From Nemertoderma westbladi (lineage: Eukaryota > Animalia > Xenacoelomorpha): a DNA stretch of 64,000 nt. Below are positions 1 through 64,000 of this stretch, piece after piece. A model generated the notes under the pieces. It was not told the origin of the DNA. It saw only the letters and a list, made by a program, of their open reading frames with translations, and did not search any database. The stretch is from contig JAUCBJ010005043.1 in assembly GCA_032718475.1 (NCBI GenBank), positions 62,001 through 126,000 of the forward strand, given 5' to 3'. A program made the position numbers and the translations under genes. Each line of letters starts with the position of its first letter. Positions within the stretch are counted from its first letter, which is position 1.

Positions 1-708
1 TAAATCAATAAATGGCCTACTTAACTTCAGTGAACAGTTAACACAAATGATTGCCTTCATGTTGTTACACACAGCAGATTGGCTGGTTCTACTTGTACAG
101 TAGCAATGTGCTGGTATTGTTTAATTGAACCTGCCATGAAGGAAACCTATATCCCTGGTAAACTATTGAAGGCTTAATATTAGTTTTGTAGATTATTTTA
201 ATCATGTGTGGTGTTTCTGTCTGTGGCTGTTTATGGTGGGTTTATTCAAGAAGATTGATTGACTGGTTCGTAATATTTGTAAATATATATTATAGTTAAA
301 ATTGTAATGTTGGTTGTTGGTGTTTAGGTCATGTGCTGGATGGTTATTGTTTGAGGCACGCCGTTGGCCGTTATCGCATGTTTCGCTAATTACAATATAA
401 ATCTAACCCTAAATCTTGACCCTCTAATTTTTTGAAATCGCGTACATTAACAGACATTCTGGCCAATAATGGCAATAACGTCCGAAATTCCACAAAATTT
501 GACTACATTAAGCACTGGTGTACTTTGTGGAGGAGTTCTTTACTTTACACCCTATCCTGCTCAATAAATTACTAATGCGTGCAAAAGTGAATTATTTACA
601 ATCATTCCGCTTCAATATATATAATGAATATGGTTACATATTTTTAAAATTAATTTAAATATTTTATTATTTTATATTTGAATTTCGGCCGAAAACAAAA
701 TCCTCAGT

Positions 709-983
709 GCTATAGGAACTGACTGGGTATGTTGCTATAGGAACTGACTGGGTATGTTGCTATAGGAACTGACTGGGTATGTTGCTATAGGAACTGACTG
801 GGTATGTTGCTATAGGAACTGACTGGGTATGTTGCTATAGGAACTGACTGGGTATGTTGCTATAGGAACTGACTGGGTATGTTGCTATAGGAACTGACTG
901 GGTATGTTGCTATAGGAACTGACTGGGTATGTTGCTATAGGAACTGACTGGGTATGTTGCCATAGGAACTGACTGGGTATGTT
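709..983. repeat. 25-bp minisatellite (GCTATAGGAACTGACTGGGTATGTT) x11
   Basis: Eleven near-identical units read directly; the array ends about 360 bp upstream of the EGF-ligand ATG. Confidence 0.95.
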
Positions 984-1339
984 TGAACTTTTGTTTAAAA
1001 TTCTATAATAGCACATTTATTTTTATAAAATGACAGACATAGATTTTGTAAGAGTCCGAGTCCTATTAGACAAACCTATAGAAAGGAGCGATTAAAGTCC
1101 AATAACTTTCTAGATAAGATCGCTATATTTTTCTCCTGTGAGCTATTAACGCCATTGTGTATTACCATAACAAACAGACGTCACTATTATATTTATTTAA
1201 TGCCATTATTGCTATAAAAAATCCCTTATTAAATTCCTTAATACCGGTAATTATAATAATTGATTTACTTTATTAATGCAACTTCATATGTAATAAGCAA
1301 CTTGTAATAATTTATTGTTGAACTCCCTAATCTATCATC

Positions 1340-1505
1340 ATGCAACTATACGGACCGTCTTCTACTGTTTATTTGCTGGGTATATTATTCGTCGCCTTTA
1401 TGTCGCCTACATTACAGTTGAACAACGAAACCACCTCAGATTCAACGACTACTTCAGAAACAGTATCATCTACTACAACGGCTCTGTTAGAGTCAACGAT
1501 ACATG
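1340..1505 (+). CDS. EGF-family membrane ligand precursor, coding exon 1 (signal peptide + Ser/Thr-rich region)
   Basis: ATG at 1340 gives MQLYGPSSTVYLLGILFVAFMSPTLQLNNETTSDSTTTSETVSSTTTALLESTIH: hydrophobic signal-like stretch, NET sequon and S/T-rich stalk. It ends at G|GTAGGT in phase 1, which matches the next exon. This frame differs from the listed 1315..1509 ORF. Confidence 0.7.
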
Positions 1506-3091
1506 GTAGGTCTAACTAGGCGTTAACACTACAAAATCAAAAGACAAAATAACTATATACGTCATTGTTCATAAAATAGCACTTTATAGCGTTACGGCAT
1601 GGCACGAGTGATTTTGTTTAATTATTATTAACTATTATTATTTATTATATTATTAATTAATTTATTAAAGAATAGAACGAGGGCCGTAAAAGCTTTAAAT
1701 GTGCTAATTATAAACAATGGCGAATCTAATTATATTTATTTGTGGGGAAATTATTTGTAGTTTTGCACTTAAACTTTCTAGAACGCACCAATAATGACGC
1801 GGTGACATACTGGAAGGACATAGTAAAATGTATGGCGTTGGGACCTACTGAGAAATAATGTCCCACTGCGATGTAAAGTTAGGAAATAATGTCGCCCTGG
1901 CGATTTGGTAGTGCGAAATTAATTCCGTACAAATACACCATGACACGTAGGTAATACAGTGTCATTTTCTGATGACACGGACCCCCCCCCCCCCCCCCCC
2001 CCCCCCAATTTTTCTACAAATCTTTATCATATTGTTTGAAATTTGAAACACAACTATTTCAACTCACCGTGGTTGTTACCATGAAGCCGGAATTTTCGAT
2101 TTCGCCTTTAAATTTTTTTTATAAGCGTTTTAAAAAAGTGTATTTTGCGAAATTGCACATCTCCTATCATCGCCATTCTTCACATACAGAATAAATGGCC
2201 TGTAGCGAACGATCATTCTTGCAATCTTTGAACGCCTATATCTCAACTGTTTCTCAACGAAATTCAGATATTGTTACATATTTGGAATCCTTGCAACGCA
2301 AGCTTTTTAATGATATCTATAAAGCGAGATTAATGTGAAGAATGACGATGATAGGATAAGGAGAAGAACACTGTAGTGATGTCTGATATTCTTGCGAGCA
2401 GCTTTACCAATGCGGACAAACACGAAGTGGGGCCTTATTGGCGAACATATGATAAATGTGATATAGGCCTATAAATATATGAGACAAAATATACCAGTAA
2501 GCAGATTACTCAAGGTCACTGAAGACGCTGTAAGCCTTCACAGAAACTCAGTCTGAGGTCTAGAAAATATGTCAGAATCCAATCAGGTCGAAAGGATTAT
2601 AGGGGGGTCTAAACAATAATACTCAAAAATTTCAACTTTTGTCCTATTGATGATGCCTACAATTTTAAAACTCGACAACTTTAATTCCGACGAAGTTATT
2701 AGCATGTGAAAATCGTAACGACAACAACCATTTGCAAAATATGACCTAACTCTACTAATAACAATCCTCTTGTCAATCTTTGAATTAAACCAAACTTGGT
2801 ACATACAGTATGTATGCTACCGCTTAGTCTGATATAGAATTGACTTTGGATCTGCTGCTCTCCACTCCCCCGCTAAAAGCCGACTAAGTAACCTACAATA
2901 TTTTGTTACCCGTATGATAAGTAGAGTCAATGGCGCAAAATGACTACAATAACTAAATTGTTTCGCCCATGTGAAGAACACCATTTTTCTTATTTCTCCA
3001 TATTAATTAAGTGTTTCATAGCTCTTGTTTCTAACTTATAACCTGTAACCAAGGCGATACCTAGGTATCGCCTTGCCTGTAACAGATAATA

Positions 3092-3319
3092 ATTCGTTTA
3101 TTGTTTTGGTTAGATTCAGCCATTCTGTAACCTGGGTTTTTAGTGAAAATCTTCACATGGGGGTAAACTGCAAAGTGAAATATAACAGCAGGAAGTCTAG
3201 TATACTTTTCATGGGACATGTATTTAGTGGGTTTAAACAATTAATTTATTTTAATTAAAACATTATGGGGAAGATCCACAGGTTAGTGTCGGTGTTTTCT
3301 AACCAAAATAATAAACGAA
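3092..3319. mobile_element. MITE-like element; its inverted ends belong to a dispersed ~55-bp family (..CAGGTTA....TTTTCTAACCAAAACAATAAAC)
   Basis: TTCGTTTATTGTTTTGGTTAGA at 3092 is inverted against TCTAACCAAAATAATAAACGAA at about 3298-3319. Related copies lie near 7030, 11535, 22315, 22385 and 57625. Confidence 0.5.
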
Positions 3320-4211
3320 AGAGTATATATTACTTGTCATTTTTTTCACTTTTTTGCTTGCATTTAATGTGCGCTATTATCTGGATAAGTTTGCTTACTT
3401 CGTACAGTGCGAAAGCCCCACGAACGTGGGTAGTATTCCATTGGCCATTGCTGCAATCAATAATTAATTTTATATCATTTTATATAGAAACATTGATTAC
3501 TTTTTATGTGCTCCAATTGTGTTTATAACGGTTTACACTCCCACTCATCCATTCACTAGTGTTGTTTTTTAGTATTATGTTGCTTTAGTGTCAATAAGCT
3601 ATTTCCCTTTGGGAGGGACACACCCAAACACACTTATCCTTCATCTATTTAATGGATGTAAATTTAAGTCCAAATAAGGTCATTACAAATATATGTAAAC
3701 AATAATTAATAAATTGTTGACGCATCTATCACCAACACTCGTGAAAACAATTAATAACACGTACCATCTCCTTATCAGAAATACAAAACTCCAACACGCC
3801 AACACATCTACTACTAGGCAGGTATCTTTGGGAAACCACCGAGGGTATATAGTTGGCTGACCCCCAGATTTATTGATTGACCAGACGTCGGGACCAGAAC
3901 GAGCTATTTTATTATTTGGTCGCCCTTCCTTAAAAAAAATCCAGATAATCTGAGATGTTGTTTTTTCAGGGTGTTGCTTGGTTTTGTTTTATCCTTATTA
4001 CCAGTGGGCCATATCGTGATTAGTACGTAATAAGTGCTTTAATTAGCACTAGACATAACATACCAGGGTAACTTGGTTATGAGAGTGGAAGGATTTTCTG
4101 TAAAAGGTTTTCTAGTGGCATCCCCCGGCTTAATGAGCCTAACAGATTCTCCAATTTATTATAAATGTTGTTGACCCTGTGCAGTATTTTGTTGTACAGT
4201 ATGTACCAGTA

Positions 4212-4520
4212 CACGTTCGTGGGGCGTCGCGCAGCACGCGGACTTGAGCAAGTTCGAAACAAGTTCGATTTGATACGCTGTATGGAGTCAAAAGTTTGAG
4301 ATGTATTTGCCCGTAACTTTCAAAAATATTGGAACTTTTTCTCTAGATTTCCATTCAAAATTTGGTTGAAAATGGTTAAAATCTTCAAAAGTTATTTACG
4401 ATTGAATTTTTCAATAGAGAAAGACAGACGGACAGACAGACAGACGGACATGAAATTTTTTCTTATTTGCTAACTATAATTGTGTGCTCAGGCTCGCCTT
4501 TACTGCGTTGCTCGTCCCAC
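4212..4520 (+). mobile_element. Non-autonomous Helentron/HINE (DINE-1-like) family copy
   Basis: Starts ACACGTTCGTGGGG, has an internal GACA/GACG microsatellite and ends GGCTCG...CCCAC. Shares segments with copies near 2418-2760, 7451-8820, 10400-11218 and 52275-52790. Confidence 0.45.
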
Positions 4521-7500
4521 TGTAACATCCATGGATCTGGTGTCCTCTGCATTCAGGGTCCTGTACGATACAATAGAGAATTGGCTCTACTTATTCTATT
4601 GGTTCTACTTAACCTACTGTTTATACTGCTTGGTCCCAAACAAGTTCCGTTTTAAGGGATATAACGGCGGGGCGGTTTGTTAATTAATATTAGTTTGTAA
4701 ATGACCTTCCCCTTTCCCACATTTAGATATTGAGATGAGCTATGGGCCCATGAACCGATATATAAGTTCGTTTGTGAGTCCATCCGAGTTATATAATTTC
4801 TCCTTTTGCTGTTACTGCTTATCAAATTGTCTTACAGTAGCAGCACAAGAAGCCGCTTCCTTTAAACTGCTCGTCACACATTGAACCAAAATAATAATGT
4901 GCAGTCAAGTGTAATGATGAGTTTGACTTATTCGTGTCCTAAACATTCCGAAAGCTCTGGTGGGAAGTTGAGGGTAAGGTGTGTCCGTGCTTCCTTTATC
5001 CTTAATTATTTGTTCACCACAGCACCACTGGGTTCACTGGCGTGTCTATCCCCACACCATAAAGTTCCTCCACGTGCAATAAAGTTAACATAAACACGCA
5101 ATGTTTGTAAAAAAAAAATTAATTCCCAAATGTAATTTATTTTTTGTAATTTGAACTATATTGCCATAGTAGATTTATAAAAATCAGAAGTGTTCACCCA
5201 CTCGTGAATTCATAAACAGTATTCATCAACTACATAGGCTACTTTTGGTTGCGGCTCTGAGATATGGGTGGTTAATTGGTCATTTGCGTTCTATAACATA
5301 TTGATTCCGATTTCTTACAGACTGGAACGCAGTATATGTATATAAACTGAAGTTATATACCTGTCTGTATTAATTTTGCCACCGCGTCTAGACTTTAGAA
5401 TGTTTTAAAATGTCAGGTATGCCTGACTGTTTCACATGTTGTATTTAATTTCATTTCTAATAATCGTGTGATAATAATATTATTATATACTGTTCACTGT
5501 TTAGTGGCTTAGTGCATTTTTGCCAGTTTGCTGTGTTTAAATAAATGTGTTTTGGGAAAATATGTTAAGATTAGAACTAAAGTTAGCTGTGTTTATTATC
5601 TAATATACTGGTAATTATTGTTGTTCTTATCTTTCATGGCCCGAACATAATTAAGTTTAATTAAGTGTATGCTTTAATTATTAAATTGTTAAAAGTATTA
5701 AATTATTAAATTATGGCTCTATATACCACTAATTTTAAGCAGACAGAGGATGAATGTTGTCTCAAATTTAATCTTTCTCCAGGGAAAATCATTCCTTTTA
5801 TAATATTTTCTGAAATTTCCTCCGTACATCTGCGGATAAGCTTTCCTGGCTTTCCATATCTACCTCGGTTAATTAAGGGGTTTACTTAATAGATGATAAT
5901 GGATAGGTTGCCTTATCTGTAGGTGGCACTGTGTCCCAATCAATAACACTTAAACCGCCCCCTATCATACAGTGGATCATTATAGCCCAACTGTCTTCTG
6001 TATTAAAAACATAAATATCCCCTTAAGAATCTCGAGATGCGTTTCCATAATCTCAACGGGGCTACTACGCCCACGTTTCCTTCAATTTCGTGATTAATTT
6101 TTCGTATCATGAAAGCTTCAACGACGTAAATTTAAAATTAATATTTATATAAATTCTTGAAAATTGTTTAGCAGTGATCACTCAATGTTATTTATCAATA
6201 AAAGTAAAGTACGGAAACATTTTCTTTTGCAGAAAATTATTTGGCCAGACCATTCTGGAAAATGAACCCTACTTAGTAAACATTCCACATCACTCCCACC
6301 CCCTCTCCTGTCTCTATAAGGGGGTTTCCTCTGGACATTTATAATGTAGTTGAGCTAATTAATTGTGTTACAGTACAGTAGGCCTACTGTTAGTTAATAT
6401 CCTATCAATCATTCTTAGGGACAGGAATGGTATTCGTCTCTGCCAAATATTGTTAGTTCAACACTGACTCCTTCTATTTAATACCATGTAGGCCTACATA
6501 GACCTACTTTATATGAATACACGAATAGTGTATCCCCTTCATAAACTCAACTTTTTAACTTGCAGTATTTGTTTTAATGGTCGTTGCATAATAATGATAA
6601 TTATGTGAATATCATATTTATTTATTACTTTGGAAAATTTTTCACTATTCTTTAAATATTTTATTTTCGAGTGCTTGTGGCTGTGGGGTTAAATAGGGGT
6701 CTAGAGAATATTGAAGAAAAAATTTTTTCCCTCATGTAGGCCTGATACGTTATTTTATTCTTAAATTGGAACTTTTTGTTGCTTAAAATTATTTAAGATA
6801 CAAAGAAATCGTGTTAAAAATTTGCGCTGTAGTACGCATACTGTTAGTGTATATGACTTAAGTACTGTAGAGAGCCGCTTAACTAATTTGGATAACCTTT
6901 TCTACTTCGATGCTCTTTTAAAAAACATGTACCGGTACTACGAAATTCCACCAAAAATATTTTCCCATTTTGCTTTCTTCTATAATGAGTGCGGGAAGAT
7001 ATCAAAAATATATAAAGTGGGGGGTATGTTGTTTTGGTTATAGAATATAACCTGTTCAGTGAGAGATTAATTAGTGTAGATGGTATTTACGTGACGTTTA
7101 GGAACCGACCCCCCCCCCCCCCCCCCCCCCTCCCTAAATTTAATAAAGAAACAGTGGTGTATAAAGAGGTTTCTAAAACTAAATTATTGCTGAAAATTAT
7201 AAAATAGATATTTCATACTGTAGTTGTTAGTACTTTCTAGTACCTTGTGGATGTGTGCTGCATGCACTACTACTAGTAACAACTTTCTGCAGCTGTGCAC
7301 TCAGTAAATGGAGCGAATGCATTAAATCTCATATTTCATTCACATTCACTGTGCATGCAATATTGCTTTTATTTTTATGACATATATTTACTGTAGAATA
7401 TTTAGATGTAGTTCCACAGATCCTTTAAAAGTATTTTATCGGTACACATTACGCGTTCGTGGGGCCTTCGCGCAGCACGAGGCTCAGTTATGAGATACAA

Positions 7501-9494
7501 ATTGAATTTGGGGAATTCTATCACAAAATCGGTATTTAAGAAATTAACCAAACCGCAAATAAATCATAGAGGGGAAAGTTGCTCGCTTTCAACCCCCTCT
7601 TAATCTGCACCCCAAAAGTAATATATTTTAGGCGTGGAGGCGATCCAATTTGTAAGAAATATTGTAACTTACCATGCCGTTTTAGTATTGATGCTGAAAT
7701 ATTAATTTACCATGTCGATGTCTCAACAAAATTATTTAGCTATATTTATTCTAAAAAATCTCCATTAAATACTCAGCCAATCATTTTGCGAGATAAACAA
7801 TGAGCAAGCTGTCTTATTACTCTAGGGCCTAACACTATTGCATGTCGTATAGAATTACACATTGCTGGAATAGTGGTGAGGTGGAACTGGTCGGACTGAT
7901 TCCTAGCCCGGCAAACACACTCTAGCACATATCTGACAAGTACGTTTCAGCTAAATCAATGATTGCACTTTGAAATATTTTTCCCTCTAGCGGCAGACTA
8001 GAGAACTACAGACGGATGAGCCTCCATTGAAAGACACAGTTAATGATCTAGTGCAAATATGCCAAGTTTCAGTTAGAACGGGTTTAAAGTAAAGAAATGT
8101 GAGGATATTTAATGTCTAGACATGTAGCCCTATAGCGAGTGACTGATGAGACTGAAGCTATAAGTAAGTCAAAATCGTAGCGACGATGATGACATACAGT
8201 ACCATTATTGAATGAACTATTTGCCATAATTGACCTACACACCTAAGAGATAGCGTCAGTTCGCAAAGGCTCCGCTAACTTCGTGGCTCGGATCGGACCC
8301 TATACCCCATGCTATAAATGTATTCGTTCGATATACAATCATATAATATTCCGCTAGGTGGTGTCAAATTATTATTCTGCAATTTCGTACTTGTACAGTA
8401 CAGCAGTACCGTACCGGTAGGCCTATGTCATTACATGTTTATACATTATTAAATGTCTTAACATTTCAATTTCGTGAAAGATAGACTTTATGATTCTCTA
8501 CAAGCAACCAAAATTTCAGCTCTGGAAAATGAGGCGTTCCCGAGAAATTTTCTAAAAACCACATAATCTGTCGTAGCTGACGTCAGACTGCATGATTTTT
8601 CACCAAACTTTACAAATTTTCTAAACTTTCCCTCTACCACTTACCTACTAAGTTTGGTTCAATTCCGAACCAGCGATGCCGAGAACGATGCCGAGAAATT
8701 CGCGTTCAAACATTTACCAGACAGACGGACAGACGCAGACGCAGACGGACGGAAGGACATGCCCCATTTGCCCTATATTAACCGTATGCCAAGGCTCGCG
8801 ACTACGTGTCTCGCCCCACAGAAACTCACCCGGCCTAATAGGCAGGTTCGTTGTATGTGTATAGCTAATAAAAAAATGACTATAAATTATGGTATGAAAA
8901 ATTTCGTGGATGGAAATTATAAATCCGCCATTTTAGAGACCAAAGACATGTTTTTTTGCTAATGATATAAATACTTCTTCGCAGTTACAGAATATACATA
9001 TTTCATAGGAATATATATATATATATATATATAATGTAAATTTATTATCTATAAATTTTAATTATATTAAATTATAAATTATGTACATAATATATAAATT
9101 ATATACTATATAAGTAATGTTTTTTTTATTTAAATGTACAGAACTATTGTTATTATATTATGCTGTATAGTATAATATAATATAATATATATTATTACTG
9201 TAGTATAAATTTCACTCACGTAAAATGTTAATAGATTATATGAGTCATTTATTGTCTTATAGTGTGTAATTTTTAATACATAAACTGAAAAGTTATGAGA
9301 CTTTGTTGTTGCTGTTGTTGTTGACATATTTGCTGTTGTTTATTGTTGTCGACGACTTCAGTGTCTGTTGAATATTTCGGAAAATTAGAAATGGTTGTGA
9401 ACATCAAAGAAACACTAGAGGTAACTAATTGGTTCATGTAATGTAAAGAAGCTGGTTTCCACGAGTTCTATAGGCCTAATGTATCACAAATTAC

Positions 9495-9882
9495 TCCATA
9501 ACGTATCAAAACGAACACCATAACTTATCAAAACAAGCACAAAAATGTATCAAAACGAACACCATGTATCAAAATGAAACTCTTAATGTATCAAAACGAA
9601 CACCAAAACATATCAAAACGAACACTATAACGTATCAAAAATAACACCATAACATATCAAAACGAACACAATAACGTATCAAAACGAAACAGTATAATGT
9701 ATCAAAACGAACACCAAAACATATCAAAACGAACACAATAACGTATCAAAACGAAACCCTTAATGTATCAAAACGAACACCATGTATTAAAACGAACACC
9801 AAAACATATCAAAACGAACACTATAACGTATCAAAACGAAACACCATAATGTATCAAAACGAACACCATGTATCAAAACGAA
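9495..9882. repeat. Degenerate ~22-bp tandem repeat (ACCATAACGTATCAAAACGAAC)
   Basis: The TATCAAAACGAAC core recurs at roughly regular spacing. Confidence 0.9.
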
Positions 9883-11947
9883 TGCAATAATAAATTGAAT
9901 GAATATACTATGAATATTACCGGTATGGTATGTCTGTATTTTTTATTTATACTGTCGACAATTATCGTGCTATAAATAATCCCCATCTCAATATACTAAC
10001 TGCCTGTATATTCTATATGCAATAATTGAATGCCATAATGTATCAAAACGAAAGCCATAATGTATGTACATTCGAGTCTTGGATGATTGCGATACAGATT
10101 AGTTGTAGTTCTGATGCAGGTTAACATTTTATGCTGGCATAATACACCTGGGGGGCTCTAATATTAAGGATTTGGGATTACGAAGTAAGAAGATTCCAGA
10201 TCCAGCTCTAAACTGCAAAATATACAAGATTTTGGATTTAGGAATAGGTTTGGGATCATTTTCAAGATTATGTTTCACAAAGAAACTAAATTATATTAAC
10301 GATGTTTATCATGATAAATCCAATTTATTCGCTTTGTTATTGGCTGGCCAACAATGCTTTCAGATCCACTGTCATCAGGGCTAATTTAACATTTGGATGG
10401 TCACAACACACATGGATGGTCTAGCGCCATATCTGCCAAGTTTCAGCTAAACTGATAACAAATAGCGAATTAGGAAAGTTTTTAATTTCAGACATTTCGT
10501 CCTTTAGCGGCTAACTTTAGAACTGTAGATGGAGCTGTATCTGTGGGGATTATACTCGGTGGGTTGGAATGTCAGATTGGAATGTGTGGGATGATGCTAA
10601 GAAAGTATGTTACTCAGCGTAATAAATCCAACCCTGACTTTAATATTTCGTTTGTTATCCCGTTTGGTCCCGCCGCCACTCTTATTACTACATATACTGA
10701 TATTGATGTATAATGTAACATTTATGTAATAATTGTATCAAAGTAACTGTATTGTCATTGAATTGCCCGCGAAAAGGGAGAAAGTTTTCACTTTTAGACA
10801 TTTTGCTCTCTAGCGGCATACTATAGAACTGAAGACCGATTACCAACCCCGAAAACACTTGTGTAGTCACTTGTGAAAACACTTGTGTAGTCACTTGTGA
10901 AAACACTTGTGTAGTACATATTTGACAAGTTTCAGCTTTCGAACGGATTATTTACAAATAAATTTTAGGATCCAGTTTAATGTTTAGACATGTAGCCCTC
11001 TTGCGGGACACTGTTGAACTGATGGTGAAAGTATCTATAAAATCTCAACTTTTTTGTCTTGTTGATGCCTACAAATTTTCAACTCGACAGCTTAGAATCC
11101 TACAAAGTTATTCCGACATAGTCAAAATCGTAACGACAACTATTTGCCATTATTGACCCACCACCCTAACACTGTCAGTTCGCTAAGGCTCCGCCACCTT
11201 CGTGGCTCACCCCACAAAGAGAGTAGGAGAACTACAAAGATTGAGAAAATATAAATAATGTTCGACACACATATTGATTCAACAAGGACGTGAGACAGGG
11301 GGGTAACATGACGCAATGCGGGGAATTAATCTATCTCGCATCGATGCTAAATTATAAATTAAGGGAAATGTGCAGTTACAGTGACACGATATAACATATC
11401 ACAGTAAAACATATTATAGTCGATATTTAAACTCGTTTACTACAGCAGACACGCATGTAATTCTCTATTATTCCGGATGTAAACGCTACGCACGTCGACA
11501 GAAAATATCCGACAAGCTTTACGGTTATCGGAACAGGGAAAGGAACAGGTTACAATGGCAGGTTTATCTAACCTAAAAAACCGATAGTCATGAGCGAATG
11601 TTCCAGTTTGATATTAGTTTGTTAGTGTGTGGTTGTTGTCTGTTTGCTGTCGGCTGTCAGTTGTCGGCGTAGCGTTTACCCCCTATTATCATTATTATTA
11701 ATTGCGAAAAGACATTGTTGGAAGAACTTTTAGATGGAGTTGCTTATATGGATTCAATCTCTAAAATGGTAGGGTACAATTCACATTAATCAATTATTGA
11801 TTTATACTTATGAGATTTGTAAATATTTAATATAATAATAATATATGATTATCCCCACAATGGAATTAATTGTTTCTATATTATTATTTTCAGCAATAAA
11901 TTATTTAGTTGCATGGGTCGTAAGGATTTTGCAATTTATTTATTTAG

Positions 11948-12092
11948 TTGATGGTATAATGAGTTCGACACAGCCGCCTAGCACCAGCCACTACCGGTAC
12001 GGGCCTTGTCCAACGGATTTACCGCCGCACGAACAGTGTTACTATGGCGCCACCTGCCAATACGACGTTATAAGTGAAGTCATCGTATGTGT
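11948..12092 (+). CDS. EGF-family ligand precursor, exon 2 (EGF Cys1-Cys4)
   Basis: TTTAG acceptor, then (V)DGIMSSTQPPSTSHYRYGPCPTDLPPHEQCYYGATCQYDVISEVIVCV, then GTAAGT donor; phase 1 to phase 2. Confidence 0.85.
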
Positions 12093-12133
12093 GTAAGTTC
12101 AGTTTATCTACTTTAAATACAAGTTGAAAACTT

Positions 12134-12263
12134 ACTTAGGATGATCCAACTCTATAGCAAATGGAGCGGAAAAAATGAATTCGCCACCAGCGGGGATCCA
12201 ACCCGCGAGGTGGCGAATTCATTTTTTCCGCTCCATTTGCTATAGAGTTGGATCATCCTAAGT
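12134..12263. repeat. Perfect 55-bp-arm palindrome centred on a tRNA-SINE T-arm-like sequence
   Basis: ACTTAGGATGATCCAACTC...GCCACC (12134-12188) is the exact reverse complement of GGTGGC...GGATCATCCTAAGT; the centre is GCGGGGATCCAACCCGC. Confidence 0.9.
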
Positions 12264-12939
12264 CCTGTTTAAATTACGTAATAATTTATACAATCTCATG
12301 AATGTTAAAAATGGAAGTTACCATAATATTGTATATTTTTATTAAGTGAGGGTGATAATAATTATATATTCCTCCACTTCAACGCGGGAAGTTCTTCGAA
12401 TGAGTACGTAAAGGGTCTCAGGGATGGTTGGCTTTACCTTCTTCTGTGTAGCGCCTTCTCGTTTTACTAACTAGTTTTAAATTGAATTTTTAAAAAAAAA
12501 AGCACCTTTGTGCCAGTCATGGCATTCCTGATGGGCTTTCTATCAGTATCATTGTTTATTTTAATATTTGTGGGTGGGGTTGACTATTATATATTCATTA
12601 TTGGAAGTCGACTGAATGGCATCTATATTGACATCGATTTTCTCGATGCCTGTCTACAACGACACCACTACTGTGTCGCACAATCGCACATGTCACTCTT
12701 CAACAATCGCTAATCGCATCATAGGTCATAGGTCATATGTTTAACAGCACATCTTTAAATCTCTTTTGTTAGTTAGGGTTGGTTAGATCGTCTTTGCAGT
12801 GCTAATACTTGACCGTTGGATTCTGTCCTATCTAAACACAAACACACCAAAGATAGGCAGACTACTGGTAAAGATGGGGTGATGGTACCCCCTACTGGCA
12901 CAAGAAGTAGAGGAAATCCAGCAAAGTACCTTAATGATA

Positions 12940-13360
12940 GACTTTGCTGATGACATAGGGGTAGGTCTACTGTCAGCCGTCTTCTGCTATATGGGATCAT
13001 GGATCAGAAAGTCAGGTGAAGACCTTCGAATACGTAAGGGGAAGTTAAATAGTCTATCCAGACTCTACTCAGACTCTATACAATGTTGGAGGTGTTCCAT
13101 TACTCTTCCCTAGCTTGACACTTGAACTTAACCGCCACCACTTTGTAGGACATTGCTTTCGCCGTGAGGACCGCCAGTGCATAATCTTGTGCTTTGGCGC
13201 CCTCATGGAACGAATAAGCATGGTGGACAGCCCATGACTTACTTGAGACTCATCTTAAAGGACACTGGCCTTGAAGATGCGGATGATCTAGAAAATGTCA
13301 TGGGTTATAGGGAGTTATGAGGAGGCGCAATTTTGTCGCCAAGTCGGCACAGCGTTCTTA
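12940..13360 (+). mobile_element. Decayed 3' fragment of an RTE-clade-like LINE
   Basis: Homologous to 18270-18900 (GGACATTGCTTTCGCCGTGAGGACC; CATGGTGGACAGCCCATG; GACACTGG..TTGAAGATGCGGAT), with GHCFR and DTG..DR..W remnants. Confidence 0.65.
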
Positions 13361-13474
13361 ATATATATGTAATATATATATAATGCAGCTGCAATGCAGC
13401 ATGCCGATCGTAGTTGTAGGATACTGGTCGTGGATCATGAATGCAGTAGACAGTAGACACAAATAGAACATTTC

Positions 13475-16311
13475 CTGTATGCTCCATATGTAACTGTATG
13501 CTCCATATGTAACTGTATGCTCCGTATGTACCCGTATGCTCCATATGTAACTGTATGCTCCGTATCTAGCTGTATGCTCTGTATGTACCTGTATGCTCCG
13601 TATGTACCTGTATGCTCCGAATGCTCCTTATGTACCTGTATGCTCCGTATGTACCTGTATGCTCCGTATGTACCTGTATGCTCCGAATGCTCCTTATGTA
13701 CCTGTATGCTCCGTATGTACCTGTATGCTCCATATGTAACTGTATGCTCCGTATGTACCTGAATGCTCCGTATGTACATGTATGCTCCTTATGTACCTGT
13801 ATGCTCCGTATGTAACTGTATACTCTTATGTACCTGTATGCTCCATATGTAACTGTATGCTCCGTATGTACCCGTATTCTCCGTATGTACCTGTATGCTC
13901 CTTATGTACCTGTATGCTCCGTATGTAGCTGTATGCTCCATATGTAACTGTATGCTCCGTATGTACCTGTATGCTGCGTATGTACCTGTATGCTCCGAAT
14001 GCTCCTTATGTACCTGTATGCTCCGTATGTACCTGTATGCTCCGTATGTACCTGTATGCTCCGAATGCTCCTTATGTACCTGTATGCTCCGTATGTACCT
14101 GAATGCTCCGTATGTACATGTATGCTCCTTATGTACCTGTATGCTCCGTATGTAACTGTATACTCTTATGTACCTGTATGCTCCATATGTAACTGTATGC
14201 TCCGTATGTACCCGTATTCTCCGTATGTACCTGTATGCTCCTTATGTACCTGTATGCTCCGTATGTAGCTGTATGCTCCATATGTAACTGTATGCTCCGT
14301 ATGTACCTGTATGCTCCGTATGTACCTGTATGCTCCGAATGCTCCTTATGTACCTGTATGCTCCGTATGTACCTGTATGCTCCGTATGTACCTGTATGCT
14401 CCGAATGCTCCTTATGTACCTGTATGCTCCGTATGTACCTGTATGCTCCATATGTAACTGTATGCTCCGTATGTACCTGAATGCTCCGTATGTACATGTA
14501 TGCTCCTTATGTACCTGTATGCTCCGTATGTAACTGTATACTCTTATGTACCTGTATGCTCCATATGTAACTGTATGCTCCGTATGTAATGGTATTCTCC
14601 GTATGTACCTGTATGCTCCTTATGTACCTGTATGCTCCATATGTAACTGTATGCTCCTTATGTACCTGTATGCTCCGTATGTACCTATATGCTCCGTATG
14701 TACCTGTATGCTCGGTATGTACCTGTATGCTCCTTATGTACCTGTATGCTCCTTATGTACCTGTATGCTCCATATATGTAACTGTATGCTCCGTATGTAC
14801 CTGTATGCTCCGTATGTACCCGAATTCTCCGTATGTATGTATGCTCCTTATGTACCTGTATGCTCCGTATGTACCTGTATGCTCCATATGTAACTGTATG
14901 CTCCGTATGTACCCGAATTCTCCGTATGTATGTATGCTCCTTATGTACCTGTATGCTCCGTATGTACCTGTATGCTCCATATGTAACTGTATGCTCCGTA
15001 TGTACCCGAATTCTCCGTATGTATGTATGCTCCTTATGTAACTGTATGCTCCTTGTACCTGTATATGCTCCGTATGTACCTGTATGCTCCGTATGTACCT
15101 GTATGCTCCGAATGCTCCTTATGTACCTGTATGCTCCGTATGTACCTGTATGCTCCGTATGTACCTGTATGCTCCGAATGCTCCTTATGTACCTGTATGC
15201 TCCGTATGTACCTGTATGCTCCGTATGTACCTGTATGCTCCGTATGTACCTGTATGCTCCGTATGTACCTGTATGCTCCGTATGTACCTATATGCTCCGT
15301 ATGTACCTGTATGCTCCGTATGTACCTGTACGCTCCGTTTGCACCTGTATGCTCCTTATGTACCTGTATGCTCCGTATGTAACTGTATGCTCCGTATGTA
15401 CCTGTATGCTGCGTATGTACCTGTATGCTCCGTATGTACCTGTACGCTCCGTTTGTACCTGTATGCTCCATATGTAACTGTATGCTCCGTATGTACCTGT
15501 ATGCTCCATATGTAACTGTATGCTCCGTATGTACCTGTATGCTCCATATGTAACTGTATGCTCCTTGTACCTGTATATGCTCCGTATGTACCTGTATGCT
15601 CCGTATGTACCTGTATGCTCCGAATGCTCCTTATGTACCTGTATGCTCCGTATGTACCTGTATGCTCCGTATGTACCTGTATGCTCCGTATGTACCTGTA
15701 TGCTCCGTATGTACCTGTATGCTCCGTATGTACCTGTACGCTCCGTTTGTACCTGTATGCTCCTTATGTACCTGTATATGCTCCGTATGTACCTGTATGC
15801 TCCGTATGTACCTGTATGCTCCGAATGCTCCTTATGTACCTGTACGCTCCGTTTGTACCTGTATGCTCCTTATGTACCTGTATATGCTCCGTATGTACCT
15901 GTATGCTCCGTATGTACCTGTATGCTCCGAATGCTCCTTATGTACCTGTACGCTCCGTTTGTACCTGTATGCTCCTTATGTACCTGTATATGCTCCGTAT
16001 GTACCTGTATGCTCCGTATGTACCTGTATGCTCCGAATGCTCCTTATGTACCTGTACGCTCCGTTTGTACCTGTATGCTCCGTATGTACCTGTACGCTCC
16101 GTTTGTACCTGTATGCTCCTTATGTACCTGTATATGCTCCGTATGTACCTGTATGCTCCGTATGTACCTGTATGCTCCGAATGCTCCTTATGTACCTGTA
16201 CGCTCCGTTTGTACCTGTATGCTCCTTATGTACCTGTATGCTCCTTATGTACCTGTATGCTCCGTTTGTACCTGTATGCTCCTTATGTACCTGTATGCTC
16301 CGTATGCTCCT
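13475..16311. repeat. 19-bp satellite (TATGTACCTGTATGCTCCG) with higher-order duplications, in intron 2 of the EGF-ligand gene
   Basis: About 2.8 kb of tandem units; explains all MLRMYLYAPYVPVCSVC ORFs. Confidence 0.97.
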
Positions 16312-16960
16312 GTCCCTCGAAAGACAGTTCAGTTCCAAAGTGTGCTCTGGTCAGGTGTTGTGTTGGAGTTCTGCATCAACAAAACTAATGTTGATAATTA
16401 TTATTTTAACTGCACGAAATGACTCATTATAAATGACAAAAAATGCGCCCTCCATACCATTACTTCTAAGTTTTCACTATTTCGAAGTGTTTACCATTAA
16501 CACCTGAAAGAAACCACTTAATTATCTTATAATTATCGCATTAATCATGTACTGATGTAATTTGGATTAGGCCCTACCTAAACACTCAAACACATGGATG
16601 ACCAATAATATCATACCCAATTATCCGCATACCGATGCGTTGTACTGTAGGCCTAATACTGTATTAGTTACCCATCCCCAACGGGTAACGTATACTACAT
16701 AAAAGCGAATAAGAAGAAATAAAGTCTAAGATACATATGATATGATGATCGTCATAAACTCGTCCAGACAAGTTTGTTATAGTTGCGGGAAAACAACAAA
16801 TAGTTTTACGCAACTGTCCCTTTCAAGACTACTACCACCCCACCCAGAGTTAAATAAATATAAAACTACCGGTATATATATAAATTGTAATTTTAATAGA
16901 ACTTACCCTATTTTTTAGGCACCCCTTATATAATAAGTTCTACATTGTATATTTTTTCAG

Positions 16961-17128
16961 GTGTCCACCTAATTACATTGGACAATACTGCGAGTTTCTC
17001 GATTTCGGGTCATTCAGCCAGAAAGAGGCTGGAGCCACTAATATGGCCTCCTACATCATACCAGTAGTAGTTGGTGCTATTATTATTATCGTTCTAATTG
17101 CAGCCATTATTTATATGAGACATATGAA
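16961..17128 (+). CDS. EGF-family ligand precursor, exon 3 (EGF Cys5-Cys6 + transmembrane helix)
   Basis: TTTTTTCAG acceptor, then CPPNYIGQYCEFLDFGSFSQKEAGATNMASYIIPVVVGAIIIIVLIAAIIYMRHM, then GTAAGT donor. This completes the C-x-C-x3-Y-x-G-x2-C EGF motif and adds a TM segment; phase 2 to phase 2. Confidence 0.88.
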
Positions 17129-17298
17129 GTAAGTAATATTTTATATAAGTAATTATTTACATAACTAATTATTATTAAATAATAAACATTAATATAATAA
17201 TATAATAATATGTAATGCGTTTGACACAGAAAACCAAACTTTTGTTTGTATTATTATTTACAAACAAAAGTGCAGTATCACTGAAATTTATGACATTA

Positions 17299-18064
17299 CT
17301 TAAAAGGTCACGTATTTGTCAAAACATTGGACTATTTAGCCTATGTATCTCTTCTAAGGAATTGGTTCAACTGAATGGCTTGAAATTTGGAGGGGAATTA
17401 ATTTTGAATGTGTCTCAGACGTGGTAGCAGAATAAATAAAAAAAATTATTGTGATCACCAGAAATTTTCAAATTGAAAAATTTTTTTTTTTAAGTTAAAA
17501 ATTCGCTAAACGAAAAAAAAGTATTTTTGTCGTTTTTTGTGATGTAACTTTTGAAATTTCTAACCTACATCTATAAATGGTGGTTCCACCTATAAAGGGT
17601 AAGTAGAAAAACATATACTTAAAATTTCATGCAATTAGGTCCTGTGGTTCCAGAGAAACAGGTACATTAGTTAAAAATAAATAATGAAATTCTGAGATAC
17701 TGTAATGGCAATTAAAGTTTTCAATCTTTTCCGCCATTTTTTGTTAAAGGAGGGATAATTCAAATTATATTTAAAAAAAGGAAGACATTCAGGCAGGCAG
17801 GCAGATAGACAGACAATCTAGAATACATGAAACATTTAAACTGACGTGATCAGTAAACATGAAAAATCCTATAGCGAAAGTTGTACAATGCATGTGTTTC
17901 TTTAATTTTGTCAGACTGACCGACTACTGACAGGCAGACAGACAGCTATAACTCGAGCACTAAAAGAGATCTCGCTATGTCGTTTTTAGTTTTGAAATCG
18001 CCATTAAATTTTAATCCGGAATCCGTAAAAATTTTAATTTTTATCACAAACACGTGCCCTTAAA
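17299..18064. mobile_element. Possible TTAA-flanked MITE (Kolobok/piggyBac-like)
   Basis: TTAAAAGGTCACGTATTTGTCAAAA at the left is an imperfect inverse of TTTTATCACAAACACGTGCCCTTTAA at the right. Confidence 0.35.
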
Positions 18065-18269
18065 GACAAAAAGTACGCCTATGGACTGTGGCGGAATAAA
18101 GGCAACATAACATACTTTATGCAAATAGTCTGTAGCCACCAGAGAGCCAGACATGGAGTTGCAGTGTATTTTATGGGTCGATCTTAGGGACCACCATCTT
18201 TATGCGCTGTAAAACACATACCGGTAGTTCAAAATTCTAATATATATATATATTTCTACCCCAAGGGCC

Positions 18270-18900
18270 TCCCTCATCAGAACACCAAATTACAAAATTC
18301 TAAAACTATAATCGGTCTGAAACATTTCAGCTGCACATTGACGATATATGTATGCTATGCTCTGCCACCATGCAATCAGTCACAATTGCATTAAGAATGC
18401 TTTGCCGGTTTATCGACAAAATTGCACCGCCACAACTCCCTATCCCCCATGTCTTTCGCGAGATTATCCGCATCTTCAAGACCAGTGTCCATTAGGAGGC
18501 GTCTCAAGAAAGGCATGGGCTGTCCACCATGCTTATTTTCTCCATGGGGCTGCCTAAGCACAAGATTGTACACAGGCTGGTCCTCACGGCGAAAGCAATG
18601 TCCTGCAAAGCGGAAGCGGCTTTGTTCACTTGAACTTGGGGAACCAATGAGACATCTCCAATATTATATAGTGTCTGATTGGAGATGTGTTGTACAGTAC
18701 TTGGCGCAGCATTCTTGTGAAAGTGTCAGCCAGGGATTTGGTGTTCTCTGCAGTTAGAGCCCAGCATGGACACCCATAAGAGTACTGGTACTACTGTACT
18801 GCTGCTCTAAATAATCAAATTGCCTGTGTTTCTTGGTGACCTTCAAATCCTGGACAGCCCATATAAAGCTCATAGGTGCGCCTCATAGGATCGCCTACCC
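18270..18900 (-). mobile_element. 3' fragment of an RTE-clade-like LINE (C-terminus of the RT ORF)
   Basis: Minus-strand translation SYGCPCWALT..TFTRMLRQVL...RFRFAGHCFRREDQPVYNLVLRQPHG..GGQP...DTGL...GDRELWR matches the typical RTE C-terminal pattern. Confidence 0.75.
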
Positions 18901-20939
18901 AGGCGAGTGTAGACTACATAAACTGTACAAAATACAAATAATTATATTGCGCTAGAGGCCGTATTGGGAAAAAACTAAATCTGTCTAAAAACACTGGCTG
19001 CGTACAAAAACTACCTCCAGGGTCAGTATAATACCTGGTTACGATACGTATACAGTAATATAGAAAATATATCTATCAGAAATATATTAGAATTTTAAAC
19101 TAGATGTTTAATGCAAAATTAATTATGTCTACTTTCCTCTAGGTTACTGTACTACTAAAAATATTTCTTAGACTACTCCATAGCGAATAAATTCTTCAAC
19201 CGACCTGGTGGATCTAAAATCTGTAACTTAAGGCAAAATGAAAACGAAAAACAGCAAAGGCCAAACGATGCCGAGAATGAAAAGTATTCTAATAAAATCA
19301 GTTATGTAAGTTTTTAATATTTCTTTATAATTTAGAAGTAAATACCGGCTGCACACGTCTGACAAAGATACTATATTGGAGTCTGGAACTCTGTCGACCA
19401 TTAATAGTAAGAACAATGGAGATGGTAAATGGAACGGAAGAACAAATAATTCGTTACAACCTGACTCCACTAGCGGGGAACCGTCGAACTCTCAGGTTGG
19501 CCGCTAAGTGTCCTATCTCAATGTTGCATGCGGTGATCTGCATGTTGATGTTTTCATTGACAATCCTTCTCTGACATACGAGACTTTACGTTACCGGTAC
19601 CCATGCGTGCAACCGTGTACTGCATCATACTGCGGTATATTACGTGACTAAATGTTGTTTCACTTTCAGTTTATGTTGATTGACATACTTAAATGGCCTT
19701 TATCACATTTTCACCGATTGAATATCGTTTTTAGAGTACTTGAATGTATTTGTTATAGTTTTAAATCTTAGGATTTTTTATTGATATGATTTTTGCAGTA
19801 AATTAATATTATTTTCTCTTATTTTTGCTGATTTTGTAACTTTTTGACATTACCGTAAGGTGCAGCTCATCGTAAGTTATTCCATTGAAATAATTATTGT
19901 AACTTCAGGAACGAAATATTAGGCCTTACAAATTTCGTAATAATTTTATAATCCGTAGCCTATTAAATTGGTGTAATAATAATAAGAGTTACAATAAATA
20001 GTGACTTTGCCGCTTCACCGAGCTGATCTTTGTTCGTTTTGACTCACGTCAGTCTTTTTAATTACGAGATATTTCATTAAGAAAAGTAAACATCTCGTTT
20101 ATTCGACCCCGTTTGAACATATTTAGTGATATTTCTCTACAAGAATCTGGCCGAATCTGACAGAACTTAATCGAACTGGGCCGCCAAATGAAAGATCATT
20201 TAGAAACAACAATAAATTATTTATGCACGCTACTGTAGGTGAAATAAATATTTAATTTAATTCTAGTTTTATTACATTTAAAAAGTTGTTACTTCGCTAA
20301 GCTAATTTTTTTCTTCCCATAATACAACAACACTGCAGCACTAGTGATTTTACCTGAAACGATAGCAGGTGTATAGATTGTATGTATAAATGAATAAATA
20401 CAGAGCAAATTCGTAAAAAATACTGGGCAAAAACTAATAAATACAGGGCATTTAGGAATTATACATGGCATAATAAGTAGAAAATATAAGGCATGAAAAA
20501 TATGTTTCATGTTATGTTAAATATTATCTTATGGTGAATTAAATTTAATTTAACGATATATTAATGCTAATATGTATTTATATAAAACATAATTAATTAT
20601 AATATTATTTTCGCCTGGGTGCTTTTAAATTATCTTTCATTTAACGGTCAATGTCACCTCGTTTTCAATCTATTTCGATCCAGGTTCGTGTAAAGAGAGT
20701 TCTATTCCGCATATTTGGCACAAATAATGATGAGTTCATTTAGTAAACTTTGAGGCAATTAATGAAAACGATTAAATCGATTATTTGTAATTCGATAAAT
20801 TTGGATTTTCGGAAGTAAAATAATTATGACATTCATAACGTAAAGAAAGTTTAATTAACGTATTTTTACATTAAAAGATGCCACTTATCTGTTTTCCGTA
20901 CCGGTTTTTAAACTCAAAAACTGTACTGTATACGTTGAA

Positions 20940-21356
20940 CAGGGCCGGATTAAGGTTATATGGCTAATGTCCAATGAGTCCCTCGAATGCTAGTGCCATA
21001 CCAGCGAAATTTTTTGAATTTGAAAATTGTTAAAAGCATTTATTTCTACAATTAATGGCAACAGCCCCTATAGTAATTAACTGCTCTACTGCTCAGAGTT
21101 TAAAAACCCATAACTGCAAGTTCAATGGCAGTGAATTAGTAATATTAATGACTCCCTCTGTAAGATTACATGTAAACCGCTAAAATTCATGGTTTTTAAG
21201 TCAAAGAATGGTTTCCATAGTTTCAATTTTACATTATTTATTGATTTCTAATTTTTAATTTGCACCTCCTTTACATGTTATTGGAATTGGGGGGCCCCAA
21301 AAAGTCGGGGGCCCCTTGGCTATAGCCTAGCTAGCCTAGTCCATATTCCAGCCCTG
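20940..21356. mobile_element. hAT-like MITE
   Basis: Ends CAGGGCCGGA and TCCAGCCCTG; 8-bp flanks ACGTTGAA and ACTTTGAA match at 7 of 8. Confidence 0.65.
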
Positions 21357-22571
21357 ACTTTGAATGATAATGAAATATTTTATATCATTATATTATTTGT
21401 TTACCAAGCATTTCGATACAATATATAGCCTACAATATAATATAGCCAGCGGCGTCGAAGTAGCCTACGTCAACGTCAAATATATGCAATTAAAATCGAT
21501 AAGTGGGACACATAATTATTATTTAGCCGCAATTTTTTCGGACTCACTTTTTTTACTTTTTTAATTACTGTGTATTCCCACCTGATTTAATAAATTTCAA
21601 AATAAATATGAAAATGCATTGGATATTATTGTGTATAACAGTAGTTACTTTACAAGATAGTTATTTAACTTTATCTTATTGTGTATTTATTATTTAATAA
21701 TTATAATAAAATAGCTCATTAAATTAATTACTTTATACAACGTATTTTATTTCCGAGATTACTTGTTATTATAGGAGACCAGACCACTATCCCGTGGTGA
21801 ACACAACTGATGCCCTAATTATTTACTAACTTAACAATTAATTACTGTATTGAGTTTTGAATTTTCGTTGTAACAGTAACATTTATCACGGCCATCGAAA
21901 CAAACCGGTCGATGGGAAGCAATTTAAAGCGGAGATTCGATTCCAAATAACTTCAGGCGATAATAAGGGTACAAGGCGATAATGGGTACGCGAATTTGGT
22001 ACCGATGTAACAGCAAAATATGCCTCCCGTGGCATTTTTTCCTAGGAAATAATGCCCCCCCCCCCCTTGGAAATTATGCCCCCCCCCCATGAATTACACT
22101 ATTTTATTGAAGACTGTCTGGCTCTTATGCACAACTGAACCCAGCCTATTAAACAATGAAAGAGACCCCAAACCAACACCAACCATTACTTTGGGGACTG
22201 TTGTTTTGAACGCTTTTATAATATAGGCCCTTCCGCTTATTTTATGAAACGCCTTACAAATTTTTTTTATAAACATTTTTTTTTCATAAATAAGTGAAAC
22301 TCGTCATAAACTCCAAGGGAAAGGAGCAGGCTACAGAGGCAGGCTTTTCTAACCAAAACAATATACAGCCACTTTACCAATTGAGGGAAAGAAGCAGGTT
22401 ACAGATGCGAGCTTTTCGAAGCAAAACAATAAACAATCATCAGTTATAGTCACTCTATAACCAAAAAAATCAGGCAGTCAAGCAAATAGGTACCGGCTGA
22501 CCGGTACGGAGGTGTAGAAAGACAATTAGAAACGGTTGATACAACGGTCCCTAAAGTAACAAGACCCCTGT

Positions 22572-25500
22572 TCTACATTCCGTACCGATACCTCAGTACC
22601 TTCGTATCTACTCTACATTTCGTACCGGTACCTCAGTACCTCCGTATCTACTCTACATTCCGTACCGGTACCTCAGTACCTCCGTATCTACTCTACATTC
22701 CGTACCAGTACCTCAGTACCTCCGTATCTCCTCTACATCCCGTACCGGTACCTCAGTACCTCCGTATCTACTCTACATTCCGTACCGGTACCTCAGTACC
22801 TCCGTATCTACTCTACATTTCGTACCGGTACCTCAGTACCTCCGTATCTACTCTACATTCCGTACCGGTACCTCAGTACCTCCGTATCTACTCTACATTC
22901 CGTACCAGTACCTCAGTACCTCCGTATCTCCTCTACATCCCGTACCGGTACCTCAGTACCTCCGTATCTACTCTACATTCCGTACCGGTACCTCAGTACC
23001 TCCGTATCTACTCTACATTTCGTACCGGTACCTCAGTACCTCCGTATCTACTCTACATTCCGTACCGGTACCTCAGTACCTCCGTATCTACTCTACATTC
23101 CGTACCAGTACCTCAGTACCTCCGTATCTACTCTACATTTCGTACCGGTACCTCAGTACCTCCGTATCTAATCTACATTCCGTACCGGTACCTCAGTACC
23201 TTCGTATCTACTCTACATTCCGTACCGGTACCTCAGTACCTCCGTATCTAATCTACATTCCGTACCGGTACCTCAGTACCTCCGTATCTACTCTACATTC
23301 CGTACCGGTACCTCAGTACCTCCGTATCTACTCTACATTTCGTACCGGTACCTCAGTACCTCCGTATCTCCTCTACATCCCGTACCGGTACCTCAGTACC
23401 TCCGTATCCACTCTACATTCCGTACCGGTACCTCCGTATCTACTCTACATTCCGTACCGGTACCTCAGTACCTCCGTATCCACTCTACATTCCGTACCGG
23501 TACCTCCGTATCTACTCTACATTCCGTACCGGTACCTCAGTACCTCCGTATCTCCTCTACATCCCGTACCGGTACCTCAGTACCTCCGTATCCACTCTAC
23601 ATTCCGTACCGGTACCTCCGTATCTACTCTACATTCCGTACCGGTACCTCAGTACCTCCGTATCTCCTCTACATCCCGTACCGGTACCTCAGTACCTCCG
23701 TATCCACTCTACATTCCGTACCGGTACCTCCGTATCCACTCTACATTCCGTACCGGTACCTCCGTATCTACTCTACATTCCGTACCGGTACCTCAGTACC
23801 TCCGTATCTACTCTACATTCCGTACCAGTACCTCAGTACCTCCGTATCTCCTCTACATCCCGTACCGGTACCTCAGTACCTCCGTATCCACTCTACATTC
23901 CGTACCGGTACCTCCGTATCTACTCTACATTCCGTACCGGTACCTTCGTATCTACTCTACATTCCGTACCGGTACCTTCGTATCTACTCTACATTCCGTA
24001 CCGGTACCTCAGTACCTCCGTATCTACTCTACATTCCGTACCAGTACCTCAGTACCTCCGTATCTCCTCTACATCCCGTACCGGTACCTCAGTACCTCCG
24101 TATCTACTCTACATTCCGTACCGGTACCTCCGTATCTACTCTACATTCCGTACCGGTACCTCCGTATCTACTCTACATTTCGTACCGGTACCTCAGTACC
24201 TCCGTATCTACTCTACATTCCGTACCGGTACCTCAGTACCTCCGTATCTACTCTACATTCCGTACCAGTACCTCAGTACCTCCGTATCTCCTCTACATCC
24301 CGTACCGGTACCTCAGTACCTCCGTATCTACTCTACATTCCGTACCGGTACCTCCGTATCTACTCTACATTCCGTACCGGTACCTTCGTATCTACTCTAC
24401 ATTCCGTACCGGTACCTCAGTACCTCCGTATCTACTCTACATTCCGTACCAGTACCTCAGTACCTCCGTATCTACTCTACATTCCGTACCGGTACCCCAG
24501 TACCTCCGTATCTACTCTACATTCCGTACCGGTACCTCAGTACCTCCGTATCTACTCTACATTTCGTACCGGTACCTTCGTATCTACTCTACATTCCGTA
24601 CCGGTACCTCAGTACCTCCGTATCTACTCTACATTCCGTACCGGTACCTCAGTACCTCCGTATCTACTCTACATTCCGTACCGGTACCTCAGTACCTCAG
24701 TACCTTCGTATCTACTCTACATTCCGTACCATTACCTCAGTACCTCCGTATCTAATCTACATTCCGTACCGGTACCTCAGTACCTTCGTATCTACTCTAC
24801 ATTCCGTACCGGTACCCCAGTACCTCCGTATCTATCTACATTCCGTACCGGTACCTCCGTATCTAATCTACATTCCGTACCGGTACCTCAGTACCTTCGT
24901 ATCTACTCTACATTCCGTACCGGTACCCCAGTACCTCCGTATCTATCTACATTCCGTACCGGTACCTCCGTATCTACTTACATTCCGTACCGGTACCTCA
25001 GTACCTTCGTATCTACTCTACATTCCGTACCGGTACCCCAGTACCTCCGTATCTATCTACATTCCGTACCGGTACCTCAGTACCTCCGTATCTACTCTAC
25101 ATTCCGTGCCGGTACCTCCGTATCTACTCTACATTCCGTACCGGTACCTCAGTACCTTCGTATCTACTCTACATTCCGTACCGGTACCTCAGTACCTTCG
25201 TATCTACTCTACATTCCGTACCGGTACCTCAGTACCTCCGTATCTATCTACATTCCGTACCGGTACCTCAGTACCTCCATATCTACTCTACATTCCATAC
25301 CGGTACCTCAGTATCTACTCTACATTCCGTACCAGTACCTTCGTATCTACTCTACATTCCGTACCAGTACCTCCGTATCTACTCTACATTCCGTACCGGT
25401 ACCTCAGTACCTCCGTATCTACTCTACATTCCGTACCGGTACCTCAGTACCTCCGTATCTACTCTACATTCCGTAGCGGTACCTCAGTACCTCCGTTTAC

Positions 25501-25794
25501 ATTCCGTACCGGTACCTTCGTATCTACTCTACATTCAGTACCGGTACCTCCGTATCTACTCTACATTCCGTACCAGTACCTCCGTACCTTCGTATCTACT
25601 CTACATTCCGTACCGGTACCTCCGTACCTTCTTATCTACTCTACATTCCGTACCGGTACCTCAGTACCTTCGTATCTACTCAACATTCCGTACCGGTACC
25701 TCAGTACCTTTGTATCTACTCTACATTCCGTACCGGTACCTCAGTACCTCCGTATCTACTCTACATTCCGTACCAGTACCTCCGTACCTTCGTA

Positions 25795-25833
<39 letters not shown>

Positions 25834-27000
25834 AAACATGAACTATATTATCAAATGAGCAAAAGGCGGGAAATTTAAACCATACAAGGGAATTAAATAA
25901 TATAAAATAATTAAACTGATTTTGAAATTGTTTATGATACCGGTATGAGTTACTGACTCTACTGTCCCACCCTTGTGTCGGCGTTGGCCAGCAAGATGGA
26001 CGGCGATGCTTCTGCCCCAACAAATACTGGGCGTTTCCGTGCCGATCTCGACCCTCTTATGCACATCAGGGAGGCCCGCAGCAGCGCGAAGCTGAACTGC
26101 CTCCGCACCCAGCTCACGCACTCCGAGTAGCGCAGCTCGCGCCGGTCCGCCAGCTTTGAAGCGAGGTGCTTCACGAACAGCGTCGTGGAGGGAGATATTC
26201 CGCCCAACGCTGAGAATATCAGCGAGGTCTACATTCCGTACCGGTACCTCAGTACCTTCGTATCTACTCTACATTCCGTACCGGTACCTCAGTACCTCCG
26301 TATCTACTCTACATTCCGTACCAGTACCTCCGTACCTTCGTATCTACTCCACATTCCGTACCGGTACCTCCGTACCTTCGTATCTACTCTACATTCCGTA
26401 CCGGTACCTCAGTACATTCGTATCTACTCTACATTCCGTACCGGTACCTCAGTACCTCCGTATCTACTCTACATTCTGTACCTCCGTATCTACTCTACAT
26501 TCCGTACCAGTACCTTCGTATCTACTCTACATTCAGTACCTCCGTACCTTCGTATCTACTCTACATTCTGTACCGGTACCTCAGTACCTTCGTATCTACT
26601 CTACATATTCTGTACATATTCTATATTACTGTGGCCTCTTACCTAGCGGATGCTCTCCTTCGCCCTTATTGGCTAATAACCTACTTCACGCCTTTCCACT
26701 CTCTGGGAGTGTTTCCCCCCTACCGCTGGCCCCTGCTAGCTGTCTCACCTTCCGAGGTGGTTTGACCTCTAACCTTCCTTTGTGTGGCTTTGGGGTTTGT
26801 ATTGTCCCCGGTGTTGGTTGTGATACGAGCGTATCTACTCTACATTCCGTACCAGTACCTCCGTACCTTCGTATCTACTCTACATTCCGTACCGGTACCT
26901 CCGTACCTTTGTATCTACTCTACATTCAGTACCTCCGTACCTTCGTATCTACTCTACATTCCGTACCGGTACCTCAGTACCTTCGTATCTACACTACATA
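22572..27000. repeat. 40-bp satellite (CTCTACATTCCGTACCGGTACCTCAGTACCTCCGTATCTA) with 31-bp variants, interrupted by a CRE fragment and a duplicated ~225-bp segment
   Basis: Direct tandem periodicity; each unit contains the palindrome GTACCGGTAC. 26606-26829 is duplicated at about 26998-27222. Confidence 0.95.
25797..26227 (-). mobile_element. 5'-truncated CRE-clade non-LTR retrotransposon with poly(A) tail
   Basis: A T-run at 25797-25829 is the poly(A). The minus ORF SLIFSALGGISPSTTLFVKHLASKLA...YSECVSWVRRQFSFALLRASLMCIRGSR matches the restriction-like-endonuclease C-terminus of metazoan Cre elements. Satellite resumes on both sides. Confidence 0.75.
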
Positions 27001-27609
27001 TTCTGTACATATTCTATATTACTGTGGCCTCTTACCTAGCGCATGCTCTCCTTCGCCCTTATTGGCTAACTACCTACTTCACGCCTTTCCACTCTCTGGG
27101 AGTGTTTCCCCCCTACCCCTGGCCCCTGCTAGCTGTCTCCCCTTCCGAGGTGGTTTGACCTCTAACCTTCCTTTGTGTGGCTTTGGGGTTTGTATTGTCC
27201 CCGGTGTTGGTTGTGATACGAGATTAGTTATTGCTAATCTCGTATCTCCAACATATTGCTGAAAATGTCACTGTCCCATTTTATGAGGATAATGCGGCGG
27301 AATTGAATCTGTTTACAGTCCCCCCCATGCTATCTTCCCGGTGAGAAGATAGCATCATCTACAAGTGCGCTTCAATTTCGCTGGAACCCGGTCTACTATC
27401 GGGTGTGGGGTGGTGTTCTTTTCTCGGAGTCGGCTTTCCAGGCCGCTCCCTCTGGGTATGATATTACTACCCCTTCTTGGTGCAACCGCAACCTATGTTG
27501 CACCAAGACATCTGACGTCTCTGTTCGAGACAATTGTGGACTCCTCTCACACAATTTTATATCTCCTCACTCTAAACTGACTCTAACTTCACTAGCTCCA
27601 CTCTAACTC

Positions 27610-28804
27610 TGTAAAAGCTTTTGCGGATATAACAAGTCATTCTTCTCCGCAATGAACTGTGTAGTTGTTTTAGCGGACATAACAAGCCATTTTCTCCGCC
27701 ATGTACCTTGTAGGTGTTTTAGCGGACATAACAAGCCATTTTCTGCCGCAATACGCCTAATACTCTAAAAGACTGGAACTCCGATGACGAAATCTGTCAG
27801 CTGATTTACTGTACACGTGGAGCCTCTCTTTGTTCAGGCTCAGCCAATCAGAGCGATTTTAATTTTATCTTCATTATCTTCATTATATTTCATTTTACAG
27901 AGGCCTACGGAAAACCGCGCAATGCATTACGGTTTTTGTTTACCTTTTCTGAGCCTCAGAACATCGGCTTTGGAATTCTTCTGTTTTTCGGTAGAAGTTT
28001 CAGACTTTGGCCAACATTAGACGGCTTTGATTATAAGAACGTAAATCTATTATCTGACTGCACTGTGCAACTGTCAACAAACCTGAACAAACTGATGAAA
28101 CTGCACTCACTCAATCCTATTCACCGCATTATTTTACTTCTGTTTCCTGTCTGTTATTAATTGTTATATGTTGATGGATATGTTGTTATATTTGGAGAAT
28201 ACCGATAAATAATCATAAAACCCCAATCTTCTTGATTACTGAAGGTAAGAGGGACCAGTTACCGGTAGCAATTGCGACTTACATTATAGTGGTTTTAGTG
28301 TGAATTAAATGCTATTTCATAATCCCTACATGTGTTAGTTGCTATCCTCCTTATATATGGTCAAATTCAGTGATGGTCGGCAGATCAGTGTGCAGCAGTG
28401 TGAAGTCGTATGCAGCAGTGTGACAGATAATAAAGCATCTCCTAAAGAATGCGCTATTTACGAAAATCAGTAGCCATCCGTGTTTAGTATAAGTCATAAC
28501 TCTGTTTTATACTTAAAGCACCATGTCCTAAAGGAACTGTTAATATTTCCCCGAAAGTGAATAATATTGTCAGAGATTATATAGTAACGATCAATCGAAT
28601 AATACAGTAGGTCTGCAACGCAATAACTTCAAAGCACCCGAATCCAGTCTACCTTAACTGTGGGTGAATGATCGCGCATAGACTGGCTTCGGCTAATGTA
28701 ACTTCATGTGCATTAAATAATTGTTATAGGCTAAAGTCGATTTATAAACAAGAGGACACCTAAAATTGGCAGGTTAAACTGCTAAAGGTCTGAAAGCGCG
28801 AACA
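27610..28804 (+). repeat. 5' LTR (1195 bp)
   Basis: TGTAAAAGC...GCGCGAACA. Differs from the 3' LTR by about 17 substitutions and 4 indels (hand count). Three ~50-bp tandem units (GCGGACATAACAAGCCATTTT) at its start. Confidence 0.95.
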
Positions 28805-30715
28805 ATAATAGATTTATTAGTTTCTTTATTGCACCATAGGCAATAAAGTCGAATGTACCGGTCGGACGGTAACCTGTAGGCCTAACTACCTAACCACCCA
28901 ACCGGTACTTACCGGTACTAGTATTATTTCGATTGTGATATTGTATATTGGTAGGCTGTTTAAGAGATTAGGGACTGTACACCCCTTGTTTCTTTTAGAG
29001 CTTATTTATCTCTGTCAGTTTTATTTATTTGTAGGTGTAATATTGAGCAGAAGGCGTGTAAGCCTGCTCAAATTGTACAAATAATTTGTAGGCTGGATTG
29101 TTGTCTGACTATTGTTGAGTATGAAGCGATTGCAGTGTATGTAGAGTGTATGTCCGATAAAGTACTAGTTAGGAAGGTGGGGGCATCCAGTGCTGTAAGG
29201 TAAATCCCCCCCGAAAGAATAAGTCGTACTACTCGGTTAGAACGCATACTAACTAACCATTTCGGAGTCTGCATATACTGTAGTTTATTTAGGCTTGATA
29301 GTAGTCTGCCAGCGTTTGGTTTGTATTTTGTTTGTATAGTCTGCACGGGTAGCGTATTTATTTATTATTCAGAGTCTATGCGAGTATTCGCAACTTACAT
29401 ACCCCTAAGTTTATTCCTACAGTAATTGTGCTTGTTATACATACCGTTATAGTTAAATTAACCCCGGTACTACATCAGGGCTGCTTGGCGTAGGTAAAGA
29501 CTGGTGATTTTATACTCTAGTCACTCCAGCAGATACCGTGGTTCTTTTGGCTGTACAAGTATATTGAACTGCTGGTTATTTGATGTATAAGTACTTGTAC
29601 CTAATTTAGGGTTTAGTGAACAGTGCTTTCCGAAAATAATTAGTATGTAGGCAGTATATTTGTGTTGTAAAGTGGTTAATAGGCACATTAGCTCTGGTTG
29701 GCTGCGGTAATTAACTTCTAGGTAGGGACACTCCGGGTACATAACGTAGTACTTATAGAGCTGTAGAGCTAAAGACTATAAGTCGTCAGACGGTGGTATT
29801 TTCTTATCTGGACAACGCAATTTATTTACTACTGCTTAATTATTTTCAAATACCGTAGTATCCTGTCCGTTTGTAATAACCAGAAATTCTAACTCCTTGT
29901 TAGGCTGGTTTATAGATTTCTTGTAAAATTACCCTGAAATTTGTACGTGTAACTTTTGGTGTTTATTTAGAAATTGTAATCCTACACAGTAATTGTACGT
30001 AATTTGTAGTAATAAGTAACTTAGTAAAGTAGAATTATTTGTTTTAGTGTCTAACAGGTAGCACTCCACTGAGAGCGTTCCGCGTCTGTGTAGTGACACC
30101 TTACTTGGAAATAATAACATTTATTTCAAATATTGTCAAAAACCCTTGTACCGGTACATAATATATTATAAATCAACTCAAACCGATTTATAAAATAGTA
30201 GGCCTATCATACATCAATTAGGTCTTATTATCAGTTGAACTACTGCTTAATAACAGTAATAAAGTAAAGGAAAGTAATCCTAAAATTCAGAAATTTAGGC
30301 ATCGTAAAATAATTGACATTACCGGTATTTCCGATAGGCTTATTCTATTTATTTCTATAAATTAAGCTGAAATTATATACCGGTATTCTGTAATTAATTC
30401 TAGTCTATAATCATACTTATATATACTATAAGTGTATGCTGTATACCGGTATTTACGGTTGGCTTATTATATATATTTCTATATATTTATGCTTAAATTA
30501 TATACTGGTATTCTGTGACTAATCAGTCCTTGTCTGTAATAATACTTATATATACTATAAGTGTATACCGGTATCCTAATATATTATATATATATATCGC
30601 GTTACATTGAGTAACGATATCGGTAATTAATTACTAGGCTTGCAGTTGATACTGAATTACTAGACTTGCTTTAACTGTCGTTTATAGTAGTAGGCATTCA
30701 ACTGTACAATCAAAC

Positions 30716-33700
30716 ATGGCTGACACAAAGCAAACTCTATCAGATAGTCTCCTAGAAAGAACAGTCTGCGACTCCGACAGGAGTGCCGAACATTTGAGAC
30801 CAAAGTCCAAGTCCCCTCCTACTGTAAGAAAGGTCATCCCTCCAGTAGTAGTATCAGATCCTAGGCTAGTAAAGCACCGTAGGTCTATCATACGCACTTG
30901 GGCTCAAGTCAAGCGGGACAAAGAGGCACCTGTTAAACAGCAGCAACACCCGAACCGAGAACTTATTTCTCAGCGGCTCGATAGCTCCAGTAGTTCAGAT
31001 ACTGTAGAGTTACCCGAGATCGGAGCAAAGATGGCAGAAGCGGTTTATTCAGATCCACTTCTAATTCTTCCTGAAGCCGTACTCACTAGAGTATTGATTG
31101 CGGTGGAGGAACATCAAATCGATTGGGCAAGAAGTAAGCGATCGACCATGGACAGTTATGCGGGATACATGAAGGAGGAACTGAAGTCTATTGTCGAGAC
31201 GCAATAGAACTTCCCCGGACCCGGACTCCCGTTTAACTTATCGGAAGCTGCCTGGGAGGACTTATACAGGATGGGAGTGGTAAAGGACACTAGAGATCCA
31301 GCTGTGTGGAAGAGGTCGGCAGCAGGATATGTACAGGGATTCTTCAGCTCTTTGGAGCGATTAGAGGAACAACTGTTTCAACAACCCCAAGGACCTCAAG
31401 AGCAGGGAGAGCTGCTTTATCAAGTTCGAGAACGAATCCTAAGAATCAGACTAATCCTTTCAGCCTTTGAGGAAGCCTCGAAGAGAAGCCAAGACACGTC
31501 GTTGCAAGTCGCCGTAAAGACTTGGTTCCAACGGGTGAGTCTTAAAGTCAAAGGAACAACCTAATGGAAAATTCAGCTAACTGAGCGCGCGATCCACGGA
31601 GAATCAACAGACGCTACCTTTTCTCAGGTGGAATGCAACGTTACATCAGAGAAACCTCAGAAGAAGGACGCTATTGACATCTATCTGTCGGACTATCAAC
31701 GATTTATAAGTGACAAAGAGTTGAGGAGACGGCTAGCTGGACTTCACCCTACTAGTGAGGGAGCCAAGTTTGTGTTGGACTCATTAGATACGGAAATGTT
31801 AGCCGCGGACCAGGCTAAATTTGATGAAAGCATCCGCATCGCTAGGGTCCAAGAAGAACAGTTAAAGAAAAAACGTATAGAAGACCGAAAGGCAGCAGCA
31901 GCGGCAGCGGCAGAAGTTGAAAGAAAAGCGGCAGCGGCAGCGGCATAAGCGGAAAGAAAGGAGGCAGAAGCTGAAGGAAAAGCTGCAGTGGCAGAGGCTG
32001 AAGGAAAAGCTGCAGTGGCAGAGGCAGAAAGAAAAGCGGCAGTGGCAGAGGCAGAAAGAAAAGCGGCAGCGGCAGAAGCAGAAAGAAAAGCGGCAGCGGC
32101 AGAAGCGGAAAGAAAAGCGGCAGAGGCAGAAAGAAAAGCGGCAGCGGCAGAAGCGGAAAGAAAAGCGGCAGAGGCAGTGGTAGAAGCAGAACGGAAAGCA
32201 TCTGAAGAGACAACCCAACTAGAGTTGGAAAATCTTCAAGAGAAGCCAGACTACTTCAATAAACAGAGAACAGCTAGTCAGTGGCAGATGATAAGTCGAT
32301 CTACTCCCAAGAGACAGGGATTTACATCATCTGATGAAGGCGATACAACAGATCCTGAAGGCGGAGGAAATAGATCTCGTTCCAGCAGATGTAGAAGAAC
32401 GCCCCACTGTCAGAAATTGCCTAATTTGCCCCCAGCTGTGAGAAGGCAACTAGCTAGTGCAGACTTAGGTAGTACAGAACACACAGACCAAATTATTAGA
32501 GTAGAAAGACTCCCTACTATAGTAGATGAGCCTGAAATAATTAGGCCTGTTCTCGAAGCCACCCCCTCTGTGATGGAGACCCCTGTACTTCCAGAACCTA
32601 ACTCAAAATTCCCTTTGCACAGTACTAAACTACCTGTGCCCAGTAGGACAGTTCCTGAGTCAATTCCGGTCCTGGACGCCGAGCGAGACATTAACGATTT
32701 ATCGCCCGTCGTCCCTCGTCTACCCGCTACTATGTTGGCGGCTCCCGCTTTGGCGGTAGAGTGGGTGGATGAGCGACGGCGGGGGATGGATCTCCTGCTC
32801 GGGCAGATGGAGGAACATCGGGAACGTTCCTCCTAACAGGTCCGGGAGTTGGAGGGGACTGTTCAACAGTTAAAGGGAACAGTAAGAGAAGGTAGGTTAG
32901 AGTTGCAAGAAGTGCAGCAGAGTATCGCTTTAGAACTCGATAAATTGGTAAATCTACAAAGGGGTATACCACCACCCCCTGTAACAATGTGTCAACCTGT
33001 TAGGTCTGAAGTATTTCATGCGCAAGGTGTGGAGCCTACACGCATCTATACTGCTAGTGAAGTAGAAACTCCTATAGTAAACCCTATCAAGGATAATTAT
33101 AAACCTGTTGATAATGATATTCCATATAGACCTGATCATAATCCGAGAAATTTATATACCGATAACTCGATATTAAATAATACGATGGCCCAAGAAAGTT
33201 TTATGCGTCAAATGGCTAGAACCGAAGCCCGTCAAGCGGTAAAGGTGGGAGAGATCATCAAGTTCAATGGAGATGAGATGAAATGGTTACCTTTTAATGA
33301 ATATTATAAAGATAACATACAGAACTCTGTACTATCTAATGGAGAGAAACTTAGATTCCTCATCGAGTGCTTGGAAGGACCCCCCAAGTTAATGGCGTTA
33401 AAGTTTATTGGACATCCAGATGGATTGCGACAAGTTTGGGATACACTAAACATCAGGTATGGTAATAGGACAAACATAGCTAGGTATTTGTATGCGAAAT
33501 TAGTAGCGCCCCGAAAGTTCCTTAGCAGCGGGATTATAGAGTTTTCCGATGAGATTCAGGAGATTTGTAGACAGTTAGATTGGTTAGATAAGTCTCATGA
33601 ATATCAGAGTTCCATGGTTATTGGAGCCGTAGCATCTACTTTGCCAAAGGGTGGAGTAGGTACTCGTTGGGACAAAAGAGTTCTCTATATGATGGACCAG

Positions 33701-36606
33701 CAACAAAGAGACCCTACCATGGCTGATCTCATGTCATTCTTAAATGGAGAGGTAAGATTACAGCTCCTAAAACAGTCCCGAGAGAAGACACCGGAAAATA
33801 AGGTAATTGAAAAACCCATTTCTAGGAGAAAGGTCACCCCAGTATGTTATACAGATGACGGCGAAAGCCAAACCTCTCAAGAGGAGAACAGCGGGAAAGA
33901 CACTGAAAGATTTTACTATGTCAACAAAGCACCTAAAAACGTAAGTAAATTTAAGTCTCGAATCAGTGACAGGAGAGAACAGGTAACAAAAACTCCTCCT
34001 ACGTCTCCTAAGAGAATTCATGGAAGAAAGCCCGAGGAAAGAACGAGTGTGCACAACACTACCCAAGGTAAAGTAAGTAACATCAAACCAAAATGTGCAT
34101 TGTGCGTCGGGCCCCATCGTTTAAGTATGTGTGATGAATTCTTAAAGAAATCCTTAAAGGATAGACGCGATGTCATGTGGGATAAGCGGTTGTGTTATAA
34201 TTGTCTCAGACAAGGACACCAACGGCGAACCTGTTACTCCGACACGAGGTGTGCTAAGTGCTAAGCTAACATCATATCTTGCTGCACACTGAATTTGAAA
34301 GAACCAGCCCGAGTCAGGTAAGCGAGTCCGAACTACATGTCCAGTTCAGTGATGTGAACGACACTGACCACAGTTCTGAGATGGAAGGATTTTACACGGA
34401 CGAATTCTCCGACGAAAATGAATCCTGTTATATGATAAACACCGCGGTGTATCGAGCACTTACGTATGAGACTGAAACCGATAAAGAAGCGCACCCGACT
34501 ATTCCTGACCGACAACCATCTTGGAAAGCGCCAACTTCCAATGTTGGAATCCGGGAATTCCCTGTAGTTCAGCTGAGAGTCCATGGATCAGGTAAGAGTT
34601 TTATAGTCAACGCCGTCCTGGACTCTGGCAGCACAGGAACATTCATCGACAAAGAACTAGCCAAAGACATCTTTGCTGGACAACCCAAGTTCCGAACTAA
34701 GTTGAACCTTTCAGGAATTATGCAGGTTTGGAAATCTACAGTAGCTACAGACTACTATGTAGGCGCGTTGTCCACCCCTCAGGACGAACTAGGAGAACAT
34801 AGCATAAGGTCAGTAAAAATGGTGGCGATAAAGAACTTTGCTACCAGTCAAGTAGAACCTTACAACTGGGATGAAGACGATTTTACCCAGCAACATAATA
34901 TCCCTAGATTCAACACCGACTACCCAGGGGTGCAAATATTGATCGGCCAAAATGCGCATGAGGCGCTTGAGACATTAGAGAAACGGCCTGCTCGACCGCA
35001 ACCATTGCAAACCTATGCGGGAAGAACTAGAGTAGGTTGGTACTTCACTGGACCTTCCCATAGAACACTCATGGAAAGATTACCTGCCGAACAAATACAT
35101 CAGGTGAGTGAATGGGAAGAAGAAATCAGTGAGGGAGAGATCACACCTGAGGGAACACCATACTCCTCAGATAACGACGATATTACCCAATTATTTGACG
35201 AGGAAAATACAATCGACCTCCTCACTGAAAGTGAAGCTTGGAGAAACCAAGTGCACCTGTGCCATCTCATCAATCATGACGGACAATTAGACTACAATGA
35301 CAAGCTAAATGAGGTGATAGATCGACACAATGCTAAGATTCACGATGAACACGCCGTATGATTCTTTACTCAAGAAGCTGTAGAGCCTAATTCCTACGAC
35401 AAAGCACTATCGGTCGAGGAGGAAAGAGCCAAGCAGATCCAGGAAACAACTACATGTTTTCTTAAAGATCAAGGTAGGTATGAGATTGGTCTGCCATTCC
35501 GACGGCAAGAACCCAACTTTATAAATAACCGACCCTTGGCGGAGAAGAGAATCGCGCAACTACATCGGCGCCTTACGGCAAATGCTTCAGCTAAAGAGAT
35601 GTATAAGACCCAGCAGAAGAAATTCATCGATAAGGGATACGCGGAGCGAGTACCGGAAGAAACACCCATAACTGAGAGAACGTATTATCTAACACATCAT
35701 TACGTTCCCAAACCCGGTAAACCCAACAAAGTCTGGGTAGTATTTGACGGCTCCGCCCTTTACATGGGCCAATCCCTTAACTCTGAGTTGTTGCCGGGAC
35801 CCAACTTACTCCAATCCTTGTTGGGAATACTCTTAAGATTACGGCAATATTCGATCGCCTTCGCCTCGGATATAGAAGGCATGTTCTTACAAGTTAAGGC
35901 GCTGGATAGGGATCGAGACAGCCTACGATTTCTGTGGTGGTCTGAAGGAGACCTCAACCAAAAACCGGTGGAGTACTGGATGACCATCCAGGCTTTCGGG
36001 ATCATCTCGAGCCCCCGAACGCTTGTTCAGTAGTGCGCACCACTGCTGATGACAACCGAGACGCCTTCTCTAAAGCGGTTATTGACAACATCAAACGGGA
36101 TATATATATGAACGACAATTTAAAGTCCCTCCCATCGGTGGAAGAAGCCATTGATGTTGCCAAGGGAACGGTAGAGTGCTTGAAACGCGGTGGATTTCGA
36201 CTAACTAAATTCACAAGTAACTCCCGTGAGTTTCTGGAATCGATTATCCCGTCGTTTCGCTGACCATTTCGAAAAACATTATCTGCCTACGCTACAACTT
36301 CGAACCAAGTGGTTTGCGCAGCAAGAAAACGTCAGCGCCGGAGACATGGTCCTTATTGTGGAATCAGATCTTCCACATAAGCGGTGGCAAACAGGTCGTA
36401 TCATCGAGACTCATATCTCCGATGATGGTTTAGTGCGATCAGTAGAACTCGTCGTCATGCGAGGTAACTTTAAGAAACCTGGAATTGCAACTCAATCGCC
36501 CAGTTGGTCGTTTATGTTTACTGGAAAGAGACAGAGAACTATCCGGAAACTATGGAAGGCAAGATACTCTTCCCACGACCACCTCCCTAATCCAACAAAC
36601 ATCTAG
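30716..36606 (+). pseudogene. BEL/Pao gag-pol pseudogene (long N-terminal extension, gag, 3 zinc knuckles, aspartic protease, RT, integrase C-terminus; RNase H and integrase core deleted)
   Basis: ORFs 30716, 31271, 31628, 31988 and 32849 share one frame, separated by single stops. Motifs: FNGDEMKWLPF (DUF1759-like gag); CALCVGPHRLSMC / CYNCLRQGHQRRTC / CAKC..HHILLH; AVLDSGS protease; GRYEIGLPF; VVFDGSA..SLN..LLPGPNL; DIEGMFLQV; YMND (degenerate YxDD); HYLPTLQLRTKW..GDMVLI..DGLVRSV (IN C-terminus). Frameshifts near 34270 and 36015; deletion junction near 36250. Confidence 0.93.
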
Positions 36607-37934
36607 GGACTCCCCAACGTAACAGCGTCTGGAGTGGGTGTGTGACTATGTTATTTTATATTTGTTTTTATTATTTTTATATTTATGTATATATTATTAT
36701 GTAATTTTATTATAATCGTTTTCTTTAATTTTATTTAGTAGAATGTTATTTTAGCGATTATTTAGTAGGATTAGTGCCATATATATTCGTGTTAATTACT
36801 TAATTACTTATATTATATATTTAGTGTAACGGCGAGAAATAATTATTTTCTCTTTCCTTACTGTCCGTATCATATTATAAATGCGTGACTACAGTAAGAT
36901 GAAATATCCGTACTTATTAAAGTACAATAAAGCTCGTACTATACTCAAGTATTATTGGTGAGTAGAGTATTAGGAATGCAAAGTTCAGATCCTCGTGTCT
37001 CGGCTAAACCAAGCTCTAGGTAGACCTTGGAAACGACTTGCCTCTTCTCACTGACATTGCTTCTTGCAATATTGCTCTCATACCGTATATTAAATAATAC
37101 ATATAGTAGCGTGATGTCCCTTTAACAGTAGCGTACAACACAAAATAAATCTGTTAAACCCTTTGACCATCTGTAATTCTAGTCGATTAAGATATCATGG
37201 CACCCACCGATATACTTGAAAGACAAAACTCTAGAATCAGTGGTTAACGTCCCCAGACAATTCCCAGACGGAGATTCACCCTAAGTATATTAGTGTGAGA
37301 GAATCTCCAATATATAGTCAATAGCCGATAAAATTCATAAAATCATGTATAAGGGGGAATATTGACAATTAAAGAATTACTATTAAATAGCATCCCAGAT
37401 CTGTATGCATGAGAATTACCCTAATTCTACTGCTAGCTTTCCATAATTTCACCATAGCAACAACCACGCTAGAATTAGAAGCGAGTTAAAAGAACAATAG
37501 AAAGCTTGCCTCATTGAATAGCATACGGAATAAATAGCGCACTGCTAGTATCCAAGGATACATAATAATAACGTGGCATTCTGGAAGGCACTTGACTAAC
37601 GGACAAATGGCGTGAATGTGTACAATTTGTGACAGTTGTGTAGAATTTGTGCGTTTATAGGTGAATGTTGCTACTAAAGTGTGTTTACAGTAGCTAGTCG
37701 CAGTTGTGAAAGTAGCCCAACCTCTGCAGTAAGAACCTGAAGTAAATCTAAGCCCTTGGGACGGACAGTGGAGTGACTCGCGCTGGTTATTGTTGTCGTT
37801 GTGTAGCTACTACGCTGGCGATAGGCACCGCGACAACAGTACATCGGCGCTGAGGATCTTGCGCTGTCCGGGGGCAGTGAGGGGTAGGCAGCGACGCCCG
37901 CTAGCCTAATTATAACTAATTACAATATTGATAA

Positions 37935-40900
37935 ACTCATATAGCAGCTATTACTGAGTTGATAGAAGATAATCTTGGTATCAGGGAGCGATATACCCTA
38001 CCGTTGCAAGCGTTTGTTGATAGCCTAATACGCGGCGACGCTAGTCCCACTACTACGGAGGACGATGGCCGTTATATCGAACTGCCAATGCCCAAGGAAC
38101 AACTCACGCGTGAATTGGACTATAGAAAATTCACCGCTCGCTACACGCATCGTAATGGTACGTATATGGACTTCTTAACCACTGGCCATCCTATCGATTT
38201 ACACGATACGGACGATGTAGACACTGAAAGGGAAATGGTTCTATTTAAATATCATACCCAGCGGAGTTGGAACGATAACCCGAGAATCGAACATGAGAAT
38301 TCTATTCGAAACCGACTCGAAAGAGAAGACGTTGAAGAGCCGGATAAACGCAGCGACTTCAACGAATATCTGGAATTCTTGAGAGAAACATATCTCAATA
38401 TTGCCAGCCAACAAAATCTAGAAACTCGATATCCTCAAGGTATACATCACGACCCTATGATAGAACTCAAACGGCTCTTTTTCACTATGATGTATCTTAC
38501 CGCCGATCGACCGCTACCTGTCGTCCCGGATAGCTTCGAACAGATGGAGGAATATTGTAAAACTGGAGAACGATCACCCGCGTTTCCCCTACAAGACGTG
38601 CGTCTTTGATATTATTGCGATGAATGCCCTAGACCCAACCAGCAAACGGAAAGACATAAACATCCGCGGAGACGTTGCGCTAAACACAGTTTTACTCGCT
38701 ATACTTACGGGAGTTTCGAGCGAAACTTGTTCGACGTATCACCTACGCTCGCTCGACTCAAACGATCCTTAAATAAACCCATGATCAGAGTTCCGGAATA
38801 CTCGGTCAGACCTCCTCACTCCCTAGTGAGACCTCAAACTCTTGATCCTAATAGTATAACGGATCCTCCTGAACTGTACTCACTGTTCAAAGATCTTGTG
38901 TTACCCGAACAATTAATCGGTGGCACTCCGGTAGTGGGCTCGCTAGATATTCACCCCTCCTACCTAGCCGGATTGGGACGCGGACATCTAATATTGCCGT
39001 TGAACCCGTACAATCGTCCCGGTTTAACCCCGATACAACCCGTCACCGAAGTCGAGGAGAGCGTTGTACGAAACGCGTTAGACGCTATTCGGCAGAAGAT
39101 CGGAAAAGGAACTTATGATTGTTTAGAGAAACGCAAATTGCAGCAACAAGTCCAAGCGGTGAAGGAGTTGGCCTTACCCCAGTTCGATCGAGAAATCCAG
39201 AACCTCGAGGAAGACATCGAACTTGGACGAACCTATTCTCTACAAGAGTTCTTAGACGAACGCTTACAACGACAAGCGGAGGAAAATCAGCTCGAGGAGA
39301 AACACATCGAAATGGATGAGAGAGAAGAAGCAGCATTAGCCCAACCAGAAGCTCAAATCCTTATGACTGATCTCTACTCCAAAACCATCATTCATCCCTC
39401 GATGGTTCCCCATTTCGGAGACAAACTCTTCGCAACGGTACAACCCCAACCAGTTGATATCAACCTAAGATCTCGAGATCTTATCGCTGACGCTCCTATG
39501 TTACAGCATCCGCCAATCGAGGCCGCTCGTGTCGACGGTATACTCGTTGATCCTCCGGACAATCGAGCGGATCTTGTCCGTCGTATGGTATATGAGGTCA
39601 ACATACGCGCTAGACCTTTACCGAACTCGTTTTATGGGATCAAGATCACCCTTATTATGTTAATCTAACTCAATATTATATGGTAAAACCGGAAGATCCT
39701 ACACATAGTCTAGGGTTTCTACCACTAATAAATCCTCTCGATCTTGTCGAACTCGAACAACTGCAGAAACATCTGGATCAGTTAGTGAAAGTAAACTCAT
39801 TCAGAAAACCCTACAATGTTTCCAGAATAGAGAAAGATATACTGCCTCCGTATAATCTCGATGGATTTATCAAAACTCGATTAGTCCACTGGAATCTCGA
39901 CGTATTATTTGAGGAAGAGAGAATACAACGATATGGAGATGTAGAGACGTATACTACACAATATCTAAAGTATAGGGATCTACCCAACGCTAGCGAATGC
40001 GCCACCTTAAGGCATCCGGTAGGGATGACCCTAGAAAACGCCACTAAAGAGTGGAATGAAACTCTTAACATTATCGAAATGTATGGAGTTGTCACTTACG
40101 ATAACGAAGGTAGCGTTCCGGTTGGAGAACTGGGAACTACGTGCATGATACATATACGTGGACTAGCTGGTTCTACCCACGTGTTTACTCGAGCGTGTTC
40201 CGACGTGATTGATTATTCTTTTGAGACCCTCACCAAGATACAAAAGAAACTCCGTCATGGACAATTCGAACTCGCGCAGCGTTACGTCACCGACACCGAG
40301 TGCAAACCGGCCATGGGTATCGATGGATCGATGTTACCCCAGCCCGTGCTCGAGATGTTGTTTAACGAAAGAATCCTTAAAATCGGCTCAGCTGTTTATG
40401 GAGATCTCCAAAACGACTTGAGGAACATGGAGAATATCCCATATCCTTTCGTGGATACTCAGCTGATTGCTCCCTGCCCAGAAGGCCGAGGTTTCTTCCG
40501 AACTATGTATGCCAATACACCCAGCGGCATCAATAAAGTACAACGAACCTCCATCGGACATCTTGCCTTTCAAGAATACGGATGGAATTTCAAAGTCGGT
40601 AACCCTATCAACTATCAACAAGTATATGGAGATCATTATTCTCGATTATACTTCGACGGACCATTGACCGCATCTGGCGTCGTGTATAGCTTCATGAGTG
40701 TTCCACTTCGTCCCTCATTAGCTATATACACTATCTTCGAGAACGCTGCACTTGCCGGTTGGCTAGCCGATGTGTGCAGTCGTACTATACGCGCCCATCC
40801 CTTAATACTTGGAACCAAACTCGCCAAGCTAGATGAACACAATAAATTCATCCGCTTCGAATGCTTTAGGCGCTTTCTGACTCCGTTCCGTAACGTTGAT

Positions 40901-42190
40901 AGTCAGTTCAAGGACCGTGCTCTGACCAAGCTCAGCCTAAGAGACTCAGCTGCTGAGAAGTTAGACAGCGCTGGATTCGCCATTTTCAAGGACGTTTGTA
41001 TACAGAACTTACATTCCTCTGTTATACAAAGACCTCGAATCCCCACGGGTTATTCTATCGTGGAAGTTCAGACAGTGGGTTCGCTTGAGGAGACAGCCAC
41101 ACCTACCTCAGCTATGCAATTGGAAGACGAACCAATATGCTTAGAATCCGAGGAGATTCAGCCCACAGCGCCCCGGAGCAGTGACAACGACTACGTCCTG
41201 GAATGGTATCAGGGTCCACAATGTCTCACCGTGTACGATTATCGGCATGCCAATTATGTCTCTAGGAAACGTTGCCGATTATGTGCATCTTGAGACCATT
41301 TCACCCCTGTGGACTCCAACGTACCATGCTCCTACTTCCATAAACAGCCTACGATGGAGATCTATTGTGTGTATTGTAGACTCAATAACTTGCACATTTT
41401 CGCAGTCTGCCCCCAATTTATGACTCAATGCCATCATTGTCAGTTTAAAGGACATGCAAGTTTTGATTGCCCTTTCAACAGCGATCTGGAAAGCGTAGAT
41501 GAAATGATTACCCTACGCTACATTCGAGCCTGGGAAGCGAACGCGGATTTACATTATGAGTCACGTCATCGCTATTACCCTGGACGTGCCTACGAAGGAG
41601 TTTATGTGTTCCACCCGTTCCACCCACAAAAATCTCGCACACCGAGTTACGAACTAATGAAGCGTGTTGGCGAGAATATTTCGACCAAATTTGTTCGTAA
41701 ATATCTCAGGAACATTAATCCCAACGATCTTAATTCCTATAACTTGATAAACTTCATTCGTCAAAATCCGGAATATGGTGACTTGTTCATCAACTCGCAT
41801 CCAGAACTACAGGAAGTTCATAGACGACCCTATGAATATAGAGCCCGAGAACGCGAGTTAGAAAGAACCATCAAACCGAGGAAATTTCTCACTACTCACG
41901 GTCCACCTACCGCTCTCGTGCAGACGACTCGTCAGGGACCAGTAAGAGCTGCTGTCCTGAAACGCGCTCTGAAGGTTGTTCGACCTCGTTCCACTGAGGT
42001 TGATATCGATCAACCGGGTACCTCGACCGGCGGATACACCGACCGTAATCCTAAACCTTCCGATGCAATTGTATTGCACCCCTCACCTAGGAGTTATAGC
42101 CCTCCTAGTAAAGTGGCTCGCCCCAAAGAGAAAAGGACTCTTGCTAGCCTCAAAAAACTGTGTAAATGCCGTTCACGTAAGAAAGACTAA
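37935..42190 (+). pseudogene. Accessory ORF2 of the BEL element: ~1,400-aa protein with N-terminal Cys/His cluster, coiled coil, DEDDy-type 3'-5' exonuclease and three C-terminal CCHC knuckles
   Basis: ORFs 37959 and 38727 are one frame (TGA at 38607). A frameshift near 39625 leads into 39680 and 41309, which are one frame (TGA at 41291). Exonuclease motifs: VVTYDNEG, LPQPVLEMLFNERILKIGSAVYGD, FVDTQ, SIGHLA..YG, PLRPSLAIYTIFE. Knuckles: CRLC..*DH...C, CVYCRLNNLHIFAVC, CHHCQFKGHASFDC. Confidence 0.8.
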
Positions 42191-42268
42191 CTGTTTAGAG
42201 TATTTTTATATTTTAGAAACTGTGATTTTTTATATTTTATAGAATTAAATCCCATTTTCTGGGAGCGG

Positions 42269-43436
42269 TGTAAAAGCTTTTGCGGATATAACAAGTCATT
42301 TTTCTCCGCAATGACTGTGTAGTTGTTTTAGCGGACATAACAAGCCATTTTTTCCGCCATGTACCTTGTAGGTGTTTTAGCGGACATAACAAGCCATTTT
42401 CTGCCGCAATACGCCTAATACTCTAAAAGACTGGAACTCCGATGACGAAATCTGTCAGCTGATTTACTGTACACATGGAGCCTCTCTTTGTTCAGGCTCG
42501 GCCAATCAGAGCGATTTTCATTTTATCTTGTACAGAGGCCTACGGAAAACCGCGCAATGCATTACGGTTTTTGTTTACCTTTTCTGAGCCTCAGAACATC
42601 GGCTTTGGAATTATTCTGTTTTTCGGTAGAAGTTTCAGACTTTGACCAACATTAGACGGCTTTGATTATAAGAACGTAAATCTATTATCTGACTGCACTG
42701 TGCAACAAACCTGAACAAACTGATGAAACTGCACTCACTCAATCCTATTCACCGCATTATTTTACTTCTGTTTACTGTCTGTTATTAATTGTTATATGTT
42801 GATGGATATGTTGTTATATTTGGAGAATACCAATAAATAATCATAAAACCCCAATCTTCTTGATTACTGAAGGTAAGAGGGACCGGTTACCGGTAGCAAT
42901 TGCGACTTACATTATAGTGGTTTTAGTGTGAATTAAATGCTATTTCATAATCCCTACATGTGTTAGTTGCTATCCTCCTTATATATGGTCAAATTCAGTG
43001 ACGGTCGACAGATCAGTGCGCAGCAGTGTGAAGTCGTATGCAGCAGTGTGACAGATAATAAAGCATCTCCTAAAGAATGCGCTATTTACGAAAATCAGTA
43101 GCCATCTCGTTGTGTTTAGTATAAGTCATAACTCTGTTTTATACTTAAAGCACCACGTCCTAAAGGAACTGTTAATATTTCCCCGAAAGTGAATAATATT
43201 GTCAGAGATTATATAGTAACGATCAATCGAATAATACAGTAGGTCTGCAACGCAATAACTTCAAAGCACCCGAATCCAGTCTCCCTTAACTGTGGGTGAA
43301 TGATCGCGCATAGACTGGCTTCGGATAATGTTACTTCATGTGCATTAAATAATTGTTATAGGCTAAAGTCGATTTATAAACAAGAGGACACCTAAAATTG
43401 GCAGGTTAAACTGCTAAAGGTCTGAAAGCGCGAACA
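42269..43436 (+). repeat. 3' LTR (1168 bp)
   Basis: Direct repeat of 27610-28804, followed by the AACTC TSD. Confidence 0.95.
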
Positions 43437-44559
43437 AACTCCACTCTACTCTATCTTACTCTCGGACCTCTCTGTCCCTTACTCTCCCTCTTACTCGCCC
43501 CCCACATTTGAATTGCACTCGTCTACATTCTGTGCACCAACACCTTCTCTCCATACTTTCCTCATACTCCTCTCATTTTGCCCTCACTCTCCACACCTGT
43601 GGTCCCATCAAGTGCCCCTCCTACTCATATCCCGGTAGTGCCCATCTGGACGATTCTTATCCCGCAGGATACGAGCTTTCACAATAAATCCTGAACTCCG
43701 CCCTGTTGTTTAATGACCACACACTTATCCGGTCCCACACATGTGTGCACCATGTTAGTGGGATCCGTCTAAGTCTCGTCCTGCTATTCTAGTCAATTAG
43801 TCCCCAGTCCCAGTAGCTAATTGGAAAAAGGTTGTATTTGACTACAGTATATATTATATAATATATACGAATTATATATAACAATTAATTATTATACAAT
43901 TATACATTATATATATATATATTATATTATATGCTCGTCTACATGACGCGCCTTAACCCCCCCGCTCGGAGGTGATATGACTCGTCACTCCCGGTCTCGC
44001 CCGTTTCATTCTCTCTCCGCCTTTCTCGTCTGGCGACTTCTTCCAGTCGCTTCTCCTCAAGTCTATCCGCTTCCAACTTCTCCCACCTCTGATATGGTGT
44101 ATCCACCTCCCTGTCTACTAGATGCCGGCTGTTGTATTACACCGACTTGCCCTTCAGCCCCGGGTGGTCTACCAGACCTTCGAAGGCCACCTTGAAGGCT
44201 CTTCTGTAGTTCGGGGGTGATCCTGATATTCTTAATTTTATTTTATTCTACCCATGTTCCCCCTGTCTGCGCTATTATCCTATCTACCTTTCTACGTGTC
44301 ACCCTTAGTGCCCGCAACTTCCATGGTACTATGTGCCCTACTAATATGTGTACCCAGTACCCTGCTATGTACCCCTCTCTTACTACGTGGCGCTTTCAGT
44401 GCCCACAACCCCTCTGCTACTACTTCTACGGTATATTGTGCTCTCTACTCTCTTACTGCTAACTCTACTAACTCTCCAACTCTACTAACTCTCTATCTCT
44501 ACTAACTCTCCAAATCTACTAACTCTCCAACTCTCTAACTCTTACTAACTCTTACTAAC

Positions 44560-45084
44560 GGTACTATGTACCCTCTTAGTCTTACTCCCTAACTCTAACT
44601 TTACTAATGGTACTACGTACCCTCTTACTCTGTAACTCTAACCCCACTAACGGTACCACGTACCCTCTTACTCTCTTACTCTAACCCCACTAACGGTACT
44701 ACGTACCCTCTTACTCTCTAACTCTAACCCCACTAACGGTACTACGTACCCTCTTACTAACTAACTCTAACCCCACTAACGGTACTACGTACCCCCTTAC
44801 TCTCTATCTCTAACCCCACTAACGGTACTACGTACCCTCTTACTCTCTAACTCTAACCCCACTAACGGTACTACGTACCCTCTTACTCTCTAACTCTAAC
44901 CCCACTAATGGTACTACGTACCCTCTTACTCTCTATCTCTAACCCCACTAACGGTACTACGTACCCTCTTACTCTCTAACTCTAACTCCACTAACGGTAC
45001 TACGTACCCTCTTACTCTAACCCCACTAACGGTACTACGTACCCTCTTACTCTTTATCTCTAACTCCACTAACGGTACTACGTA
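44560..45084. repeat. ~43-bp tandem repeat (CTAACCCCACTAACGGTACTACGTACCCTCTTACTCTCTAACT)
   Basis: About a dozen direct units, read from sequence. Confidence 0.9.
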
Positions 45085-45109
45085 CAGTAGGTACGTAGTA
45101 CCATTAATG

Positions 45110-45700
45110 TAGGGGTGAAGTAATCATACATATATTATCCCGAGCCAATCAATCGTTACTAATGCTTCCCTTCTGCTTACCTCGTAATAATAAAGAAAGT
45201 TAGTTGGGATTATCGATTATAAGTACGTATTCTCCAAATATAAACATCCATTAAATATGTTACCAAACAACAATGAATAACAGTATAAACAGCATAAATT
45301 ACGCGGTGCCGGCGGTTAATCAACAGTCAGATGTTAGCAGACTGCTCAAAAGTCACTGAATGCAGTGAGTGCAGGTCATTTACTTTGAGCTCTACTATAA
45401 CTCTCGCCACTGATGGCATTCGGGCAGAAGTCAGAATGAACGATTTTGTCGCATTGCGGCATATTCGTACGTAAACAAGATCTCAGGAATTCGCAAAGTG
45501 AAAATTGTGCTGATTGGCCGTTCAAATAGCATAGGAGCTACGGAACAAAGAAAATATTGACCAATTGCTGGTGATTTCATCACTAGAGCTCTATACCAAA
45601 AATAAACGCCACAGGGCGCAAGTGAACTTTCTTGAGACATTGCTGCCTTTAGAGTAGTTCGCATATTGCACAAAAAAGACACGTTGCCGCAAAAGATTTT
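45110..45700 (-). mobile_element. Diverged inverted homolog of the BEL LTR (probable older related LTR)
   Basis: The reverse complement shares ordered blocks with the LTR: CGGCCAATCAG, CTGCACTCACT, ATGGAT..TTATATTTGGAGAATAC, ATAATC...CCCAA and AGGTAAG. Confidence 0.55.
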
Positions 45701-45898
45701 AACCATTACCAAATCAAATCGCCAGGGCGATATATTTTCTACTTTATATCGCAGCGCAACTTTATTTATCACTCGCAGCGCAACTTTATTTATCACTATG
45801 TCCCTACGTCATACATTTATGATTCAAGTATGTCACCGCGTCATTATAAATATACAGTGATCACTTACGTCATTAAAATACACACAATAACTACTTCA

Positions 45899-45956
45899 TA
45901 AAGAATCGAACCAGCGGCCTTTACATTCATAACCCGACGCGTTATCCACTACGCTA
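45899..45956 (-). mobile_element. tRNA-derived SINE head
   Basis: Minus strand reads TAGCGTAGTGG (A box) ... GGTTCGATTC (B box); no complete cloverleaf. Confidence 0.55.
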
Positions 45957-47857
45957 ATTTGGTACGAGACGAAAGTGTTTATAATTTACATGTCATGCTT
46001 TCCTGTTACAAGGACAAGGTTGTTCTAGAAAGTTTTAATTATAAATAATTCCCCGCAAATGAATAAAATTAGATTCGCCATTATTTATAATTAGCAATTT
46101 ACTACTGCAAAACTACTTAGTCCGGTAGCCAGCGGTTACCCTATAATGCTAAGAGAACATGAAATCCTCGTTTTTTAGTTAGTCGGCTGTGGTTGTCGGC
46201 TGTTGATTGTCGGCGTTACGTTTACACCCTTTGTAGTCAGGTAACAACGGGCTACAATTTAGTTAGAAATAAAGGCAACGGGACATGTCATGCATGGTCG
46301 CTTAGGTTGAGAATTAAATGGATGGGACAGTGTGTGAGTACCTACTTAGTTCCAGTAAATACTGATACAAAATTTAATTAATCAAAGGGCTGCCTCTATA
46401 GACAGCGGATATTAAGAAATATCAAACGGTTATCAGCCTGTACCTGTACGCCTTGTAATACTCAATATACAATGCATTATTTAGTATTCCATGGCTTCTA
46501 GCATTTTGCTATAATACTTTGAAGCATGATGGTTCGTGTTGTTACGTTATACGACATCAACGTGGTTTGACTTTATAACTAAACGATAACAAAAAGTCTT
46601 GACAGGGAGTGTTGTGTTGTACAGTATGATAATAAGAATAACATATATGATATACATCGCTTCATGTATAATGTATATCGTATGTGAGGTTGACTAAACG
46701 TCATCGGAAAAGCCAACACGATACTAATGTATGCAGAATGCAGTGGCATCGGATTAGCTGTCTGCAAAGCAGGACGCCAGGTTATTCAGTCTCCAGTGTC
46801 TATTTTAATATTTCGCATTAAGAAATTAAAAAAGTAGTGTAGGCCAACCAAAGTAGTTATGCCGAATTCTATATACTTTGATTCTATATCGCATCCCGTT
46901 AATCATAAAAGGTATCGAAATTCAACATGTCAATGTAATCTGTTGTAATTAATATTAATATTACTTAAGGGACAGATTTAAACTAAGAAACACCAGTGAA
47001 ACAGTAAAACACTAGGGAAATATAGGGAACACAAGGCAAGGGAAATATAGGGAAAAGACTAATAAAGTAATAAAACACCTGGAAAATATGTATTGATAAA
47101 CCGGATAATTAACCTACGTAACTACTCTAAATCTGTAATCCTAAATGTATTCCTCACTCAGTCAGTGTTTTACCGCTATTGATGTATATTAGTGTATTGT
47201 TAGGGTAGGACTATCTTCTCGTGTTTAAGCACCATAAGTTACAAGAGTGCCGGTTAGGGTGTACTGAGAAGTGACGTACACAGGCATCGGAGTGATATTT
47301 TTTCGGACTGTGGTTATACTATTTAGGGGGTGTAATAATTCACAAATTGATTAATTTCTACTCTTATAATAGGGGTGAATATTGCAGGAAGGGCGCAAAG
47401 GATGAACACTCCGTAAATATACATTTTACTTTACTCCCCCGGCAGAAGTCAGGTCTCCCATATTACCGGGTACTAATGATTGGCTGAAAGTGGATGCGAC
47501 TTTAATTGCACAACTTTTCTGTATTTTTATCCACCCCCAAAGATGATCTATCTATTTAATAAAAGGATTGGATGTTTGCTATTAATTATCAAACAGACCT
47601 CTTATATTGTATTCAAATAAATCATGAAATCATCAGGGGGAGATTTAATACAACTAATTTGTTTTAGCCAATCGAGAGGGGGGGGGGGGATCATAAATTC
47701 ATATATGCATTAATATCATCCTTTAAAATAGGAGGAGAAATAAGGACCATTATTCGATAAAAAAAATGTAAGGGGAAACCACTGCTTTTTTCCACACATA
47801 AATATATAAATTATAATTTAAAACATTGCCTTTCATTATTATTTTCTTCTCTCACAG

Positions 47858-47873
47858 ACGTATGGTACTATGA
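47858..47873 (+). CDS. Possible terminal coding exon of the EGF-ligand gene (...K-R-M-V-L-stop)
   Basis: Strong pyrimidine tract TTTTCTTCTCTCACAG and phase-2 compatible, giving a short basic then hydrophobic tail. Other acceptors (e.g. about 19142) also fit, so this is tentative. Confidence 0.25.
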
Positions 47874-48328
47874 CAATCACAAAAGGTTACACGGGCGACT
47901 AAATATTGTGGAGTAACTAACTTCAACATACTGTATGCCAAATCAATGTTTGGTTGCTGGTTCGAATCCCTGAAGATGGACCGCGAAAACAGATCCTAAG
48001 GGAACCTCTTAAAACACATTACTTATTATCCTTATTATAATCCCAGGTGCATGACCTCACTTGTTAATTACCGGCTGCAGGCGACCATAAATGGGCACAA
48101 ATAGACACCGTCAATATTCAATAATAACTATTTAGGACACGGAAAACAATGGGATTTCTTACCGATGACCGCGAGATGTATAATTTGCCGAGTGAGGCTA
48201 ATTACACATCAAGCAGTTGTAAGCAAAACTTTGTTTTAAATAAAATACGTAATTCTTTTTCTACAAAATTGCCTTTGCTCCTCACTTTTTTCCCTTTGTT
48301 ATTCCCCTGGCTCGCGTGTAAGGTAATA

Positions 48329-48750
48329 TTATATTGAGTGGTGGAACATTGTATATTGACTAATGTTAATTAAACGAGTTAATTAAGCTCGACGTCATTG
48401 TTTGATATACAAAGTTCCATTACATCTGTTTTACATTTGTTTGAACTTCTGTGCATTCATTACATTACATATTATCTCGTGTAACTAGAAAAGGGTATAA
48501 AATTAGAAAAGGATATATAATTAGAAAAGGATATATAATTAGAAAAGGATATATAATTAAAAAATGATATATATAATTATATATCCTTTTCTAGTTACAC
48601 GAGATAATATGTAATGTAATGAATGCACAGAAGTTCAAACAAATGTAAAACAGATATAATGGAACTTTGTATATCAAACAATGACGTCGAGCTTAATTAA
48701 CTCGTTTAATTAACATTAGTCAATATACAATGTTCCACCACTCAATATAA
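48329..48750. repeat. Long inverted repeat / foldback element with ~165-bp arms
   Basis: 48329-48494 is the reverse complement of 48586-48750, with one visible mismatch. The spacer is made of TAGAAAAGGATATATAAT tandem units. Confidence 0.9.
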
Positions 48751-49280
48751 CATGACTTTACATCGCGCTAATAATAGCACCGGGCCGCGACGCCGTGGAT
48801 TACTTTACAATTCGCTTTCAGGTAAGTTCACGCTGTCGCCATGAATACGCGGTGTGACCGATAGCACCATTTAAACGAAATATAAGAAACGCAAATAATT
48901 ACGATTATTGACTTTAGGATTTAGATATTAGGTGCAATATAAGTAAATGGTACAAATAAATCAATATATTTCAAGGTAAAGATTAGCAAATTTCAGGAAC
49001 ATCAGTTGCCTTTGTTTCACCTTTCCTATCCAATTATTTGTTGGTCCAATCTATTCCTGGCAGTCGGTTATGAAGAGGATAAAAATTGCAACTTTGAGGA
49101 ATCAGGATAATATTCGCGTCCATTTTGCGGTTATTTATATACAAGCCTAATGAAGGAGAAATACTTACGCCATGTCAGTGGCAAAAACATGATACCAACC
49201 ATTATTACTGTAATTAAGTAGGACTATAATTAAATACTTAATAAAAAATAGTTGAAATTGTATATAGAAAATTGTTTTTG

Positions 49281-50808
49281 GAGCACTCGGGAAGGGCCAT
49301 AGTGTTGGTGGAGCACTCGGGAAGGGCCTTGGTGTTGGTGGAGCACTCGGGAAGGGCCTTAGTGTTGCTGGAGCACTCGGGAAGGGCCTTAGTGTTGGTG
49401 GAGCACTCGGGAAGGGCCTTAGTGTTGGTGGAGCACTCGGGAAGGGCCTTAGTGTTGGTGGAGCACTCGGGAAGGGCCTAGTGTTGGTGGAGCACTCGGG
49501 AAGGGCCTTAGTGTTGGTGGAGCACTCGGGAAGGGCCTTAGTGTTGGTGGAGCACTCGGGAAGGGCCTTAGTGTTGGTGGAGCACTCGGGAAGGGCCTTA
49601 GTGTTGGTGGAGCACTCGGGAAGGGCCTTAGTGTTGGTGGAGCACTCGGGAAGGGCCTTAGTGTTGGCGGAGCACTCGGGAAGGGCCTTAGTGTTGGTGG
49701 AGCACTCGGGAAGGGCCTTAGTGTTGGTGGAGCACTCGGGAAGGGCCTTAGTGTTGACGGAGCACTCGGTAAGGTTCTTAGTGTTGGTGGAGCACTAGGG
49801 AAGGAACTTAGTGTTGATGGAGCACTCGGGAAGGGCCTTAGTGTTGGTGGATCACTCGGGAGGGCTTTCGTGTTGGTGGAGCACTCAGGAAGGGCCTTAG
49901 TGTTGGTGGAGCACTCGGGAAGGGCCTTAGTGTTGGTGGAGCACTCGGGAAGGCCTTAGTGAGGTGGAGCACTCGGGAAGGGCCTTAGTGTTGGTGGAGC
50001 ACTCGGGAAGGGCCTTAGTGTTGGTGGAGCACTCGGGAAGGGCCTTAGTGTTGGTGGAGCACTCGGGAAGGGCCTTAGTGTTGGTGGAGCACTCGGGAAG
50101 GCCTTAGTGAGGTGGAGCACTCGGGAAGGGCCTTAGTGTTGGTGGAGCACTCGGGAAGGGCCTTAGTGTTGGTGGAGCACTCGGGAAGGGCCTAGTGTTG
50201 GTGGAGCACTCGGGAAGGGCCTTAGTGTTGGTGGAGCACTCGGGAAGGGCCTTAGTGTTGGTGGAGCACTCGGGAAGGGCCTTAGTGTTGGTGGAGCACT
50301 CGGGAAGGGCCTTAGTGTTGGTGGAGCACTCGGGAAGGGCCTTAGTGTTGGTGGAGCACTCGGGAAGGGCCTTAGTGTTGGCGGAGCACTCGGGAAGGGC
50401 CTTAGTGTTGGTGGAGCACTCGGGAAGGGCCTTAGTGTTGGTGGAGCACTCGGGAAGGGCCTTAGTGTTGACGGAGCACTCGGTAAGGTTCTTAGTGTTG
50501 GTGGAGCACTAGGGAAGGAACTTAGTGTTGATGGAGCACTCGGGAAGGGCCTTAGTGTTGGTGGATCACTCGGGAGGGCTTTCGTGTTGGTGGAGCACTC
50601 AGGAAGGGCCTTAGTGTTGGTGGAGCACTCGGGAAGGGCCTTAGTGTTGGTGGAGCACTCGGGAAGGCCTTAGTGAGGTGGAGCACTCGGGAAGGGCCTT
50701 AGTGTTGGTGGAGCACTCGGGAAGGGCCTTAGTGTTGGTGGAGCACTCGGGAAGGGCCTTAGTGTTGGTGGAGCACTCGGGAAGGGCCTTAGTGTTGGTG
50801 GAGCACTC
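49281..50808. repeat. 30-bp satellite (GAGCACTCGGGAAGGGCCTTAGTGTTGGTG) with a 714-bp higher-order duplication
   Basis: Tandem units; an identical variant pattern appears at 49481 and 50195. Confidence 0.96.
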
Positions 50809-51710
50809 AGCCTCGGCAAGAGCTTTCCCTAAATTTGTAAATACATAGATAATAATAATATTATAATTGTATATATATCTATTGCTGTTGTAAAGTCGAA
50901 AAACATTTATATTTTGAAGCATGTCTCACACATATTTTTAGGTATTTCATTGTGATGTCACTTCACTGATATTCCTTCCTGATTTACATTTACTCGGATA
51001 ACGTTATTATAAGAAAGTATTGGTGCCAGGTCCACAATGTAAGATATACTAAAACAGCTAAATAGGGTTCCACATGTTTATAGAAATCAATATAATTTGT
51101 AAACAAATTATTTCTAATAAAAATTACATAATAAAATATCTAGCCGCATCATAAATAACAAAAGCAAATAAATAAAATAGCTATTAAAATTACCGAACTA
51201 ATCAAGTTAAGTTGACAATTAAAACAAATTAACTAAATAAATACAATATTATGACTTTCATTCAATCATCTAACTTTTTGTCGGTGCGAACAAAATTATC
51301 AACTTCCACAAATTGTAATAATTAGTGCCTAGCCTAGCCTAGCCGAATACCCAGTTACGATAAACTGCACAACGCCACGTAGTTTTCAGGGACAGGGTAC
51401 GATACGAAATCAAATTTTCGTATTAAAAATATTTCCTAGTTTTTTTTTAATTAATTTAGTTATATTTATTTTTCATTGAAAATGATAAAAAATTGAATAA
51501 GAATGCGCGTTACCGATACCAAATAGTTAGCTGTTACCAAACTGTTATTGTTACAGTGAGCTGTGATGTATTTTATCAAGGCCCGGGTATCGGTAGTATT
51601 CAACATACCGGTATCTGAGCCCTGAACTTAATACTAAATGATCACAAATTGCCAGTTGTTGGTGCAGGTTCCTTTGGGGAGAGTTAAGTGATATGGGGGG
51701 GGGGGGGGGG

Positions 51711-52212
51711 GGGGCGTTCATAAAGTATGTCACGCAAGCTCAACCCCCCCGCACCCCCTCTGACACTGATTAGAAAATTTGTAATACCCCAAAACAATAA
51801 CACCCCCCCCCGCCCCGACAAAAAATAATTTATTGTAATAATACACAATGTTTGTTATGCCAAAATACAATATAAATTCAATCACTATATCTACATTTTC
51901 CCTCGGGCAAGTCAAGTGTTCTTATTCTATATTAATAACAGGTATTATAGTGTTGGAGTCAATGGCTGCTATGTCCTACTCAATTTATCGATTAAACTCA
52001 ATGTTATTGAGTTTATTGTTTTCCTTAAAGTTACCCACTCTTCTACACATGTGTGAAAATCAAAGCCAAGCTAACATTAAAGCATAGAACATCGCCGTGA
52101 CCGTCACAAAAGTCAACACCCCCCTCCCCCCTCTGTCACAAAATGTCACGCAATCTCTAACCCCCCCCCCCCCTCCCCCCCTAGTGCGTGACGTACTATA
52201 TGAACGCCCCCT
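51711..52212. mobile_element. PIF/Harbinger-like MITE
   Basis: TIRs GGGGCGTTCATAAAGTATGTCACGC and GCGTGACGTACTATATGAACGCCCC. Confidence 0.6.
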
Positions 52213-52274
52213 ATATTGCTTTTAATATCTAATTTTTGCATGCTGTATAACTGGGGTATAATCACATAAAGTAA

Positions 52275-52790
52275 ACACGAAGTGGGGACTTCGCGCAGCA
52301 CGAAGTTGGCAGAGCCTTAGCGAATTGACACTGTTAGGGGGTAGGTCAATTTATGCAAATAGTCACGTTGGCCCTCTAGCGGCAGACTGGAGAACTGCAG
52401 ATGGATTCGCCTCCTTTGAAAGTCACAGCTAATGGTCTAATACATATCTGCCAAGTTTCAGCTTAAACGGATTAAAAGCAAAGAAATGGGAGGGCATTTA
52501 ATGTTTAGACAAGTGGCCCTCTAGCGGGAGACCATTCCACTGATGGTGTCTGAAAGTCTCTCAAAAATCTCAACTTTTGCTCATATTGATACCTACAAAT
52601 TTTCAACTTGGCAGCTTTAAATCCGACAAAGTTATTAGCATGTCAAAATCGTAACGACGACGACGACGACAACGACGACGACAACGACGACGACAACGAC
52701 GACGACGACAACTATTTGCATAAATTGACCCACCCCCTAACAGTGTCAATTCGCTAAGGCTCCGCCAACTTCGTGGCTCGCCCCACAAAT
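52275..52790 (+). mobile_element. Best-preserved copy of the HINE/MITE-like family, with ~65-bp internal inverted repeats and an (ACG)n tract
   Basis: CACGAAGTTGGC...TTTATGCAAATAG (about 52299-52362) is inverted at 52711-52775. Outer ends are GTGGGG and CCCCAC; the ACG microsatellite spans 52654-52710. Confidence 0.6.
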
Positions 52791-53286
52791 ATTCCTGACT
52801 TAGTAGAGAAGAAGCAAAGAGTAAATACTGATAAAAATAATACGATACGAAAAAAAAGGAAAACTTTATTGTATTTCGTATCGCATCTTGGATGATATTC
52901 CGCATCGTTTCGGATTATCTCAAAAACCTCTATTGAATCATTGGTTCGTATCGTATCGCATCGTGTCCCACTAAGTTAATAAAAGTTTGCCACAATAATA
53001 TTATATCATTTAGTACAAAATTGTTAGGAGAATGAAACTGGGGCTCACCTCCTTACAAATTACCGCCATAATGATATCGGTGTAGCTAATAAGAAATTAA
53101 TAATAACAAACGTTACAGTAAATTATAAAAAGCACCATTAAAGAGTGGAGGTTATCGGATGCACCCTTTTTTGTAAATGTAATGTATCATCACTAGATGA
53201 CGTAACTCAAGGTACAACAGTGACGTCATTAATGGACGAAACCTATCTAGCTAGTGTGACGTCACTGCGGACCGAGCAGCAGACCT

Positions 53287-53948
53287 CTACAGAGCCCCGT
53301 CGTCTCCATCCTGCAGCCCCGAACTCGAGGCCTCGGACCGGAGTATACTGAGGTAGCCGGGGGGCCGCGCCGCCCACATACCGGCGGGGGGTCCCGAGTT
53401 CAGCAGTTCGCCGCTGCTGGGGGCGTCCGAGCCCACAACGGACACCGGGTCCCCCCGCAGGAGGTCCCGCTCGTGTAGACCCCGCAGGTAGGACAGACTG
53501 AAGGCCGCGTTGGCCGCGGTGTAGTCGGGCGCGGCTCCGCTCCCATTGGACGTCGCCATTGGCGACGATACGGAGTTGATCAGGGACAACGCCGGTAGGA
53601 AACCCGATGAGTCTAGATGGCAGGAGGTGGAGGTGGGTTGGTCGGGGTGGGAAACGGGTTGGATGAGGGGCAGTAGACCCGACGAGTTAGTCTGCTCCAA
53701 CGACCCCCCGGTCCGCTTACTAAGCCCCCTACCGGTCAGCTGGAGTTTCTGGTTCAGTACGCTGGACGCTAGGTGGGGAAGCGAAGGCAGTTGGTAGCTC
53801 AGCAACGACGGGAAACCCTCGTTGCTAAGCTGCATGAGGGACGCGAGACCGTTGGGGACACCGGCTGCACCAGGAGCGCCAACCTCGTCGCGCAACCGCT
53901 GTCGGATTCTCTCGAGATATTGCTGCGACGGTAAAGGCGGTTCCCAAT
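53287..53948 (-). CDS. ATG9: ATG9 probable last coding exon (disordered C-terminal tail)
   Basis: TTTACAG acceptor in phase 1 gives (N)WEPPLPSQQYLERIRQRLRDE, matching the NPxWxPP motif of ATG9A. The frame is open and GC-rich to the stop at 53287. Confidence 0.8.
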
Positions 53949-54975
53949 CTGTAAACGATACAAAAAAAGGAAAAATATTTGGACAGAAACAGATGCCAAC
54001 AATAGAATTTGCAGAACTACTATTCTGCCGTGATATATATAATAGTCTCAAATATAATACGTAGTATTGTACCGGTACAATTAATAAAAACAGTAAACTT
54101 AATAGGATTAAATTTATATAACTCTTATACGATTAATAACTTAAAACGATAAATTACTTAGACCAGGACCAGGGCTCCACAAAATGCGGATACCCGGAAA
54201 CTAGGTTTCCGGAAGATTCTGAAAAATTCCGAAGATTTTGACTCACTAAAAACCTGAGATGCAATGGAAATAGAATTTGTGCACCTAAACAATAATTTAA
54301 ACCCCCAAAAGTAGATCGAATTTACAAAATTATACCATATAGAAACCGACCAAAAAGGGATAAAACATGTTCTGAGAAAAGTAAAAAACTAATGTTAGAA
54401 AAAATTTTGTTGAAAAAATTTTTTGAACAAATTTACTATCAAAATTTCTGAATTTCATGTCAATATCTTATGGCCCAGTCAATTAAAAATGCTTCGGAAT
54501 ATCATTTATTTCCAATCAATTACTATCAATCATATTGTTTAATCTTATAATTTGAACAATATAATAATGTCAGAATGTTGAAAAATTTATTTATAGATAA
54601 CTAACAAATTCGAATCCCTTAGAAGCTATGGCAAGGAAATCCGACTTAGAGGAGTTGACAAATCATATTTGGATTATTATTTGGACAGTATTATTTGGAT
54701 TATTTTTTTAAGTTACAAAGCTTATATGTATAATTAGAAAAATATTCAAATGAAGCAATGTTATGATGGACTGAAAACTGGACTGGTACTGGAATTATAC
54801 TTCTCAACAGCTCAGTACACGGAATGGTTCAGGTCCCGGCCACGAAGTGAAAAAAAAATATTAAAAATTATAGCTCATTCGAACAAGCTCGACAATCTCT
54901 ACAACATATATAAAATTCAGATGCAAAGGTTTTTTTTATTGGCCATATTTATACGTAAAATATCATGCTTATGTA

Positions 54976-56027
54976 CAGTGGCGGCGCAACATCACAATGC
55001 GCCCCCCTGCAAAATTTTGCATGCGTCCCCTTACAGTGGATTAAAAAGTTAAATTTTCATGCAAGCCTTCCTACAAAATTTGGCTTGTGCGTACACCCCC
55101 TCACGTCTCACCCTCTGAGTAATCTGAGTAATCTGAATTTCTAACAATTTGTAACACAATCTGAATTTCGTTGAAAAATATCTGAGGTATGGGAGTTCGA
55201 AAGAGTAATTTATCTCACACAAGTAGCTGGGCAACAATGGACTATATTATGTATATTAGTACTTTAGTTTGCTATTCATACATAAATGAAATGCTCAGGA
55301 GTACATTTCTAAATAGATCTAATATTTCTTCTCATTGGTGAATTATCAATTTTAGGAAAGGAGCAGGTAACTGTGGAACGTTGCACTGACTAAAACAATT
55401 AGTCAATAGAACAGGTCACTGTTTTATTTTTGGGAGTAATAAGCTGTCATTTGGGTCGACAACAACATCTACAACATCTAAACATCGGCTACAACATCTA
55501 AAAAACATAATTTTCAAAGTTACTACATAGCTCTGGCTATTCCACAGCAAAATTAAGATTATGTTACATATTTGAATTGCATGGACAGTTTTCCGTCGGT
55601 ACCAATAAACCAACACTATAAGGTTGAAGATTTGGGGTAACTGGTAAATAACGCCGCAGACCCTGTACTTGTGCCCTTTCGATGCTACAAAATATATCAT
55701 ATCAATATCATATGTACTGTTGTAATAAAAATTAATTGTCGAATTGATTAATCTTCTAATTTATTATTAGATTTTTTCTATATTTTTCACTGAGTATTTA
55801 AACTACGTCGTTGTAAAAATCTCAGATAGGGGGGGGGGGGGGGGGGGGGATGGACGCAATAAAAATTAATCCATCTCCAGGGGAAATTGGACGCAAATAA
55901 CAGCGGATTACTCTAAAAAATAAAACTGTAACCTGTTCTATTTTTCTTAGTTCAAATCTGTTGCGCCCCCACTGGCCCTGCGCCCCCCTGGAGTGCAGGG
56001 GTCGCAGGGGTGGATGTGACGCCCCTG
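54976..56027. mobile_element. Nested MITE-like insertion
   Basis: Ends CAGTGGCGGCGCAACATC and GATGTGACGCCCCTG, with subterminal GCGCCCCC motifs; the TSD is imperfect. Confidence 0.45.
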
Positions 56028-57879
56028 CTTTATTTTCTAGAGTTTGCCCGAAACAAGAAGTGTATACTAACTTTGACTCAACGTGTAAGGTGATCTACAC
56101 TTACAATGCGGAAAAGCAATATGATTTCTGAAAGAAGAAAGGTGGCCTGGTCTTTCAACTATATGAACGACATAAGTTAGGCATCTGATGGGTTTGGGTG
56201 CACGTTTAAAACTGCATGTCGAAAAAATCGATAATATTAGTATAATACTAGACTGTAAAGATACAGTTGTTGCTGTAATCTTCAAACAAGTTTATGCGGA
56301 TACATTTTACTCTTGAAGTAAAGCCTATGTATTAGCCTTTCAGGTACATCACTGCTTATCTATATTACTTTTGTCTGGTAAATAATACAAGCCTTCAAAT
56401 TGTTACATATATTATTTTGAGATAAAAATGTAGAGTTTGGATTGTAACTTTCAAGTTCTGCCAAAAAATTGCCAACGCCGTCTTTATATTGTAATGATGC
56501 AAGTCACATAATCATTTACTTTGTCTTCCAGAAAAATAAGTCTTTACCAATTTGTGGTTATTCAAATTAGTTCTATGAGATAAAATGTGAGTGTTTGACA
56601 TAAGCAATGTAGAGTTTGGATTTGGTAGAGTTTGGAAAAAGGCAAATTATAGATCCAAACTCAATCTTCATGTCCAAACTCAACATGGTGCAGTTAAGCA
56701 GTTCGAAACTCTACTATCTTAATTGCCAAACTCTACAAATTATCACTGTTGTAAGCAGTGTGATATTGAGAGGGAAGTTTAAATTTGAAACTGAATTCTA
56801 AAACATTAATCATTATTTTTAATAATTGATTCTGACTGCTGAAACATTCTATAGTTTGTATGTAGCAGGGGTCAGTAATTTATAATCTATTTAAACAAAA
56901 TTATAAATTATTAATAGTTACTGTTGAATAGAGCAGGTTTGTCTATCGACCAGTTCAGACTGAAGTAGTTTATGTTTTAAAGAGTTGCAGTTTGGCTTAC
57001 TGCCAGATATTAAGATACCGGTAGATTACTTACAGGCTGGTTGTTGTACCTAACTATAATAAGTGATGGATGGCGCGCACATAGAGGAAAGAAAAAGACA
57101 AATTAGCGGCACGCAATAAAGATCTTAACATTATCAAGAAATCCAAACCAAAACGAAGTGTTTCTACGAAGGAAAACGAAAAGAAAACTAAAAGTAAACT
57201 TAACTTTAGTGGTCCGCCGAATTCCCCGACGCCGCAAGTCTGCGAGAAGAAAATTAGAAGAGTTAGAAGAGGATTGAGAATTATGAGAAGGAAAGGTTTT
57301 GCCATAAGAGGCAAACCCGTGAAAAGCAGTTCAAATCCAAAACTGTACTTCCAACTCTTACTACACCGAGAGAACCACGAAGTCGACAAACTTATAAACT
57401 ACTTGGAACCGATCAGCGAAAACAATATACAGAAGGGATAATCCTCGTGTTTACAATCGTGAAAAGGAGGCTCATCGCAAAAGGCAGCAGACAATACGAA
57501 ATATGAGCAGAAGATTACAGCTTGCGCGGATCCTAACTTCGCCCTTCAACAGAGACAGAAAAGAAATAGCGAACAAAAACGGTGCGTGAAAAGAAAATTA
57601 GTTTAATTTAATTTAAAACATTAGGGGAAATAAGCTGAGCAGGTTATAGCGGCGGTGTTTTCTAACCAAAACAATAATCAAACCCGGGAAGATCACCCAT
57701 CCATGATGGCATTCCCCGGCTTAATGAGTCTTGAGGATTCTCGGAATTTATCAACTTTGATGTGATTAATTATAACAATAAATGATGATATTATCCAATC
57801 AGAACACAAGGAATTCACGAGTTTGGAATTATTTACTGGCTTCTCGACCGGAAGAAAGACCAAACTCGACACAAAATTG

Positions 57880-58054
57880 TAGAGTTTGGAAAAGGAATCC
57901 AAACACTATACACCAGGAAAAGTAGAGTTTGGAAAAGGAATCCAAACACTACACCAGGAAAAGTAGAGTTTGGAAAAGGAATCCAAACACTACACCAGGA
58001 AAAGTAGAGTTTGGAAAAGGAATCCAAACACTACACCAGGAAAAGTAGAGTTTG
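57880..58054. repeat. 41-bp tandem repeat x~4 (TAGAGTTTGGAAAAGGAATCCAAACACTACACCAGGAAAAG)
   Basis: Direct units visible; the TAGAGTTTGG motif also occurs near 56430, 56609 and 56626. Confidence 0.85.
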
Positions 58055-58582
58055 ACTGCAATTTTCCGTTTTCTCCCCATAATTTCTTAGCTTTTGAATA
58101 TCTTTATGTTTTATTGTCAGATTCTCAATCAGTGGAAAAAATGCAATCGAATGATATATACTTTTACCACTTAAAAAAAAAAATTTTGACAACTACGTTT
58201 CGTTATTTTTTTTCACTTTCTGTGGCCGAGACCTTCAACTATTAGTTGACTTTACCATTCGGTAGAACATAAGCAGCGGCCGACTGCAGTGGTTTACACT
58301 AATTAATTTAGGACGATCTTGAATACGGGGGAAAATATTCAAATTCAAATATTCAAATTGATATAAATAAATAAAATAAGAATTAAAATCAGCTGACAAA
58401 GTGCTGCAGCCCTATAAACTCAACCATCCCCCAATATGCTCGCTTTCACTCTAGGAGATAGTGACACCGGAATCAATTAATTTTAATTAAAAATTCCGAA
58501 GTTTTTCGATTAAAAATTGTGGTTTCCGGAAGGTTTCGAATTTTGTGGAAGCCTGACCAGGACTATAATTAAACTAACTTAC

Positions 58583-58739
58583 TTGGGTTGGTTACAGTAA
58601 AGTGCATCAAACTCATCTCCGTTTTACCGTTTTCGGCCTGACACTCAGCCGGGCTCTCTGGTTCTGACATCCAACTCGTGTTACCATGACGACGTACGTC
58701 TAACTGAGCGAAGGAACATACGTCACCGACGCCGTTTAC
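58583..58739 (-). CDS. ATG9: ATG9 exon
   Basis: VNGVGDVCSFAQLDVRRHGNTSW...AENGKTEMSLMHFTVTNP; CAG acceptor and GTAAGT donor; phase 0 to phase 1. Confidence 0.95.
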
Positions 58740-59067
58740 CTGTGGATGAAACAATAAGACGGTATAATAAAACATGGATAGTCTGAGAGACACGGAAAGC
58801 CGTCAACCCAATCCATCTGTTATAAAACGGGAGGATTAAATAAAATGGTTGGATAGTTACAGCGTGTTCAACCCTGGAGATAGAATGGAGTCATTCCTGC
58901 TAATATGATCTACCAAAGTTGGGAGCCTTCGGGTTGCCTCTGGTGTCTCACATTCCATTCACATTAGTCCAAACAATAATTAATACTATATCTATATAGA
59001 AATAAAGAAACAGAAAGAACCCAAAAATCACTTGTTACTAGACAGGAGCCAACCCAGCACAACTTAC

Positions 59068-59310
59068 CTCAACCGTAAAATTACGGAAAAAGTCCACAAT
59101 ATCTTGGCATTTTGGCCTAAGACGATAGTAAATGATGAATGGAGTGAAGATAGGACTGAGAAGTTCCTCCAAGTAAAAGGTAGCTTTGTATTGGAACAGC
59201 TGACTGAACTCCGACCGGACCTTGTCGGTGTGGGCACGTCCGGTCCAGGAATCGTCCGCGTAATGGATGTGAGACTTTATCGCTTGTAGAATACCTTCCG
59301 GACACCACAC
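59068..59310 (-). CDS. ATG9: ATG9 exon
   Basis: VWCPEGILQAIKSHIHY...EFSQLFQYKATFYLEELLSPIFTPFII...IVDFFRNFTVE, a hallmark ATG9 segment; CAG acceptor and GTAAGT donor; 243 nt. Confidence 0.96.
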
Positions 59311-59873
59311 CTGAGGATGGACAATAAAACAGACAAGAAAAACGAGCGTTCTAGATAGAGATTTAGGGAAATAATAGAGGGAAAATTCATATCTACAAGC
59401 TTGCCAGCGAGAGCTGGCAATATCGACGGATCCATTGTTGTCGACAGAATTTTGATTGAGTGAATTCTACGATTAGGATCGGTCATTCTAGAATTAATTT
59501 CACTGTTGCTAGGCAACCAACAGGTCACTCGCAACCAAAACCCTGCATACACAACTAGGTCCGAAAATGAACCTATCCCCAAAGTTTCATTCAATTCCAT
59601 CAACATTAAATGCAAGAAGTTGTGTGTACAAACAAACACACAAACAAATAAACACGTGTGAGAAATAAGGACATCCACTTCTTGGATCCGTCCAATACTA
59701 GATACAAAACAACTGAACTGGACGATTTAAGCCATGTCGTAAATCGTCTCTATCTGTTTTACCAAAACCCCTAGTGTTGACAACCTCACACAGTCGCCGC
59801 TATTACAACCTCAGTTTATATCGCGTCGCTAGGCAACCAATCTAAGTTTATATCACATCGCTAGGCAACCAAC

Positions 59874-60010
59874 CTGATTCTCATCAGGTATAAATACCCG
59901 ACACGCGGTGACGATGAGACCCAATGACGTCATCGCTGTAAGGACGTGTTCCACCGTTAGTACATCCTCGTCAATAACAGTTAGACAGAGTAGAACAGCC
60001 AACATTGCAC
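59874..60010 (-). CDS. ATG9: ATG9 exon (transmembrane hairpin)
   Basis: (G)AMLAVLLCLTVIDEDVLTVEHVLTAMTSLGLIVTACRVFIPDENQ matches the DEDVLxVEHVL motif of ATG9A. TAG acceptor and GTTGGT donor; phase 1 to phase 0. Not in the ORF track. Confidence 0.92.
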
Positions 60011-62130
60011 CTAACGGTAGAAAAGTAGACAGAGTAGAACAGCCAACTTTGCACCTATAGGTAGAAAAGTAGACAGAGTAGAACAGCTAACATTGCACCT
60101 AGCGGTAGAAAAGTAGACAGAGTAGAACAGCTAACATTGTACCTATCGGTAGAAAAGTAGAAATAGTAGAACAGCTAACATTGCACCTAGCGGTAGAAAA
60201 GTAGACAGAGTAGAACAGCCAACTTTGCACCTATAGGTAGAAAAGTAGACAGAGTAGAACAGCTAACATTGCACCTAGCGGTAGAAAAGTAGACAGAGTA
60301 GAACATCTAACATTGCACCTATAGGTAGAAAAGTAGACAGAGTAGAACAGCTAACATTGCACCTATAGGTAGAAAAGTAGACAGAGTAGAACAGCTAACA
60401 TTGCACCTATCGGTAGAAAAGTAGACATAGTAGAACAGCTAACATTGCACCTATAGGTAGAAAAGTAGACAGAGTAGAACAGCCAACTTTGCACCTATAG
60501 GTAGAAAAGTAGACAGAGTAGAACAGCTAACATTGCACCTAGCGGTAGAAAAGTAGACAGAGTAGAACATCTAACATTGCACCTATAGGTAGAAAAGTAG
60601 ACAGAGTAGAACAGCTAACATTGTACCTATAGGTAGAAAAGTAGACAGAGTAGAACAGCCAACATTGCACCTATCGGTAGAAAAGTAGACCGAGTAGAAC
60701 AGCTAACATTGCACCTAGCGGTGAAAAGTAGACAGAGTAGAACAGCTAACATTGCACCTATAGGTAGAAAAGTAGACAGAGTAGAACAGCTAACATTGCA
60801 CCTATCGGTAGAAAAGTAGACAGAGTAGAACAGCTAACATTGCACCTAGCGGTAGAAAAGTAGACAGAGTAGAACAGCTAACATTGCACCTAGCGGTAGA
60901 AAAGTAGACAGAGTAGAACAGCTAACATTGCACCTATAGGTAGAAAAGTAGACAGAGTAGAACAGCCAACATTGCACCTATCGGTAGAAAAGTAGACAGA
61001 GTAGAACAGCTAACATTGCACCTAGCGGTAGAAAAGTAGAAAAAGTAGAACAGCTAACATTGCACCTAGCCGTAGAACAGTAGACGAGTAGAACAGCTAA
61101 CATTGCACCTATAGGTAGAAAAGTAGACAGAGTAGAACAGCTAACATTGCACCTATAGGTAGAAAAGTAGACAGAGTAGAACAGCTAACATTGCACCTAT
61201 AGGTAGAAAAGTATACAGAGTAGAACAGCTAACATTGCACCTATCGGTAGAAAAGTAGACATAGTAGAACAGCTAACATTGCACCTATCGGTAGAAAAGT
61301 AGAAAAAGTAGAACAGCTAACATTACACCTAGCGGTAGAAAAGTAGACAGAGTAGAACAGCTAACATTGCACCTATAGGTAGAAAAGTAGACAGAGTAGA
61401 ACAGCTAACATTGCACATATCGGTAGAAAAGTAGACAGAGTAGAACAGCCAACATTGCACCTAGCGGTAGAAAAGTAGACAGAGTAGAACAGCTAACATT
61501 GCACCTATAGGTAGAAAAGTAGACATAGTAGAACAGCTAACATTACACCTATCGGTAGAAAAGTAGACCGAGTAGAACAGCTAACATTGCACCTATCGGT
61601 AGAAAAGTAGACAGAGTAGAACAGCTAACATTGCACCTAGCTGTGGAAAAATAGAAAAAGTAGAACAGCTAACATTGCACATATCGGTAGAAAAGTAGAC
61701 CGAGTAGAACAGCTAACATTGCACCTACCGGTAGAAAAGTAGAGCGAGTAGAACAGCTAACATTGCACCTAGCGGTAGAAAAGTAGACAGAGTAGAACAG
61801 CTAACATTGCACCTAGCGGTAGAAAAGTAGACCGAGTAGAACAGCTAACATTGCACCTAGCGGTAGAAAAGTAGACAGAGTAGAACAGCTAACATTGCAC
61901 CAAGCGGTAGAAAAGTAGACAGAGTAGAACAGCTAACATTGCACCTATCGGTAGAAAAGTAGGCAGAGTAGAACAGCTAACATTACACCTAGCGGTAGAA
62001 AAGTAGACAGAGTAGAAGAGCCAACAAGCACCTATCGGTAGGTAGCTAGACAATGTAGAACAGCCAATATTGGACCTAGTGGGGTAGAAAAGTTGATGTA
62101 GTTAGAAAAAGTAGAACAGCCAACATTTGA
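59982..62130 (-). repeat. 44-bp minisatellite (~47 copies) derived from the ATG9 intron/exon junction
   Basis: The minus-strand unit CTTTTCTACCGATAG|GTGCAATGTTAGCTGTTCTACTCTGTCTA equals the last 15 nt of the intron plus the first 29 nt of exon 59874-60010. Confidence 0.95.
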
Positions 62131-62247
62131 CATTTACAACAATTAAAACATTAATAAAACTTTTTGTATAGTTAACTTAACAATAATATTATATTTTTAA
62201 TATGAATATGAATTCATATAATGTAATTATACAATATACATATATAT

Positions 62248-62693
62248 TAGGGAGGGATGTTGCGAATGTCATATTTATAACACCCGCGGATGCAGATGCG
62301 GATGCAGATGTCTGAGGTAACATCCGCGGATGCGGATATCTATTAAAACATATATTTTTGCCTGGCCTCCCTTTTACATCAAAGTTATACCAGCATTTTA
62401 ATATTATATTCTAATCTTATATTAATAAACTAACAAGAGTCTAAGGTTATAGAACAGAATGGGACATAATATAACTAAACAATAATACAACAAACATTTT
62501 TTATATTGTTCCCGCCATCGAGTGTTAGTGTATACTGTATGAAAAGTAATTATTATTGAAAATGTAATTAAGTGGTTGCTGGGCCTTCTGACAGGATGCT
62601 TGAATAGTGCATGTAACATCCGCATGTCACATCCGCATGCCATGGGTGCGGATGCGGATGCGAAAAATCATGCGGACATTCGCCACATCCCTA
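62248..62693. mobile_element. hAT-like MITE
   Basis: TIR (TAGG)GAGGGATGTTGCGAATGTC against GACATTCGCCACATCCCTA; 8-bp flanks ATATATAT on both sides; subterminal GCGGAT repeats. Confidence 0.7.
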
Positions 62694-63440
62694 ATATATA
62701 TAATATAATGTAGTAATATATTTTATTCCCAAATTGTAACATTACTCAACGCCGTTAGTATTAACAGCGAGTTGTTATTTATCACTTTACAACCTTAGAG
62801 GACATTACAGCATTGTATTGACCTGTACATTATTGGGGATTACTACTTATGTAATGTCCCCACAGCGTGACAGTAAAGTCACGCCGTCATGGTTACCACA
62901 TAAACAATAGGTGGTACTTATTATTAATTGCCTGACAGCCAGATAGGCCTACTGCATTACCTACCGGTAGGCGGGGTATAGCTATTAACCAGTAGGGCCT
63001 AGCTATATTATTAAAACATGGCTCCAAATGCCACCATAAATATAAGCTAACTTATTTATAACATAATTTCTGTCATTTTAACATTTATTTATACAGCAAC
63101 TAATATAATTTGTGCGGTTTCTATCACTTATAATGTATATGTACAATCATTTCGTAATTTTACAATTTTGGAATAAAACTACATACATATACTTGTTGCA
63201 AAGTACTTTACAGTGTTCTGATCCTCGTGGCTTTATTTTCACTCACTCACTAACGTTCGTTCGTGTAACAAAGCCACTCGGATCATCACACTGTAAAGTG
63301 CTACTTTACACACAACTATGTAAATAGTTAGAAATAATATAAAGTACCGGACCTGACCGGTACAAATAATAGCGTGATATAAACATGTATATACCATTGA
63401 TATCGCGTTAGACGTCGCGTATCAAACAAATTTAACTAAC

Positions 63441-63611
63441 CTGCGATGAATTGAATATGTTTAGCGATGACGCTAATTATATTGCTGTTGAAGAGCTTGA
63501 GATACTGATTGGACAAGGTGTAGGCGGTGTTTAGCCGGGAGTCTAGTTCGTGGTCCAGCTCATTAAAGTGTCTCAAATAAATGCGGCCATATTGAGACCA
63601 TCTACGGGTGC
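63441..63611 (-). CDS. ATG9: ATG9 exon (earlier exons lie beyond the window)
   Basis: (G)TRRWSQYGRIYLRHFNELDHELDSRLNTAY...IAKHIQFIA(G), with the RHFNELxHE motif; TAG acceptor and GTTAGT donor; phase 1 to phase 1. Confidence 0.95.
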
Positions 63612-64000
63612 CTATAGAGGAGAAAGAAATAAAGTTGCAAGGAATTCTTTATTGTCATTGAATTTTTATTGTATTTCTGTAACTCGGGTTTGTAGCTTTG
63701 GATAATACAAACTGTCTGAAACGAATGTATTAGAGTGCGTACCATTTCCAAAGCGCCATGACCCCCCCCCCCCCCCCCCAATATATCTAAACTTTTACTA
63801 GATTTACCTTGCAACAAGTATTAATTCATGTGCGGCATTCTTTACAAATTTATTTGCGCACCCCGACTGCGCACGTCGCCGAATGTCGCACTGCCTCAAA
63901 GTATGGGAGGCCAGACGATTGTCGACACAGCAGCCAAAGAATACGCGTTGTAGCATTTAGTTCATTAAGATTAGTTTAGAACTAACCGATGATCGATGGA

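Follow-up and report, generated by a model that had tools for sequence, protein, structure and literature searches.

A BEL/Pao retrotransposon of Nemertoderma westbladi carries a large non-env gene with a putative, remote DEDDy exonuclease-like domain

The sequence analysed was a 64,000-nt stretch of the Nemertoderma westbladi assembly GCA_032718475.1 (contig JAUCBJ010005043.1, positions 62,001–126,000 of the forward strand), hereafter the window, to which all coordinates refer. It contains a BEL/Pao element of 15.8 kb, bounded by paired LTRs with TG..CA ends and a short (5-bp) target-site duplication (Table 1). The LTRs were 95.5% identical across 1,200 columns by self-BLAST, with 19 substitutions in 1,165 ungapped columns (K2P 0.0165). 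The BEL/Pao assignment, already made in an earlier sequence-only reading of this DNA, was upheld by the DUF1759 gag, the DUF5641 integrase C-terminus and an RT nearest to BEL/Pao polyproteins. This RT was 29–49% identical to 49 proteins, most of them with BEL/Pao domain annotation; its best named relatives were from Amphiura, Ciona and Lineus.

Table 1. Features of the BEL/Pao element and its ORF2, in window coordinates.
Feature	Position	Strand	Details
Target-site duplication, left copy	27605..27609	.	AACTC
5' LTR	27610..28804	+	TG..CA ends; self-BLAST 95.5% to 3' LTR
12-nt LTR segment complementary to the bases directly after the 5' LTR	28042..28053	+	Possible self-primer
Primer-binding position	28805..28816	+	Without the usual TGG start; pairs with 28042-28053
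gag (DUF1759, knuckles)	30716..34264	+	Four in-frame stops; PF03564 E 1.6e-11
pol remnant: protease-like, RT N-terminal part, integrase C-terminal DUF5641	34270..36606	+	PF18701 E 3.9e-19
Non-coding spacer, pol to ORF2	36607..37934	+	First part AT-rich; no likeness to LTR or leader
ORF2, ~1,400 codons	37935..42190	+	Start uncertain; broken at 38607-38609, near 39640 and at 41291-41293
ExoI motif	40088..40111	+	Asp 40100, Glu 40106
ExoII and DTQ motifs	40346..40462	+	Asp 40403; DTQ 40454-40462; TIGR01388 E 0.003; own HMM P 1e-4
ExoIII motif, best register	40646..40702	+	Tyr 40685, Ser 40697 at fourth Asp position; block scan, hhalign, MAFFT
ExoIII look-alike of the sequence-only reading	40703..40741	+	Tyr 40727, Glu 40739; next helix in guided model
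Three Cys/His clusters, zinc-knuckle-like	41273..41460	+	PF13917 E 0.00036, 20.8 bits (cut-off 27 bits)
Purine-rich tract preceding the 3' LTR	42259..42268	+
3' LTR	42269..43436	+	Self-BLAST partner of 5' LTR
Target-site duplication, right copy	43437..43441	.	AACTC

The copy at 27610–43436 is dead. In addition to the stops in gag, its pol has one stop, frameshifts and a deletion of ~2.2 kb near 36245, where ~740 codons comprising the rest of RT, RNase H and the integrase core are gone, so that this copy has no complete PR-RT-RH-IN pol. The gap is a defect of this copy and not a sign of a different class. As described in the main text of the survey by de la Chaux and Wagner (2011, PMC3118150), BEL/Pao elements are 4.2–10 kb long and encode gag-pol, with env rare. 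The present element has the DUF1759 gag, the pol order, DUF5641 and the 1.2-kb LTRs in common with them, but at 15.8 kb it lies above that range despite the pol deletion, and it carries a non-env cargo; the word "exonuclease" is absent from the survey's main text. The complementarity between the primer-binding position and the LTR was reached in 7 of 5,000 shuffled LTRs and at 0 of 243 control positions. The spacer 3' of pol opens with a purine-rich run and TG, resembling an old LTR start; comparison of the spacer with the element's LTR revealed no likeness.

ORF2 consists of four same-strand frames (37935–38609, 38610–39668, 39614–41293 and 41294–42190) spanning ~1,418 codons, interrupted by two in-frame TGA stops and, near 39640, by a shift of frame, as the sequence-only reading had described. 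We infer that they form one protein of ~1,400 residues; the first in-frame ATG of this copy is at 38088. Only 65–80 bases separate the ORF2 stop from the purine tract and the 3' LTR. ORF2 occupies the place of env, between the end of pol and the 3' LTR, but is no env gene. This agrees with the earlier claim: no transmembrane stretch was found (best 19-residue hydropathy 1.07 and 1.19), and Pfam gave no glycoprotein match. BLASTP detected no likeness between ORF2 and the 49 pol relatives at E ≤ 0.01. Pfam and NCBIfam were empty for the N-terminal 570 codons save one match at E 0.075, there was no HRDC match, and no domain was found for ~900 residues; the single Rfam match was at chance level (E 0.13). 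The zinc knuckles of the sequence-only reading correspond to three Cys/His clusters 3' of the exonuclease-like domain, which the PF13917 match, below its cut-off, weakly suggests to be knuckles.

The middle part of ORF2 is predicted to be a remote exonuclease-like domain of the DEDDy (RNase D/WRN/EXD) type. In the ESM Atlas, the top match of this region scored 0.92 to PF01612, which accounted for 25 of 30 matches, and the best named matches came from one family or clan in 10 of 10 cases. The shared-feature count was 164, with 170 typical of same-family matches, and all matches outside PF01612 clusters scored ≤0.85. Across the 18,950 NCBIfam models, RNase D was the sole family matched (TIGR01388, E 0.003, 16.8 bits against a cut-off of 299). 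Our own HMM, built from 95 reference domains, was equalled by 0 of 1,000 shuffles (P 1e-4 at ExoII/DTQ). Seven family motif blocks occurred in order with a score of 41.3 (z 7.5), whereas 1,000 shuffles reached at most 14.3 and 344 BEL/Pao polyprotein windows at most 15.6.

Other searches returned little. The sequence-only reading had proposed Pfam and AlphaFold as checks on the domain. PF01612 did not match ORF2 in Pfam, ORF2 stayed below all curated Pfam and NCBIfam cut-offs for the DEDDy group, and the unaided AlphaFold model had a pLDDT of 33, the best hit of its VIA structure search (Z 5.9) being unrelated. The hhalign probability was 19%, or 1.7% against a 5-sequence profile. A guided model (pLDDT 64, pTM 0.63) resembled DEDDy structures, with Z 13.7 and an rmsd of 3.3 over 172 residues against 1yt3, but it was built on RNase D-like rows and these values are hence circular; against EXD1 and Nibbler its Z was 9.5–12.0, inside the range of other DEDDy folds. 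No PDB sequence matched the region at E ≤ 10, a word search yielded 0 of 3,217 candidates (lengths 471–1,502 only), and IMG/VR gave none. Plasmids and phages gave four and one non-significant matches, respectively (E 6–10), one of them an RNase D. Capture from the host, as originally suggested, was not borne out: no relative was found at E ≤ 0.001 among 1.84 billion protein representatives, and the nearest Atlas clusters were giant-virus proteins, which is a lead only.

The Asp-x-Glu of ExoI, the Asp of ExoII and the Tyr of ExoIII are all present and in order, ExoI Asp 40100, ExoII Asp 40403 and DTQ standing where the sequence-only reading had placed them and above chance in the ordered-block test. 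Its ExoIII, at Tyr 40727 with Glu 40739 as the last acid, lies one helix too late and was rejected as the weaker register. Block scan, hhalign and MAFFT agreed on 40646–40702, with block scores of −1.8 for this register and −9.7 for the earlier one, which ranked third among the registers listed; the chosen register is the best available and not certain. It puts Ser 40697, four residues past the ExoIII Tyr, at the position of the fourth acid, which is Asp in 85 of 86 references. In the guided model, Glu 40739 is at the end of the helix that follows. In the two-metal mechanism of DEDD exonucleases, one of the catalytic metals is bound by the ExoIII Asp. Since Ser would take the place of this ligand in ORF2, cutting would be lost or strongly reduced, and the substitution favours an inactive domain. 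Ser likewise replaces the ExoII His that 86 of 86 RNase D/Egl-like references share. The layout first proposed is supported as one of DEDDy type; a closer tie to EXD1, Egl, Mut-7 or WRN in particular is at most possible.

The ORF2 region was covered by thousands of diverged contig pieces (25,500 in run X1), from 99+% to <90% alike, with all 30 bins covered in four of four runs. ORF2 is thus, judging from these pieces, a trait of a many-copy BEL/Pao family and not a one-off insertion; absence from other family members had been named beforehand as an observation that would speak against the cargo reading. The measurement of selection covered just 231 bases and compared related contigs with one copy. 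The ExoIII region had 39 common differences, of which 33 were at third positions and 32 were silent; pN/pS was 0.07–0.09 over 40592–40760. The Ser 40697 codon had no common variant in four runs, and no non-silent row was found for Tyr 40685 and Ser 40697 or for Tyr 40727 and Glu 40739. These are signs of purifying selection on the exonuclease-like domain. Contigs extend from the ORF2 stop to the purine tract, the share running on into unlike sequence being zero in three of four runs. Some contigs skip ~2.5 kb including the exonuclease domain (joints 39301/39310–41837..41840).

Non-env DEDDy genes in LTR elements are known from bdelloid rotifers, where ORF3 of Juno and Vesta, and also Athena/Terminon, encode such proteins (Rodriguez, Kenefick and Arkhipova 2017, PMC5408684). 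As described there, Juno/Vesta ORF3 resembles ORF2 in lying 3' of pol, in having no transmembrane domain and in being nearer to a mobile pool than to host genes; Cys/His motifs occur in some. In contrast, its invariant residues are intact (DEED), whereas the fourth acid of ORF2 is Ser, and its homology to known families is strong, whereas that of ORF2 is remote. By that description, ORF2 is also set apart by its ~1,400 codons and three knuckle-like clusters, and the accessible text does not name Juno or Vesta as BEL/Pao. With the PF01612 group (RNase D, Rrp6, NrnC, WRN-exo, EXD2, Nibbler) ORF2 shares the motif order ExoI–ExoII–DTQ–ExoIII with Tyr; it differs in an insertion of ~35 residues after strand 2, a longer pre-ExoIII loop and the missing fourth Asp. 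Egalitarian, EXD1 and Exuperantia share the predicted fold class and, as described, function without catalysis, but they are host genes whereas ORF2 is element cargo. Egl has the full set of four acids and ORF2 three, the ExoII His of Egl/RNase D-type references is absent, and no sequence match reached E ≤ 0.001. BLASTP between the ORF2 domain and an Egl-like viral domain was not significant, and structural ranks were tied or biased.

The sequence-only reading had suggested that such a cargo was new for BEL/Pao. Our literature search, which had Repbase, GyDB, subscription journals and supplements outside its scope, found no exonuclease gene described in BEL/Pao and none this large, and Repbase entries could list the gag-pol plus ORF2 layout. 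Novelty is limited to the BEL/Pao host element, the size, the divergence and the altered active site; for other LTR retrotransposons the general architecture has already been published in the bdelloid work (PMC5408684).

Several explanations have to be weighed. The likeness of the motifs could be due to chance or convergence, the domain not having a DnaQ fold; the lack of Pfam, PDB-sequence and phmmer matches, the poor unaided fold and the circularity of the only confident model are in line with this, but the Atlas, NCBIfam and the ordered-block test concur, each with controls, and we consider it very unlikely. Least probable of all is a reading of ORF2 as a neutral passenger, or as belonging to another element nested within this copy. 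Some contigs skip the exonuclease domain, and the contig comparison was run outside the pol-to-ORF2 junction (36606–37600), both of which leave room for such an origin. It is opposed by the mostly silent variation, by contigs that run on from the ORF2 stop to the purine tract, by the short distance from the stop to the tract and LTR, and by a search that found no terminal repeats of a nested element.

Two functional alternatives carry more weight, although both are unlikely. The stronger regards ORF2 as an active 3'-5' exonuclease whose site is rearranged, Glu 40739 or solvent standing in for the ExoIII Asp, and which would trim a replication intermediate such as cDNA ends or the 3' end of a self-primer derived by cleavage of the element's transcript. 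ORF2 retains three acids and the Tyr, non-silent variants are absent at Glu 40739, and the primer end may need processing because the primer position matches the element's own LTR and not a TGG tRNA site; 3'-end processing has been proposed for the bdelloid DEDDy ORFs (Rodriguez et al., PMC5408684). However, three methods set Ser at the fourth acid, and Glu 40739 lies a helix away in the guided model. More doubtful still is an anti-silencing effector, which would bind or trim piRNA/siRNA or compete with EXD1- or Mut-7/Nibbler-type proteins of the host and thereby weaken silencing of the family. Host relatives of the fold are described in small-RNA pathways, the family has many diverged copies, and higher copy numbers are a possibility for Juno1/2, which carry a DEDDy ORF (PMC5408684). 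Against it, that paper reports no unambiguous copy-number correlation, neither EXD1 nor Nibbler stands out as especially like the guided model, and the one region measured is strongly conserved, with no hint of an arms race.

The explanation we tentatively prefer is that ORF2 encodes a catalytically crippled, RNA-binding accessory protein. One product of ~1,400 residues would be made from a separate transcript; three of its four catalytic acids would be kept with cutting lost or strongly reduced. As the analogy of Egalitarian, EXD1 and Exuperantia suggests, it might bind RNA with the exonuclease cleft and the knuckles; the RNA that it holds in packaging or transport would be that of the element itself. 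According to a preprint (bioRxiv 10.1101/2025.08.03.668247), Egl works with all five catalytic residues mutated, and both EXD1 and the Exu of Drosophila bind RNA without being active. The helper role is consistent with the kept D/E/D/Y and changed fourth acid, the mostly silent variation and the family-wide presence. Against it, Glu 40739 is kept among copies and might replace the missing Asp, and the keeping of D, E, D and Y also fits an active enzyme. A broader scenario is possible but doubtful: a successful BEL/Pao lineage may have taken a DEDDy nuclease, perhaps out of a viral or mobile pool and not the host, and made it a large, inactive, knuckle-bearing RNA binder, a counterpart of Egalitarian/EXD1 that either brings element RNA to the germ line or blocks the piRNA machinery of the host.

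To our knowledge, few accessory proteins besides env are known in animal retrotransposons. The bdelloid DEDDy cargo was reported in 2017 (PMC5408684), and the papers found assign it no function. A DEDDy cargo in BEL/Pao, with many copies and signs of purifying selection, suggests that LTR groups unrelated to each other have repeatedly acquired such genes, and therefore that the benefit is general. If the native domain binds without cutting, this benefit would lie in RNA handling or interference with silencing and not in trimming, as in Egl, EXD1 and Exu.

ORF2 lies within a BEL/Pao element, 15,827 bases in length. Self-comparison of the window revealed a sole long pair of direct repeats around the gene, aligned from 27610 to 28805 and from 42269 to 43437, with 95.5% identity over 1,200 columns. 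Both LTRs start with TG, finish with CA (at 28804 and 43436) and are flanked on the outer side by AACTC; they differ by 19 substitutions in 1,165 ungapped columns (K2P 0.0165). Between them, Pfam searches identified DUF1759 (E 1.6e-11) and DUF5641 (E 3.9e-19), and the RT piece matched 49 proteins among 868 candidates, most of which carry a BEL/Pao domain annotation (PF05380, PF03564 or PF18701). The copy is dead: gag-pol contains five stop codons in frame and shifts frame twice, and about 740 residues are skipped at 36245 relative to full-length relatives (e.g., from residue 1031 to 1771 of the relative P0005), both sides of this gap being seen in four of the seven relatives tried. Such a defect load looks high for LTRs just 1.7% apart, and the copy may descend from a parent that was already defective. 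The long N-terminal part of gag includes an Ala/Glu/Lys-rich repeat, and the leader measures 1.9 kb.

A 12-base stretch directly behind the 5' LTR is complementary to a segment within the LTR, a pairing reached by 7 of 5,000 shuffles and 0 of 243 control positions. It represents a possible self-priming signature. At the primer-binding position the usual TGG start is absent, and the LTR segment stands directly behind a TATA-like word. A purine-rich run and a following TG, shortly 3' of the pol stop, look like the element's real tract-LTR junction, and a 19-nt stretch there is 84% like 42219-42237; this is perhaps a relic of an ancestral 3' end predating the gain of the cargo. An exon-like frame in the window, which may resemble ATG9, suggests that the element lies near or inside a host gene.

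Features of the element and its surroundings (window coordinates)
Feature	Positions	Strand	Remark
Long inverted repeats	13123-18628 and 48317-48762		
Large tandem array	13400-16400		unit 19 bases
Large tandem array	22500-27000		unit 40 bases
5' LTR	27610-28804		
LTR segment paired with primer position	28042-28053		
Primer-binding position	28805-28816		
Leader	28805-30715		
gag-pol with defects	30656-36606		
Ala/Glu/Lys-rich repeat	31860-32220		
Purine-rich run, then TG	36627-36663		
ORF2	37935-42190	+	
Features within the unassigned N-terminal part of ORF2	38616-38690, 39130-39340		Cys/His cluster and charged, coiled-coil-like stretch
Segment skipped in some contigs	39301-41840		~2,530 bases
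3' LTR	42269-43436		
Large tandem array	44500-45100		unit 43 bases
Large tandem array	49100-50700		unit 30 bases
Exon-like frame	59038-59466	-	
Large tandem array	from 59850		unit 44 bases

ORF2 comprises four same-strand frames, together about 1,418 codons, which lie 3' of the pol stop at 36606 and 5' of the purine tract preceding the 3' LTR. Two TGA codons and a single frame change interrupt them. Since its best 19-residue window reaches a hydropathy of 1.19 and none is higher, ORF2 is not env. No relatives were found at E ≤ 0.001 among 1.84 billion protein representatives, none of 3,217 candidates and no PDB sequence matched, and Pfam gave no PF01612 match. Three Cys/His clusters follow 3' of the exonuclease-like domain (PF13917, E 0.00036, below the cut-off).

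In the ESM Atlas, PF01612 clusters ranked first (0.92) and accounted for 25 of the 30 matches, with all 10 of the best named matches in one family or clan; the 164 shared features are below the 170 typical for same-family matches. Of 18,950 NCBIfam models, two RNase D models alone matched, far below the cut-off (E 0.003 and 0.025). A profile of RNase D and Egl/EXD1-like domains (95 of 166 retained at <65% identity) scored 7.9 bits on the ExoII-DTQ stretch, against a maximum of 6.4 in 1,000 shuffles. Seven family blocks in order scored 41.3 in a query window picked once the motifs had been seen; controls of equal length gave −10.8 ± 6.9 (1,000 shuffles, maximum 14.3) and at most 15.6 (344 BEL/Pao polyprotein windows), and reference members, scored in-sample, at least 52. 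These three lines agree, and we consider the exonuclease-like domain real. The sequence-only reading of a DEDDy-type domain is supported by them; an hhalign probability of only 19% and an unaided AlphaFold model at pLDDT 33 stand against it. A model guided by alignment with 86 reference rows (pLDDT 64, pTM 0.63) matched RNase D, diDNase, Rrp6, Nibbler, Egl, EXD2 and WRN structures (best Z 13.7, rmsd 3.3, 172 residues), which indicates compatibility only, since the fold came in with the alignment. Giant-virus proteins make up the top Atlas clusters, which by the Atlas caveat is no sign of transfer. One giant-virus record (L003:1-1845) encodes a DnaQ-like protein ending in an Egl/EXD1-like domain, whose closest matches include proteins with an S1-like tail.

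Contigs of four public DNA runs, which come from a single organism, three studies and no more than three samples and possibly include the window's source, were compared over 37600-42260, a region 3' of the pol-ORF2 junction. Contig pieces (25,500, 19,459, 9,158 and 364) covered 30 of 30 bins in all four runs, bearing out the earlier proposal that ORF2 belongs to the element family rather than being a one-off insertion. The identity spread (in run X1, 4,297 pieces at 99% or more and 3,143 under 90%) points to many diverged copies, although depth is not copy number. The frame change near 39640 was not in most contig depth in any run, and the two stops were absent from the 40 rows listed of 1,183 differences. 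In some contigs of runs X1-X3 about 2,530 bases are skipped, which takes out both the exonuclease domain and the knuckles; these contigs represent a deleted subfamily.

Within 40560-40790, 33 of all 39 differences at ≥15% share fell at third codon positions; 32 were silent and 7 non-silent (pN/pS 0.07-0.09, from 231 bases, one reference copy and related contigs). None changed Tyr 40685, Ser 40697, Tyr 40727 or Glu 40739. Among the rows listed for the whole of ORF2, which are biased to sites where the window copy differs from most, 19 of 35 coding rows were silent. The protein is therefore kept by selection, at least in this stretch, and Ser 40697 is not damage of the window copy.

The ExoIII pattern (Pro-Leu, six residues, Tyr) fits two neighbouring segments. 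ExoIII had earlier been placed at 40688, with Tyr 40727 and Glu as the last acid; this register is disfavoured by the block scan (−9.7 versus −1.8 for 40646), and hhalign and MAFFT also choose 40646. The guided model folds the first segment into helix 221-230 and the other into the following helix. The 40646 register agrees with the family in the Asp and Glu of ExoI, the Asp of ExoII, DTQ, Pro-Leu and Tyr 40685. Ser 40697 stands where 85 of 86 references have the fourth Asp, and another Ser where all 86 have the ExoII His. The fourth catalytic acid thus appears to be missing. The Lys-x-Gly form of ExoII presumably looks nearer to WRN/EXD2/Mut-7 than to Egl.

We tentatively propose, at somewhat below even chances, that ORF2 binds RNA and is crippled as a nuclease: the exonuclease fold would have lost most or all of its cutting and turned to binding RNA, presumably the element's own. 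The same fold took this path in hosts; according to bioRxiv 10.1101/2025.08.03.668247, Egl remains functional when its five catalytic residues are mutated, and both EXD1 and Drosophila Exu bind without being active. The main rival, an active enzyme with a rearranged active site, is rather unlikely; the unchanged Glu 40739 among copies and the possible self-primer speak for it. An anti-silencing role would be slightly less probable still.

DEDDy ORF3s, with intact residues and unknown function, are described in bdelloid Juno and Vesta LTR elements and in Athena elements (Rodriguez, Kenefick and Arkhipova 2017, PMC5408684); the accessible parts of PMC6431247 and PMC6338049 repeat this account without mention of BEL/Pao, and those of PMC3985635, PMC8220671 and PMC13524379 contain no such cargo. 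No exonuclease gene in BEL/Pao was described in the papers that the literature searches returned. According to PMC3118150, BEL/Pao elements measure 4.2-10 kb and encode gag-pol, env being rare among them, whereas the present element is longer and carries non-env cargo. ORF2 is a real accessory gene under selection; this kind of cargo is already known, and the superfamily is new for it. In contrast to the bdelloid ORF3s, whose catalytic residues are intact, ORF2 apparently lacks the fourth acid, and it is much larger and very divergent compared with known cargo of this kind.

What the first reader, a model, noticed from the sequence alone, without database searches (positions are those of the whole stretch)
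59982..62130. ATG9 3' splice site amplified ~47 times: a decoy-acceptor array where every wrong choice hits an in-frame TAG
Seen: the 44-bp unit is the polypyrimidine tract + AG + first 29 exon nt. Splicing the phase-1 upstream exon to any upstream copy reads G-A-M-L-A-V-L-L-C-L-L-F-Y-x and then the next copy's acceptor TAG as a stop. Only the most distal copy (60010) continues into DEDVLTVEHV. Each junction is AG|GT, the configuration of recursive-splicing ratchet points and of the tandem-duplication model of intron gain. Inference: the cell must skip dozens of near-identical acceptors by exon definition or recursive splicing, and array length could tune ATG9 output through NMD.
Basis: partly seen in the sequence, partly recalled or inferred. 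Interest (0 to 1): 0.7.

Follow-up and report, generated by a model that had tools for sequence, protein, structure and literature searches.

The report
Repeated splice acceptor in ATG9 intron
An intron of an animal's autophagy gene ATG9 ends in about 48 head-to-tail copies of the next exon's splice signal, but the one transcript found splices straight to the last, genuine copy, so this is likely a harmless repeat of a kind ("mirage") already described in lancelets.

Summary
The array is real and built as described: a 44-bp unit (29 exon nt + 15 intron nt ending in TAG) copied 48 times before an ATG9A exon (59982-62131, minus strand). 44 of 48 upstream junctions keep AG|GT; all 44 give a premature stop (38 at the next copy's TAG). 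Three DNA runs (two studies) show a sharp depth rise at the array edge. One run behaving as RNA holds a spliced contig joining the upstream exon directly to 60010. The stop is mostly arithmetic: two thirds of possible unit lengths at this acceptor would do the same. Copies show no coding constraint and the AG is not protected. The donor a recursive step would rebuild (GTGCAA) is weaker than all six exon donors scored in the window, and nothing points to intron gain. This is a 'mirage' minisatellite (amphioxus Adh3, globins, TnC, PGBD5; human parallels CBS 844ins68, F7 VNTR), here large and apparently outside lancelets. The scan noted the same kind before in other genomes. Regulation through NMD is untested and unlikely; one chance donor-like site at 61728 is the place to look.

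The parts
63441..63611 (-). ATG9A exon upstream of the array (171 nt); ends in phase 1, donor GT at 63440-63439
   Evidence: human ATG9A 330-382, E 2.5e-13; Pfam ATG9; its end is the loose end of the X4 contig
60011..63440 (-). Intron, 3,430 nt; the last 2,121 nt are the array
   Evidence: skipped by the X4 contig
59982..62131 (-). Mirage minisatellite: 48 copies of exon nt 1-29 + 15-nt acceptor tail, 29 distinct unit types; the last partial copy is the real exon start
61989..62131 (-). Three most diverged, intron-side copies (56, 44, 43 nt); carry the exon's allele at unit position 11
62101..62105 (-). Only CTRAY branch-point-like motif within the intronic part of the array, 30 nt before the first decoy acceptor (62075); homologous to exon nt 27-31
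   Evidence: motif scan; function untested
61723..61728 (-). Donor-like GTAGGT made by one substitution in one unit; could close a stop-bearing pseudo-exon
   Evidence: use untested
59874..60010 (-). Real ATG9A exon (137 nt); acceptor AG at 60012-60011, donor GT at 59873-59872
   Evidence: human ATG9A 387-429, E 2.5e-12; covered by X4 contig with 0 other letters
59806..59875 (-). Small 32-bp x 2.2 duplication across the donor of the same exon; second copy has lost its GT
59068..59310 (-). ATG9A exon (243 nt)
   Evidence: human ATG9A 432-511, E 2.1e-29; both joints in X4 contig
58583..58739 (-). ATG9A exon (157 nt)
   Evidence: tblastn; X4 contig
53287..53948 (-). Last coding exon of ATG9A to the stop
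   Evidence: X4 loose end matches its start; open frame

Best explanation
This is a 'mirage' minisatellite: a 44-bp piece spanning an ATG9A intron-exon boundary is tandemly repeated 48 times, the one transcript found uses only the last acceptor, and the spare acceptors are likely a tolerated by-product of repeat turnover with no regulatory job. Shown: the anatomy, the array's presence in DNA runs, one spliced contig joining 63441 to 60010, premature stops after all 44 intact decoys, no coding constraint on the copies. Inferred: growth by slippage or unequal exchange (homogeneous core, diverged intron-side edge, a hint of 6-unit periodicity); choice of 60010 by exon definition, since it is the acceptor closest to the 59873 donor and the only one followed by the whole exon; removal of rare mis-spliced RNA by NMD, which would make the array cheap to carry.
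For: RNA-like run X4: one 3,262-nt contig (depth 165) covers 59872-60011 without a difference, joins the next two introns at GT..AG, and continues into the upstream exon. Stops are expected: 1345 of 2016 and 412 of 616 counterfactual units (two intron tails) give a stop after all 47 wrong choices, essentially those whose length is not a multiple of 3. Of 12 distinct substitutions in the exon part of 43 units, 8 change the amino acid and 4 of 12 are at third positions (p 0.61); both AG columns have mutated (1 event each, mean 0.48 per column). Edge units are the most diverged, as described for amphioxus mirages (PMC3087553 passages). Precedents report normal splicing: Adh3, globins, TnC, CBS 844ins68 uses the distal site, F7 VNTR pseudo-donors stay silent (abstract). 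The window holds at least seven other tandem arrays away from the exons identified, so repeat expansion is common here.
Against: RNA evidence is one assembled contig from one run whose library type is not on record; contigs drop minor isoforms, so low use of decoys is not excluded. The real acceptor is no better than the decoys by pyrimidine count (13 of 17, as in most) and has no CTRAY motif within 2.1 kb, whereas decoy 62075 has one; decoys 60054, 60098 and 60142 would give exons of 181-269 nt, also definable. So how 60010 wins is inferred, not shown. At other acceptors of this gene the counterfactual share of all-stop arrays ranges from 0.015 to 0.685, so selection that spares only stop-protected arrays remains possible.
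Confidence: 0.82

Rival explanations
1. Leaky but not adaptive: a minor share of transcripts uses decoys (62075 with its CTAAC, the last few copies, or a pseudo-exon closed by the donor-like site at 61728) and is destroyed by NMD, so long alleles slightly lower ATG9 output.
For: 44 intact acceptors as pyrimidine-rich as the real one; CTAAC before 62075; GTAGGT at 61728; all stops lie at least 137 nt before a downstream junction.
Against: The only contig found uses 60010; amphioxus mirages are reported not to give aberrant mRNA, though the passages read do not mention an NMD block.
Confidence: 0.1
2. Regulated unproductive splicing: the array is a selected rheostat that sets ATG9 level through NMD.
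For: Every intact decoy leads to a stop; the array is large.
Against: Stops expected at two in three by arithmetic; AGs decay like other columns; no conservation data; the scan's notes list the same kind in unrelated genes (unchecked).
Confidence: 0.04
3. The intron is removed stepwise by recursive splicing at the AG|GT junctions.
For: 44 of 48 junctions read AG|GT.
Against: Rebuilt donor has 5 of 9 matches to the recalled U1 consensus against 6-8 for six exon donors of the window, and 1 of 4 at +3..+6. The same bases begin the real exon, which must not be re-spliced. Ratchet points lie in long introns and need a donor stronger than the cryptic exon's (PMC8605326 passages); 44-nt steps are below the ~60-nt minimum intron quoted in PMC3265369.
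Confidence: 0.02
4. Assembly artefact or gross over-expansion of a few copies.
For: Copy number could not be measured; no listed contig spans the array.
Against: 29 distinct unit types in 48; depth 40-170 times single copy at the array edge in three DNA runs of two studies.
Confidence: 0.02

Closest known systems
'Mirage' minisatellites of amphioxus (globin BflGb6 acceptor-side, BflGb9; Adh3; troponin C; PGBD5). Ebner et al. 2010, PMC3087553 (abstract and passages read); PMC3902484 (one passage read); Canestro et al. 2002 not held, known only through these citations
   Same: Tandem copies of intron 3' end + exon 5' part; many but not all copies keep AG/GT; unit length inside the 10-72 bp range given for Adh3; homogeneous core and diverged edge; normal splicing to the authentic site; the Rogers intron-gain idea was already attached to them.
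   Different: 48 copies against 3-6 in BflGb6 (Adh3 copy numbers not seen); host appears not to be a lancelet (ATG9 58% identical to Branchiostoma over 254 aa); length polymorphism not measured here.
Human CBS 844ins68 (PMC2630376, PMC1802585: passages read; Romano et al. 2002 seen only as cited)
   Same: Duplicated intron/exon junction; the distal 3' splice site is chosen and normal mRNA made.
   Different: Two copies only; G runs between the sites promote the distal choice there, while the unit here has no G run.
Human F7 intron 7 37-bp VNTR (PMC1557585, abstract read)
   Same: Minisatellite of an exon-intron boundary with silent spare splice sites.
   Different: Donor side, not acceptor side.
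Drosophila ratchet points / recursive splicing (PMC8605326, passages read)
   Same: AG|GT juxtaposition.
   Different: Weak rebuilt donor, 3.4-kb intron, unprotected AGs, 44-nt spacing.
Rogers-type intron gain by AGGT duplication (PMC3265369, passages read)
   Same: Tandem duplication containing AGGT.
   Different: Here an existing intron's acceptor was copied; no new intron resembling flanking exon is seen.

Membership tests
Mirage minisatellite | Tandem repeat whose unit spans an intron-exon boundary of the host gene | tested here: met
   29 exon nt + 15 intron nt; exon identity
Mirage minisatellite | Many but not all units keep AG/GT signals | tested here: met
   44 of 48
Mirage minisatellite | Authentic site is used in mRNA | tested here: met
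   one contig of run X4; presence only, minor forms not excluded
Mirage minisatellite | Concerted turnover with diverged boundary units | tested here: met
   units 1-3 most diverged, core 0-3 differences from consensus in most units
Mirage minisatellite | Length polymorphism or somatic instability | tested here: inconclusive
   depth ratios differ between runs (about 170 in X1, 40-85 in X2/X3) but also between two runs of one sample
Recursive splice site (ratchet point) | AG followed directly by GT | tested here: met
Recursive splice site (ratchet point) | Rebuilt donor strong, stronger than the downstream donor | tested here: not met
   GTGCAA 1 of 4 at +3..+6 against GTTGGT 2 of 4 and others 3-4, (match count, not a trained score)
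Recursive splice site (ratchet point) | Splicing intermediates or lariats at the site | not testable with these tools
   no raw RNA reads listed
Rogers-type gained intron | Intron derived from duplicated exon sequence, absent in relatives | tested here: inconclusive
   donor and 1.3 kb upstream are not repeat-derived; no related genomic loci found
Regulated unproductive splicing (poison exon, NMD) | Alternative choice brings a premature stop well upstream of a junction | tested here: met
Regulated unproductive splicing (poison exon, NMD) | The unproductive form is made, regulated and conserved | not testable with these tools
   needs raw reads, NMD block, related genomes

The most novel reading that the evidence does not exclude
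A 48-fold acceptor array, among the longest mirages I found described, leaks in proportion to its length: decoy 62075 (the only one with a consensus branch point) or a pseudo-exon closed at 61728 diverts ATG9 pre-mRNA to NMD, so that natural length alleles act as a heritable dial on autophagy capacity.
Probability: 0.06. Interest if true: 0.6.

Novelty: new member of a known kind. Interest (0 to 1): 0.17.

Why it matters
As it stands it is one more, unusually long, example of a known repeat type, apparently outside lancelets. It is a neat natural test of 3' splice-site choice (44 near-identical acceptors, one used), and a warning for gene annotation. It would matter more only if array length were shown to change ATG9 output.

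Tried and rejected
No whole genome is held, so other mirages in this genome and paralogues could not be counted. No RNA holder was listed; X4 turned out to behave as RNA when laid. X4 has no cover in the array bin 60037-60060, and its 87.2 at 59984-60036 equals the main contig alone: absence in contigs proves nothing. The upstream exon and the intron-side edge of the array were not examined in sequencing runs, so alternative joints from 63441 and the one-base difference at 63442 remain open. Metagenome scan for ATG9 loci: 117 pattern matches, none confirmed, so the age of the intron is unknown. Two protein searches found no close relative (best 63% and 65%); the tree leaves the window's ATG9 on a long branch in no supported group (42 rows, 4 short or partial hits left out). 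Lack of a branch motif in the unit is not significant for a 44-mer (rough estimate, no call). 6-unit periodicity is only a hint (mean 2.47 differences at lag 6 and at lag 10, against 2.7-3.1 elsewhere). Canestro 2002 not held. A search for VNTR acceptor arrays by five terms gave 0 papers. No notes on this genome. Supplements of PMC3087553 (mirage alignments) were not read; copy numbers there and in Adh3 bear on the 'longest' claim.

Full report
What is there. On the minus strand, 59982-62093 is a 44-bp tandem array of 48.0 copies at 92% matches, with one older 56-nt copy reaching 62131. The flanking gene is ATG9A: exons at 63611-63441, 60010-59874 and 59310-59068 match human ATG9A residues 330-382, 387-429 and 432-511, and the join 63441 to 60010 restores the Gly codon with no gap against animal homologues. 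Each unit is exon nt 1-29 followed by a 15-nt pyrimidine-rich tail ending TAG; the consensus differs from the real exon at one synonymous base, which adds an internal AG. The array is 2,121 of the intron's 3,430 bases.

Check of the stated numbers. 44 of 48 upstream junctions have AG and all of these are followed by GT; four lack AG. All 44 lead to a TAG stop, 38 at the next copy's acceptor after 15 codons, 6 at another TAG after 19-48 codons. Only 60010 gives the open frame.

Is it real? Five runs hold part of the stretch. Laid on 58500-60060, DNA runs X1, X2 and X3 (2 samples, 2 studies; one may be the assembly's source) each have a single-copy contig ending at 60011, and summed depth rises from 20-40 to 3,460, 2,050 and 1,519 at 59984-60036. 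This is no copy count, but with 29 distinct unit types in 48 an artefact is unlikely.

Which acceptor is used? Run X4, labelled 'DNA?' with no library on record, behaves as RNA: one 3,262-nt contig of depth 165 covers three exons with 0 other letters, skips two introns at GT..AG, runs on into the last exon (loose end at 58583 equals 53948 onward) and, at 60011, runs on into the upstream exon (29 of 30 loose letters equal 63442-63471; the one difference is a synonymous base at 63442). So the main transcript joins 63441 directly to 60010. Contigs show presence only; rare use of decoys is neither seen nor excluded.

Is the stop a design? Mostly arithmetic. Rebuilding the unit with every exon length 5-60 and tail length 5-40 gives a stop after all 47 wrong choices in 1345 of 2016 cases (412 of 616 with the shorter tail), that is for any length not divisible by 3; the next TAG is the stop in a third of cases. 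For four other acceptors of the gene the share is 0.015-0.685, so a filter by selection in favour of stop-protected arrays cannot be excluded from one case. The copies show no coding constraint (8 of 12 distinct substitutions change the residue; third positions 4 of 12, p 0.61) and both AG columns have mutated (43 units of 44 nt; the old unit and four off-length units left out).

Recursive splicing and intron gain. The donor rebuilt at a junction is CAG|GTGCAA: 5 of 9 matches to the U1 consensus (recalled) and 1 of 4 at +3..+6, against 6-8 and 2-4 for six exon donors in the window, two of them from the incompletely mapped plus-strand gene. The real exon begins with the same bases and must survive. 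In Drosophila ratchet points lie in long introns, and weakening +3..+8 switches them to inclusion (PMC8605326, passages). The Rogers model makes a new intron from duplicated exon sequence (PMC3265369, passages); here the donor and 1.3 kb of the intron lie outside the repeat. Whether the intron is old could not be tested.

Likely mechanism. An acceptor-spanning duplication was amplified by slippage or unequal exchange (inferred from the homogeneous core and diverged intron-side copies). The spliceosome likely picks 60010 by exon definition: it is nearest to the 59873 donor and alone is followed by the whole exon. This step is inferred; the real acceptor is no richer in pyrimidines than the decoys, and the only CTRAY motif in the intronic array precedes decoy 62075. 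Older experiments on duplicated 3' splice sites that favoured the site next to the full exon are recalled (Kuhne 1983, Reed and Maniatis 1986) and were not read. Errors would carry a stop at least 137 nt before a junction and would likely be removed by NMD. One substitution creates a donor-like GTAGGT at 61728, the most plausible route to a stop-bearing pseudo-exon.

What is known. Ebner et al. 2010 (PMC3087553, abstract and passages) call such repeats 'mirages': tandem copies of intron 3' end and exon 5' part in amphioxus globins and Adh3 (units 10-72 bp), many but not all with AG/GT, unstable in length, not disturbing splicing, and already proposed as a route to intron gain. PMC3902484 (one passage) adds troponin C and PGBD5. 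Human parallels: CBS 844ins68 with distal 3' site choice (passages) and the F7 intron 7 VNTR (abstract). Six full-text searches were aimed at the repeat type, not at ATG9, so I make no claim that this locus is absent from print. The host appears not to be a lancelet (58% identity to Branchiostoma ATG9 over 254 aa; long unplaced branch). The scan's own notes list 11 such findings in at least 4 other genomes (unchecked, looked up after my reading was formed).

Verdict. Observation confirmed; interpretation partly supported. A new, long member of a known kind, most likely silent. Interest 0.17.

Noticed in passing
window 59806-59875 (-): The donor of the same 137-nt exon is also duplicated (32 bp x 2.2); the second copy has lost GT, the third reads AG|GTTGTA. 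Both ends of one exon carry boundary duplications.
   Followed up: partly
window 63442: The X4 transcript contig differs from the window by one synonymous base two before the donor, so in that allele the exon does not end in AG; seen in one contig only.
   Followed up: partly
window 708-983 (+): 25-bp x 11 nearly perfect array whose unit reads like acceptor, 11-nt micro-exon and donor in a row; no exon known nearby.
   Followed up: no
window about 27300-42900 (+): Broken BEL/Pao-like LTR retrotransposon (DUF1759, DUF5641, weak protease hit; similar repeats near 27619 and 42278) with extra 3' reading frames at 37935-42190 that have no Pfam match except a faint zinc knuckle; 39614-41293 has a stretch that recalls a 3'-5' exonuclease (from memory, untested).
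   Followed up: partly
window 11970-12093 and 16961-17129 (+): Cys-rich and EGF-like plus transmembrane exons of a second gene on the plus strand; gene not identified.
   Followed up: partly
window 9496-9882, 13474-16306, 22572-25797, 44580-45085, 49279-50808, 57879-58054: Further minisatellites (22, 19, 40, 43, 30, 41 bp units), 529 bases or more from any exon identified; the 19- and 30-bp arrays contain long exact higher-order duplications.
   Followed up: partly
window 25843-26268 (-): Fragment resembling the C-terminal end of a non-LTR retrotransposon next to the 40-bp array and a poly-T run; no Pfam match, likeness recalled.
   Followed up: partly
window 62250-62695 and 59395-59697: An element with imperfect terminal inverted repeats in the array's intron, and a high-copy dispersed repeat in the next intron (depth up to 25,000).
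   Followed up: no
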